IMG/VR virus record: IMGVR_UViG_3300011337_000669
Length of the DNA stretch: 64,000 nucleotides
Reading direction: 5' to 3' (one strand)
DNA from: a virus
Lineage: Duplodnaviria > Caudoviricetes
Under the pieces are notes generated by a model. It was not told where the DNA came from and ran no database searches. It saw only the letters and a list, made by a program, of their open reading frames with translations. Shown here piece by piece: positions 1 to 64,000 of the stretch. The position numbers and the translations under genes were made by a program. Numbering within the stretch: the stretch's first letter is position 1; each line of letters begins with the position of its first letter.

Positions 1-1115
1 TCAATTATTTGGATTGATGAAAAATCTTCAGAGTCCCCACGAGAAACGTCAACTCCCATAACATACTTATGGCCATTTACAGGTTCCTTAAAAATCCATA
101 AAGCATTACCCATAAGTTTTGCTTGAGGGGCTTGTAATTGATTTTTAGAGATGTTCTGCATCAAATCAGAATCGAATACGTTATCACCCGATCCCAAGAA
201 GTTGCATTCAAGTTCTTGTGCAACTTTACGTCTATCGTATTTGAGTTTTTTTACCATCCCCTCAAACCATGCTGAACAAGGCTTATATCCTTGAGAAATA
301 TAATCTGTTACAATATTATGATCTCTTTCGTAGGGATTATCATTACTTAAGGAAATAACGGTGTCTAAAGGATAATCTTCTCGATTCAAAAGGTAATGAA
401 CCAAATCATTTGTCTTTACCATGTATAAATCTCTGGTATAACGAGGGTCTCGATACCAAAACATTTCAGAGATTTTGAAATCATTCATACCTCTTAAGGC
501 TTGGTCATATATTTCATAATATATTGGATCGTACCCGTTTGGGGTGGAAACTACAATAACTTTACCACCAGTAGATAGTGACGCCATACAGGCAGACCAA
601 AAATCTCCGTCAGCCTCGATAAAGGCGGCTTCGTCAAAAATAAGAATTGTTGGTGTATAACCTCTAAGAGCATCTTTGGATGTTGCAACCGCTTTGACCT
701 CACATCCATTATTAAGTTTGAAATGTCTTTGAGAGTTTTTTTCCACTGAAAACCCGATTGAAACCCAACTAGGCCATTGTTCAATAAATGCCCTTATCTT
801 GTTAGCCATTTCAACTGAAGTATCTAACTTGTTGGCGATGATTAGAACTTTTTCAGGCCTTTCCTTTCTTGCAAATGCGAGTTTTTTTGACGCCCAAGCT
901 GCGGTTACAGTTGAAACCCCCGCTTGTCTATATTTTAACGCAATGTTTTCGTTGTGGGTTTCGTAATCTTCAAGTAGTGAAACTTGGTCAGGAAAAAGTT
1001 CTAATGGGACATACTTTGACACTGTATTATCGTATGTCTGTAAATAAGTACGAAGTGCATAAGGGGTATTCCTCATACACTTCGTATATTCTATTATTAA
1101 TTGTTCTTTGTTCAC
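1..1115 (-). CDS. terL: Terminase large subunit, T4 gp17-like (3' end runs off the window)
   Basis: Manual translation from GTG at 1115 (absent from the ORF track because no stop lies in the window): KYRQAGVST (Walker A region), ILIFDEAAFI (Walker B), VSTPNG, QELECNFLGSG, YVMGVDVSRGDSEDFSS (RNase H-like nuclease motif). Confidence 0.93.
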   Translation of the reverse strand, partial: MNKEQLIIEYTKCMRNTPYALRTYLQTYDNTVSKYVPLELFPDQVSLLEDYETHNENIALKYRQAGVSTVTAAWASKKLAFARKERPEKVLIIANKLDTSVEMANKIRAFIEQWPSWVSIGFSVEKNSQRHFKLNNGCEVKAVATSKDALRGYTPTILIFDEAAFIEADGDFWSACMASLSTGGKVIVVSTPNGYDPIYYEIYDQALRGMNDFKISEMFWYRDPRYTRDLYMVKTNDLVHYLLNREDYPLDTVISLSNDNPYERDHNIVTDYISQGYKPCSAWFEGMVKKLKYDRRKVAQELECNFLGSGDNVFDSDLMQNISKNQLQAPQAKLMGNALWIFKEPVNGHKYVMGVDVSRGDSEDFSSIQII

Positions 1116-1136
1116 ACAGTTAAATCACATTCTGAT

Positions 1137-2411
1137 TTATGGTCTTGGAATTCCCAAATCTCTATAAAGTTGGTCCAAATCATCATCTTCATCTTCGGAA
1201 CCTTCTTCTCCTTTAAAATCATCATACTCACTCTTTGACTGTTGAGCTTGTTTCATAATTTCTTTGAATTTTGCAGTTGCCTTTCTAACTTTGGATTCAT
1301 CTTCCGAAATTGCATTACCAATAATATCTAAAAATTCTTTAGCTTCTGTCTTGTAAAGAATTGAATAAAACCAAGGTACCAACCCTTTGTTTGCTTCATC
1401 ATACATTTCGTCAGGTAATGCAAACCTTAATTTTTCAACAATTTCAGGACCTATTCTAAGTTGCATCGGTTCGTTTGATAAAACATCCGTTACTCCTCTA
1501 ACTTGTTGAGACATTTCTGGATCTTCAGGTAATCCATGTCTTGCAATAGATTCCTCTAACCCTTTAATTATTTCATGACACAAAATTGGGAATATTAAAC
1601 CTTCTGCAACAATTTTTGTATCAGGTTCATCTTCACCCTCGCCACCCTCGTCTTCGTCTTCATCTTTATTTTCTAACTTGACTTTTCCGGCAACACCATT
1701 TCCTGTTTGCGACATCATTTCAATCATTTGTTCCATAGAAAAATACATGAAATCATTGATTGACATAATTTTCAAATAAGAAGGATATAATTGTGGGTCA
1801 ATTTCATCCAATCTTGATTTAATCTCAGGTTTTTGGAAAATATAATGACCTTTTTTCGCAGCACCTTGGACAAGAGCATTAATCATATTTCTTTTATGAA
1901 TTTCCAACTCCATTACTTCTTCGTCAGTTAAATCTTCAACGTCAAAAGAAGGAATTTCAGGTGTTTCTTCATCTTCCTTTTTCTTTGGTTTAGTCGCCTG
2001 CATTCTAAAGTCTGAAATATTAATAGGTGCTCTATTCAGTAATGCTTCAATTGTAAACCAATCAGCAGGAACTTGAGTTTCCTCCAAGCATGCGTCAATT
2101 GCAAGTTGTTCTAATTCTTCTCTATGTCTCCCTTCAATTCTTGTTATTCCTGGAACTTTACTCATCATTTCTTGAAAAAGCATTCCTTGAACTTGTTGAG
2201 AACTAAGATCCTGTACTCCGGTCACTTGTTTCAACTTATCTGCGACTTTTCCGAATCTTGAACTTACCAATCTTTGTACATCCTCAACTCCCTTTCTCAT
2301 TGCAGGATTCTTCGCGTACAAACTTTCAGGACTTCCCAATTTTCGTTCTAATCTTGGGTCCATTCTTTCGGGTCTATCCCCGTAATTTATTTGTTCTTTA
2401 ATCTTCGCCAT
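1137..2411 (-). CDS. Hypothetical acidic phage protein immediately upstream of terminase
   Basis: 424-aa ORF co-oriented with terL; no recognisable catalytic motif. Confidence 0.6.
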   Translation of the reverse strand: MAKIKEQINYGDRPERMDPRLERKLGSPESLYAKNPAMRKGVEDVQRLVSSRFGKVADKLKQVTGVQDLSSQQVQGMLFQEMMSKVPGITRIEGRHREELEQLAIDACLEETQVPADWFTIEALLNRAPINISDFRMQATKPKKKEDEETPEIPSFDVEDLTDEEVMELEIHKRNMINALVQGAAKKGHYIFQKPEIKSRLDEIDPQLYPSYLKIMSINDFMYFSMEQMIEMMSQTGNGVAGKVKLENKDEDEDEGGEGEDEPDTKIVAEGLIFPILCHEIIKGLEESIARHGLPEDPEMSQQVRGVTDVLSNEPMQLRIGPEIVEKLRFALPDEMYDEANKGLVPWFYSILYKTEAKEFLDIIGNAISEDESKVRKATAKFKEIMKQAQQSKSEYDDFKGEEGSEDEDDDLDQLYRDLGIPRP

Positions 2412-2415
2412 TTTA

Positions 2416-3330
2416 TTATTTCAATAAATTTAAGATAACATCAATTACTTCTTGTTTCGCATCTTCAGGAGATATTCTTCCTGCTTTCGGGTCAATTTGT
2501 TCTCCCGGTCTTGGATTTTTTCCAGGATGTGAAGGTCTTGTTGTTGGTTTGGTGTCAGGTTTAGTAATTGGTCTAGTTGGTGCTGTAGTTGGTTCACCAG
2601 CTTTTGGGTCTATTTGTTCTCCCGGTCTTGGATTTTTTCCAGGATGTGAAGGTCTTGTTCCAGGTTTAGTATCTGGTTTTGTTGTTGGTTTTACAGGTGC
2701 AGTTAATGGTGAATTTGCTTCTGAAAGATATTTCATTAAGTCACCTTTAGTTATTCTTGGAGGTAAGTTTTTTTCCACGATTTTTGTTATTTCTGATTCT
2801 ATAAACAAAGATACAGGATTTTTTCCTTCTTCCAATTGTTTTTTTACAGACTTTACGCATCTCTCGAATTTTCTTGTTCTTTTAGGTCCAACCTGTGCAT
2901 GGCATATTGCCCATGGATTTGGTTGACCTGGCTTAAGGTCTGATTCACTTTCAAACATACCCATACCATCAGTCTCATTACCAAATCCATCATCTGATGA
3001 AGGACCCACTTGTTTTGGGTCTTGAGTTTCAATTTCTTTATTTGGGTCTGTAGTTACTTCTACATCTTCTTCAAGTTCGCTTTCAGCCGCAGTTGCCATA
3101 ACTTCTTTTGTATTTGGATCTTGTCTTACTGAGTATCCTTTTGGGTTTGGAGGTAAACTACCACCTTTAGATCCAATTTTATATGTTGGTTTAGAAGGTA
3201 CTTGTGTAACCTGTTCGGATATAATCAATTTACTATGAAGAATTTCAATTTGGGATTCTGTTAATTTCCCAACTGTTTTCGCAGATAATCCTTTATCAAT
3301 CAATTCGAGTGCTTTTTTATTAACTTTCAT
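2416..3330 (-). CDS. Hypothetical protein with Pro/Thr/Lys-rich internal tandem repeat
   Basis: 304-aa ORF; RPSHPGKNPRPGEQIDPKAG occurs twice. Confidence 0.6.
   Translation of the reverse strand: MKVNKKALELIDKGLSAKTVGKLTESQIEILHSKLIISEQVTQVPSKPTYKIGSKGGSLPPNPKGYSVRQDPNTKEVMATAAESELEEDVEVTTDPNKEIETQDPKQVGPSSDDGFGNETDGMGMFESESDLKPGQPNPWAICHAQVGPKRTRKFERCVKSVKKQLEEGKNPVSLFIESEITKIVEKNLPPRITKGDLMKYLSEANSPLTAPVKPTTKPDTKPGTRPSHPGKNPRPGEQIDPKAGEPTTAPTRPITKPDTKPTTRPSHPGKNPRPGEQIDPKAGRISPEDAKQEVIDVILNLLK
2489..2660. repeat. Intragenic direct repeat, 117-nt (39-codon) period
   Basis: gggtc(a/t)atttgttctcccggtcttggattttttccaggatgtgaaggtcttgtt starts at 2489 and 2606. Confidence 0.9.
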
Positions 3331-3715
3331 AAACTACTTTTTTTTCGAATTCTAATATTAAATCTCTTTCGTAGAGTTTGTCTTTTATTTGTTGTTCGGA
3401 CATTCCAAATCTAAAAACCATTCTTTTATGATTTCCATATTCGTCTGTTTCCCATGCTAACGCAACTACATCGTCGATTGCATCTTCCATAGAAAAAAAA
3501 TCGGAGTTCTGAATCAATTCCAATTTTACATCAGTATTTCTCAGAACTCCTACTTTTTTAATATGATGTATTTCGGGAGGACTTGGATAACCGTTAGCCG
3601 GTCTACTTTCCCAAGAATCTCCCCAAACATCAAGACTATCAGAGAAAATGAATTCGTAAAGATTGTCTCCCTTATAATTGGGACCTAAACCATTTACGTA
3701 TATCAAATAACTCAT
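3320..3715 (-). CDS. Hypothetical protein
   Basis: 131-aa ORF overlapping both neighbours, consistent with translational coupling. Confidence 0.6.
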   Translation of the reverse strand: MSYLIYVNGLGPNYKGDNLYEFIFSDSLDVWGDSWESRPANGYPSPPEIHHIKKVGVLRNTDVKLELIQNSDFFSMEDAIDDVVALAWETDEYGNHKRMVFRFGMSEQQIKDKLYERDLILEFEKKVVYES

Positions 3716-4920
3716 ACTAATAATCCTTCAGGTGATATTTTTACTTGTTTACCTTTATTTTCAAATACTAAATTTTTCTTATTCGTAACTCCAACAATTT
3801 TTGCTGAAGAATTTTCTTCTAAGAATTTTTTAGCAGAAAATTCTTGTTCGATAGTTTCACTTAATCTTACAACTTCTTTCATTTGTTTTTTAACTTCAGA
3901 AACTTTTGTGTTTTTCCCCTTACTTTCAAGAATTTCTTTTTTAGAAATTTCAAAATACTTGGAGATTACTTTATCAACTTGTGATTCTCCGAAAATACTA
4001 TCAATGATTGCTCCGTTTCCATATCCCCCTTCTTCCATTTCATATCCCTCAACAGGAACATCCATATCTGCTTGAATATCTTCAACTTCACTATCATCAG
4101 TCATATCTAATCCACCCATATCATCTCCACCTAAATCTTCTGATTCTTCATCGAATTTAGACATAATATCTTCTTTATCTTCTTCGGATAATGACTTAAG
4201 GTCTAATGAAGATAATACCATGTTGATAACATACTTTATATCTTCAGAAGTCATTCCTTCTTGAGTGTCTAAAGTTCTAATTTTTTGGGTTAATTTTCCC
4301 GTAAGTTTTTGAATAGTTTTGAACGTAACTTGGTCTTCTTCTCCCGTTGCAGGAGTTTCAATATCCATAGATACATCTGTATCAACGTCTCCTTCAGGAC
4401 CCATATCCATACCCATGTCGATGTTTAATTCATCTTCTCCATCAGGCATTTCAGCACTTGGAGCTGGTGGTAAAGATGGTGAAGGAACTGCTGGTGGTGC
4501 TGCAGGTACCTCGGCAGCAGGCATTGGTTCTGCCGCTGGTTTAGGAGTTTTTAACGTGAATCTTTTTTGTTCTCCGTATAAAGAAACTTCTTCTTCGTTT
4601 TCATTGATTCTATTCAACTCTCCTGCCACTAAATTTAATCTTTTGAATGCTTGAGAATATGAAGAATAGTATTTTCTATTTTTCATTGGCTCAATATAAT
4701 CAGTCTCAGATTCTGAAATGGTTTTTTTAATAATATAACCCTGTCTTTCTTTAACTATTTCATACTTATTCCCATCGGCAAGAGAAATTGAATATTCAGA
4801 TCTCGCGGTTTCATTAATATTCGATGGTATTACCTCGTTAAAACGAGCAATTTCCATGATTCTTTTTAATTTATCTTGTCCAGTCAATTTTTCACTGCCA
4901 AGTGGTTTCAAATCTGCCAT
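3712..4920 (-). CDS. Highly acidic protein, possible head scaffold/core protein
   Basis: 402 aa, long D/E/M/P/G low-complexity linkers, near terL; function inferred only. Confidence 0.4.
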   Translation of the reverse strand: MADLKPLGSEKLTGQDKLKRIMEIARFNEVIPSNINETARSEYSISLADGNKYEIVKERQGYIIKKTISESETDYIEPMKNRKYYSSYSQAFKRLNLVAGELNRINENEEEVSLYGEQKRFTLKTPKPAAEPMPAAEVPAAPPAVPSPSLPPAPSAEMPDGEDELNIDMGMDMGPEGDVDTDVSMDIETPATGEEDQVTFKTIQKLTGKLTQKIRTLDTQEGMTSEDIKYVINMVLSSLDLKSLSEEDKEDIMSKFDEESEDLGGDDMGGLDMTDDSEVEDIQADMDVPVEGYEMEEGGYGNGAIIDSIFGESQVDKVISKYFEISKKEILESKGKNTKVSEVKKQMKEVVRLSETIEQEFSAKKFLEENSSAKIVGVTNKKNLVFENKGKQVKISPEGLLV

Positions 4921-4948
4921 ATTTTGATTTATTTATATATTTTTGTTT

Positions 4949-5131
4949 TTAATTGTTTAATCCTTGGAATCCTCCTAATGCAATAGCACTTAAGTCGTTA
5001 ACTGTTGTTCCTGTACCTGAAACGGCAACTGGGTGTGGGGCGACTGAACCCGCAGGTGCGGTACCTCCACTGAAATCCCCCAATATGTTTATGGTATATG
5101 CATATTGTACGTTTACATCTATAGTTCCCAT
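4949..5131 (-). CDS. Small Gly/Ala/Thr-rich late protein
   Basis: 60-aa ORF preceded by the TATTTATA motif seen before other late genes. Confidence 0.55.
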   Translation of the reverse strand: MGTIDVNVQYAYTINILGDFSGGTAPAGSVAPHPVAVSGTGTTVNDLSAIALGGFQGLNN

Positions 5132-5184
5132 CTAATTTTTTCTTTATAAATATATGGTTATTCACATTTATTAAGGTGTAAGTA

Positions 5185-5928
5185 TCAGTCTTCCAATTTT
5201 CTCTCGATAGAAAGTTCTTTATCGAGAGCTTTATTTGACATATCAAACAATTTTTCGATGTGTCCCGACCTTCTTAAAAACTTAAAAACCAAGTTTTCGT
5301 AAGAAAGTTCACCTTCTTTTTCCAAACCTGATTTTCTATAATTTTTTAACTTTTCTTTGATTGAATCTATCAATTTAATATCATCTTCCGAATTTTCGGA
5401 TTCAATTACCTTATCAATTTTTTCAGTCCAGTTTTTGATTTTCTTTTCCAAAACTGATTTATCAATCTCGTTTTCAAACTGTTTAGGTTTTGTTACCCAC
5501 TCATCATTCATTACTGAATAAACACCTGTTGCGAAATGTGGCTCTTCATTATCTTGTGCATATAATTCGACATCATATCCAAATATTTTAATATCATGTT
5601 TGTCGTTGAATACTTGTTTCTTTAGATTATATAATTCTTTATATAACGGCGATTCATCTTCGAATTGTTGTAAATCTACAAGAATGTGTAAATCAAAATC
5701 AGAATATTCCGACCAATTAAAATTTGCTAATGAACCAGTCAAAACAATATCTTCAACAAAAACATCTTCGCCAAGATAATCAATGAATTTTTCAGCAATC
5801 TTTAATAAAGCGTTTTTCACCTTCGGAACCATCTTTGCTTTCTGTGGGTTCTCAGGATTCTCCCAAATTTTTGGATTGAGGGTTTCTTGTACTGAAAAAC
5901 TATTAAGGATTTTTTGAAAATTATTCAT
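5185..5928 (-). CDS. Nucleotidyltransferase (Pol beta superfamily)
   Basis: VLTGSLANFNWSEYSDFDLH = GS...DxD signature; downstream VELY. Confidence 0.8.
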   Translation of the reverse strand: MNNFQKILNSFSVQETLNPKIWENPENPQKAKMVPKVKNALLKIAEKFIDYLGEDVFVEDIVLTGSLANFNWSEYSDFDLHILVDLQQFEDESPLYKELYNLKKQVFNDKHDIKIFGYDVELYAQDNEEPHFATGVYSVMNDEWVTKPKQFENEIDKSVLEKKIKNWTEKIDKVIESENSEDDIKLIDSIKEKLKNYRKSGLEKEGELSYENLVFKFLRRSGHIEKLFDMSNKALDKELSIERKLED

Positions 5929-5939
5929 CTATATAAATA

Positions 5940-6182
5940 CTATAATTTCTTATACTTGAACGTATTTGATATGTCCGTAGTAAAAAACTTTCCTTGTGAC
6001 TCTGACATTCGGAATTTTGTATATATTTGGTGAGGGACATTTTCATACTCATATTTGAATCCATTATTAAATTCTACTACAAGTTTTTTTGTTTCAGTAT
6101 CGTATTCTGTTTTTTTAATGTTAGAAGATTTTATTTCATTAATAATCTTCGTCCCCTGAATTTCTTCTTTCAGTATTGCCAT
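5940..6182 (-). CDS. KTSC domain protein
   Basis: SSNIKKTEYD...LVVEFNNG..YEYENVP...ESQGKFF matches the KTSC pattern. Confidence 0.85.
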   Translation of the reverse strand: MAILKEEIQGTKIINEIKSSNIKKTEYDTETKKLVVEFNNGFKYEYENVPHQIYTKFRMSESQGKFFTTDISNTFKYKKL

Positions 6183-6471
6183 CTCTAAGTGGTATTAGTT
6201 CGTTTATCTTTTTCAGTCGTGGTACTATAAAATCATCAAATTCATCTTCAGAAATATCAAACCCAAAATCATTAACTTGTTTTAGTAAGTTAGTATGAAT
6301 CTTATTTAATCTCTCATGAAATAAAAACATTTTTTCAGTATACATTGGCGGACTTTCCATGTCCTTTTCAGAAAAATTTAATTCTTGAAAATATTGTCTC
6401 ATTTCCAAATATGCGTCCAAAAATTCTCTTAAACCACTTAGGTTGGATAGGTATTTTTCAAAAGGTTTCAT
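6139..6471 (-). CDS. Hypothetical protein
   Basis: ORF-track frame; likely start MKPFEK at 6471. Confidence 0.5.
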   Translation of the reverse strand: MKPFEKYLSNLSGLREFLDAYLEMRQYFQELNFSEKDMESPPMYTEKMFLFHERLNKIHTNLLKQVNDFGFDISEDEFDDFIVPRLKKINELIPLRDGNTERRNSGDEDY

Positions 6472-6552
6472 AAATATAAATATTATAAAATTTTTTTGTA
6501 TATAAAGTACTACAAAAATAAAAACCCTCACATCTCTGTGAGGGTTTTTTAG

Positions 6553-6924
6553 TTACTTCAACTTCCTAAGTTGGTCTCTAATTTCAATCGATTTTTCAAA
6601 ATTTTGTTCTTCGATTGATTTTTTAAGTTCCTCTTCAAGTTTGTCGATTTCCTTTTGGTTAATTTCTAATTTCTTGATTTGGTCTCTTAGTTCAACCGCT
6701 TTTTCAAAATCTTCATTTTCAATTGAGATTTCAAGTTGTTGTTTCAAATTTTTTGAAGTTGGGTTTGTTTTGGTGTTGTCGTGGTAATACGTAGTTATTT
6801 TCATTGTCCCATCTTCTGAAACTTTAGTTTGAGTTTTCCACTCTCCGTTATTTGGGGTTAATTGTGCGAACATTTCATCGAACGCTCTAAAGATGTCATT
6901 ATAAGATCTTCTGTTACCAAACAT
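6553..6924 (-). CDS. Protein with two UVR (UvrB/UvrC) coiled-coil motifs
   Basis: LEISIENEDFEKAVELRDQIK and LKKSIEEQNFEKSIEIRDQLR; divergent from clpC. Confidence 0.8.
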   Translation of the reverse strand: MFGNRRSYNDIFRAFDEMFAQLTPNNGEWKTQTKVSEDGTMKITTYYHDNTKTNPTSKNLKQQLEISIENEDFEKAVELRDQIKKLEINQKEIDKLEEELKKSIEEQNFEKSIEIRDQLRKLK

Positions 6925-7102
6925 AATTTTAGTTTTTTATTTTAAGTTTATTTGTTATCTTTGTTCCAAGATTTATGCCGATAGTGATTATATGACATTA
7001 TGACAGAAAAAGATTTAATAACATTAAATATTTCCTGACAATTTGTCCAATCATTGGGATAAGAATAAAAATTGTTATTACTTTGTAAAAACTAAAAACG
7101 TT

Positions 7103-9118
7103 ATGAACGACTTAATGGACGACGAAGACAAAATGATGAGTAAAAGACAGAAGTCAGGCGGGGACAGCTCGACTCCTGTACTGGACAATTTCAGTAGAGA
7201 TTTGAATAAGCTCGCCGAAGAAGGAAAATTAGACCCCGTAATTGGAAGGGATAGAGAAATCCTGAGAATTGCACAGATTCTTTCCCGAAGAAAAAAGAAT
7301 AACCCAATCATTATTGGAGAACCTGGTTGTGGTAAGACCGCTATTGCTGAAGGTCTAGCAATGAAAATCGTAAGTGGTGAATGCCCTCGTAATTTGTTGG
7401 ATAAACGACTCGTTAATTTGGATTTGACTTCAGTTGTTGCTGGTACAAAATACCGTGGTCAATTCGAGGAAAGAATGAAAGTAATCCTTGAAGAACTTAG
7501 TGCAAACCCTAACATTATTGTATTCATTGATGAGATCCATACTCTAGTTGGTTCAGGTAATTCATCAGGAGCTATGGATGGTTCCAACATCTTCAAACCA
7601 GCATTATCTCGTGGTGAGATTCAAGTAATCGGTGCGACAACTTTGGATGAGTTCAGAAAACACATTGAAAAAGATGGAGCGTTAGAGCGTAGATTTCAAA
7701 AAGTAATTGTTGAACCATCTACTGTGATTGAAACAATTGAAATTTTGAACAACGTTCGAGATAAATACGAAACATACCACAAGGTAATTTACTCCAATGA
7801 AGTTATCGAAACTTGTGTGAAGTTGGCTGACAGATATATTACCGACCGTGAGTTTCCAGACAAAGCATTCGACATTATGGATGAAGTTGGTGCTAGAATG
7901 CAGACCGAACTTAAGGTTCCTGAGGTAATCGAAGAGTTGAAGCGTAAAGCCGCTGACCTGAAACAACAGAAAATGGATGTTGTGAAGAAACAAAACTATG
8001 AACAAGCCGCCCAACTGAGAGACAAAGAGAAAAAGTTGTTGGACAAATTGGAACAAGAAAAACAGAAGTTTGAGGAACAAATGTCCAAAGACAAACAAAA
8101 GATTAGTTTGGAAGATGTTTATGATGTAGTGTCAAACATGACTAAAATTCCTGTCAATAAAATGTCTGTGGATGATACCAAAGCGTTGTTGAATTTGGAT
8201 AAACACATCGTTGGAACTGTCATTGGTCAGGATGCTGCGGTTATCAAGGTTGCAAAATCAATCAAGAGAAACCGACTTGGCATCAAAGACCCAAATCGTC
8301 CGATTGGTTCATTCGTTTTCTTGGGTTCAACAGGTGTCGGTAAAACTCACCTCGCAAAACAACTTGCAAAAGAAATGTTTGGTAGCGAGGACGCTCTAAT
8401 CCGTGTGGATATGTCCGAATATCAAGAGAAGCATACCGTATCCAAATTGGTTGGAGCGCCTCCAGGTTATGTTGGATACGAAGAGGGTGGATTGTTAACC
8501 GAGAAAGTTAAGAACAAACCTTACTCTGTTATCTTGTTTGATGAGGTTGAGAAAGCTCACAAAGATGTATTCACCGTATTACTTCAAATCTTGGACGATG
8601 GTCACGTTACGGATAGTTTGGGTAGAAAGATTAACTTCAAGAATACCCTGATTATCTTAACATCAAATCTTGGAGTTAAAAAATTACAGGACTTCGGAAC
8701 TGGTATTGGATTCTCAAATAATACCTATAGTAACGAAGAAGCGAAGAAAGAAATCTTGATGAAAGAAATGAAGAATTTCTTTTCACCTGAATTCATCAAC
8801 CGTATCGATGACACCATCGTTTTCAATTCTCTATCTCAAGAGGATATCAAGAAAATCACAGACATCGAACTTAAGAAGTTGATGAAGCGTCTTGACGAAA
8901 TGAAGTATAAGATTACTTACGATGAATCACTTTTGAATTACCTATCAAAAATCGGATATGATGAGGTATACGGTGCAAGACCACTCAAGAGAGCGATTCA
9001 GGACAAAGTTGAAGACTTATTATCTGAAGAAGTTCTGACCGACAAAATTATCGTAGGAAAAACCTACGTGATTAAAGTCGAAGATGAAGTAGTCAAAGTA
9101 GTCAAGAAAGGTCGGTAA
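7103..9118 (+). CDS. clpC: ClpC-type AAA+ unfoldase lacking the N-terminal Clp repeat domain
   Basis: GEPGCGKT/IVFIDEIH (NBD1), UVR M-domain QNYEQAAQLRD, GSTGVGKT/ILFDEVEK (NBD2), GIGF ClpP-docking loop, YGARPLKR; likely start MNDLM at 7103. Confidence 0.92.
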   Translation: MNDLMDDEDKMMSKRQKSGGDSSTPVLDNFSRDLNKLAEEGKLDPVIGRDREILRIAQILSRRKKNNPIIIGEPGCGKTAIAEGLAMKIVSGECPRNLLDKRLVNLDLTSVVAGTKYRGQFEERMKVILEELSANPNIIVFIDEIHTLVGSGNSSGAMDGSNIFKPALSRGEIQVIGATTLDEFRKHIEKDGALERRFQKVIVEPSTVIETIEILNNVRDKYETYHKVIYSNEVIETCVKLADRYITDREFPDKAFDIMDEVGARMQTELKVPEVIEELKRKAADLKQQKMDVVKKQNYEQAAQLRDKEKKLLDKLEQEKQKFEEQMSKDKQKISLEDVYDVVSNMTKIPVNKMSVDDTKALLNLDKHIVGTVIGQDAAVIKVAKSIKRNRLGIKDPNRPIGSFVFLGSTGVGKTHLAKQLAKEMFGSEDALIRVDMSEYQEKHTVSKLVGAPPGYVGYEEGGLLTEKVKNKPYSVILFDEVEKAHKDVFTVLLQILDDGHVTDSLGRKINFKNTLIILTSNLGVKKLQDFGTGIGFSNNTYSNEEAKKEILMKEMKNFFSPEFINRIDDTIVFNSLSQEDIKKITDIELKKLMKRLDEMKYKITYDESLLNYLSKIGYDEVYGARPLKRAIQDKVEDLLSEEVLTDKIIVGKTYVIKVEDEVVKVVKKGR

Positions 9119-9160
9119 ATTAAAAAGGGGAGAAATCCCCTTTTTTTTATATTTATAATC

Positions 9161-9775
9161 ATGAGTAATTTTTCCCGACTGTTAGATAAATTCAAAAATT
9201 CACTTCCAGAAGATTTACAATCAAAAGTTGATGTAATAGAAAACTTTGTTGTAAACTATATTCGTGATAATGAGATTAACGTAAAATTTTTGAATTCATG
9301 TTCAGCATCAGCAGGGTTCACAGGAGTTAGGACAAGAGACCAAATAATTATTTGTTCTCCAATCAGTATGGAAACCATCGGGGATTTTTTATATACGATA
9401 TTTCACGAAATCAGGCATGAGCAACAAATTAGAGATTTGAAAATGTTAAACCCTTTAACTGATTTTGATTTGGAGGATTTTGAGGCTCTTTACGAACAAT
9501 ACTGGAATATGGAGTTAGATGCTGACAAATTCGCAAAGGAAATGGTAGCAAAACTGGTAATCAAATTGGAGATCCCAATTGATATTGCAAAAAAATTATT
9601 TTCGTTGTCACTATACGTCCAGCAATATCCAACCATGTCAAACATGGTTCGTGGAAGTATTCAACAAATTATTAACGACATTAAGAGAATAAAAAAATCG
9701 GGTGGAGAATATACTGATATTCAAGACCACCCGATAGTACAAAGACACATCGATAAGTTAGAGGATTTTATTTAA
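9161..9775 (+). CDS. Hypothetical protein with HExxH metallopeptidase-like motif
   Basis: FHEIRHEQQ followed by a downstream E (MELDAD). Confidence 0.5.
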   Translation: MSNFSRLLDKFKNSLPEDLQSKVDVIENFVVNYIRDNEINVKFLNSCSASAGFTGVRTRDQIIICSPISMETIGDFLYTIFHEIRHEQQIRDLKMLNPLTDFDLEDFEALYEQYWNMELDADKFAKEMVAKLVIKLEIPIDIAKKLFSLSLYVQQYPTMSNMVRGSIQQIINDIKRIKKSGGEYTDIQDHPIVQRHIDKLEDFI

Positions 9776-10609
9776 TCAAAACGGATGAAACTGTCCTCTT
9801 GGAACTGACTTTTTGAAATGTAATTTATATCCCAAATCTTCAATCATTTTTCTTCCCATTTCTATCCCGTTGAATACGTCCTCAATAATTACATATTCTT
9901 CAGGGCTGTGATAATCATAATAACCAATAGAAAAATTAATACAAGAAAAATCGAATTTACTTCTCAAAGCATAAACGTCTGTGTATGGGTGAACCATATA
10001 TTGCATTTGTTCTGTAATCATTCCTTCAGTCAAAACTTTATCAATTTTTTCGAAGAACTCGGTATCTCTGTCAAATAATATTTGACCAAAACATTTTTCA
10101 GTAATCATCCAATTTTCTGGAGCATCGAACTGAATACCATATCCAACATTTTCAAAAAATTTGGAATCGGCAGCTTTTGATCCGTGACATCCAGTTTCTT
10201 CTGAAGCAAAGAATGCTGCTTTTATATTTGGTAATTCTTTGAGTAAAGTTAAACAAGCAAACACACCACATTTATCGTCTCCTCCAATACCTGTTGGTCT
10301 CTCATTATCATTAAATGCTTTCAACGCTGGTTTTAATTCACCTTGAGCATTTTTCAACATCATTTCTTTGACATTGATTGTATCGATATGGTGAACTGTA
10401 TCAGTATGTGATATTACACAAGGAAAATAAAAATCTTCAGGAAGGCCAGTTGTTTCTTGTTTGGTCGCATAGATATTCAATTTGTCATCAACATAATGTT
10501 CTATGTTGTTTTCGGTTAACCAATTAACCAAAAATTCAACCATACGATGTTCTTGGTAAGTTTTTGTGGGTACGCTCAAAACTTCTTTGAGTAAAGTTAT
10601 ATCTTTCAT
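9776..10609 (-). CDS. Zn-dependent M20/M28-like peptidase
   Basis: SHTDTVH, GGDDKCG, SEETGC, HPYTD, YYDYHS metal-ligand motifs. Confidence 0.8.
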   Translation of the reverse strand: MKDITLLKEVLSVPTKTYQEHRMVEFLVNWLTENNIEHYVDDKLNIYATKQETTGLPEDFYFPCVISHTDTVHHIDTINVKEMMLKNAQGELKPALKAFNDNERPTGIGGDDKCGVFACLTLLKELPNIKAAFFASEETGCHGSKAADSKFFENVGYGIQFDAPENWMITEKCFGQILFDRDTEFFEKIDKVLTEGMITEQMQYMVHPYTDVYALRSKFDFSCINFSIGYYDYHSPEEYVIIEDVFNGIEMGRKMIEDLGYKLHFKKSVPRGQFHPF

Positions 10610-10629
10610 TCTACAAAGATATAAATAAA

Positions 10630-11673
10630 TTAGATTTCATCCAAACTGAATAAGGATGGTTGGTATAATAAATTGTAAAAATTTTGTTCACTCACTGTTA
10701 TAGTTTTTTGTTTTAATCCTTTCGACAATGTTACCACCACTTTCATCTCAGGAAACTTAAATCCTTCAATTTTGAACCTTGTTTCTTTTTTGGAATCTTT
10801 TGGTAAAAAGTAATATTCTTCTTGTCTGAACTTTTTCAAAATTCTCGAAGTCATATCAGTGAAATCTTTGATAGTGACTCCCTCTTCTTCTCCTTCTTCT
10901 TCAATAGTTTCCAAAATATCACTAAAAAACCTGTTTGCAGTTCTGTTGAAACTTGAAGAATCAAAGTCATCTGGGTCTTCATAAGTATAATAATCTTCTT
11001 GCCAACCACCTGGAGCCTCTCTTCTACCAAAAACTCTTTCTAATAATTCTTTTATATCTAAATGAATGGCGTTTTCATTAATATATAATGCCAGCAAGTC
11101 TGCCACCGTTATTCTGAATCCATTATGATATGCATCAATACCCAACTCAGCATAATACTCATCCATTTCTTTATTTATAACTTTCTCAAGAGATATCTTG
11201 AATGCATGATTTTTTTCGTCTACGTAATCTTCAACAACATATTTTATTTGTTTTCCAAAATTTTCCATCAATTTTCCGGATAACTCCTTTCTGTATTCAT
11301 CATCTTCGAAGTTGACTTTCATAGGGAGTATGGCTTTGGAAATTTCAGACAATAACTCCTTATTTTCTTCATCCAAAGTGTAGTAAAAACCATACCCCTC
11401 CATGAAATCTTCTATGGCAGAATAGTGATCCAAAAATTCATACTCAGAATAAGGTCCTGTCATCATTTGATAAAACCAAACATCATCATCCCGCATTCCC
11501 AAAGCTTCTAAAAAATCTTGTTGATTGTTAAATTCAATATCAATAACGCTCTGTCCTGGCATACTTCTGTCTTCTCTCATGTAAGAGAATAACTTATCGG
11601 AAGATAAAAGTTCATCTTTGGTTATTTTTCTTTTAGCATAATTTCTTAATGCTGTGAACGTTTCTATATTCAT
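10630..11673 (-). CDS. Hypothetical acidic protein
   Basis: ORF-track frame, probable start MNIETF at 11673. Confidence 0.55.
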   Translation of the reverse strand: MNIETFTALRNYAKRKITKDELLSSDKLFSYMREDRSMPGQSVIDIEFNNQQDFLEALGMRDDDVWFYQMMTGPYSEYEFLDHYSAIEDFMEGYGFYYTLDEENKELLSEISKAILPMKVNFEDDEYRKELSGKLMENFGKQIKYVVEDYVDEKNHAFKISLEKVINKEMDEYYAELGIDAYHNGFRITVADLLALYINENAIHLDIKELLERVFGRREAPGGWQEDYYTYEDPDDFDSSSFNRTANRFFSDILETIEEEGEEEGVTIKDFTDMTSRILKKFRQEEYYFLPKDSKKETRFKIEGFKFPEMKVVVTLSKGLKQKTITVSEQNFYNLLYQPSLFSLDEI

Positions 11674-11736
11674 ACCACAAATAAATATCAATTTAGTTGG
11701 ATTCGGAAATATTTATACTTACATTTGTACAACAAT

Positions 11737-12150
11737 GGGGTAGAAAGGTATAGATTGGCATTGTTGGAAATAAGTGGCACGTAGTCAGAATTCATCTATG
11801 ACTTAAATCTATGGTGAAGAAAGTAACCGGCAATACTCTTGCTAAGATGGCTGCTCTAGGTTTAACTAGAGAAGCGTCTGTTGTAACTGCTTAATTAGTA
11901 GATATAACGTCGGGTCGAATGGGCATATAACCTCGGAACAGAAGCCCTCCAAGGTGGATACCACCCGAAGCGTATCAAAAGGTCTCGTTCAGAGGGCTAC
12001 CTTATTACAAGTGAACTCGACACAGTTATTGGTGACAATGTCAAAATAGAAACCAAATATTTCGGAAGGTATGAAAAACCTTGACCTAAACGTGTAGGCA
12101 TTTATTGTCAAGATGAGCAAGACCGCAGTTCGAATCTGCGCTACTCCACC
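11737..12150 (+). ncRNA. ssrA: tmRNA
   Basis: Acceptor GGGGTAG/CTACTCC with G3:U wobble, discriminator A, T arm GCAG-TTCGAAT-CTGC, internal tag ORF 11829-11894 after TAACC resume context, upstream TACATTTG promoter. Confidence 0.93.
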
Positions 12151-12156
12151 TTCAAC

Positions 12157-12190
12157 AAAAAAGGGTTCGAAATTCGAACCCTTTTTTTTT
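12157..12190. terminator. Bidirectional intrinsic terminator between ssrA and the lipoprotein gene
   Basis: aaaaaagggttcgaaattcgaacccttttttttt perfect hairpin with A and T tracts. Similar hairpins near 6521, 9121, 17572, 19885, 20648, 22166, 35238, 50420, 53610, 53881, 56273, 57745, 60258. Confidence 0.85.
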
Positions 12191-13385
12191 AGTTTCCTTT
12201 AGACGGAAATCTTGTCCATCCATTTACCCATATAGGTTTATCTAATTCAGGTATTATCACATCAACTTCCTTATTACTTTTTGATAGCACCAATGTTTTA
12301 AGTTGTTCACTTGTTAGAATTGTAGTTGCTCTACTAATGAAATTCAGATTTGGATTGAATGTCCCGACCGAATTGTTTTCAAAGACAGATACACCATCTT
12401 TAACAAATTGAGTTGTTTCATTACTTTCCAAACTCAATCCACCTTTCATCCAACCCCAAACTACGCTATTCTTCATTGTGAATTGGGTCGATCTTCTGAA
12501 TCTCAAACCTAAATTGTGGTTTGCTAATGCTGTGGATACATTTGGTCCAACCAAAATCATATTGTAAAGTTTTGGGTGTGTGTAAGGTTGTGCTGAGGAT
12601 CCTGTTCCATCATTATCACATTCCACACCATTTCCAGCGTCACCACTATCCACAAATTGTGGGTCTCTTTTTGCAACTCCGTTTGTAATCATTCCTGTAT
12701 AACCAAAGTCAAAGTCGAAATCATCATCTGCGGTTGCGTATGCGTAAAGATTTTTACCATTTACAGTTCCACCAAAGAATTCAAATGCGTCGTCGTTAGC
12801 ATATATTGTTTGGATGTTTTCAAGAATTGTTCCGTTTCCTACACCTCCGAGAGTCAATGCGTTTATTTCAGAGTTTGGTAACGCTGCGATTCCTGCGTAT
12901 TCGATTCTAACGTATCTCATTACACCACTATTGTCAGAATCATTTGTTCCTCCATAAGGTCTTCCGATTCCACCTTCGATTGTAGGTTCAGAAGAACGGT
13001 TTGTATTCGCTCTACCTAAAATTACTATACCACCCCAATCACCAGGAGATCGTTGTCCCTCGGGTCTCCCTGACGTAAATACGATAGGTTTGGTTGGGGT
13101 TCCTTCAGCAATTATTTGAGAACCTCTTTCAATACATAACGCTCCTTTCTCAGCAACATCAGAAACTATGGTAGTTCCAGGTTGGATAATAAGTTTTGCT
13201 CCATCGGTCACATAAACATATCCTTTGAGAGTCCAAACTTTGTCAGAGGTCAAAGTTATTGTGGTATTGATGTTTCCTGTCAATGTAGTTGTTTGTGGAA
13301 CATTGATTGGTGCTTCGTCACCTCCAAGTTCTGTGTTACAACTGTAGAGTCCTAATGCGATTAGAATTGTTAATAGTTTTTTCAT
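12189..13385 (-). CDS. Bacteroidota-type surface lipoprotein (beta-helix-like), TonB-receptor associated
   Basis: Lipobox LGLYSC; repeated DNSG/DDAFEFFGG/DDDFDFD/GNGVECDN motifs typical of lipoproteins encoded beside TBDRs; overlaps the TBDR stop. Confidence 0.75.
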   Translation of the reverse strand: MKKLLTILIALGLYSCNTELGGDEAPINVPQTTTLTGNINTTITLTSDKVWTLKGYVYVTDGAKLIIQPGTTIVSDVAEKGALCIERGSQIIAEGTPTKPIVFTSGRPEGQRSPGDWGGIVILGRANTNRSSEPTIEGGIGRPYGGTNDSDNSGVMRYVRIEYAGIAALPNSEINALTLGGVGNGTILENIQTIYANDDAFEFFGGTVNGKNLYAYATADDDFDFDFGYTGMITNGVAKRDPQFVDSGDAGNGVECDNDGTGSSAQPYTHPKLYNMILVGPNVSTALANHNLGLRFRRSTQFTMKNSVVWGWMKGGLSLESNETTQFVKDGVSVFENNSVGTFNPNLNFISRATTILTSEQLKTLVLSKSNKEVDVIIPELDKPIWVNGWTRFPSKGN

Positions 13386-15868
13386 AAATTAAGGTTTAAG
13401 GATAATGAGATTATTGTTTCATTATTTGTGTTTATTAAATTACGGTTTGCTATTTTTTGATAGTTTATTGATGGTTGTGCGAAAATATCTGAGATTGCCA
13501 ACTTCAATTCTCCCTTTGGAAGTTTGTGTAAAAAAGTAATATCCAAAACATCTCTACTATTTTCGAATATGTCAGGATATCCCTGAAATCCGACAGCAGA
13601 AATCCTTTCTCCAATTCTATTGTAGGTTAGATTAAGTGTATTATTTTTCTTATTGATGTTTACACCTGAATTAACAACATAGTTTGATTGTCCTTGTAAT
13701 TGTCTTTTTACACCATTCACATCAACCTCAGAATTCATGACTGAAGCGTTTGTGTAAAAATCGAACCATCCATTTATTCTTTTTCTCACTTCCATTTCAA
13801 CACCATATACAATCGCAGATTCAGGATTTGCATAAGTTAAAAGTAAGTTGGATGGAACTGACCCATCGGCAACAACTTGTTCGATTGGGTTTACGAAATT
13901 TTTACCAAAGAATGAGAGAGAAATGTTTTCTGTGTTTGAAGGATATAACTCGTATTTCAAATCAACATTGTATATGTCGGTTTTTTTCAAGTTGGAGTTT
14001 CCTAATATTTGTGCGTTTCTAACAAAATCATAATATGCAAAGTTTGCGACTTCTCTGAACTCTGGTCTTGCCAAGGTCTTACTCAAAGAGAATCTATATT
14101 TTGTTTTCTCCAAGTTATATGAAAGGTTCAATGATGGAAGAATGTCCAAATATGTTCTATCAACATTTACCTTTTGACCACTGAAATCTGCGGTTTCAAC
14201 ATCAAACAAGTTGTATTCACCTCTTACACCTGTATTGATTTTCCATTTTCCAATTTCGTTCTCATACATCGTATAAAGATTACCCAAATCAAAGTCAGCG
14301 GTGTATCTATCTGTATTGTTGGTTATTTCATCCAATAAATCCGTTGTTTGATATCTGAAAACTCTTGCGTTAAACCCTCGAACCTTTTTCAAATAACCTC
14401 CACCAACTTCAAATTTACCCAAATCTTTTTTCAAGTTTCCGTTAAATGAATTCTCATCCATAACACTCCAAAATCTGTAAGTATCTCTCCATGCTGTCGC
14501 GAATGGTTCATTTACGCCCAATGATTTGGTGATTGGGTTAATTCTATAATCAGGTTGTTCTCTGAAGACGTAGTTATATCCGAAATTGAAATCAAAAGTT
14601 TCAATATTACCATCAACCTGTGAGTTGATTACCACGTTATTGATATGGTTTGACGCATTACTCAACACATCTTGAACATTGTCAAAGTTCTGACCTTCTC
14701 TTGTCAGGTATGAACTTTCTTTTTGGAAGTTTGCCAATGTTTTCCAACTATATTTGTTTTTACCCAAATAAGTTAAGTTCAATAATCCATTTGTGGAGAA
14801 TCTCTGTGTGTATAATCTATCGTTATAATCGTATGCCAGTTCTGTGGAAGATTGATAATCCTTTCTCTCAATGTTGTTGAGAGTATATGAGTTTCTTACT
14901 GTTGAACTGAATAATGAATTGAATTTGTTTTTCACATAACCAAATGAAACTCCGCCATTTAAGTTTGGTATGGATTGAAACCCATTTTCAGTTGGGGTTC
15001 CTATTTGTTTGGTGAATAGTCGTTTGTCTCCATTACCACTAATTCTGTATTTGTAAGTGGAAGGAAAGGTTGACGGAAATGGGATCGATTCCACCAGTTT
15101 GAAGCCTCGGAAAGTCGAGACAGACCCTATTCCCGTCCCGAAGCTTACGTCCAAAAAATTGTCGGACACCTCCTTTGTCGATACTTGAACCAATCCTCCA
15201 CTCCAATCACCAGGTTGGTTTGCCGAAAATGATTTGGAAACCATAATATTATCAATCAAAGAAGTTGGGATAATATCAAATGAGAATGCTCGTCTATCAG
15301 GTTCTGTGGAGGGTAAAGGTGTTTGATTCAATAATGCCGAATTATATCTATCGGCAAGTCCTCGAACCAAAACAAATTTGTCATTCTGAATTGTGACACC
15401 ACTTACTCGTTTCAATGCGTCACCCAAATTTCTATCGGGGGTCTTCTTTATGAATTCTATTGATAATCCATCGGATACCACAATATTATTTCGTATAGAT
15501 TTCATAACCGATATGTCTGTGACTTTTTGTGCGGTTCCTCGAACTAAAACTTCGTTTAACTCCGTATCGGTCGCCTCAAAAATAATATCCAAGTTAGTAA
15601 CGGTGGTTACAGTAATGGTCGTTACGAAATCTTTGTAACCAATATAAGTCCCTTTAACTTCGTAAGTTCCTTCGTTGAGAGAAACATTATACTTTGCGTT
15701 TTCATCAGAAATTGTTGTGAATTTATTACCACTAACATCTTGGAAAGTTACGTGAGCAAAATAAATGTCTTCTGTTTTTGATTTTGTTGTTCCATTGATG
15801 GTTATTTGTTTTTGTTGTGAAAACACCGTTAATGGAAATAAGAGCAAAAAAAATAGATTCTTAATCAT
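13382..15868 (-). CDS. TonB-dependent outer-membrane receptor
   Basis: Signal peptide MIKNLFFLLLFPLTVFSQ (start 15868), CarboxypepD_reg-like N-domain, ELNEVLV TonB-box region, plug DALKRVSGVT..FVLVRGLADRYN, barrel motifs TLARPEFRE and NLDLKYELY-like, alternating C-terminal strand. Confidence 0.9.
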   Translation of the reverse strand: MIKNLFFLLLFPLTVFSQQKQITINGTTKSKTEDIYFAHVTFQDVSGNKFTTISDENAKYNVSLNEGTYEVKGTYIGYKDFVTTITVTTVTNLDIIFEATDTELNEVLVRGTAQKVTDISVMKSIRNNIVVSDGLSIEFIKKTPDRNLGDALKRVSGVTIQNDKFVLVRGLADRYNSALLNQTPLPSTEPDRRAFSFDIIPTSLIDNIMVSKSFSANQPGDWSGGLVQVSTKEVSDNFLDVSFGTGIGSVSTFRGFKLVESIPFPSTFPSTYKYRISGNGDKRLFTKQIGTPTENGFQSIPNLNGGVSFGYVKNKFNSLFSSTVRNSYTLNNIERKDYQSSTELAYDYNDRLYTQRFSTNGLLNLTYLGKNKYSWKTLANFQKESSYLTREGQNFDNVQDVLSNASNHINNVVINSQVDGNIETFDFNFGYNYVFREQPDYRINPITKSLGVNEPFATAWRDTYRFWSVMDENSFNGNLKKDLGKFEVGGGYLKKVRGFNARVFRYQTTDLLDEITNNTDRYTADFDLGNLYTMYENEIGKWKINTGVRGEYNLFDVETADFSGQKVNVDRTYLDILPSLNLSYNLEKTKYRFSLSKTLARPEFREVANFAYYDFVRNAQILGNSNLKKTDIYNVDLKYELYPSNTENISLSFFGKNFVNPIEQVVADGSVPSNLLLTYANPESAIVYGVEMEVRKRINGWFDFYTNASVMNSEVDVNGVKRQLQGQSNYVVNSGVNINKKNNTLNLTYNRIGERISAVGFQGYPDIFENSRDVLDITFLHKLPKGELKLAISDIFAQPSINYQKIANRNLINTNNETIISLSLNLNL

Positions 15869-16026
15869 GTCTTGAATTTTATCAACAATAATTAGGAGGA
15901 ACCCTCTCTCAAACCTGAATTTCAACATTATCAAATGGCTATGTTCTTGTTAAGTGAAAAAACTTTTGATAATTTTTGAATTACGTAAAATATTAGTATT
16001 TTTGTATCACATAGACATCAACCGAT

Positions 16027-16455
16027 ATGCACGAAAGGTTAAAACGAATTATATTCAAAAAATTAGACCAAGATTTGGGTCATGCTGAAATCATTGTGTA
16101 TGATAATAAATCCATTTGGTTCATCGATCGTGCGAATGAGTTTTGGTATTTGGAACTAAGAAGTTCAGGGACTCTATGGTGGAGATACTCATTCTTCCGC
16201 GATTTTTTTCCGTTGTTTGGTTTGGAACAGCTAGAATATGAACCCGTTATAGCGGAATGGGTGGAAGAGGTACTCAAACGAGAGGTGTCTTCAATCTTCA
16301 AACGAGGATTTAATCGCTGCGACTTGGTGGAAGATGTCCTCAAACGCGGAATGTCTTCAACATACCTCTACCAGTATCAAAGGGTTTCTTCAACAGCTGC
16401 TGGTCGTACGAGTCTTTGTGTTCAGGTGGAAGAGGTTCTCAATAAAAAATTATAA
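16027..16455 (+). CDS. Repeat-array protein, copy 1
   Basis: ~75-aa N-domain nearly identical to copies 2 and 3, then VEEVLKRGVSST-type units separated by 10 unique residues. Confidence 0.8.
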   Translation: MHERLKRIIFKKLDQDLGHAEIIVYDNKSIWFIDRANEFWYLELRSSGTLWWRYSFFRDFFPLFGLEQLEYEPVIAEWVEEVLKREVSSIFKRGFNRCDLVEDVLKRGMSSTYLYQYQRVSSTAAGRTSLCVQVEEVLNKKL

Positions 16456-17460
16456 TATATATGCACGAAAGGTTAAAACAAATTATCTTCAAAAAGTTAG
16501 ACCAAGATTTGGGTCAGGCTGAAATCATTGTGGACGATAATAAATCCATTTGGTTCATCGATCGTGCGAATAAGTTTTGGTATTTGGAACTAAGAAGTTC
16601 AGGGACTCTATGGTGGAGATACTCATTCTTCCGTGATTTTTTTCCGTTGTTTGGCATGGAACGGCTAGAATATGAACCCGTTATAGCGGAATGGGTGGAA
16701 GAGGTACTCAAACGCGGGGTGTCTTCAACGGCCCCCTTCACGCATTCGAGGCACGATTTGGTGGAAGAGGTACTCAAACGCGGGGTGTCTTCAACTCGGA
16801 TGATTTTCGAATGCTGACGACGGGAGGTGGAAGAGGTACTCAAACGCGGGGTGTCTTCAACAGAAGCAACACGACTGGCTTACATGACCGAGGTGGAAGA
16901 GGTTCTCAATAAAAAATTATAATATATATGCACGAAAGATTAAAACGAATTATTTTCAAAAAGTTAGACCAAGATTTAGGTCATGCTGAAATCATTGTGG
17001 ACGATAATAAATCCATTTGGTTCATCGATCGTGCAAATAAGTATTGGTATTTGGAACTAAGAAGTTCAGGGACTCTATGGTGGAGATATTCATTTTTCAA
17101 CAATTTTTTTCCATTATTTGGTATGGAACGGAAAGAATATGAACCCGTTATTGCGGGATGGGTCGAAGAGGTCCTCAAACGCGGGGTATCTTCAACGAAA
17201 AGTGCAAACCATCGAGTGCTACTCCCGGTGGAAGAGGTACTCAAACGCGGAGTGTCTTCAACAGAGTTCAATGATGGAGTACAGTCGGTTGGGGTGGAAA
17301 AGGTTTTCAAACGCGAGGTGTCTTCAACTCTACAAAGCAAAATCGCCTACCAGAATCAGGTGGAAGAGGTTCTCAAACGCGGAGTGTCTTCAACTTTCGA
17401 ATCAAAAACATCCGCAATATCTTTAGTAGAAAAAGTACTTAACAATGAAAGTATCCCTAC
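16260..17460 (-). CRISPR. Three CRISPR-like mini-arrays (36-nt repeat, 30-nt spacers) embedded in coding sequence; no cas genes in window
   Basis: Minus-strand consensus GTTGAAGACACCCCGCGTTTGAGTACCTCTTCCACC; full repeats start at 16260, 16326, 16694, 16760, 16826, 17161, 17227, 17293, 17359; nine unrelated spacers of exactly 30 nt. Confidence 0.6.
16461..16922 (+). pseudogene. Repeat-array protein, copy 2, with an in-frame TGA inside a spacer
   Basis: ORF stops at 16815-16817, but the same frame continues through one more full repeat/spacer unit to the VEEVLNKKL* end shared with copy 1 (TAA 16920-16922). Confidence 0.75.
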
Positions 17461-17572
17461 AAATTCCAAAGAACTTTTACCATTCGAAGTAGAAAAAGTT
17501 CTGTCTCTCAAAGCTGGTGTCAGAGAATGTAAAATGAAAATAAAAAAAATTTTCAAAAAAATAATAAGTTAA
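16928..17572 (+). CDS. Repeat-array protein, copy 3
   Basis: Same N-domain, four intact repeat units plus two degenerate ones. Confidence 0.8.
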   Translation: MHERLKRIIFKKLDQDLGHAEIIVDDNKSIWFIDRANKYWYLELRSSGTLWWRYSFFNNFFPLFGMERKEYEPVIAGWVEEVLKRGVSSTKSANHRVLLPVEEVLKRGVSSTEFNDGVQSVGVEKVFKREVSSTLQSKIAYQNQVEEVLKRGVSSTFESKTSAISLVEKVLNNESIPTNSKELLPFEVEKVLSLKAGVRECKMKIKKIFKKIIS

Positions 17573-17613
17573 AATCCCTCGAATATTCGAGGGATTTTTT
17601 TTATCTTTAGAAA

Positions 17614-17961
17614 ATGGACATAACCAAAATACTTCTCGCCACCCTGTTTATGATTTTAGGTCAGATTGGGTCTTTTATGCAATTACAGGGTTCAATCAAA
17701 TATGGTTGGTCAGAGAAATACCTTTGGTTACTTCTCCTATCAGGTATCCCAATTAGTTGGTTGTATATTAAATCCGTAAATCTCTACGTACAAGGATTTG
17801 GTGGTCAAATTTGGCCTAGCAGATTGGTTGGGTTCGCATTGGGTGTTGTAATATTCACAATATTGTCTTCAGTTCTTTTTCAAGAACACCTGAACCTCAA
17901 AACGGTCATAAGTTTAATTCTTGCATTCACTATTGTTGGAATACAAATATTTTGGAAATGA
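17614..17961 (+). CDS. Small four-helix membrane protein (DMT/SMR-like)
   Basis: Four hydrophobic segments, C-terminal FQEHLNLKTVISLILA resembles DMT family. Confidence 0.5.
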   Translation: MDITKILLATLFMILGQIGSFMQLQGSIKYGWSEKYLWLLLLSGIPISWLYIKSVNLYVQGFGGQIWPSRLVGFALGVVIFTILSSVLFQEHLNLKTVISLILAFTIVGIQIFWK

Positions 17962-18017
17962 AATAGATTTATTTCATTACGAAAGTAATATTTTTAGACC
18001 TACACATATTTATATAT

Positions 18018-18758
18018 ATGGAAACCAAAATATGTAAAACTAAAATAAAAAACGCAACTGCATGTGGATTAGAAAAACCTAAAGAAGAATTTTATAAAGG
18101 TTCCTCGTTGTGTAAATTATGTCATAAACAACTTTATCAGTTAAATAAAGAATACAAATTAAAACTTTCGAGTAAAAATTATAAAAAAAATAAGGATTAT
18201 TATAAAAAAAAAGGAGAAGAATATAGAGAATTAAATAAAAATTACTTTGTTGAGTATAGAAAAAATAATAAAGAATCAATAAATAAAAAAGTAAGAGAAT
18301 ATTATATAAATAACATCGATAAAGTACAAGAAAAAAATAAGAAGTGGAGAGAGAGTAATCCCGAAAAACATAGAGAATACAATAGAATTTCCGCAAAAAA
18401 AAGTAGAAAATGTGAACCCCAAAAACATAGATGGAGAGGAATTTTGAAAGAGACCTTGAAGAAATTAAACAAAGATAAATCAGAAAAAACAATTTCGTTA
18501 TTAGGTTACTCCCCTGAAGAACTACACTTATATTTGAAAACTATGTCTTTGAATTGGTATGAGTATGAAATTGACCATAGGATACCACTAAGTTGGTTTA
18601 TAGATGAAACCCCTGTTAATTTGGTAAATGATTTCAGAAATCTACAACTTTTAGATAAAAGTACAAATAGTAGTAAGCGAAATTTTTACATGAACAACGT
18701 CGATGAAAAGTACTTTGATGAAATAAAACAATATATTAAAAAAGAATACTTAAAATAA
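18018..18758 (+). CDS. HNH-type homing endonuclease
   Basis: N-terminal Cys cluster, K/N-rich helix, YEIDHRIPLSWF...NDFRNLQLL..STNSSK. Confidence 0.75.
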   Translation: METKICKTKIKNATACGLEKPKEEFYKGSSLCKLCHKQLYQLNKEYKLKLSSKNYKKNKDYYKKKGEEYRELNKNYFVEYRKNNKESINKKVREYYINNIDKVQEKNKKWRESNPEKHREYNRISAKKSRKCEPQKHRWRGILKETLKKLNKDKSEKTISLLGYSPEELHLYLKTMSLNWYEYEIDHRIPLSWFIDETPVNLVNDFRNLQLLDKSTNSSKRNFYMNNVDEKYFDEIKQYIKKEYLK

Positions 18759-18763
18759 TACAA

Positions 18764-19369
18764 ATGCGAGTTTTATTTTTGGATAATGATGGAGTAATTT
18801 GCCTCAGTAGTAATTGGGGTTCCCGCCACAAAAAACAAGATAAGTGGGGTGGGAAAAAATTGTCTATGGATATAACATCAATTCCTGTTGAATGTCGTTT
18901 TGATAATTTCGATAAAAAAGCGGTAAAAGTTCTAAATCAAATATTAGAAACCACAGGTGCTGAAATCGTAGTTAGTTCTGATTGGAGATTACACGGTACC
19001 TTAGAAGAGTTGGGAGAATACTACACATCTCAAGGTATCATCAAAAAACCAATCGGATTCACCGAAGTATTCCATTACACAAATTGGTTAGAAGACGGTC
19101 GTGTCCCATCTGATTTTGAATGGAATAGGACCGATGGCCGAGAACAAGAAAGACATTTCGAAATTAAAGATTATCTAAAATCACATCCCGAAATTACACA
19201 TTGGGTAGCCATTGATGACCTTCACATGGGTATTCATGTCACAAACAGCTCTTATGGCCCATTTGATAGAGATTGGGGGTTAGAACACTTCGTATGGACA
19301 CCGAGAGATTGGGAAGGAATAAAACAAAGTGGTATTAAACAAAAAATAATAAAACATTTATCATGCTAG
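18764..19369 (+). CDS. HAD phosphatase, Swiss-army-knife RNA-repair type
   Basis: FLDNDGVI, IVVSSDWR, WVAIDDL motifs. Confidence 0.8.
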   Translation: MRVLFLDNDGVICLSSNWGSRHKKQDKWGGKKLSMDITSIPVECRFDNFDKKAVKVLNQILETTGAEIVVSSDWRLHGTLEELGEYYTSQGIIKKPIGFTEVFHYTNWLEDGRVPSDFEWNRTDGREQERHFEIKDYLKSHPEITHWVAIDDLHMGIHVTNSSYGPFDRDWGLEHFVWTPRDWEGIKQSGIKQKIIKHLSC

Positions 19370-19557
19370 TTAACATTAAAAAAATATTGGAAGAAGAAGG
19401 TGAAGTTCGTAAATTCGGTGGAGTCGCACCCGAAGGTTTTATTTTGGTTCATGAAAAAACTCTTGAATCTTTGAAAGATTTTGAGACATGGAAAATGTGG
19501 AAACATAATCAAATTACCATAAAAGAATTAAATAAAACTAACTTTGATAATAGTTAA
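19363..19557 (+). CDS. Hypothetical protein
   Basis: 64-aa ORF coupled to the HAD gene. Confidence 0.5.
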   Translation: MLVNIKKILEEEGEVRKFGGVAPEGFILVHEKTLESLKDFETWKMWKHNQITIKELNKTNFDNS

Positions 19558-19563
19558 TAATAT

Positions 19564-19887
19564 ATGACAGTTTCACCAAAAAGACACATCGCAAAAACGA
19601 TTTCGTATCGAATAATCAGCAGTGGAATAGGGTTTCTCACCATGTGGTTAGTAACAGGATCCATCGAAATCGGAGCGGCATTCAGTATTATCGAACTAAT
19701 ATGGAAACCAATTCAGTATTATATTCACGAACGTGTTTGGTATAAACACATTAGGTTCGGATTAAAAGAATCTAAACCACCTATTAAGTCCGAAGTTCGT
19801 ATTGTAGAATCAATTTCAACTGGAACCTCAGAAACAGTAACGACCACAGGACCAAAAAGATTAGTTTATACAAAGAAGACCGAATAA
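19564..19887 (+). CDS. DUF2061-like membrane protein
   Basis: RHIAKTISYRI...LVTGSI...YYIHERVW pattern. Confidence 0.75.
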   Translation: MTVSPKRHIAKTISYRIISSGIGFLTMWLVTGSIEIGAAFSIIELIWKPIQYYIHERVWYKHIRFGLKESKPPIKSEVRIVESISTGTSETVTTTGPKRLVYTKKTE

Positions 19888-19922
19888 CTCGGTCTTTTTT
19901 TTTGTCTTGATATTTATTTAGT

Positions 19923-20648
19923 ATGAGTATCGAAAAAAACATTTCAAGAATTTTTGAAGAAATTGATTCATCCAAAAATTTTATAATCGAAGTTCTTTCA
20001 GGCAGTGACAAATTATTTGGAGGAACGAGTGTTAGAATTCCATCTGACGGGTCTCATGCGGGACAATCAGGATGGGCAAGTGGTAACGCGTGGGATATTT
20101 TTGCGCCGGCTGGAACACCAGTGTATTCCATTTCTGACGGTGTAGCGACAACATTTAATGATTATGGTCCGAGAGTTATAGCCACCGCTGACGGTAAAAA
20201 ATTATTTGGGCAAGGATTCACAGTTGAAACTGCAGGTAATATACCAAACCTATTTTATACTCACCTACAAGGTTCAACAATCGGGAAAGGGTCTCAAGTA
20301 AAATGTGGTCAACTTTTAGGTTATATTATGGATTTTCCTGGCGGATCAGACCACGTCCATATTGGAGTTGAGAGTGGTAGTATTAAACAATTTTTGAATG
20401 GAGATGGGACAATTAAATGTGCTTCAGGTCAAGAAATAACAGGAACTGATGTCACACCATTGGTACCTGTAGTATCAACTGGTGGTGAACCATCAGAATT
20501 GACAGGTAACATTCCTACTAGTGGTTCTGAAGAATTTGAATTTTTCACTGGAACTCCGGATGATAATTCTGAAGACTTAGAATTTTTCAAAGGAATAAAA
20601 GAACGAAAAATCTCGGAAAATATAAAAAGAATAAAAAATTTGTTATAA
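19923..20648 (+). CDS. M23-family peptidase (peptidoglycan hydrolase-like)
   Basis: H..WDIFAPAGTPVYSISDG, FYTHL, VKCGQLLG, DHVHIG. Confidence 0.75.
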   Translation: MSIEKNISRIFEEIDSSKNFIIEVLSGSDKLFGGTSVRIPSDGSHAGQSGWASGNAWDIFAPAGTPVYSISDGVATTFNDYGPRVIATADGKKLFGQGFTVETAGNIPNLFYTHLQGSTIGKGSQVKCGQLLGYIMDFPGGSDHVHIGVESGSIKQFLNGDGTIKCASGQEITGTDVTPLVPVVSTGGEPSELTGNIPTSGSEEFEFFTGTPDDNSEDLEFFKGIKERKISENIKRIKNLL

Positions 20649-20692
20649 AAAAACCCACCATAAGGTGGGTTTTTTTATAGGTTAAGTTGAGA

Positions 20693-20878
20693 TTACTTTA
20701 CTGCCTCACCTTGAGCGGCTTCAACTGCTACTGTGTCTGCAACTTCTACCGCTACTGAGTCAACTGCTACTGAATCAACAGCTACTGAATCAGCGGCTAC
20801 AGTTTCAACTGCCTTACCTCCGCAAGATGCGAGAATCATGGTAGATAGGATTGCGAATACTACTAAACTTTTTTTCAT
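20693..20878 (-). CDS. Small lipoprotein with DSVAV repeats
   Basis: Lipobox ILASC, then ADSVAVDSVAVDSVAV. Confidence 0.7.
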   Translation of the reverse strand: MKKSLVVFAILSTMILASCGGKAVETVAADSVAVDSVAVDSVAVEVADTVAVEAAQGEAVK

Positions 20879-20978
20879 TTTTTTTTGTGTTTTTGTTTTT
20901 TATTTAATTTACGAACTATAAATATACGAAAGTTTCTTGAGGTCGTCAAATTTTTTGTATTTTTTACAAAACTTTTTT

Positions 20979-21365
20979 TTAAGATAAAATCTGTATAAAG
21001 TAATATGACAGTTTATATCCTGTGAAAGCTCCTAATGTAGATGGTATCGGAAATACAATTAATTTACCCAAATCTGTGACGTATTTTGGTCTATTTACAA
21101 TTTTACCCATAAAGAAATAATAGGTCAAATAACCTATTAAAACTGCAATGTCAGTTTCAGTTGCAATGAAAACAACCAAAGTTGCTGCAATAAATCCAAA
21201 GATAAAATTATCTCGGACTCCCTCCCAAATCTCATAAGAACTTGCGTCCTTATATTCTTTTACAATCTTCTCAAGTTTTATCTTGTTTTTATTTTTTTTT
21301 AATTCAAGATCCTTAGTTGGAAAATCCTGATCCTCTTTGATGTAATCCTTTAGATTGATTTGCAT
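20979..21365 (-). CDS. Hypothetical membrane protein
   Basis: 128 aa with three hydrophobic segments. Confidence 0.5.
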   Translation of the reverse strand: MQINLKDYIKEDQDFPTKDLELKKNKNKIKLEKIVKEYKDASSYEIWEGVRDNFIFGFIAATLVVFIATETDIAVLIGYLTYYFFMGKIVNRPKYVTDLGKLIVFPIPSTLGAFTGYKLSYYFIQILS

Positions 21366-21368
21366 TTG

Positions 21369-21923
21369 TTATAATTTGAATGTTGGTAATACTTTATCTT
21401 TGTGTGATACTTTAACATCGATATCTCTTACACCCCAATCAATCTTAAGAGTTGGGTCATTATAAACAATGCCACCTTCGGATTCTTTATTGTAATAGTT
21501 ATCTACTTTGTAATTGAATATTGCTTCGGTTGATAAAACTGAGAATCCATGTCCACATCCTTTCGGTACAAACACCATCTTACCATTCTTATCACTTAAA
21601 TCAACGGTGATGTGTTTACCATATGTGTCCGAATCATGTCTTAAATCTACAATCACATCTCTTACTAATCCATATGAACATCTTACTAGTTTAGATTGTG
21701 CCCATTCTCCTTGTTGAAAATGAATACCTCTAACAACTCCATACTTAGAAAATGATTCGTTATCTTGTACAAATGTAATGTTATGACCTAATGTAAGTCT
21801 TAAAATATCTTCAAACGCATCCTTAACGTATGGTGTTGAAAAGTATCCCCTTTCATCTTTATAGATTTCAGTATTTACAATGAAACAATCTTTGATTTTT
21901 GTTTTTTCTAATTTGTATTCCAT
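21369..21923 (-). CDS. rfbC: dTDP-4-dehydrorhamnose 3,5-epimerase
   Basis: DERGYF, FVQDNESFS..GVVRGIHFQ, KLVRC, VDLRHDS.TYG, VPKGCGHGF, YKVDNYY; start MEYKL at 21923. Confidence 0.92.
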   Translation of the reverse strand: MEYKLEKTKIKDCFIVNTEIYKDERGYFSTPYVKDAFEDILRLTLGHNITFVQDNESFSKYGVVRGIHFQQGEWAQSKLVRCSYGLVRDVIVDLRHDSDTYGKHITVDLSDKNGKMVFVPKGCGHGFSVLSTEAIFNYKVDNYYNKESEGGIVYNDPTLKIDWGVRDIDVKVSHKDKVLPTFKL

Positions 21924-21949
21924 GACTATTTTTAATTTGAATTTCCATG

Positions 21950-22100
21950 CTGTAAGGGATGGATTCGAACCACCACGAGGAGATTCAACAAGTAACATAT
22001 CGCCGGCCGGCTGGTGGTCTACCCCCTCATATTACTTATCTATTTCTTTATCCCCACCCCCGAGACAGGAGGGTTTGTCTGCCAATTTCAACACCTTACA
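21950..22100 (-). tRNA. tRNA-Asp(GTC)-like RNA with ~80-nt variable-arm insertion
   Basis: Acceptor TGTAAGG/CCTTACA, D arm TTG-AAATTGGCAGA-CAA, anticodon arm CCCTC-CTGTCTC-GGGGG, T arm GGTGG-TTCGAAT-CCATC; 151 nt total. Confidence 0.65.
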
Positions 22101-22210
22101 AGATAATAGTAAAGGTAATAAAATATTACCATTATAAAAAATGAAATATGTTTTTTTCAAAAAAAAAACCCTCAGATTTCTGAGGGTTCTTTATCTATTT
22201 TTATTTCATA

Positions 22211-22789
22211 TTAAAAATATGTTTGTTCAAAATAAAGAACTTGAAATTTGTCCGATTTGTCAACTAAATTCGATCCATTAATTAAATCATTAAATTCTAC
22301 AACTGATTCCCTTTGAATATTTCTGAATTGTTCAAGAAAGTCGAAAGTAATCAAATCTTCTGCAAATACATCCTGTGAATTTTTGGTGTATTGTTTCATC
22401 AAATACAACTCAAACTCATATGCTTGATGAACGATATCGATCAGGTTGTCAAATTCAAATTTCTCTTTGTTTCCTTCCACAAAAGGGATGATGTTGAAAT
22501 CTGTCATGTACTTTTGAAGGATTTCCGCATGTTCCAACTCTGTTTTGGAGTCAGCATCAAAAAATGCTGCAGCTTTTTTATAATTTTGGTCATGGCACCA
22601 GTTTGCAGCTGCTCTGTATAATCCATGAGCGTGATATTCGTCTTTGATTCTGTCATTAAGCATTTTAACAACCTTATCACTTAACTTATAAAGTTTCGGT
22701 TCATTATTTTTCGATGGAACGTTTTTTGCTTGTTCTGAAAGCTGCACCATTCTATATAATTGTTCTTTAGTTAGAGTTACTTTTTCCAT
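22211..22789 (-). CDS. Ferritin-like protein
   Basis: LNDRIKDEYHAHGLYRAAANW, ELEHAE, YEFE, FLEQFRNIQRE ferroxidase-type pattern. Confidence 0.8.
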   Translation of the reverse strand: MEKVTLTKEQLYRMVQLSEQAKNVPSKNNEPKLYKLSDKVVKMLNDRIKDEYHAHGLYRAAANWCHDQNYKKAAAFFDADSKTELEHAEILQKYMTDFNIIPFVEGNKEKFEFDNLIDIVHQAYEFELYLMKQYTKNSQDVFAEDLITFDFLEQFRNIQRESVVEFNDLINGSNLVDKSDKFQVLYFEQTYF

Positions 22790-22885
22790 ATTAATAAATA
22801 TATCAAAATAAAAAAAAATAACATTCTATGTGCGTTGCGCCCTCACTTCCAGTTCCCAATCGAGTTCCTTCGTCATAGAATGTTA

Positions 22886-22973
22886 TGGCAGAGAATATTG
22901 GATTCGAACCAATGCATCCCTTTCGAGATGACAGATTAGCAATCTGCTCCTTTAACCACTCAGGCAATTCTCT
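22886..22973 (-). tRNA. tRNA-Ser(GCT)
   Basis: Loop TTGCTAA, long variable arm, encoded CCA. Confidence 0.92.
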
Positions 22974-23035
22974 ATTAATTTATTCATGTTCCAAAACTCG
23001 CTTTTTTTTGATGTTTTGGAACATCAATAACTCAG

Positions 23036-23106
23036 ATGTCTTATGAGGATTCGAACCTCAACTAAGTCAGCCAAAGTGACTTGTGCTACCGTTACACCAT
23101 AAGACA
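23036..23106 (-). tRNA. tRNA-Gln(TTG)
   Basis: Stem AGTCA/TGACT, loop CTTTGGC. Confidence 0.9.
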
Positions 23107-23111
23107 AAATG

Positions 23112-23192
23112 TGGGATCGGAGGGATTTGAACCCCCAATGTCGAAAGACGGATGATTTACAGTCATCGGAGCAGCCGTTGCTCAACGATCCC
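23112..23192 (-). tRNA. tRNA-Tyr(GTA)
   Basis: Loop CTGTAAA, long variable arm GTC-TTTC-GAC. Confidence 0.9.
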
Positions 23193-23415
23193 AAAGTTAG
23201 GAAAGGAGAAGATGGTTCAGTGGACATCTCCTTTTACGATTGGCGTTACTATAATGATTTCAAACTCCAAATGTACCACCTCCATCATCAGGTTAACATA
23301 CATTCATTCCCCAATCAACCTATAAATGTTCTTCAGCATTCTACTCCCAGCTCCGAGGAATCGTATCTAACTTAGCCCATCTCACTGCTGTATGGGTACT
23401 GAAGTTTACATTTTG

Positions 23416-23486
23416 CACACCCACCAAGACTCGAACTTGGAACAACGGGTTTGGAGACCGTGATGATGCCATTTCACCATAGATGC
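23416..23486 (-). tRNA. tRNA-Trp(CCA)
   Basis: Loop CTCCAAA, T arm CCAAG-TTCGAGT-CTTGG. Confidence 0.9.
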
Positions 23487-23903
23487 TTACTTCTTTAACA
23501 ACCAAGACGAAGATTGGATTTTATCTCCGAGTCCATCAATCAACTTAATCCCCCACCAATCACATACCTGTCTCTCAGGGATCGAATTATTGTTTTGGTC
23601 TCCACCATTGGCGAAAATAAGTTCGTTTGCTGGATCCTCTCCAGAATGAATCATACCGAGTGTCTGACACACAGTTCTATCTGTATCAATAGATAGAATT
23701 GCTTTGTCAACCATTTTCAGGTTTTCGATAATGAACATTCTTTCATCTTCGTCTTGGAACTCTTTACTACCTTTTAATTCTCTCTGTTTGTCGTTGTTGA
23801 CAATCACATAGAGTTTATCACCATGTTCTTTGGCTTTATTGAAATATTCAATATGACCTTTATGAACAGGATTAAAATAACCGCTTACAATTACAATTTT
23901 CAT
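23487..23903 (-). CDS. Cytidylyltransferase-like protein (RfaE/TagD family)
   Basis: VSGYFNPVHKGH (HxGH), VIVNND, FANGGD, IQSSS. Confidence 0.85.
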   Translation of the reverse strand: MKIVIVSGYFNPVHKGHIEYFNKAKEHGDKLYVIVNNDKQRELKGSKEFQDEDERMFIIENLKMVDKAILSIDTDRTVCQTLGMIHSGEDPANELIFANGGDQNNNSIPERQVCDWWGIKLIDGLGDKIQSSSWLLKK

Positions 23904-24077
23904 CTCATTTCGTAGGTTAAAGTTTCCAATTCTAATTCACTTTCATAGAAATATGGACAAGCCCAAACAGGTTTATCACATTTGAGTTTAACCATTCTTC
24001 CTTTGTTGTATCCAAGAGAAATGACTGTTGCCCATCCTGAATATCTTGTCTTAACTCTGTCACCAACTTTTAATTCA

Positions 24078-24386
24078 CTAAATGTCATCTTCTGCAGTAT
24101 TGAGTTCAAAGTTACTAAATTTTAATCCCCACATCAAAGAAATCATAGACATTTCTTTTTCAGCCATTTTAGCATACATACGAAGTTCTTTCATAAGGTA
24201 TTTTTTACCCCATTTTTTCCATTCTTCGTTTTGTTCCATAGTCATAGTCCAATCAGTATACCAACTATCCTTACGGTCCTTAACATCGTCAAAAGTTACA
24301 GGATGACCTGCAATCTCGAACATCTTGTTTATCATATCGACAACCATTTTTTGTTTTTTCTGATCTTTAGATAATCTCGGTTTCAT
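24078..24386 (-). CDS. Hypothetical protein
   Basis: 102-aa ORF coupled to a 69-aa ORF (23900-24109). Confidence 0.5.
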   Translation of the reverse strand: MKPRLSKDQKKQKMVVDMINKMFEIAGHPVTFDDVKDRKDSWYTDWTMTMEQNEEWKKWGKKYLMKELRMYAKMAEKEMSMISLMWGLKFSNFELNTAEDDI

Positions 24387-24425
24387 AATTTTCTTTGTTT
24401 ATTGGTTGATGAGGTACTAATATAG

Positions 24426-24510
24426 AGGTGAGAGTGAGATTCGAACTCACGAGAAACTTTCGTTTATCAGTTTTGCAGACTGTTACCTTCAACCACTCGG
24501 CCATCTCACC
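24426..24510 (-). tRNA. tRNA-Cys(GCA) with a long variable arm
   Basis: GGTGAGA/TCTCACC, U73, loop CTGCAAA, extra arm AAAC-GAAA-GTTT. Confidence 0.85.
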
Positions 24511-24797
24511 TTAAGCCACTTGGGTATCTGACCATTGATAAGGTGCCAGGACGGGTTTCTAACCCGCTCTTCAGTTAATCACTGCGTGCTGCCATTTACA
24601 CCACCTGACTAATTTTTAGATTTCTAAAACTCATCCCTGACGGGGTAAAGAAACTCCATCTTATTTGTTTTTTGCGTAGTCAGGACAGGATTCGAACCTG
24701 TAATAGAAAGAGTACGCTATCTCGCTGCGTGACCAGTTACCTATCTATGTCAGTAACGCTAAACTCTGTGTCTACCAATTCCACCACCTGACTATTA

Positions 24798-24917
24798 TTA
24801 TTTCAGTAATTTTGACCAAATCTTAATTACCATGTCTCTTTGTGGAGATGGTTGTAATTTAGACCACCTATCAATCCACATTTGAATTTCATCTTTACTA
24901 ATAACTTTTTTACTCAT
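24798..24917 (-). CDS. 39-aa micro-ORF between tRNA-like elements
   Basis: MSKKVISKDEIQMWIDRWSKLQPSPQRDMVIKIWSKLLK*, fills the gap exactly. Confidence 0.5.
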   Translation of the reverse strand: MSKKVISKDEIQMWIDRWSKLQPSPQRDMVIKIWSKLLK

Positions 24918-25327
24918 AACTTTTGATTTTAAGTAGTCAGGACAGGACTCGAACCCGTATTAATTTACATATTGAATGGGTGTCAACTTAATGTCTTCCA
25001 ATCAATCATCAATCTACCATTAGCTTTCGCCACCTGACTAATTTTTAGATTTCTAAAACTCATCCCTAACGGGGTAAAGAAACTCCATCTTATTTGTTTT
25101 TTGCGTAGTCAGGACAGGACTCGAACCTGTATTATCACGATGCGTAGAATTAAGGGAGCTTATTCCTTAATTGTGATATTACCTACATAGCGTACACCAA
25201 TTTCGCCACCTGACTTAAAAAACACTTTAGTCGCGGGGAACCCATCTTCCGCTTCTTACTAGATTCTTGTAGCTTACTTACTTAAGTTCATACCGTTACT
25301 ACTAGGGAACCCAACATTGTGTTTTTG

Positions 25328-25386
25328 TGGAGTGGAGGGAGTCGAACCCTCTGCCTGTACCTGTACGGCTTTAAACAAACCACTCC
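25328..25386 (-). ncRNA. 59-nt D-armless tRNA-like domain
   Basis: GGAGTGG/CCACTCC + A, T arm GAGGG-TTCGACT-CCCTC, short central stem GCC-GTAC..GTAC-GGC. Confidence 0.65.
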
Positions 25387-25833
25387 TAAGCCTGCAGAGC
25401 TGTTACAACTATCGCATTAATCTCATATGCTATTTCCATAGGTTAGAAAATGTGAGTCTCAAACCAACATTATATAGTTGCCTATTCTTTTTCAAACTTA
25501 GTTTTAGTTGCTTTCCATGCGCAAGGCTCATAACTAATTTCCAGTATCGCCACGTGGAGGCGTTTGAATGATACCGCTGGGCTTCGTTATTCTCCTTTCG
25601 GATATTGTTTCATACCTTACTCCGGCCTTATCTCGAGTTGACCGTTTGTGGCTTCTTATACAATTTATTTTAATTCAGCATCCCCTACTGCCCGTTTGGA
25701 TGCGTTTATGAATTTATTAGTCTATTCCTAATAGGCAACTCTGGAATCACCAGAATATCTGTCCGGTCTGTTCACATTATCGTAACCGCCTGTTACGTTA
25801 AGAACCGAAGCATGTGGCCGGCAATCATTACAT
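25387..25833 (-). ncRNA. Candidate large structured ncRNA (~450 nt)
   Basis: No long ORF on the transcribed strand; 11-bp long-range helix (25476-25486 with 25730-25740); hairpins TCC-GAAA-GGA, CGTAAC/GTTACG, GCATCC/GGATGC, CTGG/CCAG, TTAGTT/AACTAA. Confidence 0.6.
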
Positions 25834-25980
25834 TGTAGTCAGGACAGGATTCGAACCTGTAAGAGAGTTACTATCCTTCACTCTCCCGTTTAGTTATTAT
25901 CAGACTTTTAATGAGGTCGTATCTCGTGTTGAACTGTTTTACCTAAATAGCGTCTCTCCATTGCGCGACCTGACTGTATT

Positions 25981-26118
25981 TTAGATATAAATTTGAATTA
26001 TTAAGAAAGGAATTTCCAATGAAATATATCTACGATTTGGTATACTAGAAGTCCCCCATGCTATCATCAATCCTATTTGATTGGAAGTCATTAGTCTTCC
26101 CCATTTATATTCTTTCAT
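25981..26118 (-). CDS. 45-aa micro-ORF, copy 1 of a duplicated cassette
   Basis: MKEYKWGRLMTSNQIGLMIAWGTSSIPNRRYISLEIPFLIIQIYI*; near-identical copy at 26888-27025. Confidence 0.6.
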   Translation of the reverse strand: MKEYKWGRLMTSNQIGLMIAWGTSSIPNRRYISLEIPFLIIQIYI

Positions 26119-26241
26119 ATATTTTTTATTTAAGTAGTCAGGACAGGATTCGAACCTGTGATAGACGCTCCTTAGAGTCCGCTATCTTGGCAGCCAATTC
26201 CGCCACCTGACTTTATTCTATTTATTAAGTTATCGTTTTGC

Positions 26242-26469
26242 TTATTTATGAGTTATGCGATAATTGCCTTTAAACTTTGAGTATAAGATTTCGTTGTAAT
26301 GTCTATTACATTCGTACTGATATACAAATTCACCATTGTTTTTACACCACATAACGAAATCTATTGCTTCTTTTTGTAGCAACATATCACTAACATTAGA
26401 TAACCACAATTGCTTGTTGTATTCATCTATTGTGGTTTGTGCTTTTTTATAATCCTCTTCTGTTATCAT
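26242..26469 (-). CDS. Hypothetical protein between tRNA-like elements
   Basis: 75-aa ORF. Confidence 0.5.
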   Translation of the reverse strand: MITEEDYKKAQTTIDEYNKQLWLSNVSDMLLQKEAIDFVMWCKNNGEFVYQYECNRHYNEILYSKFKGNYRITHK

Positions 26470-26887
26470 AATTTTTTTATTAAATTATCAATTGTGTTTA
26501 TCTGTAACTGTTGTAGTCAGGACAGGATTCGAACCTGTAAAATAGTTTAACAAACTATTGGTGTGCACTACCTTTAAGGTTTCTAAGTCTTACAAGTTAT
26601 TATGCTTTACTTCCCGAGCGTCTACCAATTCCGCCACCTGACTATTGTTTTAAAAGATTAACCATTCAGGAGCTTCACCTGCTTTTGATAGGACTGATAC
26701 CTCCAAGTTAATGGTCAATATCGAGCTTTTTACTTTAGTTAATCTTTTGTAGTCAGGACAGGATTCGAACCTGTTACAATAGATTCAATTGGTTTCCCAT
26801 CTTTTGCAGGTTATTACACTATCTCAGATTTTCGCCCTACTCATAGTTTATTATACCGCTATTGTACTTCCGCCACCTGACTATTTT

Positions 26888-27025
26888 TTAGATATAAATT
26901 TGAATTATTAAGAAAGGGATTTCCAATGAAATATATCTACGATTTGGTATACTAGAAGTCCCCCATGCTATCATCAATCCTATTTGATTGGAAGTCATTA
27001 ATCTTCCCCATTTATACTCTTTCAT
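26888..27025 (-). CDS. 45-aa micro-ORF, copy 2
   Basis: Differs from copy 1 by a few substitutions with frame retained. Confidence 0.6.
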   Translation of the reverse strand: MKEYKWGRLMTSNQIGLMIAWGTSSIPNRRYISLEIPFLIIQIYI

Positions 27026-27036
27026 ATATTTTTTAT

Positions 27037-28149
27037 TTATTTCTCCAAAACGTACTTCATCATCTCTTGCATCTTGATAATCATAAGTTCCATTTCGTCC
27101 TTACTAAGATACAACCTACCGTTTAATGTTTTATCATCCAACTCCCTGACTTCAACTATGATACCATCAAACATCTCAGTTGGATAAATTTCAACATTCT
27201 GTTCTTCAGTTGCAATAACTGTTTTGTTCCAAACTTTATTTTTCATAACTTATTTCTTTTTGAATTGTTCAAACCATTGTTCTAATGTCATCTTCTTTCC
27301 TGCTAACAAATCTTCTGTATGCTTATAAAGTATATTTAATACTTCTTCCTCACTATACATTCTTTCTTCTTTAGGTTTTTCTTTTGGAAGAAACATATAT
27401 GTTTCTTTTGGAATGATTATTTTGTAACCAAACTTTTCAAACCCGTATGAATTAACAGAAATTTCAGAGCCATATTCATTTAATGCAACCAATTCCACTT
27501 CAACTTCCTCACAACTTGAGTTCTTAACAAACCATTGTAAAAACTCATCATCAATAGCTTGAACACCATATTTGATTAAGTCTCGGTCTGTTGTTAGGAC
27601 TACTGGGTTAGAAGCACTTTCTAAATCTTTAGACATCAAATATGACACTTGAACTAATCTACCATATTTAGTGATAACATAATCACTATCGTTAATATCT
27701 TCATCAGAAGTGATGTAGATATTTACTTCATCATCACAAACTGAATTTTTATACTCACTTGTAATCGTCAAATTATCTTCAATTAAATGCAGCCTACTTG
27801 GTTTATCTGTTGGTAATATGTGAATGTTTTTCATGGCTTTTACAGTTTAAGTTCCTTTCTTATTACTCCACTAATGTCCGAAAAAGATTTTAGAATTCCA
27901 AGAGGTTTATCAATTATTTATCTTTTGAAGCCAGGACAGGACTCGAACCTGTAATTATTACTTACGGAAAATATCCCATTTATTTAATAAAGTTTGAGGA
28001 GTCCAATTATATTTCCTATTTTCAACTAACATCTTTGCGACATTTTCATATAATTCGTGGTATAATTGTTTATAATCAATATCACTAACATCAGCCATAT
28101 CCAATTTGGGTGTCTCTGCTTTATTAAAATCCTTTTCTTCTTTTTTCAT
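27037..28149 (-). CDS. Three small hypothetical genes (27037-27246, 27250-27834, 27958-28149)
   Basis: ORF track; co-oriented with the tRNA island. Confidence 0.55.
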
Positions 28150-28504
28150 TTAATCTTAATTTTAATTGTAGTCAGGACAGGAATCGAACCTGTAAATTAT
28201 TAAGTGTTTCATTCTATAAATCTCTCTCACCATTACGTTTAGAGTAAGTTTTTAATTCATTATAGAGAACTACACAGGTTTTAACGTTTGCCATTCCGCC
28301 ACCTGACTAAATGTTTTTAGTTACTTTATCAACACTTCTCCAAGAACCACCTCGGCCAATTTATATCAATTTCACTTAGGTTACGTCATGATTCTACTGG
28401 TTAGGCGTCCTCAATCTAAACCTGTTTGTAGTCAGGGCCGGACTCGAACCGGATAAACAACCATTTCTGGATTCGGGAACCAATCCCTCATTACGTCCAC
28501 CTGA

Positions 28505-28717
28505 CTATTTTAATATTTCATTTTTTCTACCACTAACAGTTTCAACTAACCAAGCAGTCTCAATTAACTCTAAATAAGATATTGGTTTTCCTCTATCAGT
28601 ATCACAAATAACTTTTTGTCTTTGTTCACAGTAATATCCTTCGGAAGTTAATCGAAATTCCTCACCATCAGACATTCTAACCAAATCACCTTTTCTCCAA
28701 GCACTTAACACATTCAT
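28505..28717 (-). CDS. Hypothetical protein between tRNA-like elements
   Basis: 70-aa ORF; a further 44-aa ORF (28831-28965, MKWIIRQF...CQICGRWWKL) fills the next gap. Confidence 0.5.
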   Translation of the reverse strand: MNVLSAWRKGDLVRMSDGEEFRLTSEGYYCEQRQKVICDTDRGKPISYLELIETAWLVETVSGRKNEILK

Positions 28718-29099
28718 ATTTTTTATTTAAGTTGTTTGTAGCCAGGACAGGACTCGAACCTGTAACTTTTGTCTTTTGGTTCCGAAAATCGGATTACTCA
28801 CCAACACGCTACCCTTGCGTCACCTGACTATTATAATTTCCACCACCTACCACATATTTGACATTCTTGTGGTCCGTAAGCTTTATGCATTTTATGTTTA
28901 TCTAAAACAAAGTCATGTACAAATAAACACCGTACGTTTCCAAATTGTCTAATAATCCATTTCATATATTTTTCATTTGTAGTCAGGGCCGGACTCGAAC
29001 CGGATAAACAACCTTTTCAGGACTCAGGAACCAATCCCTCATTACGTCCACCTGACTGTGTTGATACAAATATGGTAAACTATTTTCGATATGCCAAAT

Positions 29100-29861
29100 T
29101 TATTTTTTTCTCGTTTTAGAATTCCTATTATTACCAACTCCAGCACATGTTCTCGAACAATATACATTTTCTTCTTGACATGATTTTCCACATACTCTAC
29201 ACTCGTTCGTTAACTTTTTATGCGGGTTTTCTTCATACAAACGTATAAAATCTTTTCCATATTTACCTTCAACATACTCAAACTCTTTTTTCAAATTTTC
29301 CTTGTATATTACTTGCAGGTTTGAGACGGATTTTAATTTTGTTCGTATGTGTTCATCCGTATACCCTTTAATTTCAATCAACTCACCATTTATAATAAAA
29401 TCCGGAACATACTTTCTTTTTTTGCCTTCCCAAACATATTCAAATTCCTGAGTGTTTCTAACAAAAGAGTTCCCATGTTCAATGTTGAAGATGACCCAAG
29501 CCAGTTCATAACTACTATCACACCAATAACCTTTATACCACCCACCCTTACCGACACCAGAACCTTTACGATATCCACCCGAACATTTCGTCCAACATTC
29601 TGCATGATATTTTTTCGGTTTCCATTTTGTGTGGATTATTTCATTACCACAAAATAAACAAATGGATTTAACTAAACTTTCTTCACCTGATGTTTTTCCC
29701 TTGTTCCAAGGGATCTGACCCAAATTCGAATTTCTTTTCTTTTCATTAGTTTTCTCACTGAAAACTCTACTATTCCTACACTGTATGGTACAATAGTTAA
29801 TCAACCCTTTAGTGGGGGTAAACTCAACACCACATTTCTTACAATTAGACATACAATCCAT
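29100..29861 (-). CDS. Putative homing endonuclease, PD-(D/E)xK type with Zn fingers
   Basis: CxxC clusters at both ends; WCDSSYELAW...YVPDF.I...LIEIKGY. Confidence 0.7.
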   Translation of the reverse strand: MDCMSNCKKCGVEFTPTKGLINYCTIQCRNSRVFSEKTNEKKRNSNLGQIPWNKGKTSGEESLVKSICLFCGNEIIHTKWKPKKYHAECWTKCSGGYRKGSGVGKGGWYKGYWCDSSYELAWVIFNIEHGNSFVRNTQEFEYVWEGKKRKYVPDFIINGELIEIKGYTDEHIRTKLKSVSNLQVIYKENLKKEFEYVEGKYGKDFIRLYEENPHKKLTNECRVCGKSCQEENVYCSRTCAGVGNNRNSKTRKK

Positions 29862-29913
29862 TTAATTATAAATATCAAGTCGAACCCGAAAAGTAATCGT
29901 GATTACTAAAAAG

Positions 29914-29985
29914 TATTGCTATGGGGATTCGAACCCCAGACTCCTCATAGAAAGTGAGACGTGATAACCCCTTCACTATAGCAAC
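29914..29985 (-). tRNA. tRNA-Glu(TTC)
   Basis: Loop CTTTCTA, T arm TGGGG-TTCGAAT-CCCCA. Confidence 0.9.
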
Positions 29986-30035
29986 ATTTCAAGGACAAAG
30001 ATACTACAATATTTCAAAGAACAAAAATAAGTCAT

Positions 30036-30246
30036 AAAAAAACCCCAAACTTTTTTTAAGAGTTCGGGGTTTGAAAAATTAGTTTTTACAAGTAAAAAAA
30101 ATTTCTATCTTATGACATCCGAACTACAGGGCAAATAGGTTCATAACAACAATTTTCTTGTTGATTATTACTGATGATATTATGACTTGTAGTTCTCATT
30201 GTTCTATAATTACTTCAAATGTATGAAATGTTTTTATTTTGTCAAA
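30036..30246 (-). promoter_or_regulatory. Promoter, 29-aa leader peptide and attenuator-like terminator
   Basis: TTTG (30243-30246), 19 nt, TACATTTG (30216-30223); leader ORF 30110-30199 MRTTSHNIISNNQQENCCYEPICPVVRMS; terminator AAACCCCGAAC..GTTTGGGGTTTTTTT. Confidence 0.7.
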
Positions 30247-30258
30247 TGTTTTTTTTCG

Positions 30259-30330
30259 TAGCCCCACCAAGACTCGAACTTGGAACATCTGCTTAGAAGG
30301 CAGAAGTTATATCCCTTTAACTATGGAGCC
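30259..30330 (-). tRNA. tRNA-Arg(TCT)
   Basis: Loop CTTCTAA. Confidence 0.9.
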
Positions 30331-30343
30331 ATAATCTATTGAA

Positions 30344-30508
30344 TTACTTCAATAAATCAATCTTTTTTGCAACTTCTTCGGCTTCCGCCATAAGTTTGTC
30401 CGCTTGTGCTCTGTTGGAATGAGAAGCCTTATACGCGTCTTCCATCAACTTTTTGTAAGTTTCCTGTAACTTTTCCTTCTCAGTCTTCTTCTTGAATATT
30501 CCGAACAT
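30344..30508 (-). CDS. Lacal_2735-family small protein
   Basis: Manual translation MFGIFKKKTEKEKLQETYKKLMEDAYKASHSNRAQADKLMAEAEEVAKKIDLLK; matches my recollection of this Bacteroidota family. Confidence 0.7.
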   Translation of the reverse strand: MFGIFKKKTEKEKLQETYKKLMEDAYKASHSNRAQADKLMAEAEEVAKKIDLLK

Positions 30509-30551
30509 AATTTAGAATTAACACTATCGTCTTTGAAAGTTTATTTAACGT

Positions 30552-30797
30552 TTATGCCTTTCGGCTAGATAATTTACTTTCAAGTTTATCAAGACGTGAA
30601 TCTATTGTTCGATAAATGTCGTCAACAATTCTATCACGATCTCTCAGTTGATTTTCAATCTCCCTTGCGAGATATTGTTCAATCATTTCAATCTCCTTTT
30701 TTTGTTTATTCACCCTAACAAAAGCTATAACCGCAACCACAGCAACCGCAATGACCACAACTATAGACATTCCTAAAATAAATGATATTAAATCCAT
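30552..30797 (-). CDS. Small single-pass membrane protein
   Basis: N-terminal hydrophobic helix then coiled coil. Confidence 0.55.
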   Translation of the reverse strand: MDLISFILGMSIVVVIAVAVVAVIAFVRVNKQKKEIEMIEQYLAREIENQLRDRDRIVDDIYRTIDSRLDKLESKLSSRKA

Positions 30798-30833
30798 ATG
30801 ATTTTCTCCTTTATTTCAAAGAACGATAGTGTC

Positions 30834-30919
30834 TGGTATCAGAGATGGGAGTCGAACCCACACGAGCTTTCGCCCAGCAAATTTTAAGTCTGCCATGTAT
30901 ACCATTTCATCACTCTGAC
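30834..30919 (-). tRNA. tRNA-Leu(TAA)
   Basis: Loop CTTAAAA, variable arm GGGC-GAAA-GCTC, encoded CCA. Confidence 0.92.
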
Positions 30920-30945
30920 ATTATTTAACAAATATAGTGAAAGTT

Positions 30946-31596
30946 TTAGATACTTTCAACCCGATTTTTCATTATCTCACAGTATTTCTCATCCACCTCG
31001 TAACTGATAGAATCAAACCCCAACTCTTTTGCAACTTTACTGGTGGTACCACTACCACCGAAAACGTCGATGATTGTTTGGTTCGGTTCCGCAGTTGTTA
31101 AGATAATTCTTCTGATAACTTCCTCAGGGATTTGACAAGGGTGTTCGGTCTTTTCCTTACTCACATTCTTTACCTGATTGATTTCCCACCAATCATAAAG
31201 TTTTGCTCCCGTCTTTCCTTCGGCAATTCGTTGTTGAATCCTTTTATCTTTGAGATTTTTGTATGGTTGTCTAACCTTTCTAAAATCAGGTTTGCATCCC
31301 CACCATGAAATTAAACGACTTTGTTTCCCTGTGTTTGAATTATACACCCAACAAACAACCTGTTCACACTTGGCGTTTATTGCCTTTGGTAACAAGTTGA
31401 TTGTTTCTTCAGGGTAATGAATGATTACACAAGGGGTGGGTATTTTGGATAATAGTTCAATATAATCCTCTTCACTTAACTTGTCTTTGTATTCGTTGTA
31501 CGAATATTCTTGATTATAAGGTGGGTCTGTAATTGTTAATCCTTTCGGTATGACGCAGTTTCTGAAGTCGTCATTGATAATTGTTGTTTCCACCAT
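30946..31596 (-). CDS. DNA methyltransferase (N6-A/N4-C, beta class)
   Basis: ITDPPYN (motif IV) before EHPCQIP and IDVFGGSGTT (motif I). Confidence 0.9.
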   Translation of the reverse strand: MVETTIINDDFRNCVIPKGLTITDPPYNQEYSYNEYKDKLSEEDYIELLSKIPTPCVIIHYPEETINLLPKAINAKCEQVVCWVYNSNTGKQSRLISWWGCKPDFRKVRQPYKNLKDKRIQQRIAEGKTGAKLYDWWEINQVKNVSKEKTEHPCQIPEEVIRRIILTTAEPNQTIIDVFGGSGTTSKVAKELGFDSISYEVDEKYCEIMKNRVESI

Positions 31597-31613
31597 AAAA
31601 TTAGTTAATCACC

Positions 31614-32312
31614 TTAAAATTCTTCTTCCCATATTGTATTGGTTTCATCCAACATGGTATTGTATGTGTGTTGTAATATAACTGTTTTTTCATTAAAATC
31701 AAACTGGAATTCTCCTTGAGATCCTTCATTAATTTCCCAACCTCCGAAGTTATCACTCAATTGTTGATAACACCATTCTTCTACTGCTCCTGGTGATGGC
31801 TCTCCATTATCAAAATCCGATTCGATGTATCCACTATCCCCACCTCCATTATACTTCAAGGTCAAATAACCATCTTCAGGAATTGAGACATCATCGAAAA
31901 CACCTTTTTCTTCCCACTCTTCAATCATATCATCGTATTCGATCCCCATTGAATCTCCCTCAGTGAAATAACTATAGATGTGAGTTAAGGATATTTCTCT
32001 TTTAACTCCGTCGATTGTAATCTCGAATCGTTGATAATCGATGTCACCATCATTAGGTAAGTTACTGTATAAATCGGAGTCATCAACATAGTCGATAATT
32101 TTTTTCAATATTGGGACAAGTCCGTCTGGAATTTCTGCAGTATAATTATTGTCAAAGTGGGTTGGAAAATCATTTGGATTGTATGAAATTTCTTCGTCGT
32201 CCGTATCCATTTCAAAATTAATTTCTCCATACTTCATTCCCAATGAACTGAGATATCTTGAAACTTTCCCTAAATATTTTTTTTCTTCTGGTGTTAAAAT
32301 TTTTTCTGCCAT
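31614..32312 (-). CDS. Hypothetical protein, DUF6878-like C-terminal domain
   Basis: YNGGGDSGYIE...GWEINEGSQGEF pattern; next to a DUF6915-like gene. Confidence 0.55.
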   Translation of the reverse strand: MAEKILTPEEKKYLGKVSRYLSSLGMKYGEINFEMDTDDEEISYNPNDFPTHFDNNYTAEIPDGLVPILKKIIDYVDDSDLYSNLPNDGDIDYQRFEITIDGVKREISLTHIYSYFTEGDSMGIEYDDMIEEWEEKGVFDDVSIPEDGYLTLKYNGGGDSGYIESDFDNGEPSPGAVEEWCYQQLSDNFGGWEINEGSQGEFQFDFNEKTVILQHTYNTMLDETNTIWEEEF

Positions 32313-32323
32313 ACAAATAAATA

Positions 32324-32677
32324 TCAGTCTTCGAATTCTAATTTAATTGTCTTCAACATCCACTGTGGTCTTTGATTGGACATCATGTTGTTAACCCATT
32401 CTTTTGCCGATGGAATATAGTTATTACAATCCTCTTTTATATGCTGTTCTCCAACATAACGGGTGTACACCGTTTTTCCATCTGAGTTTTTGAATTCAGT
32501 TCCAAACCTTTTCTCCATTTCAAATATTCCTTCACTATGATGTCTCCACATTCTATGTAAAGAATCACCAAACCAAGATTTGGTCTCATCCAACCATTCG
32601 TGTAAGTGGATATAATCTTCAGGTTTTCCACCAAATTTTTTGGCAGATGATTTCGCGTGTAAGTTTGGATGTGCCAT
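32324..32677 (-). CDS. DUF6915-like protein
   Basis: MAHPNLHAKSSAKKFGG...HEWLDETK...HRMWRHHSEG...GEQHIKED. Confidence 0.7.
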   Translation of the reverse strand: MAHPNLHAKSSAKKFGGKPEDYIHLHEWLDETKSWFGDSLHRMWRHHSEGIFEMEKRFGTEFKNSDGKTVYTRYVGEQHIKEDCNNYIPSAKEWVNNMMSNQRPQWMLKTIKLEFED

Positions 32678-32811
32678 TAGATTTTATTTGTGAAAAAAAA
32701 ATTGTAACGTCTGTACGGTTTGTTTCCCATCCACACTTTTATTGTGTATCGAAAGTTTCCATTTCATACTTAGCGTCCGTTCCGTCATTCTTACGAATCG
32801 TTACAATTATG

Positions 32812-32893
32812 CAGAGGAGACAGGACTCGAACCTGCAAAGCTTTTACACCCGACGCTTTTCAAGAGCGCTCGACAACCACTGTCCACTCCTCT
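32812..32893 (-). tRNA. tRNA-Ser(TGA)
   Basis: Loop CTTGAAA, long variable arm, G73. Confidence 0.88.
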
Positions 32894-32996
32894 AAATAGG
32901 AATGGGCATTTGCAACTACCCATCCCCTTCAAATGACTTACCCTGGGACGCTGTTCTTATGGGTAGCGTGGTAAGTACTGTTGATTAATTCAAAAA

Positions 32997-33068
32997 AGCC
33001 CCCGTCCGGAATCGAACCGAATTATCATGATTACAAGTCATGCGCATCGCCAGCAATGCTTAAGGGGC
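32997..33068 (-). tRNA. tRNA-Thr(TGT)
   Basis: Loop CTTGTAA, stem CATGA/TCATG. Confidence 0.88.
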
Positions 33069-33085
33069 ATATAATTAAATATCTG

Positions 33086-33157
33086 TGGACCCGGGGAATC
33101 ATGATATCCCGACCTTCGCTTTATGAGAGCGCTGCTCTTCCTCTGAGCTACGGGTCC
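33086..33157 (-). tRNA. tRNA-CAT (Ile2 or Met) with atypical T loop
   Basis: GGACCCG/CGGGTCC, loop CTCATAA; T loop reads ATCATG-like instead of TTCRA. Confidence 0.75.
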
Positions 33158-33310
33158 ATATTATCTTCGTTTTCAATGATAATATTCTTTATCGTAAAAA
33201 TCAACGATGTACTTACATCAAATCAACATGACAAAGGTAATAAAATTTTTCATTCACAACAACTTTCGTTTCTAAAAAAAATAAATTACTTTTGTTGAAA
33301 TATTTGATAA

Positions 33311-33796
33311 ATGAGTACAGTATTGGTTTTGAATTCTGACTACACTCCCCTGAACGTAACAAGTGTTCAGAGAGGATTCGTGTTGGTCACCAAAGGAAAG
33401 GCGGAAGTGTTAAGGTCGGATGAGAATCCGATTGTGACAGGTTACAAGACGTTTATACGACCCGTTATCATACGCCTATTAAAATATATCAGACATAGAA
33501 CAAGACTCAACAAACCCAACCGTAGTCGCATTTATAAAAGGGACGGATATGAGTGTGTTTATTGTGGGTCGAAAAAAAATCTAACCTTAGACCACGTTAT
33601 TCCCAAATCAAGAGGTGGTTCAAATGAATGGACAAACTTGGTTACCTGTTGTTCAAAGTGTAATCGAGATAAGGACAACAAAACTCCTGATGAGGCAAAA
33701 ATGCCAATGAAAAGACCGGCATTCGAGCCACCAATAATGTATGATGATGTGGCATTATTAAATGTTTGGACAGATTTCCAAAAATCTTTTGTATAA
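33311..33796 (+). CDS. HNH endonuclease (McrA-like)
   Basis: VLVLNSDYTPL N-domain; RDGYECVYCG...LTLDHVIPKSRGG..W.NLVTCCSKCN..K. Confidence 0.9.
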   Translation: MSTVLVLNSDYTPLNVTSVQRGFVLVTKGKAEVLRSDENPIVTGYKTFIRPVIIRLLKYIRHRTRLNKPNRSRIYKRDGYECVYCGSKKNLTLDHVIPKSRGGSNEWTNLVTCCSKCNRDKDNKTPDEAKMPMKRPAFEPPIMYDDVALLNVWTDFQKSFV

Positions 33797-33835
33797 AATA
33801 AAAATTGTATTAACTTTGTAAAAAATAAATCAGAT

Positions 33836-34507
33836 ATGAACATCGGACAAGAATTTCAAAACTATTACGTAAATCACTTGGGTAAAGGGTCATTGGACCT
33901 TTACAACTTCTCAAATCAAATTCAATCATCAATGACTCCATATATTCTTGAAGAAAGAGAAATGAGAGTAACTCAAATGGATATTTTCTCAAGATTACTT
34001 CGTGATCGTATATTATGGGCAGCAGGTCCCGTAGACGATAGAATGTCCACAGTTGTCCAAGCACAACTCATGTTTCTTGATAATACTGATAAATCAGATA
34101 TCACAATTCATTTGGATAGTGGTGGTGGAAGCATAAAATCGGGATTAAGTATGATTGATGTTATGAATTATATCAAATGTGATGTTAGAACAATTAATGT
34201 TGGTATGTGCGCATCTATGGGGGCAGTATTACTAGGAGCAGGAACAAAGGGGAAGAGAAGTTCTCTCAAATTTTCGAGAACTATGATACATCAGTCATCA
34301 TCAGGGTTTCAAGGAACTTACGCAGACGCAAAGGTAAATTTCGAAGAATGGACTAAAATTAACGATACAATCTTCAATTTGTTGGGAGAATATTGTGGAA
34401 AGTCGTCAGACCAAATAAAAATTGATGCCGACAGAGATTTATGGTTCTCATCACAGGAAACTCTAGATTACGGATTAATTGATGAAATTGTGACAAAAAG
34501 AAAATAA
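33836..34507 (+). CDS. clpP: ClpP protease proteolytic subunit
   Basis: DIFSRLLRDRI, DSGGGSI, GMCASMGAVLL (Ser), MIHQ (His), DRDLWF (Asp). Confidence 0.95.
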   Translation: MNIGQEFQNYYVNHLGKGSLDLYNFSNQIQSSMTPYILEEREMRVTQMDIFSRLLRDRILWAAGPVDDRMSTVVQAQLMFLDNTDKSDITIHLDSGGGSIKSGLSMIDVMNYIKCDVRTINVGMCASMGAVLLGAGTKGKRSSLKFSRTMIHQSSSGFQGTYADAKVNFEEWTKINDTIFNLLGEYCGKSSDQIKIDADRDLWFSSQETLDYGLIDEIVTKRK

Positions 34508-34545
34508 TTTTTTTACTAAACTAATGTTGGATATATTTATAGTAT

Positions 34546-35247
34546 ATGGGATATATTTATTTGTTGGTCGACACTAGAAATGGTAAAAAATATGTTGGTA
34601 AACATAACGGTAATAACAAAAATTATTGGTCATCAGGCATTTTACCGAATAGAATCGCCGAAAAATACGGTCGATCCGTGTTCACTAAATGTATATTGGA
34701 AGATAATATACCTGAACACTTGTTAAATGAAAAAGAGATTTATTTTATAGATAGAGAAAATTCTTTTACAGATGGATATAATTCAACTAAAGGTGGTGAT
34801 GGGGGAGGAGAATGGATATATCATAAATCTAAAGAAGAAAAAAAGAAAATCTCTGAAAATAAATCGAAGAAACTTTCAGGGAGAACTTTTTCTGATGCCA
34901 CTATTTTGAAAATGAAAGAATCAGGTAAGAAAAAAAAATTGACTGATGAACATAAAAAAAATATATCTATTGCGGTAAAAAAAAGAGGGGGGTTTCCACA
35001 TAGTGAAGAAACTAAAATGAAATTATCAGAGTTGAAGAAGGGAACGAAAAATGATCCTCACTCCAATTTCATGAAAACGAATAATCCGAATTTTTGTAAA
35101 ATTAGTATCAATGGAATTATTTATAAATCAATAAAAGAATATTCTATAATACATAAGATTTATTACAATACTGTAAAAAATAGATTAAATTCTAAAACAA
35201 AAAAATTTGAAGAATGGTTTAGGGTTAAAAACGAAAAAGAGGGGTAA
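34546..35247 (+). CDS. GIY-YIG homing endonuclease with NUMOD3-like repeats
   Basis: GYIYLLVD..NGKKYVGK, YNSTKGGDG, HSEETKMKLSE. Confidence 0.85.
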   Translation: MGYIYLLVDTRNGKKYVGKHNGNNKNYWSSGILPNRIAEKYGRSVFTKCILEDNIPEHLLNEKEIYFIDRENSFTDGYNSTKGGDGGGEWIYHKSKEEKKKISENKSKKLSGRTFSDATILKMKESGKKKKLTDEHKKNISIAVKKRGGFPHSEETKMKLSELKKGTKNDPHSNFMKTNNPNFCKISINGIIYKSIKEYSIIHKIYYNTVKNRLNSKTKKFEEWFRVKNEKEG

Positions 35248-35332
35248 ATAACCCCTCTTTTTTTTTAGACTTAGAACACCCCCTTTACTTTTTGCTCGTC
35301 AGTTTATCACAAAATAATTTTACTTACTTTGG

Positions 35333-36001
35333 CTATTGTGTGAATAATCCTCCATCCACATCAGGTTTCAATTTGTCATAAACTTTCGAAGCCTTTTCAC
35401 TCATTTTATTAAATAAATCACATACTACATCTCTAATCTTTCTTTGTACATTTTCAGAGAAACTTTGGTCTTGTACTGCGTCTGCTAAAGCACTATTTAA
35501 GAATTTGGAATCAATCGCTTCAGTGCCACTTTGTTGAAGAATTCTTTTGTGTATCACATCCGATAACGCGTCTGCGATTAACTTGGATAATTCGTCACAA
35601 CTTCTTAATGCTTGTGCTAACTTTGTTGGGTCGGCAGATAAGGTAGATTTCAAGGACTCTTTGAAATAATCTGCGAGTTGTAATTCCTTCATCAAAGATG
35701 TTACTATCGGGTCAATAATTGTTTGGAAAATCCCCGTAAATCCATCTCCGAAAATCTTACCCAAAAAGTCCTTTAATTGTTCGTTCAATAAATTTGTTTC
35801 TTGTAAATAATTTATTTCAGACACAAGTTTGAACGCAATTTTTTCCTGTTTTAATTTTGATAATGAACCAAAATTTTTAATATTTTCTTCAGATTCAAGA
35901 ATCATAAGAATTCTTTTTTTGACTAAGGTTTTCTCAATCAAAAGTTTTTCTTTCTTTTCTTTAGTTTCTAAGATTGCTTGTTTTACTCTATTCTGTAACA
36001 T
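35333..36001 (-). CDS. Hypothetical late protein
   Basis: Likely start MLQNRVK at 36001; a separate 41-aa ORF (36003-36128) precedes it. Confidence 0.55.
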   Translation of the reverse strand: MLQNRVKQAILETKEKKEKLLIEKTLVKKRILMILESEENIKNFGSLSKLKQEKIAFKLVSEINYLQETNLLNEQLKDFLGKIFGDGFTGIFQTIIDPIVTSLMKELQLADYFKESLKSTLSADPTKLAQALRSCDELSKLIADALSDVIHKRILQQSGTEAIDSKFLNSALADAVQDQSFSENVQRKIRDVVCDLFNKMSEKASKVYDKLKPDVDGGLFTQ

Positions 36002-36161
36002 TTTATTTGGAATTCTTTTGTTCAGAAACATTCTTTTTATTTTCGGTAGAAGTTTTTGACATATCATATTTCATCATCAACTTTACTCTTTCTAATGCTT
36101 CTTCAGGACTGTATTTTGGTTGTACCATTATTCAATAATTTATAATATAAATACCTGTAAT

Positions 36162-36395
36162 TTACCAAATTTGATTTGCGGCTCCTCTTGTAAGACCTGT
36201 TTCCCATTTTTCTCCTGACGCACCCAATCTATTTGCTTTACCTCTTGTTATTGTATATGAATCAGACCATTTTGGGACTTTACCTCCCCCACCTCCTGAA
36301 GGTGCCTCAGCTTCTTGTTCTCCCATTTCATTTTTGGTTTCCGAATTCGAGAGTTTATTAAAAAAATCTATAAGGAAGTCGATGTCTAATATCAT
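36162..36395 (-). CDS. Hypothetical late protein
   Basis: 77-aa ORF. Confidence 0.5.
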   Translation of the reverse strand: MILDIDFLIDFFNKLSNSETKNEMGEQEAEAPSGGGGGKVPKWSDSYTITRGKANRLGASGEKWETGLTRGAANQIW

Positions 36396-36431
36396 GTTAA
36401 TAAATATTTGGGATTGTCAAAAATTTTTTTT

Positions 36432-36974
36432 TATATTTGGGAGATGAAAAGGATTATACTGTTAACTCTATTACTTTTTACTTCATGTCAACTCTACGTC
36501 ACCGAAATCAAGGATGTCACGTTGAGTGGAAAGTACGTTGTTTCCAAATTGGAGATAACAAATGTCGACCAAAATCAGACTAAAGATGAGTCGTATTTGT
36601 TAGGGTCAACATACAAAAATTCCAAATTACCCGATCCGTTCAATAATATCAAAATCAATAATTTTTACATTCATTTCGACTATTCAACGGTAAGAATGAA
36701 ACTAGTTGGGGTCACTCCTTCAGGTGAAGACATTTGGTTTTATGGATTAGACCCCAATTATATTTTTTATAAAAATTTTGGAGGTACTCCATTTCACGCA
36801 GGATACATTCAATATCACTACACCACCAAAGACGGTAGTTATGTACCAATAACATTCCTGATTGAAGATGACGGATTGGAAACCCTCCAATTGAAATCCT
36901 CGGGGGCTTGGTTTACAGGTAAATTAGGGGAAAAACAAGTTATGACAATATCATTAACCCGAGTTGGTCCTTAA
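36432..36974 (+). CDS. Putative lipoprotein
   Basis: MKRIILLTLLLFTSC lipobox; preceded by TATATTTG. Confidence 0.6.
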   Translation, partial: YIWEMKRIILLTLLLFTSCQLYVTEIKDVTLSGKYVVSKLEITNVDQNQTKDESYLLGSTYKNSKLPDPFNNIKINNFYIHFDYSTVRMKLVGVTPSGEDIWFYGLDPNYIFYKNFGGTPFHAGYIQYHYTTKDGSYVPITFLIEDDGLETLQLKSSGAWFTGKLGEKQVMTISLTRVGP

Positions 36975-37270
36975 TAAAATTCAGGGTCAGGTATTGAATT
37001 TGGATTAACAATATAGTATTCGTTTAGAAAAGATATTAATATATCTTCATCTAATTCAATTTTTGTTTCTTCAAATGAATCATCCTCAAGGTCATCATCA
37101 AAAAAATCAAAAGATTCTGCGATTAAGTCAAATCCATAACTCTCTATTACACTATAATCTATTGTATCGATTCTTACAACATCTTCTTCATCTTCGATGG
37201 TTCTAAATGATACATCTACTAAATTGGCCTCATTATTAAAATAATAAGATACGATTTCCTTGATTTCCAT
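36971..37270 (-). CDS. Hypothetical acidic protein
   Basis: 99-aa ORF. Confidence 0.55.
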   Translation of the reverse strand: MEIKEIVSYYFNNEANLVDVSFRTIEDEEDVVRIDTIDYSVIESYGFDLIAESFDFFDDDLEDDSFEETKIELDEDILISFLNEYYIVNPNSIPDPEFY

Positions 37271-37411
37271 AACAATATCAATTTATAAACAAATATTAAA
37301 AAATATATGAAAAGTCATATTTTCCATAGAATTTAATAAAAAAACCCCATATTTCTATGGGGTTGAAACTCATTTGAGTCGGTCCTACGAGACTATCATA
37401 GGAGGGGTAAT

Positions 37412-38875
37412 TTATTTTATCACTTTCATTCTACTCATCATTTCCACAATTTTGTTTTTCTGATTGTGGAAGGATTCTTGTAAATCTTCATCTATTTCAA
37501 ATTCTTCCTCATCTTCAACTTCCTCTTCATTATAACTTGACCTCTGATATGGCCCTGCTTTACCTGGTCCTTCTGAGTCAAAGTCATATGGAGGATCCAT
37601 TTCACCATAAATTCCTTGGGAACCTGATACATCAACTTCATCTATTTCATCTGCGAATGCTGACTCCATGAACATGAAGTCCTCTTCTTCTTCCTCTTCT
37701 TGACCTCCACATTCTTCCATATACTCCGTAATTAAATCTTCACCGAACCAATCCTTACACAAATCATAAACTTCATAATAGAAATCAGAGTCTAACTCTT
37801 CTCCAATATGAACAAAAAAATCTGAAAGTGCAGAACCGATGATGTTGTCACCATATTCAAACTCATCACCAAAGTCGTGGCACATATCAAAATCTCCTTT
37901 TGCTGCTTCAATAAAAGATAATATGTTCGAATAAACTATTCCTCTCCTTTTATATCTTATCATATCCTCAGGTGCTTGTTCTTCCATTTCTCCTTCTGTA
38001 GGATATACATCTCCACCTGCCATCGGTCCGTCAGAAACAAAGTCATATGCAGGATTAATATTACTTAAATCCATATCAGGGGCATTTCCTCCTCCTGTAT
38101 AACCTTGTTCATCAATAGTTTCTGATCCTTTCAATAAATCTTTGTCGATAAGACCAACTCTTACTAAACGATTTAATAAAGTTTTTCTTGGTAGTTTTCT
38201 CAAATATCTAATTACAATCGGTGGAATATCTTCTCCATATTGTCCGAATAAATTATTTAGAATTTCATTTTCTTGTGGACTTGGAGTGAATGAAGCTCTT
38301 GCTCGAGATGCTTTCATCCCTCTTTTACCCATCTCATAAGGTTTTCCGTCTGTTTCATCTTCATCTATTTGGTCACCGACCTCTAAATCTTCAAACCCGT
38401 CATCTTCATTGTCAGGGTCTTCATATTCACCTTCTGATTTTATTTTTTTCATGTGGTGCATTTTTTCAAATGTATCTGTACTATTAGATGGACCTTCGAT
38501 GTAATCGAATCCCGCAGATGGGTTCAAATCTTCCTCATCATAGATGTCGTCTAATTTACCAGTGGCTTCTTCCATTTTTCCACTACCACATTGTTCACAT
38601 ATACCTTCACTCATTCTCATCGCTCCACACTCATCACAAACTTCTGTTTTTTCAACTTGTTCGTTGATTCCCATATTCGTATATTTCTTTACTTCACCTT
38701 TGTTGTTTACAACCATTCCGTCTTTATCACCAGCGAAATCGTAGGTATATAAAGGTTGGGTGTTAGAAACCTGTGGTTGCATGGTTTGGTATCCATTATA
38801 CAAACTTTTGTGTTGGTCTAAAATATCTGACTTCTCAGCTGCGGACAATTGTCCTAATCCAAAGTATCCTCTCAT
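37412..38875 (-). CDS. Large acidic low-complexity late protein
   Basis: 487 aa, very D/E-rich, CxxC pairs, preceded by TATTTATA. Confidence 0.6.
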   Translation of the reverse strand: MRGYFGLGQLSAAEKSDILDQHKSLYNGYQTMQPQVSNTQPLYTYDFAGDKDGMVVNNKGEVKKYTNMGINEQVEKTEVCDECGAMRMSEGICEQCGSGKMEEATGKLDDIYDEEDLNPSAGFDYIEGPSNSTDTFEKMHHMKKIKSEGEYEDPDNEDDGFEDLEVGDQIDEDETDGKPYEMGKRGMKASRARASFTPSPQENEILNNLFGQYGEDIPPIVIRYLRKLPRKTLLNRLVRVGLIDKDLLKGSETIDEQGYTGGGNAPDMDLSNINPAYDFVSDGPMAGGDVYPTEGEMEEQAPEDMIRYKRRGIVYSNILSFIEAAKGDFDMCHDFGDEFEYGDNIIGSALSDFFVHIGEELDSDFYYEVYDLCKDWFGEDLITEYMEECGGQEEEEEEDFMFMESAFADEIDEVDVSGSQGIYGEMDPPYDFDSEGPGKAGPYQRSSYNEEEVEDEEEFEIDEDLQESFHNQKNKIVEMMSRMKVIK

Positions 38876-39047
38876 AACTAATAGTTTTATTTATAAATAC
38901 TTTTATTTTTTCATTTTTTTCATTTGACAATTTTAAGTGTAAAATCTATTATTGTATTACACAAGTGAGATCCGGATTTTCATCCGATAGTATCTTGGTA
39001 ATTTATTTATCGCCTCAAACTACGGACTCACTTGTTATTTCTCTACT

Positions 39048-39302
39048 ATGACAATCAACGACTACGATATCGACGAATACGCTGAAGGAGCCATCATCTT
39101 GGATGGACTTGACGATGCAATCATTGGAATTGTTGAAGAGTTTGGTAATGGTCCAAGAATTCTTTACTCCAAAAACAAAATTCTCGGCATTCTCCGTGAG
39201 AGAGACTTGATGACTCATTCTGAAGCTGAAGAATTTTTTGATTATAATATCATCGGTCTTTATGCTGGAGAACAAAATCCAGTATTTTTGGTTTCCGAAT
39301 AA
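39048..39302 (+). CDS. Hypothetical protein
   Basis: 84 aa, DGLDDAIIG...AEEFFDYNIIGLYAGEQNP. Confidence 0.55.
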   Translation: MTINDYDIDEYAEGAIILDGLDDAIIGIVEEFGNGPRILYSKNKILGILRERDLMTHSEAEEFFDYNIIGLYAGEQNPVFLVSE

Positions 39303-39322
39303 TTTTTTATTATCTTTACGTC

Positions 39323-39997
39323 ATGATAAAGATAGATGTGAATAGCAAAGGTAGGACTGAACAAAATGTTTGGATATTCTCCGACCCTCACTACAACCAC
39401 AAAAATATATGCCGTGGTGTCACCAGCTGGAGAACTCAGGATGGTGAAATCCCGATCGAACAAACTCGAGATTTTCCAACTTTGGAAAAAATGAATTCCA
39501 CAATTGTTAACAACATTAATAATTGTGTAATGCCTGATGATACTCTCATATGTCTTGGAGATTGGTCTTTCGGTGGTTTCGAAAGTATCCGTGAATTTTG
39601 GGATAGAATCATGTGTAAAAACATCCACTTAATTTTGGGAAATCACGACCATCATATTGAAAAAAATAGAAATGATTGTCAAGAACTTTTCAAGAGTGTA
39701 TCTCATTACAATACTCTTGAAATAGGGCAATTTAAGTTTCGTTTGATGCACTACCCAATTAGTTCATGGGATGGTCTTGGCAAAGGTGTAATGCACTTAC
39801 ATGGTCACTGTCACCTTCCAACTCATTTAAGATTTGCTAAAGGTCAAAGAATGGATGTTGGTATGGATGGTCACCCTGAGTTCAGACCGTATAACATGAT
39901 GGATGAAGTTATACCACTCCTTCGTCATCGACCAAAAATTTCAGAAGTGGGAGAATATGACCACCATTTAGATAACATACAAAATAAAGATAAATAG
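39323..39997 (+). CDS. Calcineurin-like metallophosphoesterase
   Basis: SDPHYNH, LGDWSFG, GNHDH, HYP, HGHCH. Confidence 0.9.
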   Translation: MIKIDVNSKGRTEQNVWIFSDPHYNHKNICRGVTSWRTQDGEIPIEQTRDFPTLEKMNSTIVNNINNCVMPDDTLICLGDWSFGGFESIREFWDRIMCKNIHLILGNHDHHIEKNRNDCQELFKSVSHYNTLEIGQFKFRLMHYPISSWDGLGKGVMHLHGHCHLPTHLRFAKGQRMDVGMDGHPEFRPYNMMDEVIPLLRHRPKISEVGEYDHHLDNIQNKDK

Positions 39998-40189
39998 ATA
40001 TGGGAAATTGGTTTTTTCACAAAAGCAGATTCGTAAAATTCGAAGGAAGATACTGGATTATTCCGTGTATATCACTTTGGATTGACAGGTATTATTTCTT
40101 GGAGACAGGAGTTGAAACTCCTGCCTTTGGTATTCAGATAAGTTTTCTTAACTTTGCTTTTGGGATGACCATACAAAAACGATATTGAA

Positions 40190-40588
40190 ATGAAAGAACT
40201 ATTCTTATTGAGAGGATTACCAGGTAGTGGTAAAAGTACATTAGCAAAAATGTTGGTTGGTGATAAAGATTATCGCCACAAAGAAGCTGATATGTATTTT
40301 GTTGATGGAGATGGAAATTATAAGTTCCAACCATCCAAAATCAAAGAAGCTCACAAATGGTGTCAAGAAGAAATTGAATTCCTAATGAAGTATGAACATT
40401 CTTCAGTTGTAGTATCAAACACATTTACTCAAGAGTGGGAAATGGAAGAATACTATAAGTTGGCAGAGAAGTATGGATATAGAGTTCATTCCCTTATTGT
40501 TGAAAATAGACATGGGGGAGTAAATGAGCACGGAGTACCTTCTGATAAATTAGAACAAATGAAAAACCGATTTGAAATAAAGTTATGA
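40190..40588 (+). CDS. P-loop kinase (AAA_33/polynucleotide kinase-like)
   Basis: LRGLPGSGKST, EADMYF, VVSNTF, HGVP...MKNRFE. Confidence 0.85.
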   Translation: MKELFLLRGLPGSGKSTLAKMLVGDKDYRHKEADMYFVDGDGNYKFQPSKIKEAHKWCQEEIEFLMKYEHSSVVVSNTFTQEWEMEEYYKLAEKYGYRVHSLIVENRHGGVNEHGVPSDKLEQMKNRFEIKL

Positions 40589-41051
40589 AAAAGAAAATAT
40601 TTCAAGGTATCTCCTTAATTGGAGTGTTTACTTTAGGTATGTACACTGCAAGCCAATTTGTGTTTGGTACTCCAGTGGATACCCATAGATGGTTAATAAC
40701 CATCCTCGCAATTGTATTCCTTTTGTCATTTGCCGACGAAACAGAAAAAAAATAAAATTAAACCAAATTAAATAATATGTCACTACAAACACTAATTTTC
40801 AACACAAAAACCAAATCCGTCATAGTTTACGAAGGAGAACATCATTCAAAAATTCTTTACACTTTCCAAGACGTTCCAACCGTAAAAGTTTTGGACACAT
40901 ACTACGAAGTCATGGTTAAACAGGCAAGTGAAGAAGGAGAAATAAGAGTACCTGTAGGTAGATTTCCAGTCTCCAACACAAATATGTTAATCCAAAACTA
41001 ACATTTTCTTTTTTCCATTTTTTTTAGTACCTTTGGGAATACGATAAAAAA

Positions 41052-41486
41052 ATGGAATTTGACTTAAACATATTGAACGATTACATAGAGAAGGGTTTGG
41101 TGGTTAAAAATGACCACCCTACCCTTCCTTTGTCTATATACAACTACACCAGAAAAGCACAATACGAGAAATTGTGGGATAATATCACCAAAAGTTGTAG
41201 AGGATTAGTTTTGGATAATCAGGGAAATGTAATCGCCAAATCTTTCGATAAGTTTTTCAACTTAGAAGAACATTCTCCTCAAGAAATACCAAATGAAGAA
41301 TTCGAAGTTTACGAAAAACTCGATGGAAGTTGTATAATTTGTTTTTATTACAAAAATAATTGGATTTTTGCGTCTCGTGGTTCATTTACAAGTGAACAAG
41401 CTCTAATGGCAGAGAAATTATCAAAAAAATATCCAATCAAAATGTTAGATAAAAGTAAATCTTATGTATTTGAAATAATTTATTAA
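41052..41486 (+). CDS. RNA ligase (T4 Rnl1-like), N-terminal fragment
   Basis: YNYT, CRGLVLD, FDKFFN, YEKLDGS (motif I), ASRGSF, YVFEIIY then TAA. Confidence 0.85.
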   Translation: MEFDLNILNDYIEKGLVVKNDHPTLPLSIYNYTRKAQYEKLWDNITKSCRGLVLDNQGNVIAKSFDKFFNLEEHSPQEIPNEEFEVYEKLDGSCIICFYYKNNWIFASRGSFTSEQALMAEKLSKKYPIKMLDKSKSYVFEIIY

Positions 41487-41539
41487 AAAATAGTTATCCA
41501 TTTTTTCATAAAACTCATATTTATAGTAAAGTAATAAAT

Positions 41540-42502
41540 ATGAGAATAAGAAATAAAATTTGCCCATTTTGTAATGAAAAAATATCAACCATAAATCATT
41601 TGAAAAAATGTAATCCAATTGTAGATGATAATACCGCAATTCAATTAATGATAGAAAAAACATTCAATTGTAATGTAGTAGACATTATTAACGATTATAA
41701 AAAAGGATTATCATTACCTGATATTAAAAGCAAGTATGGTCTTAGTTACAAATACACCAAACAATTGTTGATATTATTTGGGGAGTCAACGAGAACCATA
41801 TCAGAATCATGTAATCAAAATAGATTAAAAAAATGTAAACAAACTGTTATTGATAGATATGGTGTTGACAATGTTAGTAAATCTGAAAAAATAAAAAAGA
41901 AGAAAATAAAAACATTTATATCAAATTATGGGGTGGATAATATATTCAAAACAGACGGATTTACTGAGTATGTAAATAATAAATGTATTGAAAGATATGG
42001 AAAAAAAAGATTAACCAATCCCCAAAAGATATCAGAAAAAAGATTAAATTTTTCTGCCGAAAAATGGGAAAGTATTAAATCAAAGACACGAAAAACAATA
42101 CAAGAAAAATATGAAAATGGTGAATTTACTGATAAATACATATCTTCTCTTGAATTTATAGTTTCAGAAGTATTTGATAGAAATGAAATTGAGTATACGA
42201 CTCAAAAATTTATAGGTGGGTTGTCATATGACTTTCATATTACAAATACAAATATTATTGTAGAGGTGAATGGAGATTATTGGCACGCTAATCCAATTAT
42301 ATATGAAAGCGATGAGACTATAAATTATGCTAATAAGGGACACATACCTGTCTCAGATATATGGAATAGAGATTTAGAAAAGAAAAATAATGCAATTGAA
42401 TTTGGATATACGGTTTTGTATATTTGGGAGAGTGATATAAATGAGAATATAGATTATATAGATGAATTCATATTATTGGAACTATTAAATTATGGCAGGT
42501 AA
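41540..42502 (+). mobile_element. Free-standing endonuclease gene (Vsr/DUF559-like PD-(D/E)xK) inserted in the RNA ligase
   Basis: CPFC N-terminus, RYGVDNV repeats, YDFHI..IIVEVNGDYWH...LYIWESD; own TATTTATA at 41518-41525. Confidence 0.8.
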
Positions 42503-43097
42503 GAACAGAATTGTAGTTGATTACGGAGATTATGAAGGGTTAGTTTTATTAGGAACCTTTGATAATAATGGGAAAGAATATGATATAGATATTTGGAGAC
42601 AATATGGATTTGATGTTGTTAAGAAATATGACGGCATACAGGATTATAAGACCCTTAAATCTTCTATCTCCAAAGAAAGGGAGGGTTATGTAATAAAGTT
42701 CAGAAGTGGTCTCAGAGTCAAGATAAAAGGGGAATTTTATGTTCATCTCCACAGAATCTTAACAGGGTTTTCAAATGCCCATATTTGGGAATATTTGAAA
42801 GACAAAAAAGACATAACCACCTTGTTAGATAGTGTTCCTGACGAATTTGACTCATGGGTAAAAAATACCGTGAAAGATTTGGTCGATAAATATGAAAATA
42901 TCCTGAAAGATTATACCGAAATATTCAACGAACTGAAATCAAAAAATTTGGATACAAAAGAATTTGCAGAAAATGCAAAAAGATATGAACATCCGTCAAT
43001 ATTATTCAGTATGTTGAATGGAAAAGATGTGTCTCCATTCATATGGAAAATGATAAAACCTGAATTTAGCAAACCGTTTTGGATGAAAGAATCATGA
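42492..43097 (+). CDS. RNA ligase, C-terminal fragment
   Basis: MAGKNRIVVDYG, LVLLG, REGYVIK (motif IV), RVKIK (motif V), YVHLHRILT. Confidence 0.85.
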   Translation: MAGKNRIVVDYGDYEGLVLLGTFDNNGKEYDIDIWRQYGFDVVKKYDGIQDYKTLKSSISKEREGYVIKFRSGLRVKIKGEFYVHLHRILTGFSNAHIWEYLKDKKDITTLLDSVPDEFDSWVKNTVKDLVDKYENILKDYTEIFNELKSKNLDTKEFAENAKRYEHPSILFSMLNGKDVSPFIWKMIKPEFSKPFWMKES

Positions 43098-44441
43098 AAC
43101 CGAGTTTAGAAAAAATATTGAGCAGATACATTGTTCACACAGGATTTTTTGATATAAATTCAGTTGAAAAATGTATGGAAAAATCTTATGATTTGGGGAT
43201 TGAGGAATTTTTGGAATGGTTATCAAAACAAGACCATTTGTCCGACAACATAAACTACATCATCGAAGAATGGGAGAACAAAAATAAATTATGAAATATT
43301 ATCTTTTGGTTTTGGCATTTCAAATTATGTTCAATATCTTTAAGGTGTTAGAAATAAAATACACATACGAGAACAAGTTGAGTCTATTGTTGTACAATTC
43401 CATTTACATTAACTTAGTCGCATTAGCATCAGTTTATTGGTCATTGGACCTTCTGTTTGAAGGTGATTGGTGGGTAATTCCATTTTATGTTGGTGGAAGT
43501 GTTATTGGAAAATGGATTGCCATGCGTCATGTTGAAAATATCAGATACAAAATATTCAAGTTATTCGGAAAAAAAATTAGTAAATTACAGAATAAACCAG
43601 TCAAAACAGATGAAGACTAACACAGAAAATAAGTTTGAATTCAAGGATAATAGACCTTTCAAAGAAAAGACAATAGATTTTCTACAAAGTCTTATGTTTT
43701 GGAAGGGTAGAAAAAAAGGAATGATTTTTACTAGAAATATTTCTTTGGACGAACTCCGTGCAGTTTTTTTTCCAAAAAATTTTTACGAGAAGTATCATTA
43801 TTTAGGATCAGTTCCTTACCGAGAAGATGGGAAATTGTTTAAAGCATTGTACCCTTTAGTTCTTGCCATGGACTATGAGGCAAAACCTAAATGGTGTCCA
43901 AGATGGGTTCTACGTTTTCTTCACTTGTTTGGTTCTGATAATTCCATAGTGAGAGTTCGTAATTTCACTTTACACAATTTGGAGAAAAAACTTACAAAAG
44001 GAATGATGATGTGGGATTACAAAACTAAGTGGACGGATTATGATTTGAGGATTTCAATCAACGCACCACAACATCTTCAGGATTTGGCAGATTACATCGA
44101 AGATGGATATTATTCTAAAGGAAGACAAGAAGAATTGGTTGGAAAGATTAAGGCTATCGATCCTGAGGCAAAAATAGTTTGGGGTAGTGTTGATAGATTA
44201 GTTGAACAGTACAACAAATTAAACAGTAAAACAGACCAAGACACTTATGACTATATCAGTTGAAATATTAATAGCAATTTTCTTTGCACTTCTAACACCC
44301 ATTGTTATTTCTATTATGTGGGTAAAAGGTATAGATTATATGCAAAAAAATCATCCCGATTACAAAGGATATGACTTATTTGATGAAGGAGAAGAAGATA
44401 AACCTCTTGACGAAGATGAAAAAGATGATATCAAAAATTAA
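43079..44441 (+). CDS. Four hypothetical genes (43079-43294, 43291-43620 membrane, ~43610-44263, 44247-44441)
   Basis: Overlapping co-oriented ORFs. Confidence 0.5.
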
Positions 44442-44525
44442 ATTGATTCTGAAAGATATTTGGTTGGGAATCACCCTATCCAATGAATTCAAAAATAACC
44501 ACCAACAATGGCCTAAAATTTAGTT

Positions 44526-45596
44526 ATGAATAAAATAGATTTACAATATCAACAACTCCTACAAGATATTCTTGATAATGGGGTGGAGAAAAAAACTAGG
44601 AATGGTGACACTATTTCAGTATTTGGTAGACAAATTCGTCACAAAATGAGTGAGGGGTTTCCACTATTGACTACAAAAAAAATGGCATTTAAGACGATGG
44701 TAGTTGAGTTACTATGGTTTTTAAGAGGTGATACGTCAATAGAGTATCTACTTAAAAATGACTGCAACATATGGACGGGAGACGCTTATAAGAACTATTG
44801 TAATCAAATTCCTGAGTATAGTAAGCAATTTACTATGTCTAAAGAAGAGTACATTGAAAAAATAAAAACTGATGATGAGTTTGCAGAGAGATTTGGAAAT
44901 CTCGGAAAAATCTATGGGCATGGTTGGCGTAACTGGAATGGGGAAATCGACCAAATATCGGAGTTAATTGTGTTATTAAAAGAAAGTCCTGATTCCAGAC
45001 GTATGGTTGTAAATGCTTGGAACGCCTCAGATTTACCTCACCAAGTTTTGCCACCTTGTCATTATGGATTTCAAGTTTATACACGAGAGTTGACAGTTGG
45101 TGAAAGATTAGATTTGGCATCAAAAACATATGGCACATTTGACCCATTTGATTTCGGTTTCGGAATACCTGAAAAAGTAGACCATAATCAAATAGATGAA
45201 TTATATCCGGTTCCCAAACGAGCAATTTCTCTAATGTTCAATATGAGATCATCGGACACTTTTCTTGGATTGCCATTTAACATCGCATCTTATGGGTTGT
45301 TATTGGAAATTATTGCAAAGGAAGTAAATATGGTTCCTGATGAATTGATTGGTAATTTGGGTGATGTACATCTATACAAAAACCACATTGAACAAGCAAA
45401 AGAACAAATGTATAGAAGACCTTATGATTTACCAAAAGTTCAAATCACCGAAAGAAATTGGTATCAACATGAATTGGTTAAAGAACATTTGGGTGAAAAA
45501 ACTTTCGATCAAAAGATTATGAGTTATAGGCCTGATTGTTTTGAGTTAATTAATTATCAGTATCATCCAACCATCAAAGCTCCTCTGTCCAATTAA
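44526..45596 (+). CDS. thyA: Thymidylate synthase
   Basis: TRNGDT, FPLLTTKK, ELLWFLRG, SRRMVVNAWN, LPPCHYGFQ, RSSDTFLGLPFNIASY, DVHLYKNH. Confidence 0.97.
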   Translation: MNKIDLQYQQLLQDILDNGVEKKTRNGDTISVFGRQIRHKMSEGFPLLTTKKMAFKTMVVELLWFLRGDTSIEYLLKNDCNIWTGDAYKNYCNQIPEYSKQFTMSKEEYIEKIKTDDEFAERFGNLGKIYGHGWRNWNGEIDQISELIVLLKESPDSRRMVVNAWNASDLPHQVLPPCHYGFQVYTRELTVGERLDLASKTYGTFDPFDFGFGIPEKVDHNQIDELYPVPKRAISLMFNMRSSDTFLGLPFNIASYGLLLEIIAKEVNMVPDELIGNLGDVHLYKNHIEQAKEQMYRRPYDLPKVQITERNWYQHELVKEHLGEKTFDQKIMSYRPDCFELINYQYHPTIKAPLSN

Positions 45597-45599
45597 GTC

Positions 45600-46428
45600 G
45601 TGCAAATTGTTATTCTACTCAGTAAAGATGTTCCTGAAGATATTTCAGAATTAATCTTGGGACACAAGTTGGAGGGTGGTTACTCGATAGATTACGCATT
45701 AAATTCTTTGGTTTCCTATCATAATGGTAAAGAAATTATTATATTTAATTTCACAAAGTACCTCGTATTAGATAACAGGTTTAGTGGATATAAAATAGAC
45801 GATTACGGAACGAAAATAGTTATAAATTTCAAATAAATGTTAAAGTTAACAGAAACACAAAAAAATCAAACTTATGAAATAAGTTTGCAATCTAATGGTA
45901 TTGTTGTCGGTTCATTTGTAAAAATTGATGGATTCTTTTATTATTACCCGCCCAAAGAAAGATTTTGGGGATGTTATTCAGAAGAATTTCTCAAGAGTTT
46001 ATCAAATGAGTTAGAAAAATTAAATTACCCAATTAATAAAAGTATTGACGAATACTTCGAATTACAAACATAGAATTATAATATGGAAGATTCGAAAGCT
46101 CGTTGCAAATGTGGTTGGCCTTGGATATTCCATTATAGTTCAAAAGGAAAAATGAATGCAATATTCAAGGCCAAGCTCCCACAAAAAACTATTGAAGATT
46201 ATATAAAAGGAGATTATTGGCTAAAAAATGAAAAAAGTTAAAGAAGTATTTGTAATTTTTAATCCTTACGATAATGGATACTATGATGGGGAAGGGTTCT
46301 TTCGAGGTATTCTATTTTGCAAAAAATATGTTGAGAAAGAAAATGCGATATTAGATATCGAAAAAATATTGAACAGTTCAATTGGAAAAACTTACTTAAA
46401 AATTGAAACATTACACACCAACTCGTGA
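45600..46428 (+). CDS. Small hypothetical genes (45600-45836, 45837-46073, 46228-46428)
   Basis: ORF track, co-oriented with thyA. Confidence 0.45.
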
Positions 46429-46772
46429 TTATGAAAGAAATTAGACCTTGGGGTTTTTTTGAAATATTATTAGACACTGATTATACCAAAGTGAAACAAA
46501 TTACGGTTAATCCAAATCAGAGATTATCCTATCAGTACCACAACCAAAGAAAAGAATATTGGACTATTGTTCAAGGTTCGGCGACCATAATTCTTGATGA
46601 TGAAAAAGTTTTCAGATATCAAGGGGAGTCAATTCATATTCCACTTGGGTCAAAACATCGAATAATGAATGAAGATGAAACACCGTTGGTGTTCATTGAA
46701 GTTCAAGTTGGAACTTATTTTGGTGAAGATGATATTGTTAGAATTGAGGATGACTACGGGAGAGATAATTAA
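46425..46772 (+). CDS. Cupin, mannose-6-phosphate isomerase type II C-terminal domain
   Basis: RPWGFFEIL, VKQITVNPNQRLSYQYH..R.EYW, HRIMN, IEVQVGTYFGEDDIVRIEDDYGR. Confidence 0.9.
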   Translation: MIMKEIRPWGFFEILLDTDYTKVKQITVNPNQRLSYQYHNQRKEYWTIVQGSATIILDDEKVFRYQGESIHIPLGSKHRIMNEDETPLVFIEVQVGTYFGEDDIVRIEDDYGRDN

Positions 46773-46789
46773 TCTCTTCCCGTTAATTC

Positions 46790-49327
46790 CTATAAACTAA
46801 TATACAGTTGTAATAATTTTTGAGAAAATGTTTTAGCATATCTGTTAACCAAATCCATATCATCTACGTCCTTTTGGTTTGATTCCATATACTTGATTAC
46901 ACCATCTATAATTTTATTTTTGGATTCCTCGGCATTATCCAAAACTTCTTGGAAGTTTTCATCATCTTCCATATTTTCTCCATAGTATCTTTCAATATGT
47001 GATTTACCTGCATATAATAATGGGGCGGCTCCAAACATATTAACAATTCCCGAGTCTCTAATTGTTGTTAGATATTCTCTAAACCATCTCCAATCAAAGT
47101 TATTTAATAAGTCAGAGTTTTGGGTTAAAAATTCCCAACCTGGATTACGTTGTTCATCTATTTTTTCCGAAGAAACCTTTTTCCATGAATCTGTAGAACT
47201 AATTAAGGCTAAATTAGACCCATTTTCCCATTTAACACTAATTATCTTTTCATCACCATTAGGTTCAAATGGGTCAGTAGTTATGTCGGTAACTACACCA
47301 ATCGTGCCAGGAAGTACACCAATTTCTCCTTCCATGTGATAGCACATAACTTTATCCCCAACTTTTAATTCCGCATTTAATGATCCTTTCATAACAATAA
47401 ATATAAGTAATATATTTATAATCATATGGAATTTTTAATTACAGAATCTCAATTGAGAACCCTTCTTACAGAGGAAGAGAAGTCAATGCTTGGAACCTAT
47501 ATGAAAAGGTTAAATGTATTTACAAAACAAATTGTAAATCGGGCATTCAAATCATACGGATTAAACTTAAGAATGCTTCTAACTTGGGGTACTGCCGTAG
47601 GTGGAATGGTGCTTCCATTAGACCAATTTCTAAGAGACCAAAATTTCAATTTAACCGAAGACCAAAGAATGTTGGTGTTAGCAGGTTTGGCATTTTCATT
47701 ATTTTTTGAAACCAAAAAACCATCAATGAAATTATTTTCAGTGATTAAAGAAGAAGGGTTGGAAGAAATTTTCAAAGTTGGGTTAAGAAAAGGAAAACAA
47801 TTGAAAAATGTCTTCTTAAACTTTATGTCCTCTGTGGGCGCGGGTTCTGCGGCTTTTATTGACACGATAGCATACAGTTTCATGATACCTATTATTACAG
47901 ATATTCAATCTGTAATTATGGAAACGCAAGATATAGACGAGGCGGCAATTTTGATTACGGAAAGATTGATTGCGTCAGGTGTTGTATTGATGAGTTCTCA
48001 AGCTTTGACCGAAACAGTTAAAAAAGTTATAGAAAAATTAAAGTAAGTTAATCTTGAACGTCAACCAAATTGACAATTTTTGTACAAGTCACAGAATAGT
48101 CAAGTCCAAAAACATTCAGAAAATTTGACAATAACTCTTGTATTTTATACCTAACTTCAAGATGTGGATCGGATGTAGATGTAATTGGAGTTTCTTCTCC
48201 AAAATATTTTTTGAGTGTTCCCCAAAATCTATCTGATTGTTCATTAGATGGTAAGACATACAAAGTATATTCAATATACTCTTTCTTTTCTCCGAAAGTG
48301 ATATAGTAGTCTATTCCTGTAAGTTTTACTTTGAAATCAGTTTCAAAATTAAAATTGTCCTCGGCAAATAGTTGAAAGGTATGATTTTCCAAAAATTTAT
48401 TTATTCTATTCCACAACTTATCTGATGGTTCCATATCTTATAATTCTTCAATTTCGACAACCAATTGGTCCGGTCCTTTTATGACTCTATGCCAAACAAA
48501 TTTGGGAATGTGAATATGACTGGCCCGAGACAATTTGACCGGCAATTCATTTTCCATTTGAAATGACCATCCTCCATCTTCAATGATGGTTACGTTTCGG
48601 TCATTCAAATCTTGATGCCACTTTAATTCTTCTTCTTCTACATCAGGACTAAACGTCCTAATTTTTTTATTATCTACTTCTATTTGTTCAAAAGGAAAAT
48701 CCATTACCAAGAATTTGAAGATGATAATCCAAGTTGTTTTGCATACCGTCCCAAGTTGCAGCTCCAGTAACCTGCGGTGGTTCTGTCTTTCTTTTGATCA
48801 CATTTGTGTCTTGCTCGGAATGACTTTGCGGCACCCTTATTAGCGTTTCTAACTCTTAAGTTAGGATCACCAAAAGATACTTTTTTAATACCACCACTTT
48901 TAGATTTAACATAAACTGAGAATTTCTTTGGTCCTCCTGAAGTTCTGAATGGTTTATTCAACTTAACATTTTTACCTCGATGTTTTGCTTCTTCCAAAAC
49001 TTCCTCTTCGTCTTCATCCTCAGTTACGAATGGAGCGTCAAGATAGATTAATTGACCCTTAATCATTACTTTTTTACCCAAGTCTGATTCAACCATTAAA
49101 GTGTCCTCTTCATTCAAGTCAATCTTACCCTCTTCCCACAATCTTCTTACTTCATTTACCAAATCAAAATAACTTTCAGAATATGCTCTGAAAATGTTAT
49201 TTGTCAAAGTTAATTCATTATCAACATGGTATTTCAGTGATTCAGAAAGTTCAACAGATTCTTTAATAATTAAAGATTTGTTCAAATGATCTTCTAATGT
49301 TTCTTTGATAAGTTCCCTTAAATCCAT
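46790..49327. CDS. Cluster of late hypothetical genes (46790-47392 -, 47426-48046 +, 48048-48434 -, 48438-48710 - cupin-like, 48704-49327 -)
   Basis: ORF track; TATTTAT motifs upstream; 48438 has WHQD...WHRV cupin-like motifs. Confidence 0.5.
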
Positions 49328-49582
49328 TGGTTTGTTATTTCTTATAAATACTCTTACTCCCTATTAGAAATCGACTCAACCCATATTTCATACGTATATT
49401 TTGTGGTATTGTGAGGTATTACAGATTACAAAATGCTAAAAAAATTAGTAAAAGCATATTCATTCGATAGTATCTTGGTTACTATAAATACTAAAAAAAT
49501 AGTAATTGGTTGGAATTTTATTATTTTATTGTTCCAACCCTATCTGATTTTTAGAATATTTATAAGAATAAAATAAATTACT

Positions 49583-50410
49583 ATGATACTAAAAAACGGG
49601 TCTAAAGGGGAAAACGTTAAAAAACTCCAAACAAAATTAGGTTTGGGAGCCGATGGTATATTCGGTTCTGGAACAGAGGCGGCAGTTAAAAAATGGCAAG
49701 CAGCAAATGGATTGACTGCTGACGGAATCGTTGGTGAAGGGACTTGGACGAAGATGTTCGGTGCTAAACAACTAATTACTGAACCATCAACTCCAATTGT
49801 TAATGCTGGTCCACTCAAGTTGGAAAACCTTAAGGGACACATCCCTGATGCGGTACTTGCTCAGATTCCTGACGCAGCAAAAAAATTCAACATTACAAAC
49901 CCACTTAGATTGGCACACTTTTTGGCACAAGCGAGTCATGAAAGTGCCGGATTCAAAGCAGTTCAAGAAAATCTTAACTATTCTGCCGATGGTTTGAAAA
50001 AAATATTCCCAAAGTATTTCCCTGGAAACTTAGCGGAAGGTTACGCTAAAAACCCTGAAAAAATCGCTTCAAAAGTTTATGGAAGTAGAATGGGTAATGG
50101 TGACGAAACAACCAAAGAAGGTTACAAATTTAGGGGTCGTGGATTTTTGCAGACGACTGGAAAGGAAAATTATAAAAAATTAGGTGATTTTTTAGGCGTA
50201 AATTTGATTGAGAGTCCTGATTTGGTCGCAACAAAATATCCTTTGGCTTCTGCGGCATTTTTCTTTGATTCAAACAAATTGTGGACCATTTGTGATAAAG
50301 GGGCTGATGAATCAACTGTAACTGCGGTTACAAAACGAGTGAATGGAGGAACAATAGGAATTACGCACCGGTTGTCGGAATTCAAACATTTCTATAAACT
50401 CCTGAGTTAA
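49583..50410 (+). CDS. Endolysin: peptidoglycan-binding domain + GH19 chitinase-like catalytic domain
   Basis: LQTKLGLGADGIFG..TEAAVKKWQ; AHFLAQASHES, YKFRGRGFLQTTGKENY, VTKRVNGG. Confidence 0.92.
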   Translation: MILKNGSKGENVKKLQTKLGLGADGIFGSGTEAAVKKWQAANGLTADGIVGEGTWTKMFGAKQLITEPSTPIVNAGPLKLENLKGHIPDAVLAQIPDAAKKFNITNPLRLAHFLAQASHESAGFKAVQENLNYSADGLKKIFPKYFPGNLAEGYAKNPEKIASKVYGSRMGNGDETTKEGYKFRGRGFLQTTGKENYKKLGDFLGVNLIESPDLVATKYPLASAAFFFDSNKLWTICDKGADESTVTAVTKRVNGGTIGITHRLSEFKHFYKLLS

Positions 50411-50499
50411 CTATTTCAAAAAAATCCTTTCACAATCGGAAGGATTTTTTTATTATAAATATTTATAATTTTTTATAAAAATTGTATATTTATTATTAT

Positions 50500-50640
50500 A
50501 TGAAACAGAAAAGTTTAATTATCTCCGAAAAAACCCATGAATCCCTAAAAAAATTTTGTAAAATGAATTCATATAAAATGAATGATTGGGTTGAAAAGTT
50601 AATAGATAAAGAAATAAAAAAACAAAATTATGAGTCATAA
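50500..50640 (+). CDS. 46-aa ribbon-helix-helix-like protein
   Basis: Manual translation MKQKSLIISEKTHESLKKFCKMNSYKMNDWVEKLIDKEIKKQNYES; overlaps next start. Confidence 0.6.
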   Translation: MKQKSLIISEKTHESLKKFCKMNSYKMNDWVEKLIDKEIKKQNYES

Positions 50641-51289
50641 TAATTGGTATGTTTATATTCACATCAGAAAAGACAAAAACGAAGTTTTCTATGTCGGTAT
50701 TGGTAATAAAAAAAATTATGGTCGGGCATTTGAATTTAGAAAAGATAAGAGAAATCAAATTTGGTGGAAAGTTTATTGTAAAACAGAAATAGATGTAAAA
50801 ATTATTCACGATAATTTATCCAAAATAGAATCATCAAATAAGGAAACCGACCTAATCAAAAAATATGGAAGAAAGGACTTGAGTGAGGGTACTCTAACTA
50901 ATATGACTGATGGTGGCGATGGAATATGGAATTGTATTATGTCTGAAAACACTAAAGAAAAAATGAGACAATCCAAATTAGGGGATAAAAACCCCAATTT
51001 TGGTAAATCACCATCGAAAGAAACCACATTAAAACGAAGTAAATCTTTAACAGGTCAAAAAAGAAGTGAAGAAACAAAGAAAAAACAATCAATTTCATCT
51101 ATAAAATCAGGACAGGCTAAAGAAGTAGACGTTTTCAAATTCAGTACGAATGAATTTATTGGCAGGTTTCATTCAATTTCCGAAGCGTGTAGATTTTTGG
51201 GATTCCATCACTTAAACGGTAAAGCGGTAATGGTTGCTAACGGAAAAAGAAACCAAACTCAAGGTTATGTATTTTCATACACTAACTAA
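50630..51289 (+). CDS. GIY-YIG-like homing endonuclease with NUMOD motifs
   Basis: YVYIH...FYVGIG...RA, LTNMTDGGDG, SENTKEKMR, RSEETKKKQS, FHSISEACRFLG. Confidence 0.8.
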   Translation: MSHNNWYVYIHIRKDKNEVFYVGIGNKKNYGRAFEFRKDKRNQIWWKVYCKTEIDVKIIHDNLSKIESSNKETDLIKKYGRKDLSEGTLTNMTDGGDGIWNCIMSENTKEKMRQSKLGDKNPNFGKSPSKETTLKRSKSLTGQKRSEETKKKQSISSIKSGQAKEVDVFKFSTNEFIGRFHSISEACRFLGFHHLNGKAVMVANGKRNQTQGYVFSYTN

Positions 51290-51397
51290 ACTATTCAAAA
51301 AAAATTAATACTTATAGAAGTAAAAAAAATCTATGACTTTAGGAAAAGATAGCATGAATTAAAAAGAAATATTTATCTTTGTTGTAAATAAATAACC

Positions 51398-52307
51398 ATG
51401 ATGACAATGAATATGACTTCCGCAATCAAAGATTTCAAGTGGGTACTCAAACTACTTCAATCTTCAAAAAGTAAAGAACATCTGGATACGACACTTCGGT
51501 GTTTTAATCTTTGGGAAAACAAACACACCAAAGAAATACTCACTGATGCGGATGCCGATGCGGTAAAACATATGAGATATCAATTTTGGTGTTTTTTCAA
51601 AAATAAAAATTCAAGATTCGGAATCTTAGCAAAGTAAAAAAAAATTACTCTGTGGATACCGTGAACCGAATTTTTTTGAAAATTAATATATTTATTAACA
51701 CAATCGCTCACAAAGTGAGTGTTCTCATATATCCCTTTATTTAAGACCCACATTTTTTGGTGGGTCTTATTTTTTTTACTATATTTGTATATTAAATCTA
51801 AAGACTATGAACTGGCAAAACCTCACTTATCCAATCCGAAGAAAATATCAACAAATCAAACGAGTAATCGACTTTTTACCGATTATTTGGAATGGATTTG
51901 ATTTTGATTATGTCTATTCCATCCAACTTTTCAAGAAACAATTGGAAAGACAGGCGAAATTCTTTGAATCCGGTAAATCATATTCAGATAGGGCAAAACA
52001 AGATGCGTCAAGAATCAGAACCGCAATTCGTTTGATGGATAAAGTTTATGATGAAGAATATTCCACAGAATGGACTGATATAATCAGAGAGAAATACGGA
52101 GATGATGTATTAGATTCGGATTGGGAAGAAACAAGTCAAGGAAGTGGGTTATCTTATCACAGATGGAAGTATGAAAGTTGGGATAAAGCCGAAGAAATCA
52201 GACAAGTTAAACTCGACCTGATTAATAAAGGAGAGGCTAAACAAAGGAAAGCGGAACAATTAGTATGGAAATTTGTAGGTCACAATATTCGTTACTGGTG
52301 GTCTTGA
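51398..52307 (+). CDS. Two hypothetical genes (51398-51637, 51807-52307)
   Basis: ORF track; each preceded by TAnnTTTG. Confidence 0.5.
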
Positions 52308-52436
52308 TATGAAAATATTTGAAGTTTACGGACAAATTTATATCTTGCCTTTTGTTAAAGTAACCCATACAAGAGACCTTAACGGTGATTTAGAACTAAT
52401 TATTGGTTGGTTAAAATGGGGATTAATAATAAAATT

Positions 52437-53114
52437 ATGAAAAAAATTGTCTTTATAAGCGATACACACAATAAACACAAACACCTTACAAGTAAGGGGA
52501 TGGGAAACATATTGGGTAGTGGTGATTACCTGATCCACGCAGGAGACTGCACAAGTATGGGGTCCAAAAACGAAATTACTCAGTTTTTGGAGTGGTTTTC
52601 AAATACTGATTTCAAACATAAAATTTTCATTGCTGGAAATCACGATTTTGGATTTGAACAACAAACTGATATTGCTCAAGAATACAAAGACATGGGAGTA
52701 ATCTATTTGTTTGACAATGAGGTTACCATCGATGGAATCAAATTTTATGGAAGTCCTTGGCAACCAGAGTTCCATAATTGGGCGTTCAACCTACCAAGAG
52801 GCGAAGAATTAGCACAAAAATGGGAACAAATTCCAAACGATGTTGATGTGTTAATAACACACGGACCAGCATATGGTATTTTGGATTATGCTCCAATAGG
52901 TGGTCATGTTGGTTGTGAAGAACTATATCGCAAAATTGTGGAGGTAAAACCAAAGATCCACGTTTGTGGTCACATCCACGATGGTTATGGACAAAAAACG
53001 ATGGGTGGAATCGAGTTCCTAAATGCGTCTGTACTCAACGATAGATATGAACATGCTCACAAACCAATTGTTGTTGAATACGATACTGAAACAAAAGAAA
53101 TTAATTATATCTAA
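52437..53114 (+). CDS. Metallophosphoesterase
   Basis: ISDTH, HAGD, GNHD, ITHGP, GHIH; likely start MKKIVF. Confidence 0.9.
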   Translation: MKKIVFISDTHNKHKHLTSKGMGNILGSGDYLIHAGDCTSMGSKNEITQFLEWFSNTDFKHKIFIAGNHDFGFEQQTDIAQEYKDMGVIYLFDNEVTIDGIKFYGSPWQPEFHNWAFNLPRGEELAQKWEQIPNDVDVLITHGPAYGILDYAPIGGHVGCEELYRKIVEVKPKIHVCGHIHDGYGQKTMGGIEFLNASVLNDRYEHAHKPIVVEYDTETKEINYI

Positions 53115-53116
53115 AA

Positions 53117-53593
53117 ATGAAAAAAATGTATCAGGTCTATCTCGATGACATTCGTACGCCAATTGAAAATGATTGGGAAATTGCAAGAGATTATGACCAA
53201 TTCGTAGAAGTAGTCCAAAGATTGGGATTAGATAATATTGGAGTGATTTCATTGGATCACGACTTAGGTGAAAGTGCAATGATTGAATATTATAATAACG
53301 TAAAAGATAACTATAAACTTGAATACGATAACATAGAAGAAAAAACTGGTTATGATTGTTGTAAATTTTTAGTTAATCTTAGTATGGATAGTGGTATTCC
53401 ATTGCCATCAATTTACGTTCATTCGGCAAATCCAATTGGAAGTCATAATATGATGGGTTACATTAACAATTATTTAAAGAATTGTAAACTAACTCAAAAC
53501 TGTGTTAGAAATGAAATACCCCATAAAATAGAGGAGGTCTTTATGTTGAGTCCAGAAGCGAGAGAAGCGAAATGGAAAAGAATTAAAAATTAA
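53117..53593 (+). CDS. Cyclic-phosphate processing receiver-like (cREC) domain protein
   Basis: YLDDIRTP, ISLDHDLG, KTGYDCCKFL, VHSANPIG. Confidence 0.8.
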   Translation: MKKMYQVYLDDIRTPIENDWEIARDYDQFVEVVQRLGLDNIGVISLDHDLGESAMIEYYNNVKDNYKLEYDNIEEKTGYDCCKFLVNLSMDSGIPLPSIYVHSANPIGSHNMMGYINNYLKNCKLTQNCVRNEIPHKIEEVFMLSPEAREAKWKRIKN

Positions 53594-53636
53594 GTAAAAT
53601 TCACTGTATAAAAAAAAGATGGAGAAATCCATCTTT

Positions 53637-54167
53637 TTATTTTTTAACTCGAGTCTGTTTTCTTGCTTCCTTAGCTAATTCTCCTAAGGTCTTCTTTTTC
53701 TGTTCTGTCGGGTGTTTGAATCCTGGTTTGTATCTAAATTCTACCGATATTGGTCCATTTTTGTTAATATCGGAATTGTACTTGAATACCGATACTGATT
53801 CCTCATCTTCATAAGTTATTTCCCACTTTGTAGTTCCTGATGTTCTCATACCACAAATATACCTAATTTTTTCTAAATAAAAAATCCCCACTCTTTTGGG
53901 TGGGGATTAGTTAATTTACTCTTCTGTTGAGTCTTCTTTACCTTTGTTAATCCATTTGTCGATTGACCCGATTCCAAAGGAACCAAGAACTAACCATAAG
54001 AAGGCATTAAAGATGAATTCGTTTATCACTAGGTCTTTACCTAAAGATCCGGTTACAATATCCGCAATAGCGAATCCTGTCATCATTACAAACGCCATAA
54101 ACCCTACGACGCTTTTTTCATTGATTGTGTTGTTGTCATTGAACAACTGAGATAAGAATTTTTTCAT
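53637..54167 (-). CDS. Hypothetical (53637-~53830) and two-helix membrane protein (53916-54167, possible holin)
   Basis: ORF track; second ORF has two hydrophobic segments. Confidence 0.4.
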
Positions 54168-54501
54168 AGTATTTTGGCAATTTACTTACCAATAAATATA
54201 ACAAAAAAAGGGAGACACCGTCGTGTCTCCCAATTTTCTCCGTCGAGAAAACATAGTGTGTCTTTTTGGATTGGGCTGATCACAAACCCCAAGGATGGAT
54301 GGTCCTTTGTTTTATTTATCGTCTCAAAACATCCAATAGTGACGTGTTTAATTTTATCTTTTTCAAGGTTAAGATAAAGGAAACAAAGACTTAAAACCTC
54401 CCATACCTGATTCTACGTTTTTCTAATTTATAAAGCGGAGAAGAAATTGTTAAGGTGAGTATGGGAAAACACCATTATAAAATATTCCGCTATCCATTTG
54501 G

Positions 54502-54593
54502 TGGTAAGAGTTCGATTCGAACGAACGGCTCACGGATTTCACTCCGCTGCTCTACCAATGTGAACTCAAGATTCACAACTGAGCTATCTTACC
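54502..54593 (-). tRNA. tRNA-Phe-like RNA with hairpin inserted in D loop and a 6-nt anticodon loop
   Basis: GGTAAGA/TCTTACC + A, D stem GCTC/GAGC enclosing GTGAAT-CTTGA-GTTCAC, GCGGA-GTGAAA-TCCGT, T arm GTTCG-TTCGAAT-CGAAC. Confidence 0.65.
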
Positions 54594-54821
54594 ATATTGT
54601 TTCTCGGGGTTTGGAACCGAGTATCTTTCATCACCTGTAAGTCCCAAACCCTTTACAAATATATAAAATTGTTTTCGGACTGTCAAACTATTTATGAAAA
54701 AAAGCCTCCCCGTAATGGGGCGTTTAGGACCGTTCCAGTTATGGGACAATTTAAGAGAACGATTCGCTACCGTTCTCTTTTTTTTATTATTTCTTTATAA
54801 TATATTTATAATAAAAAAGAA

Positions 54822-55905
54822 TATGGCAAAAGGTACAAAAGGGGGTTCATCTCCATCTCGTAAAATTTCTTTTGGTAAAAAAAGAACAGGTGTGGCTAAA
54901 AAAGGTTATTCCAAATACGAACAAAAACCTAAACGATACGCTGGTCAAGGTAGGTAACTCAAGACTTTTTTTATTTTTTTTAATATATTCTCATCATGTC
55001 GGATAAGAAACGTAGATTCTATCGCCTTTTGGAAACGTATATGAATGAGTCTCGGAAGGAAGATGTTGAACTTATGTATGGTAAAGATGCAAAAATCAAA
55101 GTTCATAATTGGACTCATAATGAGAAGGGAGACCAATTCATATTTGAACTAATTGTTGTGTTGGGAAATACAATTAATGAATCCGTTATGGACACAAACC
55201 TCGCAGAAGTATTATTGGAGGATGCATTACAATTTTTTTATCCTGAGGTGAAAAAAATATGTTATATGACGAGATTCGATGTCTAATATTATAGACCTGT
55301 CGGATTTTTGGATTGCAAAAATTCCACTTTTACTGACAATGCCGCCACTTGTTCAGTAAGTTTTAATATAGTCGATCTCATCTCATCTTTTTCTTTGGAA
55401 GAATTTTCAAGAAGAGCCTCCAATTTAGCAATTCTATCTTTACAATCATGACGGATGAAATCTTCATCACTATCTCTTTTCATTGCTCTTTTTTCATAGA
55501 ATCTCCAAGCCGAACTCCCACCTAAAACTGTAATCAATGTAATTACTGCCGTCCAAATACTTTGTTCCTCCATTTTGTACTTTTTGATTATAAATATGGT
55601 AGAAATAATGAATAAATTATTTTTAATAAAAAAAAATTAGGATAATACTAATTCCATGAAAAATCGATACAACATTCGAAACCGAATAAGGCATTCAAAT
55701 ACTTTTCCACATGATAAAGTTTTTGAAGACTACATTCGTAGGAAACTTCCAACTGAATGAAAATCGAATAAGAATCGTCCACCCAATTTTCAGTATCTTC
55801 AACGTACTTGTAGGTTTTCCTGATTTCGAAATCCACAATCTTTAACTCAGGAAATTTCTCTTCCATGGCGTTTGTACAAATTATTTTTAATCGATCTTCG
55901 ACCAT
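54822..55905. CDS. Small genes (basic peptide ~54822-54957 +, 54996-55286 +, 55289-55573 - membrane/coiled coil, 55648-55905 -)
   Basis: ORF track. Confidence 0.45.
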
Positions 55906-56270
55906 GTCATATCACTGTTTAATACTGTAGAGTAAAGATATTTTTGATTCCATAAGGAAGGTTCAATTATGGAGAGAAACTTCATCCCATCCTTTTTCTC
56001 ATAGAGGTGGTAAATCTCCCCTATAATCGGTTCAAACTTATAAGATGAGTCGTAGACCTCTTGAGTAATATTAAACGATTTTTGGAGGGTTTCTGCCTCT
56101 TTTAGAAGTTCTTGATACCTTCGGTTGAATATCTTGTTTGCTTTGTCCGTACCATTTTGTTTGAATGGTGTCAAATCAACGGGCACAATCTTCGGTGCTC
56201 CAACATGATGGGGATATTCCATCAAATTTGGGGTAAGATTGACTTTATCTAAATGAGATTGTGTGGACAT
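55887..56270 (-). CDS. DUF2452-like protein
   Basis: LMEYPHHVGAPKI...YKFEPIIGEIYHLY...FLSIIEP..W. Confidence 0.7.
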   Translation of the reverse strand: MSTQSHLDKVNLTPNLMEYPHHVGAPKIVPVDLTPFKQNGTDKANKIFNRRYQELLKEAETLQKSFNITQEVYDSSYKFEPIIGEIYHLYEKKDGMKFLSIIEPSLWNQKYLYSTVLNSDMTWSKID

Positions 56271-56326
56271 AAAAAAACCTCGGATATACCGAGGTTAAAT
56301 GTAATCATTATTTTGTAAGAAACAAA

Positions 56327-56824
56327 TTATTGTCCCTTAATCATTCCCAATCCATGCTTCAAAAATTCTTTTGCTCTTTGTGAAACATTAGACATCGCAT
56401 ATACTTTTTCAATATCTTTAACAAGTTCCTCACCGTTCTCATTTTCACGGTATAACTCAATAATTTTATCCATAACCTTATTACATTCTTTTTTGGTTTC
56501 GTCAAAATAGTTATAAGGTTTGAATTCTTTTAGTTGGTTCATTACATTAAACGCAATGTGTTCTCCACCGTCAGATATATTTGGGTGTAATCTTAAAGTT
56601 TTTAACAATTCCAATCGGTCCGTCAAACCATTAACACCATTCTTTCTAAGTTGAACTCCCTCGATGTAATCTTCAAGTTCGTCTGAACCAACAATGTCTT
56701 CAAGGGTTTTAACATTTCCACCATGACAGAATTTTCTATCATCTTTTTGTTCTGATTGTTCAATCATATATAATTTTTTGATTGATTGTTTTTCGTCTTC
56801 CGTAAGTACAAATCTTTTGCTCAT
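56327..56824 (-). CDS. Hypothetical late protein
   Basis: Likely start MSKRFVLTEDEK. Confidence 0.55.
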   Translation of the reverse strand: MSKRFVLTEDEKQSIKKLYMIEQSEQKDDRKFCHGGNVKTLEDIVGSDELEDYIEGVQLRKNGVNGLTDRLELLKTLRLHPNISDGGEHIAFNVMNQLKEFKPYNYFDETKKECNKVMDKIIELYRENENGEELVKDIEKVYAMSNVSQRAKEFLKHGLGMIKGQ

Positions 56825-56880
56825 ACCAATAAATATATCAATCATTACAAATTGACAATCTATTTATTCTTAAAACTCGT

Positions 56881-57528
56881 ATGAAAAGATTTTTATATTC
56901 AGTCGCAATTGTTTTACTATCCCTTTTATTTGTAAGTTCATCTCAAATTAAGAATGAGGTTGTCCTAAAACACACAAATTACACATCAACATTCAGTATT
57001 TCCAAAAAATATCCTGTGATGGTTGAATGGTGGGTAACCAAAGCAATGGTAAGTTGCCCAACACCTCTCAAACGAAAAGATAATTTCAAACCAGATCCTC
57101 TTTTACCTGAACATACAAATTTATCACAAGATTATGTTGGAGGTGGATATGATCGAGGACACATGATACCTGCGGCAGATAATCTTTGTCAAACACAATT
57201 AGTGCAAGATGAAAGTTTCTATTTTTCTAATATGTCCGCACAAACTCCTCAACTAAACAGAGGCGATTGGAAGTCCTTAGAAACATTCACAAGAGACGAA
57301 GCCAAACTTAAAGATTCAATTCATGTTTGGGTTGGGAATGTTGGTGAAATTAAAAAAATAGGAAGAGTGTCCGTCCCAAAATATTGTTGGAAGGTAATTC
57401 ATATCAAAAAAGAAAATAAATGGATTGCGTACTTGTTTGAAAACAATACGTCAGCACCTGATGGGTTCAAAAACAACGAAGTTACCCTTAAAGAGATTAT
57501 GACTTTAACGGGATTTACATTTCGCTAA
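56881..57528 (+). CDS. Secreted DNA/RNA non-specific endonuclease
   Basis: Signal peptide; YDRGHMIPAAD, FYFSNMSAQ..QLNRGDWKSLE, VPKYCWKVI. Confidence 0.9.
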   Translation: MKRFLYSVAIVLLSLLFVSSSQIKNEVVLKHTNYTSTFSISKKYPVMVEWWVTKAMVSCPTPLKRKDNFKPDPLLPEHTNLSQDYVGGGYDRGHMIPAADNLCQTQLVQDESFYFSNMSAQTPQLNRGDWKSLETFTRDEAKLKDSIHVWVGNVGEIKKIGRVSVPKYCWKVIHIKKENKWIAYLFENNTSAPDGFKNNEVTLKEIMTLTGFTFR

Positions 57529-58298
57529 ACAAATACTTGTTAATGTTGTCTATTGTAAAAATAGTTTCTCTTTTATCGTAGACATGTTCCCACAATGTTT
57601 TGTTCTTAAGATATGGGTGAGGTTGAGACTTCGCCCATTTTTTTCCCATCTCATAATCTTCAACTTTGTAGGTTAATTTTTTTGTTGGTTGTTTAGCAAT
57701 CCAACCTCTCACGGTCATTTTTAATTTGTGTAACATAAGCATAAAAAAACCCCTAATATAAGGGGTCTAAATTTTGTTTATAGATATAATCTTTGTGTAT
57801 CCAAATAAAGTTGTTTCATTCGTCCTTCCAAAATAGTAATTTGTTTTTGGTCTTCAGCAGAGACATCAAAACTTTTGGCTTTAATCAGTCTAACTTGTTC
57901 TGACATTTTTTCATATCTGAATAACATGTCGTTGTAAAGTTTTGCCTTTTCGTCGTTTGTTAAGTAACCCATAGTGTTGTTTTTTATAAATATATTATAG
58001 GGTTTATAATTGTAAATTATTTTTCGTATTTGATTTCAGAGTGAGCTTTCTTAATACCGTCCAATCCTTTATAGATTAAATCCTTAACCTCAGGACGAGT
58101 CTTCTTCCCACCCTTGAACATGGATATCAACTCTTCCAAACTATCAATCACTTCTTCACTTGCGTCAATTACATCCAAATTACCATTGTCAGTATCCGTT
58201 TGCATAGGTTGTGTGTATATATCCAAATCCATGGCAACACTATTTGACCCTGCCTCCACTAATTTTTTATACTGACTTTCACTAATAATGACTTTCAT
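57515..58298 (-). CDS. Three small hypothetical genes (57515-57742, 57778-57972, 58017-58298)
   Basis: ORF track. Confidence 0.45.
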
Positions 58299-58333
58299 CG
58301 TAATCTGATTTATATTTATAAATACCTAAAAAT

Positions 58334-58891
58334 ATGGATATGAGACAAATTATAAAATTAATCTTCGTTTTGTCATTAGTTATTTTGACATCTTGTTCAA
58401 CTCAACAACGAGTAGTTTATAGAAACTGCGATTGTGACACCACAACATTCGGTTTCGGATGGAATAATAATCCGTATTGGGGGCTAAATAACCGATTTTA
58501 TGGGTGGAATGACCCATATTCGGGATGGAACAACTGGAATTGGCACCCATATCAAGTAATTCCAAGATATTACGTGTATCCTAATAGAATTCAACCATCT
58601 GAACCTTCAAGATATGAAAGAAGACAATCTATTGGGGCAAGACCAAGTAGAAATTATCAAAATGAAACCAATCGTACTGATAATTTATATCCAGGAAGAA
58701 CAGAACCGAACAGATATCAGAATGAAACTCCAAATAGATGGGAATCTCCATCAAGAGTTCAACAAAGAACAAATACACCTGTTACAACTCAACCAAGTAG
58801 GGTGGAATCACCTTCAAGGGTTCAACAACGTCAAAATACACCTGTTACAACACCACCAACAAGAAGTAGAGTCCAAAATAGGGAAAATTAA
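58334..58891 (+). CDS. Lipoprotein with low-complexity W/N/Y and R/Q/T/P repeats
   Basis: Lipobox ILTSC; ESPSRVQQR.NTPVTT twice. Confidence 0.6.
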   Translation: MDMRQIIKLIFVLSLVILTSCSTQQRVVYRNCDCDTTTFGFGWNNNPYWGLNNRFYGWNDPYSGWNNWNWHPYQVIPRYYVYPNRIQPSEPSRYERRQSIGARPSRNYQNETNRTDNLYPGRTEPNRYQNETPNRWESPSRVQQRTNTPVTTQPSRVESPSRVQQRQNTPVTTPPTRSRVQNREN

Positions 58892-59068
58892 GGGTTTTTT
58901 GAGGATTTTTCCTTCCATTCTAACCAAAAACCCGTTGCAACAATAATATTCATGCCCATTGAGGCTAAAATTTCGTATAAATCATGGTAAATGTTCATTG
59001 TTAGGTGTACATGACCAACAACCCAAAAAGGAATTGATAAGTTTGTTGCAATCCACGTGATTAAAAAC

Positions 59069-59539
59069 TTAAAAAACTTCAATTTCATGTAAAAAATGTT
59101 CTAATTTGATGTTTTTTTCGGGAATATACCTTTTTAAGTCCAAAAATCGTCTCACAACACTGTGTGGAAACCCATAACGTTCGTTAAGTTTCCAAATTTT
59201 ATCGGTTCCTCTTGTAATTCCGTCAATATAGTAGGAAATATCTAAACTTCTACGTGATATTTGGTTAATTGAGTATCCAAAACTGCTTTCGAACCACTTT
59301 TTTAATAAAATCTGATATTGTTTTTGTTCCAAAGAGAAAATATAGAAAAAATCATCAAAAATCTTCGGATTATAGTGTAATTTACCCTCACTATTGTATT
59401 GAAAATACCAATTTCGTTCATCCAAGTCAAGAATCCATAACTCTTTACCATACGGATAGTAAATTTTATCCGATAATAGTTCAAAAAGTCGTTTAAAAAT
59501 AAATTTATTTAGTTTTACGTTGTTAATTATATCCACCAA
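59069..59539 (-). CDS. Distant paralogue of the 16-17.5 kb repeat-array proteins, without repeats
   Basis: FIFKRL..LW.LD...WYFQYNSEGKLHY...FDDFF.IFSLE..QY..LL.KW aligns by eye with IIFKKL..IWFID..WYLELRSSGTLWW..FRDFFPLFGLE. Confidence 0.55.
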   Translation of the reverse strand: MVDIINNVKLNKFIFKRLFELLSDKIYYPYGKELWILDLDERNWYFQYNSEGKLHYNPKIFDDFFYIFSLEQKQYQILLKKWFESSFGYSINQISRRSLDISYYIDGITRGTDKIWKLNERYGFPHSVVRRFLDLKRYIPEKNIKLEHFLHEIEVF

Positions 59540-59575
59540 GTAAAAAATAGATAATAAATTACATAAAGAGAATAA

Positions 59576-60232
59576 TTACGCTAAGTTTCTAACTTGATTG
59601 GATAATTTTGTTAAAGCCGATTCATAATTTTTATCGCCAGCATATCTATTACCACTTGAATTTACAAAATTTTTCAAAAGATCGGTTGCGGTTTTTCCTC
59701 CTGTCAAATAATTTTTTGCAATTAAATCATAATATGATTGTATTCCACTCTGAACTGAGTTATGAGTTACGTTCTTACCTGAATCAACATTTCCAACATT
59801 GAATGGATTTTTGGTTTTGATTGGTCTTGCATTTGGATTGGGTGAAAATCCTCCTTCTTGTGCTAATTGTGCCAATGCCAATTCAACTGGAACATATTTG
59901 TTAAAATTATTATATGCGGTTTTTGCTCCATTTGCTAACATATTACCTGTAATGTTGAGTAAGTTAGCAGATCTTGATGAAATGAATTTATTAGCAATTT
60001 CTTCGTATTTCTTAAAATCTTGCGGATTGTTCAAATCTAATTCTTGGAAATCTCCAGCGGTAGAATATCCTGCTTCTTTAGAGGTTCCATCCTCAACTTT
60101 ATCTTGGTCTGACTTTCCAAATAAATCTCCAAAAAAAGACTTTACGAATTTTTCAGGATTATCAATAATACTCTTCAATATAATTTCCTTGAATTGTTGT
60201 TCTGTGACTAAAATATTGGATTTCTTCTTCAT
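59576..60232 (-). CDS. Lysozyme-like/glucosaminidase-like protein
   Basis: LALAQLAQEGG, NPFNVGN, YYDLIAKNY, RYAGDKNY. Confidence 0.65.
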   Translation of the reverse strand: MKKKSNILVTEQQFKEIILKSIIDNPEKFVKSFFGDLFGKSDQDKVEDGTSKEAGYSTAGDFQELDLNNPQDFKKYEEIANKFISSRSANLLNITGNMLANGAKTAYNNFNKYVPVELALAQLAQEGGFSPNPNARPIKTKNPFNVGNVDSGKNVTHNSVQSGIQSYYDLIAKNYLTGGKTATDLLKNFVNSSGNRYAGDKNYESALTKLSNQVRNLA

Positions 60233-60268
60233 ATCAAATAAATATGACTATAAATAAAAAACCCTCAA

Positions 60269-61392
60269 TTAATGAGGGTCTTGTTTAAGTTTTCTCTTGG
60301 TCAAAAAATAACGGATACCTTTTATATCAAAAAATTCAGTACCAACCTCAAAAATATGTTTTTTCAAAGGTTCAAACGTCAAAACTTCATGAGGGTATTT
60401 TAAGAGAATCTTATTATCTTCGATTTTAATTAAATTGATATTTTCCATAACCAAAATATAAGAAATTATTTCGATAAAAAAATATTAATTACCTGTTGAT
60501 GTGTCAGGAAACTTTTGATTTAATCTGTCAACACTTGTAGTATATCCACATTTTGAAATGTTGAATACTTTTTTGTTATTAATATTTTTTGCAAACCAAT
60601 CACTTCCAATTTTCAGATATCTATAATTTTTATCACCTGGATACGTTAATAACTTAGTTTCGTCTTCAAACTTTTTAATTGTTTCGGTATCTGTCTCAGG
60701 TGGACAATTTATTCTTCTTGAACCTCCTCCAATTTTTTCAGATGGAAACTCATATATTTTATTCTCCTCAAAAAAATCCGTACTTACTTGACCTTCAGTT
60801 TCTTTTGGACCTATATCCCTTTGTTGTTCACTAAACAATTTTTTGTGTAAACTGATAATTCTATTTTTTTCTTCTTCCGTTACAATAAACTTTTTCATAA
60901 TACTCCTTTGTTTTTTTGAACTTGAACCAATTTATTGTGAGTTAAATCTCCAAAAATTCCATCGATAACTAAGGGATTTTCCGGTATTTCTTTGTTCAAA
61001 TAATTTTGTAATTGAATGACCTCTGTACCTTCACTTCCCTTTTTCAAAGGGAATTTTGTTCTATCAAAATTAGGGTCTGTACTTTGTTCTGGTTCTTCCT
61101 CAGGTTCTTGCTCAACAGGTGGTTTTCCTACCCAACCTTTACCATCGGAGGAATCCAACGTGTGTGTTTCAGTTGTAATAATAAAATGATTATTACCTTT
61201 ACATTCCCATGTTCCTTTGAACTTTGTTTCTCGTTTTCCATCAACCATTGGTAATGCAAACCAGTCACCAGAAAAAGTGAAAACATACATGACATTGTCC
61301 GATTTATCTATTGTATATAAACGGTCATTTAATTCCCTAACTTCTTGAGGAATACCTTTGTAGTATTCTATTACACACTTTTTATCTCTCAT
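60269..61392 (-). CDS. Late hypothetical genes (60269-60454, 60485-60898, 60895-61392 with C-terminal PG-binding domain)
   Basis: Last ORF ends LKKGSEGTEVIQLQNYLN...LVIDGIFGDLT. Confidence 0.55.
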
Positions 61393-61427
61393 CTTGACTT
61401 TATTGATTAATATTAATTGATTTTACC

Positions 61428-63284
61428 TTACCCCGGAGGTAGTCCAATATTACGATTTGGTCCAGTCCTTGCTGGTGTTGTATTTTGTATAACCGGACCT
61501 TGCTGAGTAGTATTTGTCGTCCCCGCATTAGTTCCACCCGCAACACTATCTTTAGAATTCGCCAAATCTGGTAATCTTAATTGTTCTAATTCTCCATTAA
61601 ACCATCGTTGAATTCCAACGTCCCCTATTTGACGCATTGCCGAAATTATTTGTACCGCAGGTATTGGAATTCCAAGTGTTGGGTCAAAAGAAACTCTTCT
61701 CGCAAGGTCATTTAACATTTCAATAGGTAGGGCCGATATTGCTCCAACATCACCATAACCAGGAGCCGCCCTGTATAATGCTGCCATACAAAAATCTCTT
61801 AGTTCTTCTTCATTCATATCAAGTTCGAAAATACAAGGTAGTTCCTGTTGAATTTGTTTACCACTCAAATAATCTCTTAAAGTGGAATCAGAAAACCCGA
61901 TAGTTCCAAGCCATCTTTTTTGTTTGATTATTTCAGAGAAATAATCCATACATTTTTTGCCATTTTCTCCAAATTTTGTAAGTATATCTGTATCCGAGGC
62001 CTTAGTCGTCTTAATTATTGCATTAGCAAGTGCTAAGAAAATTGTAACTTTATACGCTCTAGTCAATACTTCTACAGCATAACTGGCGTTAGCCCCCCAC
62101 ATACCTGAGTTTTGAATAATTTCTTTGTACGGATTTGTATATCCTTTAGTAAAATTTTTCGGAATTCCCTTTGGGGATGTTAAAAACAAATATTTAAGTG
62201 TTTGTTTCCACCAAACTTGGGGTATTTCACTCTTCGTCGTTTCAACAACATTATCGGATTTTTTCCCAAAAGGAGCCATTTTTTTCAATGTTTTTGATAC
62301 AAACTTGATAAAATTTCCCTCCATACTCATCCCTCCTCGAACCCCTTTCCAAATTGCTTGCAACATTGGATTACCAGTTTTTGATAAATCTTCAAGAATT
62401 GTCCAATCATTATAATGTTGTTTTACATCATTCAATATTTCATCATACAACTTAGCATTTTCGATACTAGAGGCACCTGTCTTGTAAGTGTTCAAAACTT
62501 TCATATAATCATTGTAAAAGCTTCTCCTCCAAAGATACAATAGTCGGAAATCTTCTCTTATTTTTTGTTCTAATTTCATGATTTCCTCAGCATTGAGTTT
62601 AACTCCCTGATCAGTTTTTGAAGAGGATAATGTTTTCAAGTTTTTTTCTAAATCATCAACAACTTTTTGACCTTTTACAAACAATTGATTGAAAAATGTA
62701 GGATTTTTTACAATAATGTCTTTAACATACTTACCTCTCAAAGTTTTGTTAATAAATTTTGGAGTAATAAGTAATTCGGATAATTTTGAGATGCTTGCAG
62801 GGACTACTTGAGTAACGGGGTCTTTGTAATAATTATCAATGATTTCCTTCATTTTGACTTTTATTTCAGACAAAGACATTTTTTCTATCCCATCTATCTT
62901 CTCAAGTTGTTCATCAAAATTCTTGAAAAAAGGTTGGAGTTGGTCTAATTCGGATAAAAAATCACTTATAGCATTTTTACTTTCAACAGTAGCTCTCGAT
63001 AATATTACCAAATCATTTGCGATAGAAGGTAACGAAAGTTTAGCACCCCCCGATAAACGTGTTAGTTTATTATTTATCCGTGTTGCAGCATTTATTACAT
63101 CATCTGTCATCCACAACTTTCTCGAATTCGGAGTTACATTGATAATATCGTCAATGAATGTCAAAAATTTAGCAGGTACTACACTCTCAGTAATTAAAGT
63201 CACTCCCATCAATTCGTGAATACGATTTAACTCTACCAGTACGTTATTTTCCAAAATATTATAAATTGGGGTATTTTTTTCCAT
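61428..63284 (-). CDS. Large hypothetical late protein
   Basis: 618-aa ORF. Confidence 0.6.
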   Translation of the reverse strand: MEKNTPIYNILENNVLVELNRIHELMGVTLITESVVPAKFLTFIDDIINVTPNSRKLWMTDDVINAATRINNKLTRLSGGAKLSLPSIANDLVILSRATVESKNAISDFLSELDQLQPFFKNFDEQLEKIDGIEKMSLSEIKVKMKEIIDNYYKDPVTQVVPASISKLSELLITPKFINKTLRGKYVKDIIVKNPTFFNQLFVKGQKVVDDLEKNLKTLSSSKTDQGVKLNAEEIMKLEQKIREDFRLLYLWRRSFYNDYMKVLNTYKTGASSIENAKLYDEILNDVKQHYNDWTILEDLSKTGNPMLQAIWKGVRGGMSMEGNFIKFVSKTLKKMAPFGKKSDNVVETTKSEIPQVWWKQTLKYLFLTSPKGIPKNFTKGYTNPYKEIIQNSGMWGANASYAVEVLTRAYKVTIFLALANAIIKTTKASDTDILTKFGENGKKCMDYFSEIIKQKRWLGTIGFSDSTLRDYLSGKQIQQELPCIFELDMNEEELRDFCMAALYRAAPGYGDVGAISALPIEMLNDLARRVSFDPTLGIPIPAVQIISAMRQIGDVGIQRWFNGELEQLRLPDLANSKDSVAGGTNAGTTNTTQQGPVIQNTTPARTGPNRNIGLPPG

Positions 63285-63286
63285 AA

Positions 63287-64000
63287 TTATTTTTTACCTA
63301 TGTTTTTATTAAACTCTTCTGTGGGCTCCGGTCGTACCCATTCTCCGGCTTCGATTTTCCCATTTTCCGCGGCTTTAGTTAGATTTTCAAAAATATTAAC
63401 AACTTCTGGTTCTAAATCCTGTGGAGTAATTTGTATCCACCCTATTTTTTCACCAACCCATCTTATAATATTTAGAAAAGTATTTTTATTTCGTAAATCC
63501 ATTTTTTGAATGTCATCACGAAAGGCGTATATGTATAAATAGTCAAACGGAATCCAAGTTCCGGCAATCCAAATAGGCACCTTTGTCTTTCTGAACATTA
63601 ATAAAAAATTCAGTAACCACTTTGTACTTTTTTTAGAAAAATTTAATAATACTCTTTTTTTTATGTTGGATTTGAAAAGTTGGTTTATTTGTCGTGCCTC
63701 TGAAACAATTCCCTCTCCTAGCTTTTTCAAATCTTTGATTTCATTTGAGGTTAATTTGACCCCCTCTTTATTTTTCTTAATTAATTCTTTAACTCCTTTT
63801 ACCCCGTATTTTTTTACAACTTCCCCAATACCTGGTAATTTTAATATTTCATCTCCAGGAATCAATCCGAGTATTAACATTAGAGTCCCCATGTAAGGAT
63901 CACCTTCATCAAAATAAAGTTTCGCTTCGGCTAATCCTGCGACACCTGCTAATCCCATGGCAATGACAGAAGTAACCCCTCCAGTAAAAAAACCTAAAAA
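63287..64000 (-). CDS. Hypothetical protein, 5' end outside window
   Basis: Frame stays open from 64000 (FLGFFTGGVTSVIAMGLAG...). Confidence 0.6.
   Translation of the reverse strand, partial: FLGFFTGGVTSVIAMGLAGVAGLAEAKLYFDEGDPYMGTLMLILGLIPGDEILKLPGIGEVVKKYGVKGVKELIKKNKEGVKLTSNEIKDLKKLGEGIVSEARQINQLFKSNIKKRVLLNFSKKSTKWLLNFLLMFRKTKVPIWIAGTWIPFDYLYIYAFRDDIQKMDLRNKNTFLNIIRWVGEKIGWIQITPQDLEPEVVNIFENLTKAAENGKIEAGEWVRPEPTEEFNKNIGKK

Follow-up and report, generated by a model that had tools for sequence, protein, structure and literature searches.

The window (the whole 64,000-nt stretch of DNA analysed here) carries on its minus strand an adjacent pair of genes, one for a TonB-dependent transporter and one for a surface lipoprotein, that together we call the cassette. 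Neither open reading frame is interrupted. The features of the locus and its surroundings are as follows:

11737-12151, plus strand: tmRNA gene (Rfam RF00023, 63.8 bits), convergent with the lipoprotein gene
12157-12187, no strand: two-way intrinsic terminator, a 14-bp stem with an A run on one side and a T run on the other
12189-13385, minus strand: surface lipoprotein gene, 398 aa
13382-13385, minus strand: ATGA overlap of 4 nt (TTATGAAA), transporter stop and lipoprotein start, read from the sequence
13382-15868, minus strand: TonB-dependent transporter gene, 828 aa, encoding a signal peptide, a CarboxypepD_reg-like N-terminal domain, the TonB box LNEVLVRG, a plug and a beta-barrel
15869-15960, minus strand: putative upstream control region, compared with its counterparts in phages (45) and in bacteria (48)
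15886-15894 (15894-15886 as read), minus strand: conserved TAATTATTG block
15913-15910, minus strand: TTTG, a possible -33 element
15930-15926, minus strand: TAATG, 22 nt beyond the TAACA half-site (TAACA-N17-TAATG)
15952-15948, minus strand: TAACA half-site, perfect and in single copy
22211-22789: ferritin-like gene (PF00210 match), 6.3 kb from the cassette

An earlier note, made from the sequence alone, had described two intact reading frames with a signal peptide and a lipobox, a tmRNA terminator beside them and a ferritin nearby. The frames are borne out at the exact coordinates, both export signals are present, making the operon export-competent, and the tmRNA, the terminator and the ferritin-like gene are real. 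The transporter starts at the ATG at 15868, which gives the signal peptide MIKNLFFLLLFPLTVFSQQ; a longer frame with a TTG start at 15934 was judged unlikely by comparison. The ATGA overlap, also the type of junction in most phage loci, suggests that translation of the two genes is coupled. The lipoprotein stop codon abuts the terminator, which is common to the tmRNA gene and the cassette. ARAGORN, run on the window, did not detect the tmRNA at 11737-12151. In other phage lineages the tmRNA lies immediately upstream of the cassette, in the same orientation.

The transporter matches the Pfam families PF13715 (CarbopepD_reg), PF07715 (Plug, 34.8 bits) and PF14905 (OMP_b-brl_3, 93 bits). Its best NCBIfam match, TIGR01782 (171 bits, under its cut-off), is the Xanthomonas/Caulobacter carbohydrate-type subfamily. 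In the AF2 model the barrel has pLDDT 85-90 and the plug is poorly modelled; Foldseek places the model with PhuR, Cir and FecA (E 1e-21, probability 1.0), and FoxA was also matched. The TonB box (TELNEVLVRG) aligns with bacterial LNEVVVRS, LEDVVIKT and others and is conserved among the phage copies, as is the plug in the alignment. The protein ends in SLSLNLNL, with leucine where phenylalanine is usual, and an orthologue from Flavobacterium (L161) also ends in NL. With its plug, barrel and TonB box, the product of 13382-15868 is a TonB-dependent transporter.

The lipoprotein begins MKKLLTILIALGLYSC, with the lipobox LYSC, whose cysteine is residue 16; among phage lipoproteins the lipobox is conserved together with a K/acidic export-type motif. 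Profile searches of Pfam, NCBIfam and PHROGs gave zero matches for this protein, and its precomputed family is PF28492. The AF2 model (pLDDT 86) is a right-handed beta-helix along which invariant polar residues, a stacked ladder of Asp, Asn and Glu, repeat about one helix rung apart. VIA-align upholds the fold, with Z of 20-24 to AlgG, AlgE4, tailspikes and NosD; at Z of 19-23 and 7-13% identity the likeness is generic and singles out no specific relative, and Foldseek against the PDB likewise gave weak generic beta-helix matches only. Identity as a phage tailspike or depolymerase was rejected on the lipobox, the coupling to the transporter gene, the grouping with bacterial surface lipoproteins and the lack of a PHROG match. 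In phages and bacteria alike the lipoprotein gene always lies immediately downstream of the transporter gene, and we regard its product as putatively the transporter's lid or its substrate-binding partner, of the ElpS / FII / BT4056 type.

The bacterial look of both genes, and nothing else, might suggest a chimeric or contaminated assembly, with host DNA joined in error to a phage contig, a worry that the earlier note had raised while reading the pair as phage-borne. The worry is answered because the pair recurs on many independent contigs: its two genes are adjacent in no fewer than 70 independent viral contigs of IMG/VR, at all loci with sufficient contig reach, and the pair is present in 139 or more viral stretches that come from many metagenomes and represent several distinct phage contexts. 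Related complete genomes confirm phage carriage independently. Complete carrier genomes of 326 kb, 171 kb (with terminal repeats) and 202 kb encode a T4-type Gp23 capsid protein, as does the 635-kb LR745206 record; the 635-kb phage has an independent, more distant pair. The exact window protein occurs on four contigs of up to 276 kb. Cassette GC (0.35-0.37, against 0.32-0.38 in the flanks) has no compositional break. The phage copies form a clade of their own, and their identity to ordinary bacterial ones does not exceed 61% for the lipoprotein and 39% for the transporter. We give mis-assembly or contamination practically no credence.

That clade comprises all 37 phage representatives (SH-aLRT 100; 99/99 in a more careful tree) and is nested within genes of Chitinophagales/Sphingobacteriales. 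About 70 of 80 Bacteroidota/Ignavibacteriota loci contain this pair, to whose members the window lipoprotein is 40-61% and the window transporter 29-39% identical, and there it keeps recurrent company. Neighbours include PHO4 with PhoU_div (PiT/PhoU), a histidine kinase and response regulator (phoBR-like) and a PstS-like PBP_like_2 protein, and also Metallophos with a glycosyltransferase (PlcP/Agt-like) and an OlsF-like acyltransferase (lipid remodelling). The window pair is orthologous to these pairs of Pho neighbourhoods. The Flavobacterium orthologue, whose lipoprotein and transporter are 48% and 30% identical to those of the window, adjoins a two-component pair. In Flavobacterium johnsoniae, Fjoh_0545 (PF07715, PF13715, PF14905) and Fjoh_0546 (lipoprotein FII, pectin-lyase fold) belong to a phoBR cluster, PUSIV, and respond to phosphate depletion alone, with an induction of 8-10 log2-fold, and not to iron or nitrogen limitation (PMC8115612).

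One Spirosomataceae genome (G004) has a phage-type pair between phosphatase genes, whereas its 144 Spirosomataceae relatives have only a version 37-51% identical. This copy falls inside the phage clade in a quick tree and sister to all phages in the careful tree; an AU test (p = 0.31) rejects neither position.

Upstream of the bacterial copies, TAACA repeats spaced at 11, 22 or 33 bp are found in 25 of 48 regions (0.15 expected). Among distinct phage upstream regions, TAAYA-N6-TAAYA occurs at about -76 in 20 of 45 (0.36 expected; background 0.007 per window); the bacterial repeats lie about 25 nt closer to the putative promoter. The window has only a degenerate version, compared with the clean repeat pair of other lineages. 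By its sequence, 15869-15960 would be a Pho-box-like operator with a Bacteroidota-type promoter. In the literature searched, no Pho box is defined for Bacteroidota, and Pho-box prediction in phages comes with a published warning of unreliability (PMC10976474).

The earlier note had proposed a nutrient-uptake module for phosphorus or iron, or else receptor masking or superinfection exclusion. The phosphorus half of the uptake proposal gains from the bacterial neighbourhoods, the 11-bp-phased repeats and the induction of the Fjoh pair (PMC8115612). For iron the sole support is the ferritin-like gene about 6 kb off, which other phage lineages, with their different flanks, do not have linked to the cassette, and iron was rejected as the main reading. 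Uptake of some non-phosphorus nutrient (iron, a sugar polymer or nucleosides) is nevertheless suggested by the lipoprotein fold, which is that of polysaccharide-active beta-helix enzymes, by the carbohydrate-type match of the transporter, below cut-off as it is, and, for iron, by the ferritin-like gene. Bacterial neighbourhoods of the pair are of phosphate type, not siderophore or CAZyme loci, and the F. johnsoniae pair responds to phosphate depletion but not to iron or nitrogen (PMC8115612); we consider such a substrate unlikely. A phosphorylated glycan is also conceivable as the substrate, and in that case this alternative and phosphorus uptake would be one. As the earlier note had cautioned, sequence does not reveal the molecule transported.

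The phage transporter is about 76-100 aa shorter than all bacterial relatives, mostly at strand-connecting segments, and in some phage lineages its N-terminal domain is lost. Judged from the alignment, shortening by about 100 aa could mean altered function. TonB-dependent transporters are common phage receptors, and the residues lost are at hairpin tips; together with the missing N-terminal domain, this would fit a receptor decoy or superinfection exclusion, in which the loop-trimmed transporter replaces or masks the native starvation-induced transporter, to which the phage or its competitors would adsorb, or serves as a vesicle decoy, so that uptake is kept going while further adsorption is blocked. 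But neither gene bears a mark of diversifying selection, dN/dS being about 0.1 for both, and the lipoprotein partner, TonB box and plug, none of which a mere decoy would need, are strictly kept. Genome economy in phages explains the trimming equally well, and the decoy is in our estimate a rather poor prospect. The median dN/dS (0.087 for the lipoprotein and 0.118 for the transporter, with synonymous sites close to saturation) points to strong purifying selection on both genes and to retained function.

We think it reasonably probable that the cassette is a host-derived auxiliary phosphorus-scavenging module of a lytic T4-like Bacteroidota jumbo phage from a lake, a trimmed copy of a phosphate-starvation importer. 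Both genes derive from the Bacteroidota phosphate-starvation set, and the phage is therefore likely to aid phosphorus scavenging in the starved cells it infects. We infer as follows where the proteins go, how they are regulated, which class of substrate they take up and how the phage gains. Host Sec, Lol and Bam machinery would export both proteins during infection. At the cell surface the lipoprotein would sit over the barrel and capture, or possibly process, a phosphorus-containing ligand, which the transporter would carry into the periplasm. Power would come from host TonB-ExbBD, since the searched phage genomes encode no TonB: neither TonB_C nor PstS-like genes were found in the four carrier genomes searched, three of which have PhoH. 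Transcription would probably respond to host PhoB through the 11-bp-spaced direct repeats upstream of the cassette, and such control would mean that the module is made in the phosphorus-starved cell, where phage DNA synthesis is phosphorus-limited.

A bolder version, about which we are doubtful, has phages evolve a minimized importer, with shorter hairpin tips and sometimes without the N-terminal domain, that perhaps does double duty, scavenging phosphorus while presenting a surface of no use to competing phages, and that has moved back into a bacterial chromosome, that of the Spirosomataceae genome.

Marine cyanophages are the textbook case of phage phosphorus-uptake genes, with periplasmic PstS and phosphatases. 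If the phosphorus-scavenging reading is true, the cassette would widen the principle in machinery (an energized outer-membrane importer that brings a surface lid of its own), in host (Bacteroidota) and in habitat (freshwater lakes, in which phosphorus limits production). The cassette is widespread, in genomes of 171 to 326 kb among others, and so could affect the phosphorus competition of infected cells. Being compact, the phage versions might also serve as handy material for learning what a common, uncharacterized family of bacterial transporters imports.

Several known systems invite comparison. SusC/SusD and PusCD of Bacteroidota share the plan of a barrel capped by a surface lipoprotein, and PusCD is also induced by phosphate starvation. 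The window partner is an all-beta helix, whereas SusD is helical, and a SusC/SusD-type pair was rejected on this beta-helix partner and the lack of a SusD Pfam match and of a SusC-type NCBIfam match.

Phages of ammonia-oxidizing bacteria carry TonB-dependent transporters (10.64898/2026.05.02.722434). These too are entire transporter genes, present in the phages as morons or auxiliary genes, but they are of siderophore/haem type, and the accessible part of that report mentions neither a lid lipoprotein nor a phosphate link. Literature on phage TonB-dependent transporters in jumbo or huge phages yielded no description of the cassette.

In cyanophages, pstS answers to the host's PhoBR (Zeng and Chisholm 2012, as relayed in PMC10976474). 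Going by that secondary account, cyanophage pstS/phoA resemble the cassette in being uptake genes of the host Pho regulon, putatively with host-type operator repeats upstream, in a T4-like phage background, with phoH too in related genomes. They differ, on the same account, in encoding a periplasmic binding protein or phosphatase rather than an outer-membrane importer with a lid, and the host phylum here is Bacteroidota; PhoB-type regulation of the window cassette is putative.

Closer in kind are non-SusC transporters whose surface lipoprotein is proposed as a lid, as in BT4055/BT4056 and CCNA_00170/ElpS. BT4055/BT4056 of Bacteroides thetaiotaomicron are a proposed transporter and lid homologous to Fjoh_0546 and ElpS, and proximity of a non-SusC transporter to a lid lipoprotein is kept in 621 genera (10.1101/2023.03.17.533168). 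ElpS of Caulobacter crescentus is surface-anchored, induced by phosphate starvation and tied to phosphatase activity (PMC2996285). Its relation to the window lipoprotein is distant and taken from the literature, and it differs in being freed by a type II secretion-dependent protease. We know of no type II secretion-dependent system like that releasing ElpS in the phage's hosts.

The nearest counterpart is Fjoh_0545/0546. The window pair lies on a lytic phage genome without adjacent phoBR genes, and its transporter and lipoprotein are about 100 and 55 aa shorter. It shares the same three transporter domains in the same order, with a pectin-lyase-fold lipoprotein directly downstream, and its Flavobacterium orthologue L161 has a kinase and a regulator for neighbours, the arrangement also seen in F. 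johnsoniae. The likeness of the window pair to Fjoh_0546, BT4056 and ElpS runs through L161, to which it is 30-48% identical. By its architecture and its homology to pairs in Pho-type neighbourhoods, the window pair would belong with the Pho-regulon pairs of a transporter and a beta-helix lid.

Both cassette genes, the TonB-dependent transporter and its partner beta-helix lipoprotein, were placed on the minus strand by ORF calling on the window:

13382-15868, minus strand: TonB-dependent transporter, whose ATG at 15868 gives a typical signal peptide
12189-13385, minus strand: lipoprotein with N-terminus MKKLLTILIALGLYSC and lipobox cysteine at residue 16
12157-12187: hairpin terminator, a 14-pair stem with an A run on one side and a T run on the other, abutted by the lipoprotein stop codon
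11737-12151, plus strand: tmRNA gene (Rfam, 63.8 bits), convergent on the cassette and ending at the same hairpin

The lipoprotein start codon overlaps the transporter stop codon in an ATGA junction. The intact, coupled ORF pair with signal peptide and lipobox that an earlier note had described beside the tmRNA terminator is confirmed. A longer transporter frame, opening with TTG from 15934, would add 22 residues and is unlikely. The tmRNA gene was missed by ARAGORN though matched by Rfam.

The transporter has CarbopepD_reg, Plug and OMP_b-brl_3 domains (Pfam). Its AlphaFold model is confident for the barrel and N-terminal domain and poor for the plug, and is matched by solved TonB-dependent transporters (E 1e-21). 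The lipoprotein has no match in local Pfam, NCBIfam or PHROGs; its predicted fold is a right-handed beta-helix (pLDDT 86), matching many beta-helix proteins at VIA Z 20-24, with no specific structural relative among them. Its invariant polar residues in the alignment (D151/S153, T178, D198, D220/D221/D226, N252/E255, N306) lie about one helix rung apart, which suggests a groove of stacked residues for binding or catalysis.

The window has many tRNA genes, and its phage-type genes include those for endonuclease VII and homing endonucleases. No hallmark structural gene was among the window genes sampled, and carriage was therefore tested via relatives. The lipoprotein matches 139 stretches in IMG/VR, of which 80 were fetched (72-95% identity); the transporter is directly upstream wherever the contig reaches far enough. 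The carriers include three records rated as complete: one of 326 kb that is closely related, as a sibling, to the window's phage, one of 171 kb that has terminal repeats, and one of 202 kb. All three code for a T4-type Gp23 capsid protein, and in each of them just one protein has a Plug domain. Four contigs, the longest of 276 kb, carry the exact window lipoprotein. Because the pair recurs on contigs of related phages and in complete Gp23-encoding genomes, and no GC break was found at the cassette in the window, contamination or chimeric assembly is excluded for practical purposes, and the earlier claim that the pair is phage-borne holds.

Cassette flanks vary between phage lineages. The cassette adjoins the tmRNA gene in several lineages (loci L025, L036, L043 and L078 besides the window). 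The window's lineage has the convergent arrangement; in others the tmRNA gene is immediately upstream and co-oriented, which points to an inversion in place beside it. The 171-kb phage type has unrelated flanks. In record LR745206, a 635-kb phage, the pair is far more distant (38% / 27% identity) and its gene order is reversed, probably through an independent acquisition (locus positions):

10608-11705: lipoprotein
11878-14316: transporter

A second Plug match in that record (138255-138581) is to a protein of ~666 aa elsewhere in the genome.

Other genes in the window include:

6553-6924, minus strand: small protein with two UVR motifs, divergent to the next gene
7043-9118, plus strand: ClpB/ClpC-type double-AAA ATPase (phrog_4871, 803 bits)
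21369-21998, minus strand: dTDP-4-dehydrorhamnose 3,5-epimerase (PF00908, 203 bits)
22211-22789, minus strand: ferritin-like protein (PF00210, 60 bits), beside a tRNA cluster

The first two are reminiscent of a phage-carried adaptor and unfoldase pair.

A 98-row tree unites the phage lipoproteins in a single clade (SH-aLRT 100) and places it inside a Chitinophagales/Sphingobacteriales group (support 97); a careful 33-row tree supports the phage clade at 99/99. The transporter's best bacterial matches are the same loci as the lipoprotein's. This is consistent with one acquisition, then long vertical evolution in phages. In the tree, the lipoprotein of a contig labelled as a Sphingomonadales MAG (L098) nests within Chitinophagaceae sequences; mis-binning of the contig is the probable explanation, not a copy in a proteobacterium. 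A 17.4-kb Spirosomataceae MAG contig (L082 / L163, G004:C177) is genuinely bacterial, with genes for a type IX-secreted purple-acid-phosphatase-like protein, a phosphodiesterase-superfamily protein, a two-component system and an L,D-transpeptidase. The pair on this contig (L163 1799-5517; 833/404 aa) is trimmed as in phages, and its identity to phage copies is 69-80%; in 144 of the family's 150 other genomes the only version present has 37-51% identity. Either the bacterium received the pair from a phage or its lineage was the donor; the AU test rejects neither (p = 0.31).

Pairwise comparison with the window copy gives a median dN/dS of 0.087 for lipoproteins and 0.118 for transporters; synonymous sites are near saturation. 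The TonB box and plug are kept across phage transporters. Phage lipoproteins keep the lipobox and, just after it, a K/acidic motif from which the window's own copy deviates; we take this motif to resemble the Bacteroidota surface-export signal. Phage transporters are ~825 aa, or ~750 aa without the N-terminal domain (bacterial median 937 aa), the absent residues falling at strand-connecting segments, and phage lipoproteins are 396-401 aa versus 455 aa in bacteria. In L046, L050 and relatives (transporter ~749 aa) the CarboxypepD_reg-like N-terminal domain has been lost entirely, the signal peptide leading directly into a TonB-box-like LDNITIRS.

The cassette proteins belong to a known but poorly characterised bacterial family. 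An exhaustive profile-free search found the lipoprotein's beta-helix domain in 6,453 representative clusters, as single-domain lipoproteins or as repeats within type IX-secreted Bacteroidota proteins. Among the best 80 bacterial loci, taking one genome per species, a homologous transporter directly adjoins the lipoprotein gene in ~70. Recurrent neighbours are a PiT-type phosphate transporter with a PhoU_div partner, an OmpR-type regulator with a histidine kinase, PstS-like binding proteins, an OlsF-like acyltransferase, and a metallophosphoesterase with a glycosyltransferase, which we read as PlcP/Agt-like lipid remodelling.

Published work fits a phosphate-starvation role. In Flavobacterium johnsoniae, Fjoh_0545, with the same three Pfam domains as the window transporter, and Fjoh_0546 ('FII'), a pectin-lyase-fold lipoprotein, are in the phoBR cluster; phosphate depletion raises both by 8-10 log2-fold, and low-Pi-induced loci are reported repressed by iron and nitrogen limitation (PMC8115612). 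A preprint proposes that the Bacteroides thetaiotaomicron pair BT4055/BT4056 is a transporter with a lid; it describes homology to Fjoh_0546, a more distant relation to Caulobacter ElpS, and proximity conserved in 621 genera (10.1101/2023.03.17.533168). ElpS is a phosphate-starvation-induced surface lipoprotein tied to phosphatase activity (PMC2996285).

Upstream of bacterial transporters, TAACA words spaced 11, 22 or 33 bp occur in 25 of 48 loci (expected 0.15), just ahead of a TAnnTTTG-type promoter element; some PlcP-like and OlsF-like genes are also preceded by them. Such geometry is that of PhoB/OmpR-family operators; no defined Bacteroidota Pho box was found in the literature searched. 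In 20 of 45 distinct phage upstream regions, TAAYA-N6-TAAYA occupies a constant position, ~76 nt ahead of the start codon (expected 0.36, maximum 3 in 300 trials; background rate in the phage loci 0.007 per sequence window). Like bacteria, some lineages, L066 and L077 among them, have TAACA perfectly repeated two or three times, and most of the remainder have one-mismatch versions. The window lineage has TAACA at 15952-15948, TAATG 22 nt on, then, close to the start codon, a conserved TAATTATTG block. The element stays with the cassette across differing phage surroundings, and it is no general phage promoter; we infer a retained host-type operator, with the cassette probably switched on by host PhoB. 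A cyanophage study cautions that Pho-box-type predictions often fail (PMC10976474).

The earlier note had suggested a nutrient module for phosphorus or iron. Phosphorus is favoured by the Pho-type bacterial neighbours, the repeats and the F. johnsoniae induction; iron is not, the ferritin-like gene showing no linkage to the cassette in other phage lineages. The best explanation of the sequence evidence is a phage-borne, host-derived phosphate-starvation importer with a lid. TonB_C and PstS-like genes were not found in four carrier genomes (PhoH is in three of them), so the importer would have to be energised by host TonB-ExbBD, with host systems passing the cargo on.

Conserved carriage of the pair by lytic T4-like phages was not described in the literature searched; a 2026 preprint reports other kinds of TonB-dependent transporters on ammonia-oxidiser phages (10.64898/2026.05.02.722434). 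The cassette is like cyanophage pstS in logic, with other machinery and in another phylum.

What the first reader, a model, noticed from the sequence alone, without database searches (positions are those of the whole stretch)
24543..29057. Array of 12 tRNA-scaffold elements with constant acceptor/T arms and completely variable anticodon domains, alternating with micro-ORFs and ncRNAs
Seen: every copy keeps AGTCAGG/CCTG(A/G)CT, discriminator A and a T arm (mostly ACAGG-TTCGAAT-CCTGT), most keep a Leu-like D arm (GGCGGAATTGGTAGACGC), but the anticodon region is replaced by unrelated, self-folding sequence, giving lengths of 68-140 nt and no canonical anticodon loop. All are on the same strand, usually one per gene or RNA cassette. 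Established: RNase P, 3' processing nucleases, CCA enzyme and EF-Tu read the acceptor/T-arm half; host anticodon nucleases cut the anticodon loop. Inference, not exclusive: (a) punctuation marks that let host tRNA processing cut a long transcript into mRNAs and ncRNAs; (b) stable tRNA chassis displaying diverse RNA cargo as decoys or aptamers against tRNA-targeting defences or uncharged-tRNA sensors; (c) recombination sites of an integron-like cassette array. I know no named family with this architecture.
Basis: partly seen in the sequence, partly recalled or inferred. Interest (0 to 1): 0.9.

Follow-up and report, generated by a model that had tools for sequence, protein, structure and literature searches.

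The report
Phage tRNA-chassis RNAs with swappable cargo
A T4-like freshwater phage carries twelve genes for RNAs that keep the upper body of a leucine tRNA but replace the anticodon part with unrelated folded inserts. Hundreds of uncultured phages share this constant "chassis" with different inserts, so phages probably use the cell's tRNA-processing machinery to make a set of small RNAs whose jobs are still unknown.

Summary
On the minus strand of 24544-29057 lie 12 tRNA-like elements of 67-139 nt, plus one orphan 3' half. They have a 7-bp acceptor stem (AGTCAGG/CCTGACT), mostly A73, a tRNA-Leu-type D arm and a T arm, but no anticodon arm.

They belong to a large viral family:
- More than 200 unique elements and about 170 unrelated insert classes were found in 137 viral or MAG contigs.
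- None is in isolate bacterial genomes, GenBank phages or Rfam.

Main evidence:
- Their flanks (T at -1, C74, no encoded CCA) match those of genuine tRNA genes in the same contigs. They are always co-oriented with those tRNAs.
- Apparent "anticodons" are no more frequent than with shuffled inserts.
- Inserts are conserved, covarying RNA domains. One window insert also occurs in a non-tRNA carrier.
- Acceptor stems covary in distant relatives.
- Elements pack tightly against micro-ORFs.
- Internal duplications begin and end inside the constant halves.

Best reading: non-decoding chassis RNAs matured like tRNAs, carrying portable cargo domains. Transcript punctuation and cassette shuffling follow as consequences. 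The biochemical function is unknown.

This scan has noted the same family on other DNA. I found no publication. T4 rnaC is the nearest precedent.

The parts
24544..24610 (-). Element E0, 67 nt, degenerate chassis copy (acceptor 3' strand CCTGGCA, T loop TTAGAAA)
   Evidence: model R1 E 1.8e-7
24678..24793 (-). Element E1, 116 nt, Leu-type D arm with a compensatory variant (GGTGG...GACAC). Its cargo family also occurs in L059, L302, L304 and L307.
   Evidence: Rfam tRNA 39.1 bits
24935..25039 (-). Element E2, 105 nt. Its cargo family also occurs in L048 and L102.
   Evidence: R1 E 5.6e-12
25107..25215 (-). Element E3, 109 nt
   Evidence: R1 E 3.2e-14
25837..25975 (-). Element E4, 139 nt
26136..26212 (-). 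Element E5, 77 nt. Its cargo family also occurs in L069, L297 and L296, the last with a different, compensated acceptor stem.
   Evidence: R1 E 8.7e-20
26515..26643 (-). Element E6, 129 nt, consensus chassis. Positions 5-26 are identical to E. coli tRNA-Leu genes.
26751..26882 (-). Element E7, 132 nt. Its roughly 85-nt cargo core occurs in the tRNA chassis in at least 9 contigs and in a non-tRNA long-stem carrier in 7 contigs.
   Evidence: alignment A3
27929..27953 (-). Orphan 3' half (T arm plus acceptor 3' strand CCTGGCT) with no 5' partner
   Evidence: R1 E 1.4e-4
28170..28308 (-). Element E9, 139 nt. An ortholog lies in L078, 92% identical over the element only.
   Evidence: Rfam tRNA 35.3 bits
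28430..28506 (-). Element E10, 77 nt, type B subfamily. The stop codon TAG of the upstream ORF is T(-1)A1G2 of the element.
28740..28829 (-). Element E11, 90 nt, class I-like D arm
   Evidence: R1 E 3.4e-14
28981..29057 (-). Element E12, 77 nt, second type B copy (92% identical to E10)
24798..24917 (-). Micro-ORF, 39 aa, bracketed by E2 (17 nt upstream of its ATG) and E1 (4 nt after its stop)
   Evidence: sequence
25981..26118 (-). Micro-ORF, 45 aa, copy 1 of the 172-nt repeat D2 (25961-26132)
26888..27025 (-). Micro-ORF, 45 aa, copy 2 of repeat D2 (26868-27039, 96%)
26242..26469 (-). ORF, 75 aa, between E6 and E5; no family hit
27037..27834 (-). Two ORFs (69 aa at 27037-27246, 194 aa at 27250-27834) inside the array. 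Both are conserved in 5 other loci. No family hit.
27958..28149 (-). ORF, 63 aa. Its ATG lies 20 nt after E9.
28505..28717 (-). ORF, 70 aa. Its ATG lies 22 nt after E11 and its stop overlaps the start of E10.
28831..28965 (-). Micro-ORF, 44 aa. Its ATG lies 15 nt after E12 and its stop lies 1 nt before E11.
24611..24677 (-). 67-nt non-coding spacer, repeated at 25040-25106. Repeat D3 (110 nt, 95%) runs from one constant scaffold half to the next.
25216..25836 (-). 620-nt non-coding stretch between E4 and E3. It contains an acceptor/T-arm minihelix at 25325-25386 and has blocks conserved in L069 and L127.
26644..26750 (-). 107-nt non-coding spacer between E7 and E6. Similar sequence follows elements in L060 and L143.
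28309..28429 (-). 121-nt non-coding spacer between E10 and E9
22886..24510 (-). Five canonical tRNA genes (Ser, Gln, Tyr, Trp, Cys) directly downstream of the array, on the same strand
29913..33157 (-). Six canonical tRNA genes upstream of the array, on the same strand

Best explanation
The elements are genes for non-decoding 'tRNA-chassis' RNAs. A constant module derived from tRNA-Leu (acceptor stem, D arm with the U8-A14, A15-U48 and G18G19 core positions, T arm, A73) carries a variable, independently folding cargo domain in place of the anticodon and variable arms. INFERRED: the array is transcribed with the flanking tRNA genes and micro-ORFs as long precursors. Host RNase P cuts at the T(-1)/A1 junction, and the 3' end is trimmed and given CCA as for the phage's real tRNAs. 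This releases stable L-shaped small RNAs whose cargo is the active part. The same cuts release the neighbouring micro-ORF mRNAs with short A-rich leaders. SHOWN: the chassis is a conserved RNA fold. The cargo domains are conserved, covarying and portable. The elements carry the same flank signature as real tRNA genes. The constant halves act as recombination joints. NOT SHOWN: expression, the exact ends, aminoacylation by LeuRS, and what any cargo binds or does.
For: 1. Chassis. All 12 copies are found by a model built from other contigs. Positions 5-26 are identical to E. coli tRNA-Leu genes. T48, A14/A15, GG in the D loop and TTCGAAT are kept.
2. RNA-level helix. T stems, and in distant relatives acceptor stems, change in a compensatory way, for example AATTAGA/TCTAATT, AGCTAGG/CCTAGCT and ACTCATG/CATGAGT.
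3. Processing context. Of 214 elements, 80% have T at -1 and 98% have C74, with no encoded CCA. The 156 canonical tRNA genes of the same contigs have 67% and 100%. Neighbouring tRNAs within 3 kb are on the same strand 450:0.
4. Not decoders. ARAGORN makes 42 calls on real elements against 30-41 with shuffled cargo. With introns allowed the figures are 144 against 127-141, and the anticodons are scattered.
5. Cargo is functional RNA. There are about 170 cargo classes. Homology between contigs stops at element borders. Type B shows 96.8% paired cells and covariation above all 500 shuffles. Hairpins in the E1 and E5 families carry compensatory changes. Mean folding z is -0.54, p 1.6e-9. The E7 cargo core is nearly invariant both in the tRNA chassis and in a different long-stem carrier.
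6. Viral only. More than 120 IMG/VR contigs hold the motif. Only 16 MAG contigs do, and no isolate genome among 185,579 species.
7. Consequences. ORFs are packed tightly, and repeats D2 and D3 are bounded in the constant halves.
Against: There is no direct evidence of transcription, mature ends, CCA addition or charging. No cargo matches a known RNA family, and the cargo classes share no motif. Cargo folding is only modestly better than shuffles. No protein family consistently neighbours the elements. Phage contigs of 163-246 kb hold only 1-4 copies, so the system is dispensable in dose. The near-invariance of AGTCAGG could owe much to recent spread and gene conversion rather than selection. 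The exact-motif searches are also biased towards invariant copies. Tight ORF packing is equally what a purely cis-acting processing signal would show.
Confidence: 0.55

Rival explanations
1. Pure punctuation. The elements exist only as cis-acting cleavage signals, as tRNAs do in animal mitochondrial transcripts. They cut a long early transcript into micro-ORF mRNAs and spacer RNAs. The inserts are tolerated filler, perhaps kept diverse to limit recombination between repeats.
For: The next ATG-ORF start peaks 15-20 nt after an element (32/205 against 7/155 for canonical tRNAs). An upstream stop lies within 10 nt in 66/205 against 11/155. Leaders are AC plus an A/T-rich stretch with no SD-like motif (1/56). 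14 stop codons are formed by T(-1)A1G2. No minus-strand terminator-like site lies in the array and promoter-like sites are not enriched. The flanks match those of real tRNAs.
Against: Filler would not be conserved at 90-97% between contigs whose flanks are unrelated. It would not keep invariant unpaired nucleotides and covarying helices across acceptor-stem lineages. It would not recur in a non-tRNA carrier. Only about a quarter to a third of elements abut ORFs. Large phage contigs have only 1-4 copies, clustered.
Confidence: 0.2
2. Decoys or sponges in the conflict over tRNAs. The anticodon-less chassis RNAs soak up host factors that recognise the tRNA body or CCA end, such as tRNA-targeting defence nucleases, CCA-modifying toxins or uncharged-tRNA sensors. 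The cargo tunes specificity. This is a specific version of the best explanation.
For: The window encodes RNA-repair-type proteins: HAD_SAK_2 at 18764-19369, and Metallophos plus cREC_REC at 52407-53593. It also encodes a tmRNA and 11 tRNAs, so tRNA damage is a plausible pressure. Metallophos genes recur near elements in 13 loci.
Against: The cargo is not anticodon-arm-like beyond chance, so anticodon nucleases would have nothing specific to bind there. Co-occurrence with repair genes is loose: 13 of 137 loci, and 24 kb away in the window. No defence target is identified.
Confidence: 0.15
3. DNA-level element. The constant halves are primarily recombination or homing sites (functionally like PeSLs of T4-type phages or integron attC sites), or the whole element is a selfish repeat. 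The RNA fold is a relic of tRNA ancestry.
For: Repeats D2 (172 nt) and D3 (110 nt) start and end in the constant halves with different cargos beside them. Homology blocks end at element borders. HNH, GIY-YIG and other endonuclease-like genes lie nearby. A GIY-YIG family recurs in 13 loci.
Against: Compensatory changes keep the acceptor, T, D and cargo helices, which a DNA site does not need. tRNA tertiary-core nucleotides are retained. Orientation relative to tRNA genes is strictly the same, 450:0. No integrase was seen among the ORFs scanned.
Confidence: 0.1
4. Real tRNAs. The inserts are introns or unusual anticodon domains, and the mature molecules decode (for example as tRNA-Leu or suppressors).
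For: One relative on the same chassis is a canonical tRNA-Lys(UUU): L042:13031-13101, 66.3 bits. The Rfam tRNA model gives weak hits on four window copies.
Against: None of the 12 is called by ARAGORN. Calls on relatives equal those on shuffled cargo, with or without introns, and the anticodons are scattered. There is no group I intron signal in the array. Inserts of 20-90 nt are too small for self-splicing introns.
Confidence: 0.03

Closest known systems
Phage T4 stable RNAs rnaC ('species 1', 139 nt) and rnaD from the T4 tRNA gene cluster
   Same: These are small non-decoding RNAs encoded inside a T4-type phage tRNA cluster, on the tRNA strand, next to a GIY-YIG homing endonuclease gene (segB). 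rnaC ends in a GGGTTCGAATCCC T arm followed by an acceptor-like strand that pairs with its 5' end. Their function is still unknown (PMC3014915, PMC9697503).
   Different: There is no detectable sequence similarity. The rnaC acceptor is imperfect and rnaC has no Leu-type D arm. T4 has single genes, not a family with one constant chassis and about 170 cargo classes.
Engineered 'tRNA scaffold' for recombinant RNA expression (Ponchon and Dardel design; cited from my own knowledge, see also PMC3753655)
   Same: The anticodon arm of a tRNA is replaced by an arbitrary structured RNA, so that cellular tRNA enzymes process and stabilise the chimera. The architecture is the same.
   Different: That design is man-made. 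Here the arrangement is natural, diversified and exchanged among phages, and processing is inferred rather than shown.
tRNA punctuation of animal mitochondrial transcripts
   Same: tRNA-shaped units abut ORFs with almost no UTR. In 14 cases the stop codon overlaps the first nucleotides of the element.
   Different: In mitochondria the punctuating tRNAs are functional decoders. Here they cannot decode, and only about a quarter to a third of them abut ORFs.
PeSL cassettes of T4-type phages (PMC2839356, PMC4122927)
   Same: Short conserved repeats flank small ORFs in hyperplastic regions and mediate modular shuffling. Here repeats D2 and D3 and the homology blocks end in the constant halves.
   Different: PeSLs are early promoter plus stem-loop motifs. 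These elements are tRNA-fold RNA genes with a cargo.
tmRNA and YrlA-type Y RNAs (PMC4201824)
   Same: These are tRNA-like domains fused to another functional RNA domain. Both occur in phages.
   Different: tmRNA has G3:U70, pseudoknots and a tag ORF. In YrlA the RNA's ends form the Ro60-binding stem and the acceptor is capped. Neither layout applies here.
Non-translational pseudo-tRNA 'tRNA-Other' of Bacillus cereus (PMC3399842)
   Same: It is a tRNA-shaped RNA that does not act in translation but has a regulatory role.
   Different: It is a single chromosomal gene with a cloverleaf, with no variable cargo and no phage array.

Membership tests
Canonical tRNA (Rfam RF00005) | 7-bp acceptor stem and T arm with TTCRANY loop | tested here: met
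   Eleven of 12 have both; 24544-24610 deviates.
Canonical tRNA (Rfam RF00005) | Anticodon arm (5-bp stem, 7-nt loop with U33) that gives a defined anticodon | tested here: not met
   ARAGORN calls none of the 12. Calls on relatives equal those on shuffled cargo. Rfam scores are 27-39 bits, against 40-61 for the window's real tRNAs.
Canonical tRNA (Rfam RF00005) | Aminoacylation and use on the ribosome | not testable with these tools
   A73 and the Leu-type D arm with the A15-U48 positions are present. Charging needs an assay.
Intron-containing tRNA (group I or protein-spliced) | An insert whose removal restores a cloverleaf with a consistent anticodon, or an intron ribozyme core | tested here: not met
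   ARAGORN with introns allowed gives 144 calls against 127-141 on shuffles, with scattered identities. There is no Intron_gpI hit in 22500-33500.
tmRNA (RF00023) | tRNA-like domain plus tag reading frame and pseudoknots | tested here: not met
   There are only two tmRNA hits: a 17-bit partial hit at 25325-25386 in a spacer, not in an element, and the real tmRNA at 11737-12151.
YrlA / Y RNA with Ro60 | 5' and 3' ends form the Ro60-binding stem, the tRNA-like domain is internal, and an rsr (TROVE) gene is nearby | tested here: not met
   The ends form the acceptor stem. There is no Y RNA hit. No TROVE or DUF2828 domain was found in the 61 window ORFs scanned. The rest of the genome was not seen.
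T4 rnaC-like stable RNA of phage tRNA clusters | Non-decoding RNA in a T4-type tRNA cluster, with a T arm and paired termini | tested here: met
   Searches give the rnaC anatomy. The window has a T4-type terminase. This is the same kind, not sequence homology.
T4 rnaC-like stable RNA of phage tRNA clusters | Sequence or model-level homology to rnaC or rnaD | tested here: not met
   blastn of the array and of E5 against GenBank phages gave no T4-family hit.
Integron cassette array | Tyrosine-recombinase integrase and attC imperfect palindromes bounding ORF cassettes | tested here: not met
   No integrase domain was found in the scanned ORFs. The repeats are tRNA folds, not attC sites.
PeSL-type shuffling cassettes | Conserved repeat at cassette borders, with recombination joints inside the repeat | tested here: met
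   The ends of repeats D2 and D3 lie in the constant halves. Homology blocks end at element borders.
PeSL-type shuffling cassettes | The repeat is an early promoter plus terminator stem-loop | tested here: not met
   Promoter-like sites are not enriched, and there is no minus-strand terminator-like site in the array.

The most novel reading that the evidence does not exclude
A natural, modular RNA display system. One tRNA-Leu-derived chassis, accepted by the host's tRNA enzymes (RNase P, 3' trimming, CCA addition, perhaps LeuRS and EF-Tu), lets phages express and stabilise a diversified library of effector RNA domains. These domains are swapped between phages, and even between different carrier RNAs, by recombination in the constant halves. 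It would be an RNA counterpart of gene-cassette systems, probably serving host takeover or counter-defence.
Probability: 0.35. Interest if true: 0.9.

Novelty: new variant of a known kind. Interest (0 to 1): 0.78.

Why it matters
If these RNAs are made and processed as inferred, phages found the 'tRNA scaffold' trick long before RNA engineers did, and they use it at scale. About 170 unrelated cargo domains sit on one chassis in this small sample alone. That is a large pool of uncharacterised structured RNAs, possibly aptamers, decoys or regulators, and each comes with a ready-made expression chassis.

The family could also give a comparative handle on the 50-year-old question of what T4 rnaC and rnaD do. 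It shows how tRNA-shaped units can both punctuate transcripts and drive cassette shuffling in phage hyperplastic regions.

For annotation, such elements are currently either missed or mislabelled as tRNAs with arbitrary anticodons. ARAGORN called 42 of 205 relatives, no more than it called with shuffled inserts.

Tried and rejected
- **Decoding tRNAs or intron tRNAs:** rejected by shuffle controls.
- **Host tRNA or att site:** rejected. The 24-mer is in no isolate genome, only in 16 MAG contigs.
- **Known RNA families:** Rfam at gathering and lenient thresholds on the window, on 15 relatives' loci and on 5 loci holding the E7 cargo motif (three of them with the alternative carrier) gave only tRNA, tmRNA and one group I intron elsewhere.
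- **GenBank phages:** no copy of the chassis. Tenacibaculum phage pT24 has different odd 'tRNA-Undet' genes.
- **Literature:** sequence strings and several keyword sets found no description.
- **Dedicated partner protein:** clustering of ORFs around 137 and 77 loci found no family in more than 15-18% of loci. The 194-aa ORF inside the array has only hypothetical viral look-alikes.
- **Shared cargo motif:** none.
- **Antisense targets:** only one marginal match. The E2 cargo pairs 17/18 nt with the duplicated micro-ORF (E 0.01-0.04). Not pursued.
- **RNA libraries:** contigs from four runs of three studies cover element-sized pieces, for example a 116-nt contig equal to 24679-24794. Contigs cannot show transcription, ends or strand, and DNA carry-over is possible, so I do not count this as evidence.
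- **Whole genome:** none is held for this window.
- **Promoter scan:** sigma-70 consensus only, so it is uninformative if the host is Bacteroidota.
- **Ro60 and toxin-neutralising RNA leads from earlier notes:** not found in this window.

Full report
**1. Observation**

Read on the minus strand, 24544-29057 holds 12 elements. Each has the layout AGTCAGG, TG, a D arm, a variable segment, ACAGG-TTCGAAT-CCTGT, CCTGACT, then A and C. A 13th copy, only a 3' half, lies at 27929-27953.

- The 19-nt T-loop/acceptor motif occurs 12 times, all on the minus strand, against 0.00 expected in shuffles.
- A covariance model built from 30 relatives in other contigs, using only the acceptor and T pairs, finds all 12 at E 1e-7 to 1e-19. 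It finds no further copy in the 64 kb. The window's real tRNAs score lower.
- ARAGORN calls none of the 12. The Rfam tRNA model reaches 27-39 bits on four of them, against 40-61 bits for the 11 genuine tRNA genes that flank the array on the same strand.
- Constrained folds show one to three hairpins in place of the anticodon and variable arms.

**2. What the chassis is**

- Positions 5-26 of the consensus element are 100% identical to tRNA-Leu genes of all 5,426 E. coli genomes searched. The D arm is therefore a class II Leu D arm.
- Across relatives the 5' 19 nt and 3' 25 nt are nearly invariant. T precedes the T stem at the position of U48, matching A15.
- From established tRNA knowledge, U8, A14, A15-U48, G18G19 and the T54-A58 loop build the elbow and core. 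A73 plus this D-arm geometry, not the anticodon, are the E. coli LeuRS identity set (my own knowledge). Charging is therefore conceivable, but it is untested.

**3. A large, purely viral family**

- Among one genome for each of 185,579 prokaryote species it occurs in only 16 short MAG contigs. Many come from lakes and several are binned as Bacteroidota.
- No cultured phage in GenBank has it.
- In 137 loci I extracted 213 complete elements. Of these, 208 are unique, with a median length of 103 nt and most between 53 and 190 nt. Their inserts fall into about 170 unrelated classes.
- Phage contigs of 163-246 kb hold 1-4 clustered copies, so 12 in one array is unusually rich.
- The window is from a T4-type phage: it has a T4-type terminase, a prohead protease and homing endonucleases. 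DNA runs holding most of the array include riverine metagenomes.
- SD-less, A-rich leaders and the MAG labels hint at a Bacteroidota host. This is inference.

**4. They are handled like tRNAs but are not decoders**

- In the same contigs, 156 canonical tRNA genes with other acceptor stems have C at position 74 in 156/156, rarely CC (15/156), and T at -1 in 67%.
- The 214 chassis elements show the same signature: C74 98%, CC 12/214, T(-1) 80%, A73 93%.
- U(-1) is the preferred RNase P context in bacteria (my own knowledge).
- Neighbouring tRNA genes within 3 kb are on the same strand in 450 of 450 pairs.
- ARAGORN assigns an 'anticodon' to 42 of 205 relatives. It does so for 30-41 when the insert is shuffled. 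With introns allowed the figures are 144 against 127-141, with scattered identities.
- The single clear exception is a canonical tRNA-Lys(UUU) built on the same acceptor and T arm (L042, 66.3 bits). This shows that the chassis is compatible with a real tRNA body.

**5. The helices are RNA helices**

T stems show compensatory variants.

The two window copies 28430-28506 and 28981-29057 belong to a distinct 'type B' subfamily found in 65 contigs.

- On 34 sequences, a five-helix structure has 96.8% paired cells, five pairs with double changes, and a covariation score above all 500 shuffles and all slid controls.
- The structure comprises the acceptor, a 4-bp helix in the D-stem position that encloses two hairpins, and the T stem. 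One of the hairpins has tandem G-A pairs and a GG loop.
- When type B is searched by its inner motif only, members appear with acceptor stems GATTAGA/TCTAATC, AGCTAGG/CCTAGCT, AATCAAG/CTTGATT and AATTAGG/CCTAATT.
- Likewise, the E5 and E1 cargo families occur with ACTCATG/CATGAGT and AGTTAGA/TCTAACT.

AGTCAGG is therefore one lineage's version of a covarying helix, not a fixed DNA site.

**6. The cargo is real, portable RNA**

- Similarity between the window and other contigs is element-bounded. E1, E2, E5, E7 and E9 each match one to three other contigs at 88-97% over the element only, with unrelated flanks.
- Cargo hairpins show compensatory changes.
- Cargo regions fold better than dinucleotide shuffles: mean z -0.54, p 1.6e-9.
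- Most telling is the E7 cargo. Its roughly 85-nt core is almost invariant in the tRNA chassis in at least 9 contigs. In 7 other contigs the same core is closed by a 16-17-bp stem inside a different, non-tRNA carrier, and that closing stem covaries.

A domain that is kept intact while its carrier changes is what a functional module looks like. None of the cargos matches Rfam, and there is no motif common to all classes. Their activities remain unknown.

**7. Consequences for the locus**

- The array is a dense series of element, 15-22-nt A-rich leader, micro-ORF, 0-5 nt, and the next element. In some units a non-coding spacer takes the place of the ORF.
- Family-wide, the distance to the next ATG-ORF peaks at 15-20 nt (32/205 against 7/155 for real tRNAs). 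An upstream stop lies within 10 nt in 66/205 against 11/155.
- In 14 cases, including 28505-28717 followed by E10, the stop TAG is T(-1)A1G2.
- No terminator-like site lies on the minus strand inside the array. This is weak evidence, because the scan uses sigma-70 and intrinsic-terminator rules.
- Cleavage at the element ends would therefore release monocistronic mRNAs, as in mitochondrial punctuation. Where the stop overlaps, it would leave the upstream message without a stop codon. The phage's own tmRNA (11737-12151) is worth remembering here, but I did not test any link.
- At the DNA level, the 172-nt repeat (25961-26132 and 26868-27039) and the 110-nt repeat (24596-24705 and 25025-25134) both begin and end inside constant scaffold halves, and the cargos beside them differ. 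This is the footprint of crossovers in the scaffold, functionally like the PeSL cassettes of T4-type phages (PMC2839356, PMC4122927).

**8. Interpretation**

The data fit best a two-part RNA. The chassis secures maturation, and probably stability, through the host tRNA pathway. The cargo does the specific job. Punctuation and shuffling follow from placing such units among small genes.

A decoy role in the conflict over tRNAs is attractive, because the window encodes RNA-repair-type domains: HAD_SAK_2, and Metallophos plus cREC_REC. The link is loose, however.

Expression is not shown. Contigs from RNA libraries of three studies cover element-sized pieces, but contigs cannot prove transcription or ends, so I set this aside.

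**9. Comparison and novelty**

- The nearest precedent is T4 rnaC. It is a 139-nt stable RNA in the T4 tRNA cluster with a T arm and paired termini, and its function is still unknown.
- The engineered tRNA scaffold has the same architecture.
- tmRNA, YrlA, group I intron tRNAs and integrons each fail a defining feature (see Membership tests).
- Earlier notes of this scan describe the same family on other genomes and reach similar readings. I treated them as leads and re-derived the points here.
- New in this report: the flank parity with real tRNAs, the shuffle controls, acceptor covariation, ORF-packing statistics, repeat joints inside the scaffold, and a cargo shared with a non-tRNA carrier.
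- I found no publication describing the family.

Noticed in passing
window 11737-12151 (+): Phage-encoded tmRNA (Rfam 63.8 bits, full length), on the strand opposite to the tRNA array. tmRNAs also lie next to chassis elements in L077, L013 and L010.
   Followed up: no
window 25216-25836 (-): 620 nt with no convincing ORF, between E4 and E3. It holds an acceptor/T-arm minihelix (25325-25386, weak tmRNA-end hit). Blocks are conserved in L069 (97% over 25587-25713) and L127. There is no Rfam family hit, so it may be one or more further structured RNAs.
   Followed up: partly
window 21951-22100 (-): 150-nt tRNA-like element with a different acceptor stem (TGTAAGG/CCTTACA), a Leu-like D arm and a long G+C-rich insert. 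It overlaps the 5' end of the dTDP-sugar epimerase ORF call (R1 E 0.07).
   Followed up: no
window 54503-54593 (-): 91-nt tRNA-like gene far from the array, with a hairpin inserted in the D loop and a 6-nt 'anticodon' loop. ARAGORN does not call it (R1 E 6e-4).
   Followed up: no
window 18764-19369, 52407-53593, 5185-5928: RNA-repair-type proteins: HAD_SAK_2 (E 9.5e-21), a Metallophos plus cREC_REC gene pair (E 8.5e-13 and 2e-21), and a weak nucleotidyltransferase. These suggest that the phage repairs cleaved RNA ends.
   Followed up: partly
137 related loci: All 156 canonical tRNA genes in these phage contigs encode C74 but usually not C75A76 (A at position 75 in 58%). This uniform 3' context points to one particular 3'-maturation route in the host.
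   Followed up: partly
L281, L282, L286, L287, L288, L293, L295: The E7 cargo core sits in a second kind of carrier RNA, with flanks ATAACGGAATTGG... and ...CCATGTTAT and a further conserved CACTTNNTTATAAC box about 100 nt downstream. It has no Rfam match and may be another undescribed phage RNA.
   Followed up: partly
window 24950-24970 versus 26077-26093 and 26984-27001: The E2 cargo has 17/18-nt complementarity to the mRNA of the duplicated 45-aa micro-ORF (E 0.01-0.04). This could be chance.
   Followed up: no
L042:13031-13101: A canonical tRNA-Lys(UUU) (Rfam 66.3 bits) built on the same AGTCAGG acceptor and ACAGG T arm as the non-decoding elements.
   Followed up: no
window 29100-29861, 33311-33796, 34546-35247, 41540-42502, 50630-51289: Five homing-endonuclease-like genes (weak endonuclease hit, HNH, GIY-YIG, DUF559-like, NUMOD3) lie around the tRNA region, as segB does in T4.
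   Followed up: no
window 7043-9118 and 13382-15934: The phage encodes a ClpB-like double AAA+ protein and a TonB-dependent-receptor-like outer-membrane beta-barrel protein. Both are unusual auxiliary genes.
   Followed up: no
L121 (Tenacibaculum phage pT24, 192.0-192.5 kb): This cultured flavobacterial jumbo phage carries two near-identical 'tRNA-Undet' genes with odd anticodon regions among long non-coding spacers. They use a different chassis but may be an analogous case in a cultivable system.
   Followed up: no

What the first reader, a model, noticed from the sequence alone, without database searches (positions are those of the whole stretch)
25387..25833. Candidate ~450-nt highly structured ncRNA bracketed by two tRNA-like units
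Seen: ORF-free on the minus strand, richer in GC than flanks, with an 11-bp helix spanning ~250 nt, a GNRA-capped hairpin and several nested stems; begins right after the 3' end of element 25836-25975 and ends at the 59-nt tRNA-like domain. Established: GOLLD and ROOL are large ncRNAs found among phage tRNA genes. Inference: a member of such a class or a new one; I cannot assign it by eye.
Basis: partly seen in the sequence, partly recalled or inferred. Interest (0 to 1): 0.7.

Follow-up and report, generated by a model that had tools for sequence, protein, structure and literature searches.

The report
Ribozyme-punctuated RNA modules, phage tRNA array
The "450-nt RNA" is a string of four separately conserved folded RNA modules inside a freshwater phage's tRNA-gene cluster; one is a self-cutting HDV-like (theta-type) ribozyme that should trim the end of a previously undescribed small RNA, which suggests what some "orphan" phage ribozymes are for.

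Summary
There is no minus-strand ORF, GC is 40.5% against 33.7% for the window, and there is a GAAA-capped hairpin and a 10-bp helix spanning 241 nt. Folding energy is unremarkable; the evidence for structure is covariation in about 30 related phage loci.

The stretch is not one RNA and is not GOLLD or ROOL. On the minus strand it holds:
- **W** (25833-25737), a junction RNA.
- **X** (25714-25576), a roughly 140-nt RNA with no Rfam 15 match.
- **A theta-type HDV-like ribozyme** (25575-25491). It has P1, P1.1, P2 and P3, a G1-U pair, an invariant J4/2 C at 25501 and an extra 39-nt P4.
- **Y** (25486-25387), a cloverleaf-like RNA always fused to the 59-nt mini-tRNA (25386-25328).

Each module occurs without the others elsewhere. 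P4-less relatives of the ribozyme are nearly identical to an "isolated, function unknown" entry in the published theta-ribozyme catalogue.

Best reading: a polycistronic RNA operon cut by RNase P/Z at the tRNA-like units and by the ribozyme between 25576 and 25575, which gives X its 3' end. What X, Y and W do is unknown. Metatranscriptome contigs hold relatives of W, X and the ribozyme. This scan noted ribozyme-linked RNAs in phage tRNA arrays before, on other DNA.

The parts
25835..25975 (-). Upstream tRNA-like 'scaffold' unit, included as context. It has the acceptor AGUCAGG/CCUGACU, a T arm and a large insert. Its 3' end should set the 5' end of W.
   Evidence: The motif occurs 12 times in the window against 0 in shuffles. 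Units are listed and folded. Rfam tRNA gives a weak hit of 16.9 bits.
25737..25833 (-). Module W. It has a conserved 5' UGAUUNCCGGC, a closing CCGG/CCGG helix (25821-25818 with 25766-25763) and an inner helix and hairpin. A conserved hairpin follows at 25756-25739.
   Evidence: 12 loci match by nhmmer. RNAalifold on 9 sequences gives 14 pairs, 8 of them with compensatory changes. In L520, L549, L556, L503 and L567, W is not followed by X; in L520, L549 and L556 a tRNA follows it.
25715..25736 (-). Hairpin and linker specific to this window (CUAUU-AGG-AAUAG). It is absent from L133 and L248.
   Evidence: Alignments. A 67-nt stretch here is replaced by 24 nt in an RNA contig of a relative (table 5).
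25576..25714 (-). Module X, a conserved ~140-nt structured RNA.
- H1 is a two-part hairpin with loop AAACGGGCAGUAGG.
- H2 is CGGUC/GGCCG, with an apical loop carrying the palindrome CUCGAG.
- H3 is a GAAA-capped hairpin (25602-25593), which is optional in relatives.
- The invariant 3' tail is AACGAAGCYC; it may form a pseudoknot with the H1 loop.
   Evidence: About 22 loci. Covariation counts: 91.5% paired, 7 compensatory pairs, 0 of 500 shuffles as high. CM R2 finds one copy in the window and one in each homologous locus searched. There is no Rfam match.
25575..25576 (-). Predicted self-cleavage site, between C25576 (last nt of X) and G25575 (G1 of the ribozyme).
   Evidence: This is the position 5' of P1, with the invariant G1-U pair. 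The rule comes from HDV-like and theta ribozymes (PMC10879173). RNA contigs end at 25579 and 25577, and an adapter junction sits at 25582; this is only a weak hint.
25491..25575 (-). Theta-type HDV-like self-cleaving ribozyme with a P4 insert.
- P1: 25575-25570 with 25548-25543.
- P2: 25568-25562 with 25497-25491.
- P3: GCC/GGC, with L3 UCCACGU.
- P1.1: CC (L3) with GG (25542-25541).
- P4: 25537-25532 with 25509-25504.
- J4/2: CUAA, with the catalytic C at 25501.
   Evidence: Alignment A1 and pair counts: P1 is 100% paired with 4 covarying pairs, P2 has 4, P3 has 1, and P1.1 and C88 are invariant. Weak Rfam hits go to HDV-F-prausnitzii and CPEB3. It is the only hit of a generic theta descriptor in the 64 kb. 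Its part-by-part layout equals the published theta strings.
25387..25486 (-). Module Y.
- Closing helix CAACUAU/AUAGUUG encloses three hairpins; the first has a T-loop-like UUYGANN loop.
- There is a possible pseudoknot between AUAGG and the loop CCUAU.
- A fourth hairpin has the palindromic loop CUGCAG, invariant in all 8 sequences.
   Evidence: Alignment A4 and counts. The MFE fold recovers the cloverleaf. In L487 and L489, Y follows a tRNA-like unit instead of the ribozyme.
25328..25386 (-). Mini tRNA-like domain fused to Y in all 8 loci. It has a 6-bp acceptor stem, a D-arm replacement linker, a short hairpin with no anticodon loop and a canonical T arm.
   Evidence: The acceptor, the hairpin and the T arm all covary. 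The Rfam tmRNA model ends match at 17.3 bits, below the 47-bit threshold. ARAGORN calls no tRNA here. The MFE z-score is -2.3.
25567..25829 (-). Long-range helix 'P0' (25829-25819 with 25576-25567). It would sequester nt -1 to +9 of the ribozyme, including all of the P1 5' strand, so it excludes the active fold.
   Evidence: It appears in the MFE fold and in duplexes for the window, L133 and L248. It is also kept in L497, L504 and L574. There are only two haplotypes and one compensatory pair, and 26 of 300 shuffles do as well.

Best explanation
**What it is.** Region 25328-25833 (minus strand) is a section of a long phage "RNA operon", the tRNA-like array. It encodes several independent structured RNAs set free by RNA processing, not one large RNA.

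**Order on the RNA:** tRNA-like unit, W, X, ribozyme, Y, mini-tRNA.

**Proposed steps**
1. The array is transcribed as one precursor. No minus-strand terminator-like site was found between 24300 and 30400.
2. RNase Z-type and RNase P-type cuts at the tRNA-shaped units free the 5' end of W-X and act at the mini-tRNA.
3. The theta-type HDV-like ribozyme folds into its double pseudoknot and cuts its own 5' edge between C25576 and G25575.
   - X (or W-X) is left with a defined 2',3'-cyclic-phosphate 3' end just after its invariant AACGAAGCCC tail.
   - The ribozyme stays as a compact 5'-OH head on the Y plus mini-tRNA piece.
4. X, Y-mini-tRNA and W then act as separate stable small RNAs.
   - The apical loop of X always carries a palindrome. 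The equivalent loop of the short relatives carries an unrelated palindrome, and Y has an invariant CUGCAG loop. This suggests loop-loop self-pairing (homodimers).
5. In the loci that also carry W, a 10-bp alternative helix between the 5' end of W and the ribozyme's P1 strand may delay or gate cleavage.

**Shown:** the modules, their folds (by covariation), their independence, the ribozyme's family traits, and RNA-library contigs of relatives.

**Inferred:** the cuts, the end chemistry, dimerisation and gating.

**Unknown:** the cellular targets of X, Y and W.
For: **Modularity**
- X plus a P4-less ribozyme sits between two tRNA-like units in L043, L124 and L128; in the other short-form loci a tRNA-like unit or another sequence precedes X and the downstream neighbour varies.
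- In L135, X is followed directly by an ordinary tRNA instead of the ribozyme, so RNase P would make the same 3' end.
- Y plus mini-tRNA follows a tRNA-like unit in L487 and L489.
- In L520, L549 and L556, W is followed by an ordinary tRNA, with no X.

**Ribozyme**
- P1 is 6 bp, 100% paired, with 4 compensatory pairs.
- G1-U is invariant.
- P2 has completely different sequences in the two subtypes yet stays paired.
- P3 is 3 bp.
- P1.1 (CC/GG) is invariant.
- J4/2 is C-Y-A-A with an invariant C.
- The relatives' ribozyme is nearly identical to isolated theta no. 1977.
- It is the single descriptor hit in the window and the single CM hit.

**Folds:** covariation in X, Y plus mini-tRNA, and W.

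**Non-coding:** no conserved ORF.

**Transcription unit:** no minus-strand terminator-like site in the array.

**Expression**
- Metatranscriptome contigs from three studies carry relatives of W, X and the ribozyme at 85-99% identity.
- Some of these contigs include sequencing adapters, and contig ends fall within 2-6 nt of the predicted cut.

**Palindromic loops:** CUCGAG, CUUAAG and CUAUAG in the long form of X, AUCGGCCGAU in the short form, and CUGCAG in Y.
Against: - Self-cleavage was not tested.
- RNA contigs that bridge the cut site exist (25548-25611). The contig ends coincide with a spot that varies between strains, so they may be assembly breaks rather than RNA ends.
- RNA libraries can hold DNA.
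- Only about 22 X loci, 8 Y loci and 12 W loci were found, many of them close relatives. The shuffle control therefore overstates significance.
- The pseudoknots in X and Y show no, or only partial, compensatory change.
- Palindromic loops are suggestive only: three variants in the long form.
- The long-range helix would block the ribozyme. If it dominates, the uncleaved RNA could be the functional form.
- No function can be assigned to X, Y or W.
Confidence: 0.7

Rival explanations
1. One large (~450-510 nt) functional RNA. W, X, the ribozyme-like fold, Y and the mini-tRNA act together as a single ornate RNA in the manner of ROOL or GOLLD. The long-range helix closes the W-X domain and keeps the HDV-like fold from forming, or makes it a regulated switch.
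For: - The 10-bp helix 25829-25819 / 25576-25567 is present in every locus that has W, X and the ribozyme together, with one compensatory pair.
- RNA contigs bridging the cut site exist.
- The order X, ribozyme, Y, mini-tRNA is kept in 6 loci.
Against: - Every module occurs without the others in other phages.
- The ribozyme keeps all catalytic hallmarks, including the invariant C. That is not expected of a dead structural element.
- The 5' strand of the long helix is conserved in W even where no ribozyme is present.
- 26 of 300 shuffles give as good a duplex.
- There is no Rfam hit to any large RNA.
Confidence: 0.12
2. Purely cis-acting processing and insulation elements. The modules have no trans function. 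They only fold the precursor so that the neighbouring tRNA-like units are cut correctly, or they stabilise the transcript. The ribozyme trims a spacer.
For: - All modules lie only in tRNA or tRNA-like arrays.
- Theta ribozymes are proposed to serve tRNA 3' maturation (PMC10879173).
Against: - The ribozyme's cut site is 139-260 nt from the upstream tRNA-like 3' end, not within the +/-5 nt reported for tRNA-associated theta ribozymes.
- X keeps invariant loops and an invariant tail, and keeps its 3' boundary whether a ribozyme or a tRNA follows.
- RNA contigs that hold X are recorded at higher depth than those that hold the ribozyme in one run. Contig depth is a poor measure, so this counts for little.
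Confidence: 0.12
3. Remnants or cargo of a mobile RNA/DNA element. The X-ribozyme or W cassettes spread between phage tRNA arrays as selfish insertions, and the ribozyme serves the element as in R2-type retroelements.
For: - The cassettes appear at different places and next to different neighbours in different phages.
- HDV-like ribozymes do serve retrotransposons (general knowledge).
Against: - No reverse transcriptase, transposase or repeat boundaries lie next to them. The neighbours are small ORFs and tRNA-like units.
- There is a single copy per genome stretch searched.
Confidence: 0.05

Closest known systems
Theta ribozymes / minimal HDV-like ribozymes of phages (Kienbeck et al. 2024, PMC10879173)
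   Same: - The same double-pseudoknot layout and the same conserved letters: P3 RCC, L3 U-CC-NCGY, GG after P1, J4/2 C-U-A-A, and G1-U.
- The P4-less relatives use the common theta L4 'ATAACCAA' and nearly equal catalogue entry no. 1977.
- They lie in phage tRNA gene clusters.
   Different: - The window's copy carries a 39-nt P4 hairpin, whereas theta and minimal ribozymes are defined as lacking P4.
- Its cut site abuts a conserved non-tRNA RNA (X), not a tRNA 3' end.
- The host phage is from fresh water, not the gut, and shows no sign of TAG recoding in this window.
GOLLD and ROOL (large ornate RNAs often next to phage tRNAs; PMC12286853)
   Same: Structured non-coding RNA in phage tRNA neighbourhoods. 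Self-complementary loops hint at self-assembly, as shown for GOLLD and ROOL by cryo-EM.
   Different: - There is no match to their Rfam models even at E up to 10.
- The modules here are 60-140 nt each, not 600-800 nt.
- They are separable from one another.
MALAT1/mascRNA-type 3' end formation by a tRNA-like structure
   Same: A tRNA-shaped element with no anticodon sits at the 3' end of a structured non-coding RNA, where RNase P or RNase Z could act.
   Different: That system is eukaryotic and nuclear. Here the mini-tRNA is kept with Y in all 8 loci, and whether it is cut off or stays attached is unknown.
tmRNA tRNA-like domain
   Same: An acceptor stem plus T arm with the D arm replaced by a linker. 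The ends of the Rfam tmRNA model align at 17.3 bits.
   Different: - The score is far below the 47-bit threshold.
- The acceptor closes locally.
- There is no G3-U70, no tag reading frame and no pseudoknot ring.
- A complete tmRNA lies elsewhere, at 11737-12151.
Phage/bacterial Y RNAs (YrlA, Rfam RF02553), reported by this scan in other phage tRNA arrays
   Same: Small RNAs with tRNA-like parts, interleaved with tRNA genes in large phages.
   Different: No YrlA hit at E up to 10. No Ro60-type stem-bulge was recognised, and no TROVE-domain protein was found among the window ORFs scanned.

Membership tests
HDV-like ribozymes | Nested double pseudoknot: P1, P1.1, P2 and P3 (with or without P4) | tested here: met
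   17 sequences. P1, P3 and P1.1 are 100% paired and P2 is 86%. There are 9 compensatory pairs in P1, P2 and P3. Slid controls reach at most 45%.
HDV-like ribozymes | Cleavage-site G1 forming a G-U wobble at the base of P1 | tested here: met
   Columns 14:46 are G-U in 17 of 17 sequences.
HDV-like ribozymes | Catalytic cytosine at the first position of J4/2 | tested here: met
   Column 88 is an invariant C in the context A-A-C-Y-A-A, directly before the P2 3' strand. It is C25501 in the window.
HDV-like ribozymes | Mg2+-dependent self-scission, abolished by changing the catalytic C to U | not testable with these tools
   RNA contig ends near 25576|25575 are only a weak hint.
HDV-like ribozymes | Match to an Rfam HDV-family model at its gathering score | tested here: not met
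   HDV-F-prausnitzii scores 18.3 bits against a gathering score of 44. CPEB3 scores 16.5 against 35. Those models describe other lineages and cannot model pseudoknots.
Theta ribozymes (minimal, phage) | Conserved letters of the published motif: RCC | T | CC | NCGY | GGY ... GG ... C-T-A-A | tested here: met
   The window reads GCC|T|CC|ACGT|GGC ... GG ... CTAA. Compare the published strings. It is the single descriptor hit in 64 kb.
Theta ribozymes (minimal, phage) | No P4 domain (short L4) | tested here: not met
   The window, L123, L132, L133, L248 and L486 carry a 37-39-nt P4 hairpin. Ten relatives (L043 and others) have the 8-nt L4 ATAACCAA and do meet the feature.
Theta ribozymes (tRNA-associated subgroup) | Cut site within +/-5 nt of a tRNA 3' end | tested here: not met
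   The cut site is 139 nt from the 5' end of X and about 260 nt from the tRNA-like 3' end at 25835-25836. X is not tRNA-shaped.
GOLLD / ROOL / OLE / RNase P / group I and II introns | Match to the family's Rfam covariance model | tested here: not met
   No hit at gathering score, nor at E up to 10 on 4.5 kb and on 521 nt.
tmRNA | tRNA-like domain closed by the RNA's two ends, plus a tag reading frame and pseudoknots; Rfam score of 47 bits or more | tested here: not met
   17.3 bits, with only the model ends aligned and 304 model positions skipped. A complete tmRNA lies at 11737-12151.
tRNA | Cloverleaf with a 7-nt anticodon loop, recognised by ARAGORN or Rfam RF00005 | tested here: not met
   Neither tool calls 25328-25386 or Y. 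The middle hairpin has a 2-4-nt loop.
YrlA / Y RNA | Match to RF02553; Ro60-binding stem | tested here: not met
   No hit at E up to 10. The phage genome outside the window could not be searched for Rsr.

The most novel reading that the evidence does not exclude
X, Y-mini-tRNA and W are three undescribed families of trans-acting phage small RNAs.
- The phage would express them through a natural "tRNA-scaffold plus ribozyme" cassette system.
- X and Y would work as kissing-loop homodimers.
- Release of X would be gated by a W-ribozyme alternative helix, that is, a regulated theta ribozyme.
- If so, the thousands of "isolated" theta ribozymes would be 3'-end makers for a hidden repertoire of phage non-coding RNAs.
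Probability: 0.3. Interest if true: 0.8.

Novelty: new variant of a known kind. Interest (0 to 1): 0.62.

Why it matters
Kienbeck et al. list 7,704 "isolated" theta ribozymes with no proposed role. Here one such lineage is tied in every ribozyme-bearing locus found to a conserved, covarying, non-tRNA RNA whose 3' end it should make. In L135 a tRNA replaces the ribozyme at the same boundary. That gives a testable function, ribozyme-made ends for phage small RNAs.

It also shows that phage tRNA arrays carry a shuffled set of small structured RNAs absent from Rfam 15: X, Y with its mini-tRNA, and W.

Two further points would interest RNA structural biology and phage-host studies, and tool building for RNA expression cassettes:
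- The recurrent palindromic apical loops, which hint at self-assembly.
- The P4-bearing sister of a "minimal" ribozyme lineage.

Tried and rejected
- **Whole genome:** none is held for this window.
- **blastn against 50,697 phage records:** the array gave no match.
- **Folding energy:** MFE z-scores are not significant for the whole region or for most parts, so folding energy is no evidence here.
- **Too-loose patterns:**
Only L248 and L315 were true.
  - AACGAAGCCC N{16,30} GCCTCC likewise.
- **Covariance-model searches:** the ribozyme model and the X model found no further copies in the window and no new homologous loci among those searched.
- **Y RNA lead from earlier scan notes:** no YrlA hit.
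- **TAG recoding, expected from the theta-ribozyme paper:** ORFs do not lengthen with TAG=Q in this window.
- **RNA contigs:**
  - The four runs laid gave no cover of Y or the mini-tRNA (25308-25469). Their phages resemble L248, which has no Y, so this says nothing either way.
  - The 'joint' 25221->25833 has a 22-nt side within the repeated tRNA-like ends and was discarded.
- **X fold:** the long-range alternative UUCAUA/UAUGAA in X was rejected in favour of the local helix, because column 10 covaries perfectly with the local partner.
- **X helix AUUGU/ACAAU from the MFE fold** is not kept in relatives.
- **Scan's own notes:** sequence look-ups found no relatives of X or Y elsewhere.
Full report
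**Setting.**
- The window is AT-rich (33.7% GC) phage DNA. It encodes:
  - a T4-type large terminase N-terminal domain (3-1115);
  - ClpP and a ClpB-like ATPase;
  - thymidylate synthase;
  - a DNA methylase;
  - a HAD domain of the 'Swiss Army Knife' RNA-repair type.
- Rfam finds a complete tmRNA at 11737-12151, and there is a large minus-strand tRNA island at 22.8-33.2 kb.
- DNA runs that hold the stretch are riverine, lake and marine metagenomes.
- No whole genome is held, and no catalogued phage record matches the array.
- Between 24.5 and 29.1 kb there are 12 tRNA-shaped units. They share one acceptor stem and T arm but differ in their inserts.
- The finding lies between one such unit (25975-25835) and a 59-nt mini-tRNA (25386-25328).

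**Checking the observation.**
- Thermodynamic folding is not unusual. The z-score is -0.75 for the 511-nt stretch, and most parts are near zero.
- Any claim of structure therefore has to rest on comparison with relatives.

**Homologues.**
- A scan of viral contigs for the shared tRNA-like 3' motif, followed by scans for motifs found step by step, gave the following:
  - about 22 loci with the central module X;
  - 8 non-identical loci with Y and the mini-tRNA (L489 is identical to L487);
  - 12 loci with W.
- Two more X loci came from metagenomes.
- The alignments show at once that conservation is modular:
  - A short form has a 105-nt X plus a 53-nt ribozyme. In L043, L124 and L128 it sits between two tRNA-like units.
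  - In L135, X is followed directly by a normal tRNA.
  - In L248, L497 and L504 the order is tRNA, W, X, ribozyme, tRNA.
  - In L487 and L489, Y plus mini-tRNA follows a tRNA-like unit.
  - In L520, L549 and L556, W is followed by an ordinary tRNA, with no X.
- The order X, ribozyme, Y, mini-tRNA is found in six loci (the window, L122, L123, L132, L133 and L486). Only the window and L133 also have W in front of X.

**The ribozyme (25575-25491).**
- Rfam gave only weak hints: HDV-F-prausnitzii at 18.3 bits and CPEB3 at 16.5 bits on a relative. The alignments nevertheless traced the HDV fold.
- On 17 sequences (alignment A1):
  - P1 (6 bp) is paired in every sequence, with compensatory changes at four positions and an invariant G1-U.
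  - P2 has unrelated sequences in the two subtypes (GUAGAU/AUCUAC against UUCAAAC/GUUUGAA) but stays paired.
  - P3 is 3 bp with one compensatory change.
  - The CC of L3 and the GG after P1 (P1.1) never vary.
  - J4/2 reads A-A-C-Y-A-A with an invariant C (C25501).
- Slid controls reach at most 45% paired, against 92.8% for the proposed fold.
- The supplement of the theta-ribozyme paper prints its ribozymes cut into the same parts. [quoted passage not shown] - The short-form relatives use the common theta L4 'ATAACCAA'. They nearly equal entry no. 1977 of Supplementary Data File 2, which is the list of non-tRNA-associated ('isolated') theta ribozymes whose function the authors leave open.
- A generic descriptor written from these parts hits the 64-kb window once, at 25491-25575. 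A covariance model also finds this one copy.
- The ribozyme is therefore a member of the HDV-like class and a sister of the theta lineage. It differs in having a 39-nt P4 hairpin, itself covarying (UUAGUU/AACUAA, UGGUU/AACCA, UUAGAC/GUCUAA). It also differs in what lies at its cut site.

**X (25714-25576).**
- The ribozyme's cut site abuts the invariant tail AACGAAGCYC plus 2-4 variable nucleotides.
- X has the following parts:
  - a two-part hairpin H1 with the conserved loop AA(A/G)YGGGY(GA)AGUAGG;
  - a hairpin H2;
  - an optional GAAA-capped hairpin H3, which is absent in the short form and enlarged in L072, L122 and L486;
  - the tail, which could pair with the H1 loop (GGGY/GCYC), though this varies only by wobble changes.
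- On 8 long-form sequences, 91.5% of cells pair. Seven pairs show compensatory change, and 0 of 500 shuffles reach this.
- The H2 loop presents CUCGAG, CUUAAG or CUAUAG, all of them palindromes. The corresponding loop of the short form and of L248 presents the unrelated palindromes AUCGGCCGAU or CGGCCG. Keeping self-complementarity while the letters change is what a loop-loop homodimer would require. With three variants this is only a lead.
- X has no Rfam match, is single-copy and carries no conserved ORF.
- X keeps the same 3' boundary whether a ribozyme or a tRNA (L135) follows. I therefore read it as a stand-alone RNA whose 3' end is made by whichever processing signal sits there.

**Y and the mini-tRNA (25486-25328).**
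- On 8 sequences, 87.4% of cells pair and 24 of 48 pairs show compensatory change. Slid controls reach at most 41%.
- In Y, a 7-bp closing helix encloses three hairpins:
  - The first has a T-loop-like sequence (GUUGG-UUCGAUC-CCAAC in L132).
  - The second hairpin's loop can pair with the 5' leader (AUAGG/CCUAU; UGG/CCA in others); this is only partly supported.
- A fourth hairpin shows the invariant palindromic loop CUGCAG.
- The mini-tRNA has the following:
  - a 6-bp acceptor stem;
  - a linker in place of the D arm;
  - a short hairpin without an anticodon loop;
  - a canonical T arm;
  - a 3' end reading A-C-(A/U)-A.
- All three of its helices covary. It aligns to the two ends of the tmRNA model at 17.3 bits (threshold 47), which only says that it is tRNA-like.

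**W (25833-25737).**
- W is a junction RNA. RNAalifold on 9 sequences predicts 14 pairs, 8 of them with compensatory changes. A conserved hairpin follows it.
- Its conserved 5' end (A-N-UGAUU-R-CCG) can pair with nt -1 to +9 of the ribozyme.
- The pairing is kept in all six loci that have W, X and the ribozyme together. These fall into only two haplotypes with one compensatory pair.
- The W strand is conserved even where there is no ribozyme, and 26 of 300 shuffles give as good a duplex.
- The helix excludes P1, so it could delay or gate cleavage. I rate this as possible, not shown.

**Expression.**
- Four metatranscriptomes from four studies were laid on 25200-26000.
- Three of them hold short, deep contigs of relatives (85-99% identity) of the tRNA-like unit, X and the ribozyme. 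W itself (25780-25834) is covered in one run, and a second run carries a W-like stretch just upstream of X. Some contigs have sequencing adapters assembled onto their ends.
- The contig ends near the predicted cut, between 25576 and 25575, are these:
  - In one run, a contig of X ends at 25579 and a contig of the ribozyme starts at 25577.
  - In another run, an adapter is joined at 25582.
- Bridging contigs (25548-25611) also exist. The 2-4 nt before the cut vary between strains, which alone can break contigs. RNA libraries can also hold DNA.
- I count this as showing that the family is probably transcribed, and as a weak hint for the cut.

**Mechanism and comparison.**
- The best-supported account is a polycistronic RNA operon punctuated by tRNA-shaped units (RNase P/Z) and by one theta-type ribozyme. 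No terminator-like site on the minus strand interrupts the array.
- The ribozyme would leave X with a 2',3'-cyclic phosphate end. It would remain as a 5'-OH head on Y, which is tailed by the mini-tRNA. That is a piece protected at both ends, or one trimmed further by RNase P, as with MALAT1 and mascRNA.
- What X, Y and W do is not known.
- The rivals are listed with their tests: one large RNA, purely cis-acting spacers, and mobile cassettes.

**Novelty.**
- The ribozyme class is known, and its short-form relatives are already catalogued as orphans.
- New here are the P4-bearing variant, its fixed partnership with a conserved non-tRNA RNA, and three RNA families absent from Rfam 15.
- Earlier notes of this scan describe ribozyme-linked and tRNA-mimic RNAs in the tRNA arrays of other phages. 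The general theme is therefore recurring.

Noticed in passing
window 25216-25320 (-): Module Z is a further conserved structured stretch between the mini-tRNA and the next tRNA-like unit. It is shared with L133 and L488, and its hairpin covaries: GCGG/CCGC, GUGAG/CUCAC and GCGGU/ACCGC. An RNA contig of a relative covers part of it.
   Followed up: partly
window 24543-29057 (-): There are 12 tRNA-shaped units with one shared acceptor stem and T arm, and unrelated inserts of 79-141 nt. ARAGORN calls none of them, and Rfam tRNA matches only four of them (24677-24793, 26135-26212, 26519-26573 and 28169-28308). The same 23-nt 3' motif occurs in more than 120 viral contigs, often several times per contig.
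   Followed up: partly
L135:5634-5905 (-): Here X is followed after 5 nt by an ordinary tRNA (GGGAAUGUAGCUCAGUUGG...) in place of the ribozyme. It is a natural swap of the 3'-end-making device.
   Followed up: partly
L520, L549, L556 (the same contigs as L123 / L122 for two of them): Module W is followed by an ordinary tRNA, far from the X locus of the same phage. W is therefore an independent RNA gene.
   Followed up: partly
window 18764-19369 (+) and 5185-5928 (-): One protein has the HAD domain of 'Swiss Army Knife' RNA-repair proteins (E 9.5e-21). Another is a weak nucleotidyltransferase-fold match. Both are possible partners for healing or tailing processed RNA ends.
   Followed up: no
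window 11737-12151 (+): A complete phage-encoded tmRNA (63.8 bits). ClpP (33836-34507) and a ClpB/ClpC-like ATPase (7043-9118) lie in the same window.
   Followed up: no
window 13382-15934 (-): An 850-aa protein with CarboxypepD_reg, Plug and outer-membrane beta-barrel domains, which is the TonB-dependent-receptor layout typical of Bacteroidota, encoded in a phage genome.
   Followed up: no
L248:10860-10950 and L497, L504: These ribozyme copies have L3 UCCUCGU or UCCUCGC, the same loop letters as the genomic HDV ribozyme, and P3 ACC/GGU.
   Followed up: no

Follow-up and report, generated by a model that had tools for sequence, protein, structure and literature searches.

Functional genes that have been fractured by an endonuclease gene, and that manage without RNA or protein splicing, amount to our knowledge to only a handful of cases, and we know of only one, the NrdA of Aeromonas phage Aeh1, that has been studied biochemically. 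The Aeh1 nrdA/mobE arrangement was reportedly treated by Friedrich et al. in 2007. In Aeh1, nrdA is split by mobE, a free-standing HNH endonuclease gene (Crona et al. 2011, PMC3045599), and the original prediction for the locus described here had named this pair as its two-chain precedent, which the published work confirms. The two loci have in common a free-standing endonuclease ORF placed between co-oriented halves, the absence of both intron and intein, and active-site residues on both fragments. They differ in the host gene, which here codes for an RNA ligase, and in the type of endonuclease, Vsr-like here and HNH in Aeh1. They differ also at the junction itself, since the insertion-derived C- and N-terminal tails of the Aeh1 fragments are essential for assembly (PMC3045599), whereas here the junction adds only Met-Ala. 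Two-chain activity, moreover, is proven for Aeh1 but is putative here.

A further comparison is provided by the loci of Dassa et al. (2009; PMC2677866), which resemble the present one in the families to which their endonucleases belong, namely Vsr-like and NUMOD3-bearing GIY-YIG, in gene order, in a hairpin over the endonuclease start region and in their origin in phage metagenomes. The 26 fractured loci of that study, however, rejoin their protein by means of split inteins, whereas the ligase described here has no intein, and RNA ligase is not among the eight host enzyme types that were listed (PMC2677866). The same study includes an SbcD-like locus that has a Vsr-like gene but no intein; it carries inserted tails of 25 aa and 9 aa, in contrast to the present locus, which has none. 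Free-standing endonuclease cassettes also split other essential phage genes, among them that for the gp43 DNA polymerase of Aeromonas phage 25, which has a GIY-YIG insert, and the T4 topoisomerase genes 39/60, which have mobA (cited in PMC2677866 and PMC2988022); the host gene is kept functional by adaptations within these cassettes. Their host genes differ from ours, and a translational bypass element is absent here.

The enzyme itself resembles T4 RNA ligase 1 (gp63/RnlA; PDB 2c5u, 5tt6 and 9do4) in its profile, its motif order, its fold and its adjoining end-healing enzymes, which in T4 are represented by Pnkp. T4 Rnl1 is, however, a single chain of 374 aa, whereas here the chain is broken at the point that corresponds to the bond between A162 and P163 of T4. 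Unlike in T4, moreover, kinase and phosphoesterase are separate small genes, and the phosphoesterase is calcineurin-like and not of the HAD type. A literature search for a split phage RNA ligase or a split Rnl1 found no paper describing one. The locus joins the phage genes already known to be fractured by endonuclease genes; its apparently new aspects are the host enzyme, the tail-less break inside a catalytic fold, and the use at population level of one break point by two endonuclease families.

The DNA analysed, referred to here as the window, is a stretch of 64,000 nt from a virus of the Caudoviricetes (IMG/VR record IMGVR_UViG_3300011337_000669). The features of the locus are collected in Table 1.

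Table 1. Coordinates of the split ligase genes, the inserted endonuclease gene and the adjoining genes in the window
Feature	Coordinates	Strand	Basis
Metallophosphoesterase (calcineurin-type), 224 aa	39323..39997	+	PF00149, phrog_547
P-loop kinase, 132 aa	40190..40588	+	AAA_33, phrog_505 polynucleotide kinase
RNA ligase N-half, 144 aa + TAA	41052..41486	+	ORF and PF09511/phrog_562 match
Spacer, 53 nt, 5' leader of the endonuclease gene	41487..41539	+	Between N-half stop and endonuclease ATG
Vsr-like (EDxHD-type) homing endonuclease, free-standing, 320 aa	41540..42502	+	phrog_3339 homing endonuclease, DUF7487, DUF559
RNA ligase C-half, 201 aa + stop	42492..43097	+	phrog_562 match
Approximate mobile cassette: endonuclease gene with ~95 nt of upstream and ~130 nt of downstream ligase coding sequence	41390..42620	+	Nucleotide similarity breakpoints

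The ligase is encoded by two ORFs lying 1005 nt apart and not as a single polypeptide. The N-half matches PF09511 (RNA_lig_T4_1) over positions 2-94 (E 1e-12), and in phrog_562, the T4 RnlA family, it covers positions 20-164 while the C-half covers 167-367, so that the two abut in the family profile. At its C-terminus the N-half reads ...SYVFEIIY and is followed immediately by TAA. The C-half begins ATG GCA GGT AAG (MAGKNRIVVDYG), giving a protein that starts MAGKNRIVV, and from its ATG onward it overlaps the last 11 nt of the endonuclease gene; no recognisable Shine-Dalgarno sequence is present upstream of this ATG. Compared with intact homologues, Met-Ala is the only addition to the C-half, and no ligase sequence is missing. 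The break lies three residues past the motif III glutamate, within the nucleotidyltransferase domain and not between domains. In all these respects the original prediction stands. It had proposed an RNA ligase divided into two genes by an endonuclease insertion, which agrees with the ORFs, the profile matches and the 22 relatives in which the gene is a single ORF; a break within EIIY|xxNRIVVDYG, where intact alleles read EIIY-x-x-NRIV; motif I (EKLDG) on the first ORF and motifs IV and V on the second, as the alignment to 2c5u has it; only 53 nt between the first stop and the endonuclease start, which is the spacer of Table 1; and a second ORF whose own ATG overlaps the endonuclease stop, the overlap being 11 nt.

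Taken together, the two ORFs are confirmed as encoding a predicted RNA ligase of the T4 Rnl1 family. In T4 Rnl1 eleven residues are reported to be essential (R54, K75, F77, K99, G102, K119, E159, E227, G228, K240 and K242), K99 being the adenylylated lysine of motif I; both the residue numbers and the motif names follow mutational studies of the Shuman laboratory. The N-half has the equivalents of R54, K75, F77, K99, G102, K119 (which is Arg here) and E159, and the C-half those of E227, G228, K240 and K242, together with the helical C-terminal domain. When aligned to the T4 reference sequence (2c5u), EKLDG in the N-half falls on the motif I lysine and FEIIY on the motif III glutamate, with K89 and E141 opposite T4 K99 and E159; in the C-half, EGYV is motif IV and KIK motif V, with E64-G65, K77 and K79 opposite T4 E227-G228, K240 and K242. 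The catalytic residues are invariant across split and intact forms (36 N-half and 28 C-half sequences aligned), the invariant N-half columns including R50, K67, F69, K89, G92 and E141. An intact homologue, L004, matches PF09511 over positions 2-224. Another, L008, is 74-79% identical to the window halves, and its AF2 model (pLDDT 90.7) gave T4 Rnl1 entries as the top three Foldseek matches, with E values of 1e-17 to 2e-16 (1.4e-17 for the best) over ~374 columns, the fold test having been made on this single-chain homologue. In this model the break would fall just as the motif III β-strand (residues 137-144) gives way to a loop, and the helical C-domain would begin near residue 229.

In T4, Pnkp and Rnl1 make up a healing-and-sealing set. 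The genes upstream of the ligase could provide a similar set here. The P-loop kinase is a candidate polynucleotide 5'-kinase and also matches phrog_8238, a kinase-ligase fusion profile, over positions 1-106, and the metallophosphoesterase, as part of one repair module with it, is a candidate for healing RNA 3' ends; by analogy with T4, the phosphoesterase, kinase and ligase may act together in healing and sealing. A terminator scan found no terminator-like site on the same strand within 40500-43400. The phosphoesterase/kinase block is variable in its occurrence, being absent from L004, L010 and L098.

In related, uncultured phages the ligase gene is found intact. A scan of IMG/VR with the C-half as query gave 26 loci, and in 22 of these the ligase is one open frame of ~350 aa, with a junction that reads EIIY-P/K/N-Q/E/H-NRIV. 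Nucleotide similarity to the intact alleles stops at 41389 and restarts at 42621 for L008, at 41326 and 42621 for L004, and at 41345 and 42615 for L010; throughout 41390-42620 no similarity to the intact alleles of the closest relatives is detectable. Among cultured phage genomes, megablast of the locus gave no match and tblastn gave only distant intact ligases (at most 43% identity) and no close relative of the endonuclease, so that neither search found a cultured phage with the ligase split.

In metagenomes the split is recurrent. With each half searched separately against 5.8 billion proteins, the same exact break was shared by at least 30 clusters of N-half proteins and 14 of C-half proteins, and dozens of stand-alone N-halves were recovered at 52-97% identity. 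The C-terminus E[IV]IY is present in 27 of the 28 fetched N-half clusters of 139-149 aa, and also in the further N-half clusters P0027, P0046 and P0053, which are of other lengths. The 14 stand-alone C-half clusters, 201-214 aa in length, all start M-x-G-x-NRIV and form a minority among intact forms of ~350 aa. P0049/L100, considered as a shorter N-half, was rejected, being an unsplit ligase gene with two frameshifts.

The inserts that occupy the break are of more than one kind. In L001, L002 and L023, whose flanking genome is ~91-92% identical to that of the window, the ligase breaks after the same EIIY and the insert is a 272-aa GIY-YIG/NUMOD3 gene, with a GTG start for the C-half 3 nt past its stop. 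This GIY-YIG-split allele (the L001 type) is present in at least 24 contigs from many samples, and the Vsr-insert allele of the window was recovered independently in the ENA scaffolds L098/L099. In other split loci the halves are separated by a Vsr-like gene (L087 and L094), by a GIY-YIG gene (L090, L092 and L095) or by a divergent 214-aa GIY-YIG gene (L093). In L091 the GIY-YIG gene has been cut to a 50-aa relic by an internal deletion of ~640 nt, leaving an insert of 219 nt in which the leader and the 3' end of the GIY gene flank 48 of its codons; both ligase halves are still open despite the decay of the endonuclease. A stop, whether TAA, TAG or TGA, directly follows FE[IV]IY in seven of seven complete split loci from diverged phages, and the C-half start has the same position in 7/7 complete split loci, giving M-x-G-x-NR[IV]VVDYG. 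In every split contig that was examined the two halves occur side by side.

Comparison of the window with L098 reveals a steep gradient of divergence, which rises from 0% for the spacer and 0.3% for the endonuclease gene (3 of 952 nt differ) through 1.8-2.7% for the proximal flanks and 3.9-6.4% for the distal halves to 13.5% for the upstream backbone. N-halves that share the junction-proximal haplotype are 94-99% identical over their last 52 aa but only 69-77% identical over their first 88 aa; intact alleles show no such contrast between proximal and distal parts (89% vs 90%). The trees are also incongruent. In the junction-distal tree, the window and L001 are nested in a clade of intact alleles (support 99/99), whereas in the junction-proximal tree those same intact alleles form a clade (98/95) from which the window and L001 are excluded. 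The divergence gradient, the haplotype mosaics and the incongruence of the trees are signs of active homing with co-conversion, and the Vsr-type cassette, which by this comparison was shared very recently between the window lineage and L098, is demonstrably mobile. A split that is widespread and recurrent, with these marks of active homing, goes beyond anything that had been noted from the window by itself.

In alleles of the GIY type the spacer that follows the N-half stop retains a decayed, in-register duplicate of the I-Y-x-Q-N-R-I-V-V-D-Y codons, matching at 24 of 32 positions in L001 and 25 of 33 in L091, scores that none of 500 shuffles reached. These duplicated codons are evidently the footprint of the original insertion, which would explain why the C-half restarts upstream of the true insertion point. 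The spacer of the window opens with AAAATAG, which may be all that is left of the K-N-R codons of the ligase; its match to ligase codons is not significant (81/500 shuffles).

Does the fractured ligase still work? We consider it probable that the two chains together form an active ligase. On this model the Vsr-like cassette within the Rnl1 gene would supply a stop after EIIY and a start (M-A) before G-K-NRIVV, and the ligase would therefore be made as two chains, one of 144 aa with motifs I and III and one of 201 aa with motifs IV and V and the helical C-domain. These chains would most likely co-fold non-covalently to give one active site, and the enzyme, with the neighbouring kinase and phosphoesterase, would reseal broken tRNA or other RNA. 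The cassette would cut intact alleles and be copied into them along with flanking ligase sequence, some 50 codons to either side. That the two chains are translated separately, assemble and act as a ligase, and that the endonuclease cleaves the intact allele, is what we infer; the anatomy of the locus, the intact alleles, the conservation of both halves, and a split that is recurrent, recently mobile and free of intron and intein, are established by the sequence comparisons themselves. Assembly in trans, as the original prediction had it, is supported indirectly by the conservation of the halves, of their stop and start positions and of the catalytic residues in many split alleles, one of which has a decayed endonuclease. 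Counting against the model are the missing Shine-Dalgarno sequence ahead of the C-half ATG, the lack of tails that might serve as interaction domains, as in Aeh1 NrdA, and a break that falls within the catalytic domain. The original prediction had proposed a dN/dS check on the halves, and between the window and L001, both of them split, dN/dS is 0.12 for the junction-distal part of each half (p ~1e-7), although much of this signal may have accumulated in unsplit ancestors. Somewhat less than evenly probable, in our judgement, is the further proposal that the endonuclease gene, its leader, the stop, the start and the ~50 co-converted codons per side make up a portable gene-splitting module, which at each homing event would install a matched and pre-adapted pair of junctions and so keep Rnl1 working as a tail-less two-chain enzyme, with the unrelated Vsr-like and GIY-YIG families both using, and being exchanged within, the same break point.

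The halves might alternatively be rejoined, in RNA or in protein. The halves hold only the contiguous ligase sequence of intact homologues and therefore contain no intein fragments. For RNA, the original prediction had seen no group I core but had allowed that a splice was formally possible, with TAT-T joined to GT-AAG. The first statement agrees with the Rfam scans: no family matches over 40500-43600 of the window at E ≤ 10, and none of the intron families reaches E ≤ 1 in any of six further split loci. The second is correct only in its formal part: the join is in frame and restores the spacing of the intact alleles, and phage group I introns, such as that of T4 td, often have a stop just past the 5' splice site. 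A self-splicing intron, of group I or another kind, would however require a ribozyme overlapping the endonuclease ORF, as the only non-coding sequence is the 53 nt upstream of that gene, with none downstream, and in split loci with unrelated inserts the spacers are of just 38-70 nt. The Vsr-like and GIY-YIG inserts at the same break point share no nucleotide similarity, and therefore no common intron core, while the 219-nt insert of L091 is composed of parts of the GIY gene. Splicing, moreover, would not call for a C-half start kept at a single position, as it is in all alleles. With no intron model, unrelated inserts and a conserved start against it, a splice that rejoins the ligase is very unlikely indeed and hardly to be credited.

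A more substantial alternative to the two-chain ligase, though one that we still regard as unlikely, is that the insertion inactivated the gene and that the halves are young pseudogene fragments, kept intact in appearance by repeated invasion of a cassette bringing its own flanks. Homing has clearly been very recent in the comparison with L098, where the endonuclease gene differs at 3 of 952 nt against a backbone divergence of 13.5%, and the stop and start codons belong to the co-converted cassette. Since they travel with it, their conservation is not fully independent evidence, and with a cassette that moves and has been shared recently, the halves may owe some of their conservation to unsplit ancestors; that the halves are open and conserved could in part reflect recent invasion of intact genes. 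An RNA ligase is also an accessory gene, and the relative L100 has indeed accumulated two frameshifts in its unsplit copy. Against inactivation, the L091 halves stayed open after ~640 nt of the endonuclease gene had been lost, every catalytic residue is kept in more than 40 distinct split-half clusters, dN/dS is 0.12 in the distal C-half between two split alleles, and kinase and phosphatase genes adjoin the ligase in several diverged split loci. The halves could instead have been kept in some capacity other than that of a joint ligase, one of them serving for example in tail-fibre attachment, in AMP binding or as a decoy, a notion prompted by the second, non-catalytic tail-fibre function of T4 gp63/Rnl1, which appears in the phrog_562 annotation. 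Neither half would need invariant catalytic residues for a non-catalytic role, however, yet both have them, and the halves are always together and adjacent; such a change of role seems to us quite improbable.

We conclude that the locus adds an RNA-repair ligase to the class of fractured genes, and that the evidence suggests a phage RNA-repair module under selection. The intact, Vsr-split and GIY-split forms, together with the form in which the endonuclease gene is dead, constitute a natural allele series, through which the fission of a catalytic domain without tails, the minimising of host damage by cassettes, and the sharing of one site by different endonucleases all become testable. An Rnl1 that complements itself in nature might also find use as a split-enzyme tool.

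Finally, the endonuclease of the window is itself well preserved. It comprises a CPFC...H...C finger at the N-terminus, two YGVDN repeats (DUF7487) and, towards the C-terminus, a Vsr-like nuclease (DUF559, E 1e-5); its family was introduced by Dassa et al. (2009; PMC2677866), and no close relative with a solved structure was detected by sequence. An alignment of 9-10 homologues from viral contigs identifies the invariant residues as D231, E242, D246, H249, D278, K281 and W296-E297, and the window protein keeps all of them, including the EVNGDYWH...D278...K...IWE block. The endonuclease gene of L098, which had appeared to be broken, was rejected as such, the apparent damage being a run of N's at a gap in the scaffold. 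Dassa et al. also describe hairpins that precede the start codon in free-standing endonuclease genes of this kind (PMC2677866), and in the window an 11-bp hairpin at 41514-41544 has the endonuclease ATG in its 3' arm (z = -3.35; 1/200 shuffles fold equally well).

The RNA-end-healing genes beside the split RNA ligase of the window vary among its relatives. The block that carries them is missing in L004 and L010, whose ligase is intact, and in L098, an independent assembly with the same Vsr-type cassette as the window; L002 and L023, in which a GIY-YIG gene separates the ligase halves, carry it at ~91% identity to the window. These genes thus constitute an indel polymorphism adjoining the ligase. 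In L087 and L092, from phages more distant from the window, the split ligase likewise has kinase and phosphatase neighbours, encoded as separate genes, which represent chemistry like that of T4 Pnkp. Their phosphatase is of the HAD_SAK_2 type, whereas the window phosphoesterase is calcineurin-type.

Features of the window and of related loci
Feature	Location	Strand	Remark
Phosphoesterase, 62-aa ORF, P-loop kinase, 56-aa membrane-like ORF	window 39318-40765		block
AAA_33 kinase, HAD_SAK_2 phosphatase	L087:5517-6457; L092:1473-1871, 4899-5302		separate genes flanking split ligase
Thymidylate synthase (ThyA) gene	window 44526-45596		356 aa; within segment 44438-46207
233-aa ORF	window 34546-35247	+	weak similarity to L001 GIY-YIG endonuclease
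GIY-YIG gene	L091:3484-3636		internal deletion
Spacer 5' of divergent GIY-YIG gene	L093:532-604		hairpin fold
Unsplit ligase gene	L100:3001-4060		junction MFELIKENNRIVV; contig of 251 kb
Ligase N-halves with insertion	P0027; P0047		189 aa; 178 aa

Neither L001 nor L002 has the segment that holds the thymidylate synthase gene; apart from this gap, both are ~92% identical to the window on either side. The window ThyA is ~70 aa longer than the span of the PHROG profile. The 233-aa window ORF, which matches the L001 GIY-YIG endonuclease weakly (29% over 177 aa, E 5e-4), may encode a second free-standing homing endonuclease of this genome.

Two similar short stretches (FW-DFNN and WHFDNC codons) bound the deletion in the L091 GIY-YIG relic and suggest an origin through short-homology recombination. 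At -23.4 kcal/mol (z = -3.0), the interrupted hairpin of 26 bp that the L093 spacer forms is strong, far more so than the folds of other alleles' spacers.

Two frameshifts, one of them at an A-run, break the unsplit L100 gene, reflecting either a ligase in decay or homopolymer sequencing errors. Finally, some ligase N-halves (P0027 and P0047) have a ~45-aa insertion directly past the motif I strand (...YYEEEL...NNNY...EPTP...GEWH...), an extra surface module. P0027 keeps the FEIIY end despite this insertion; P0047 stops before that position, probably at a contig end.
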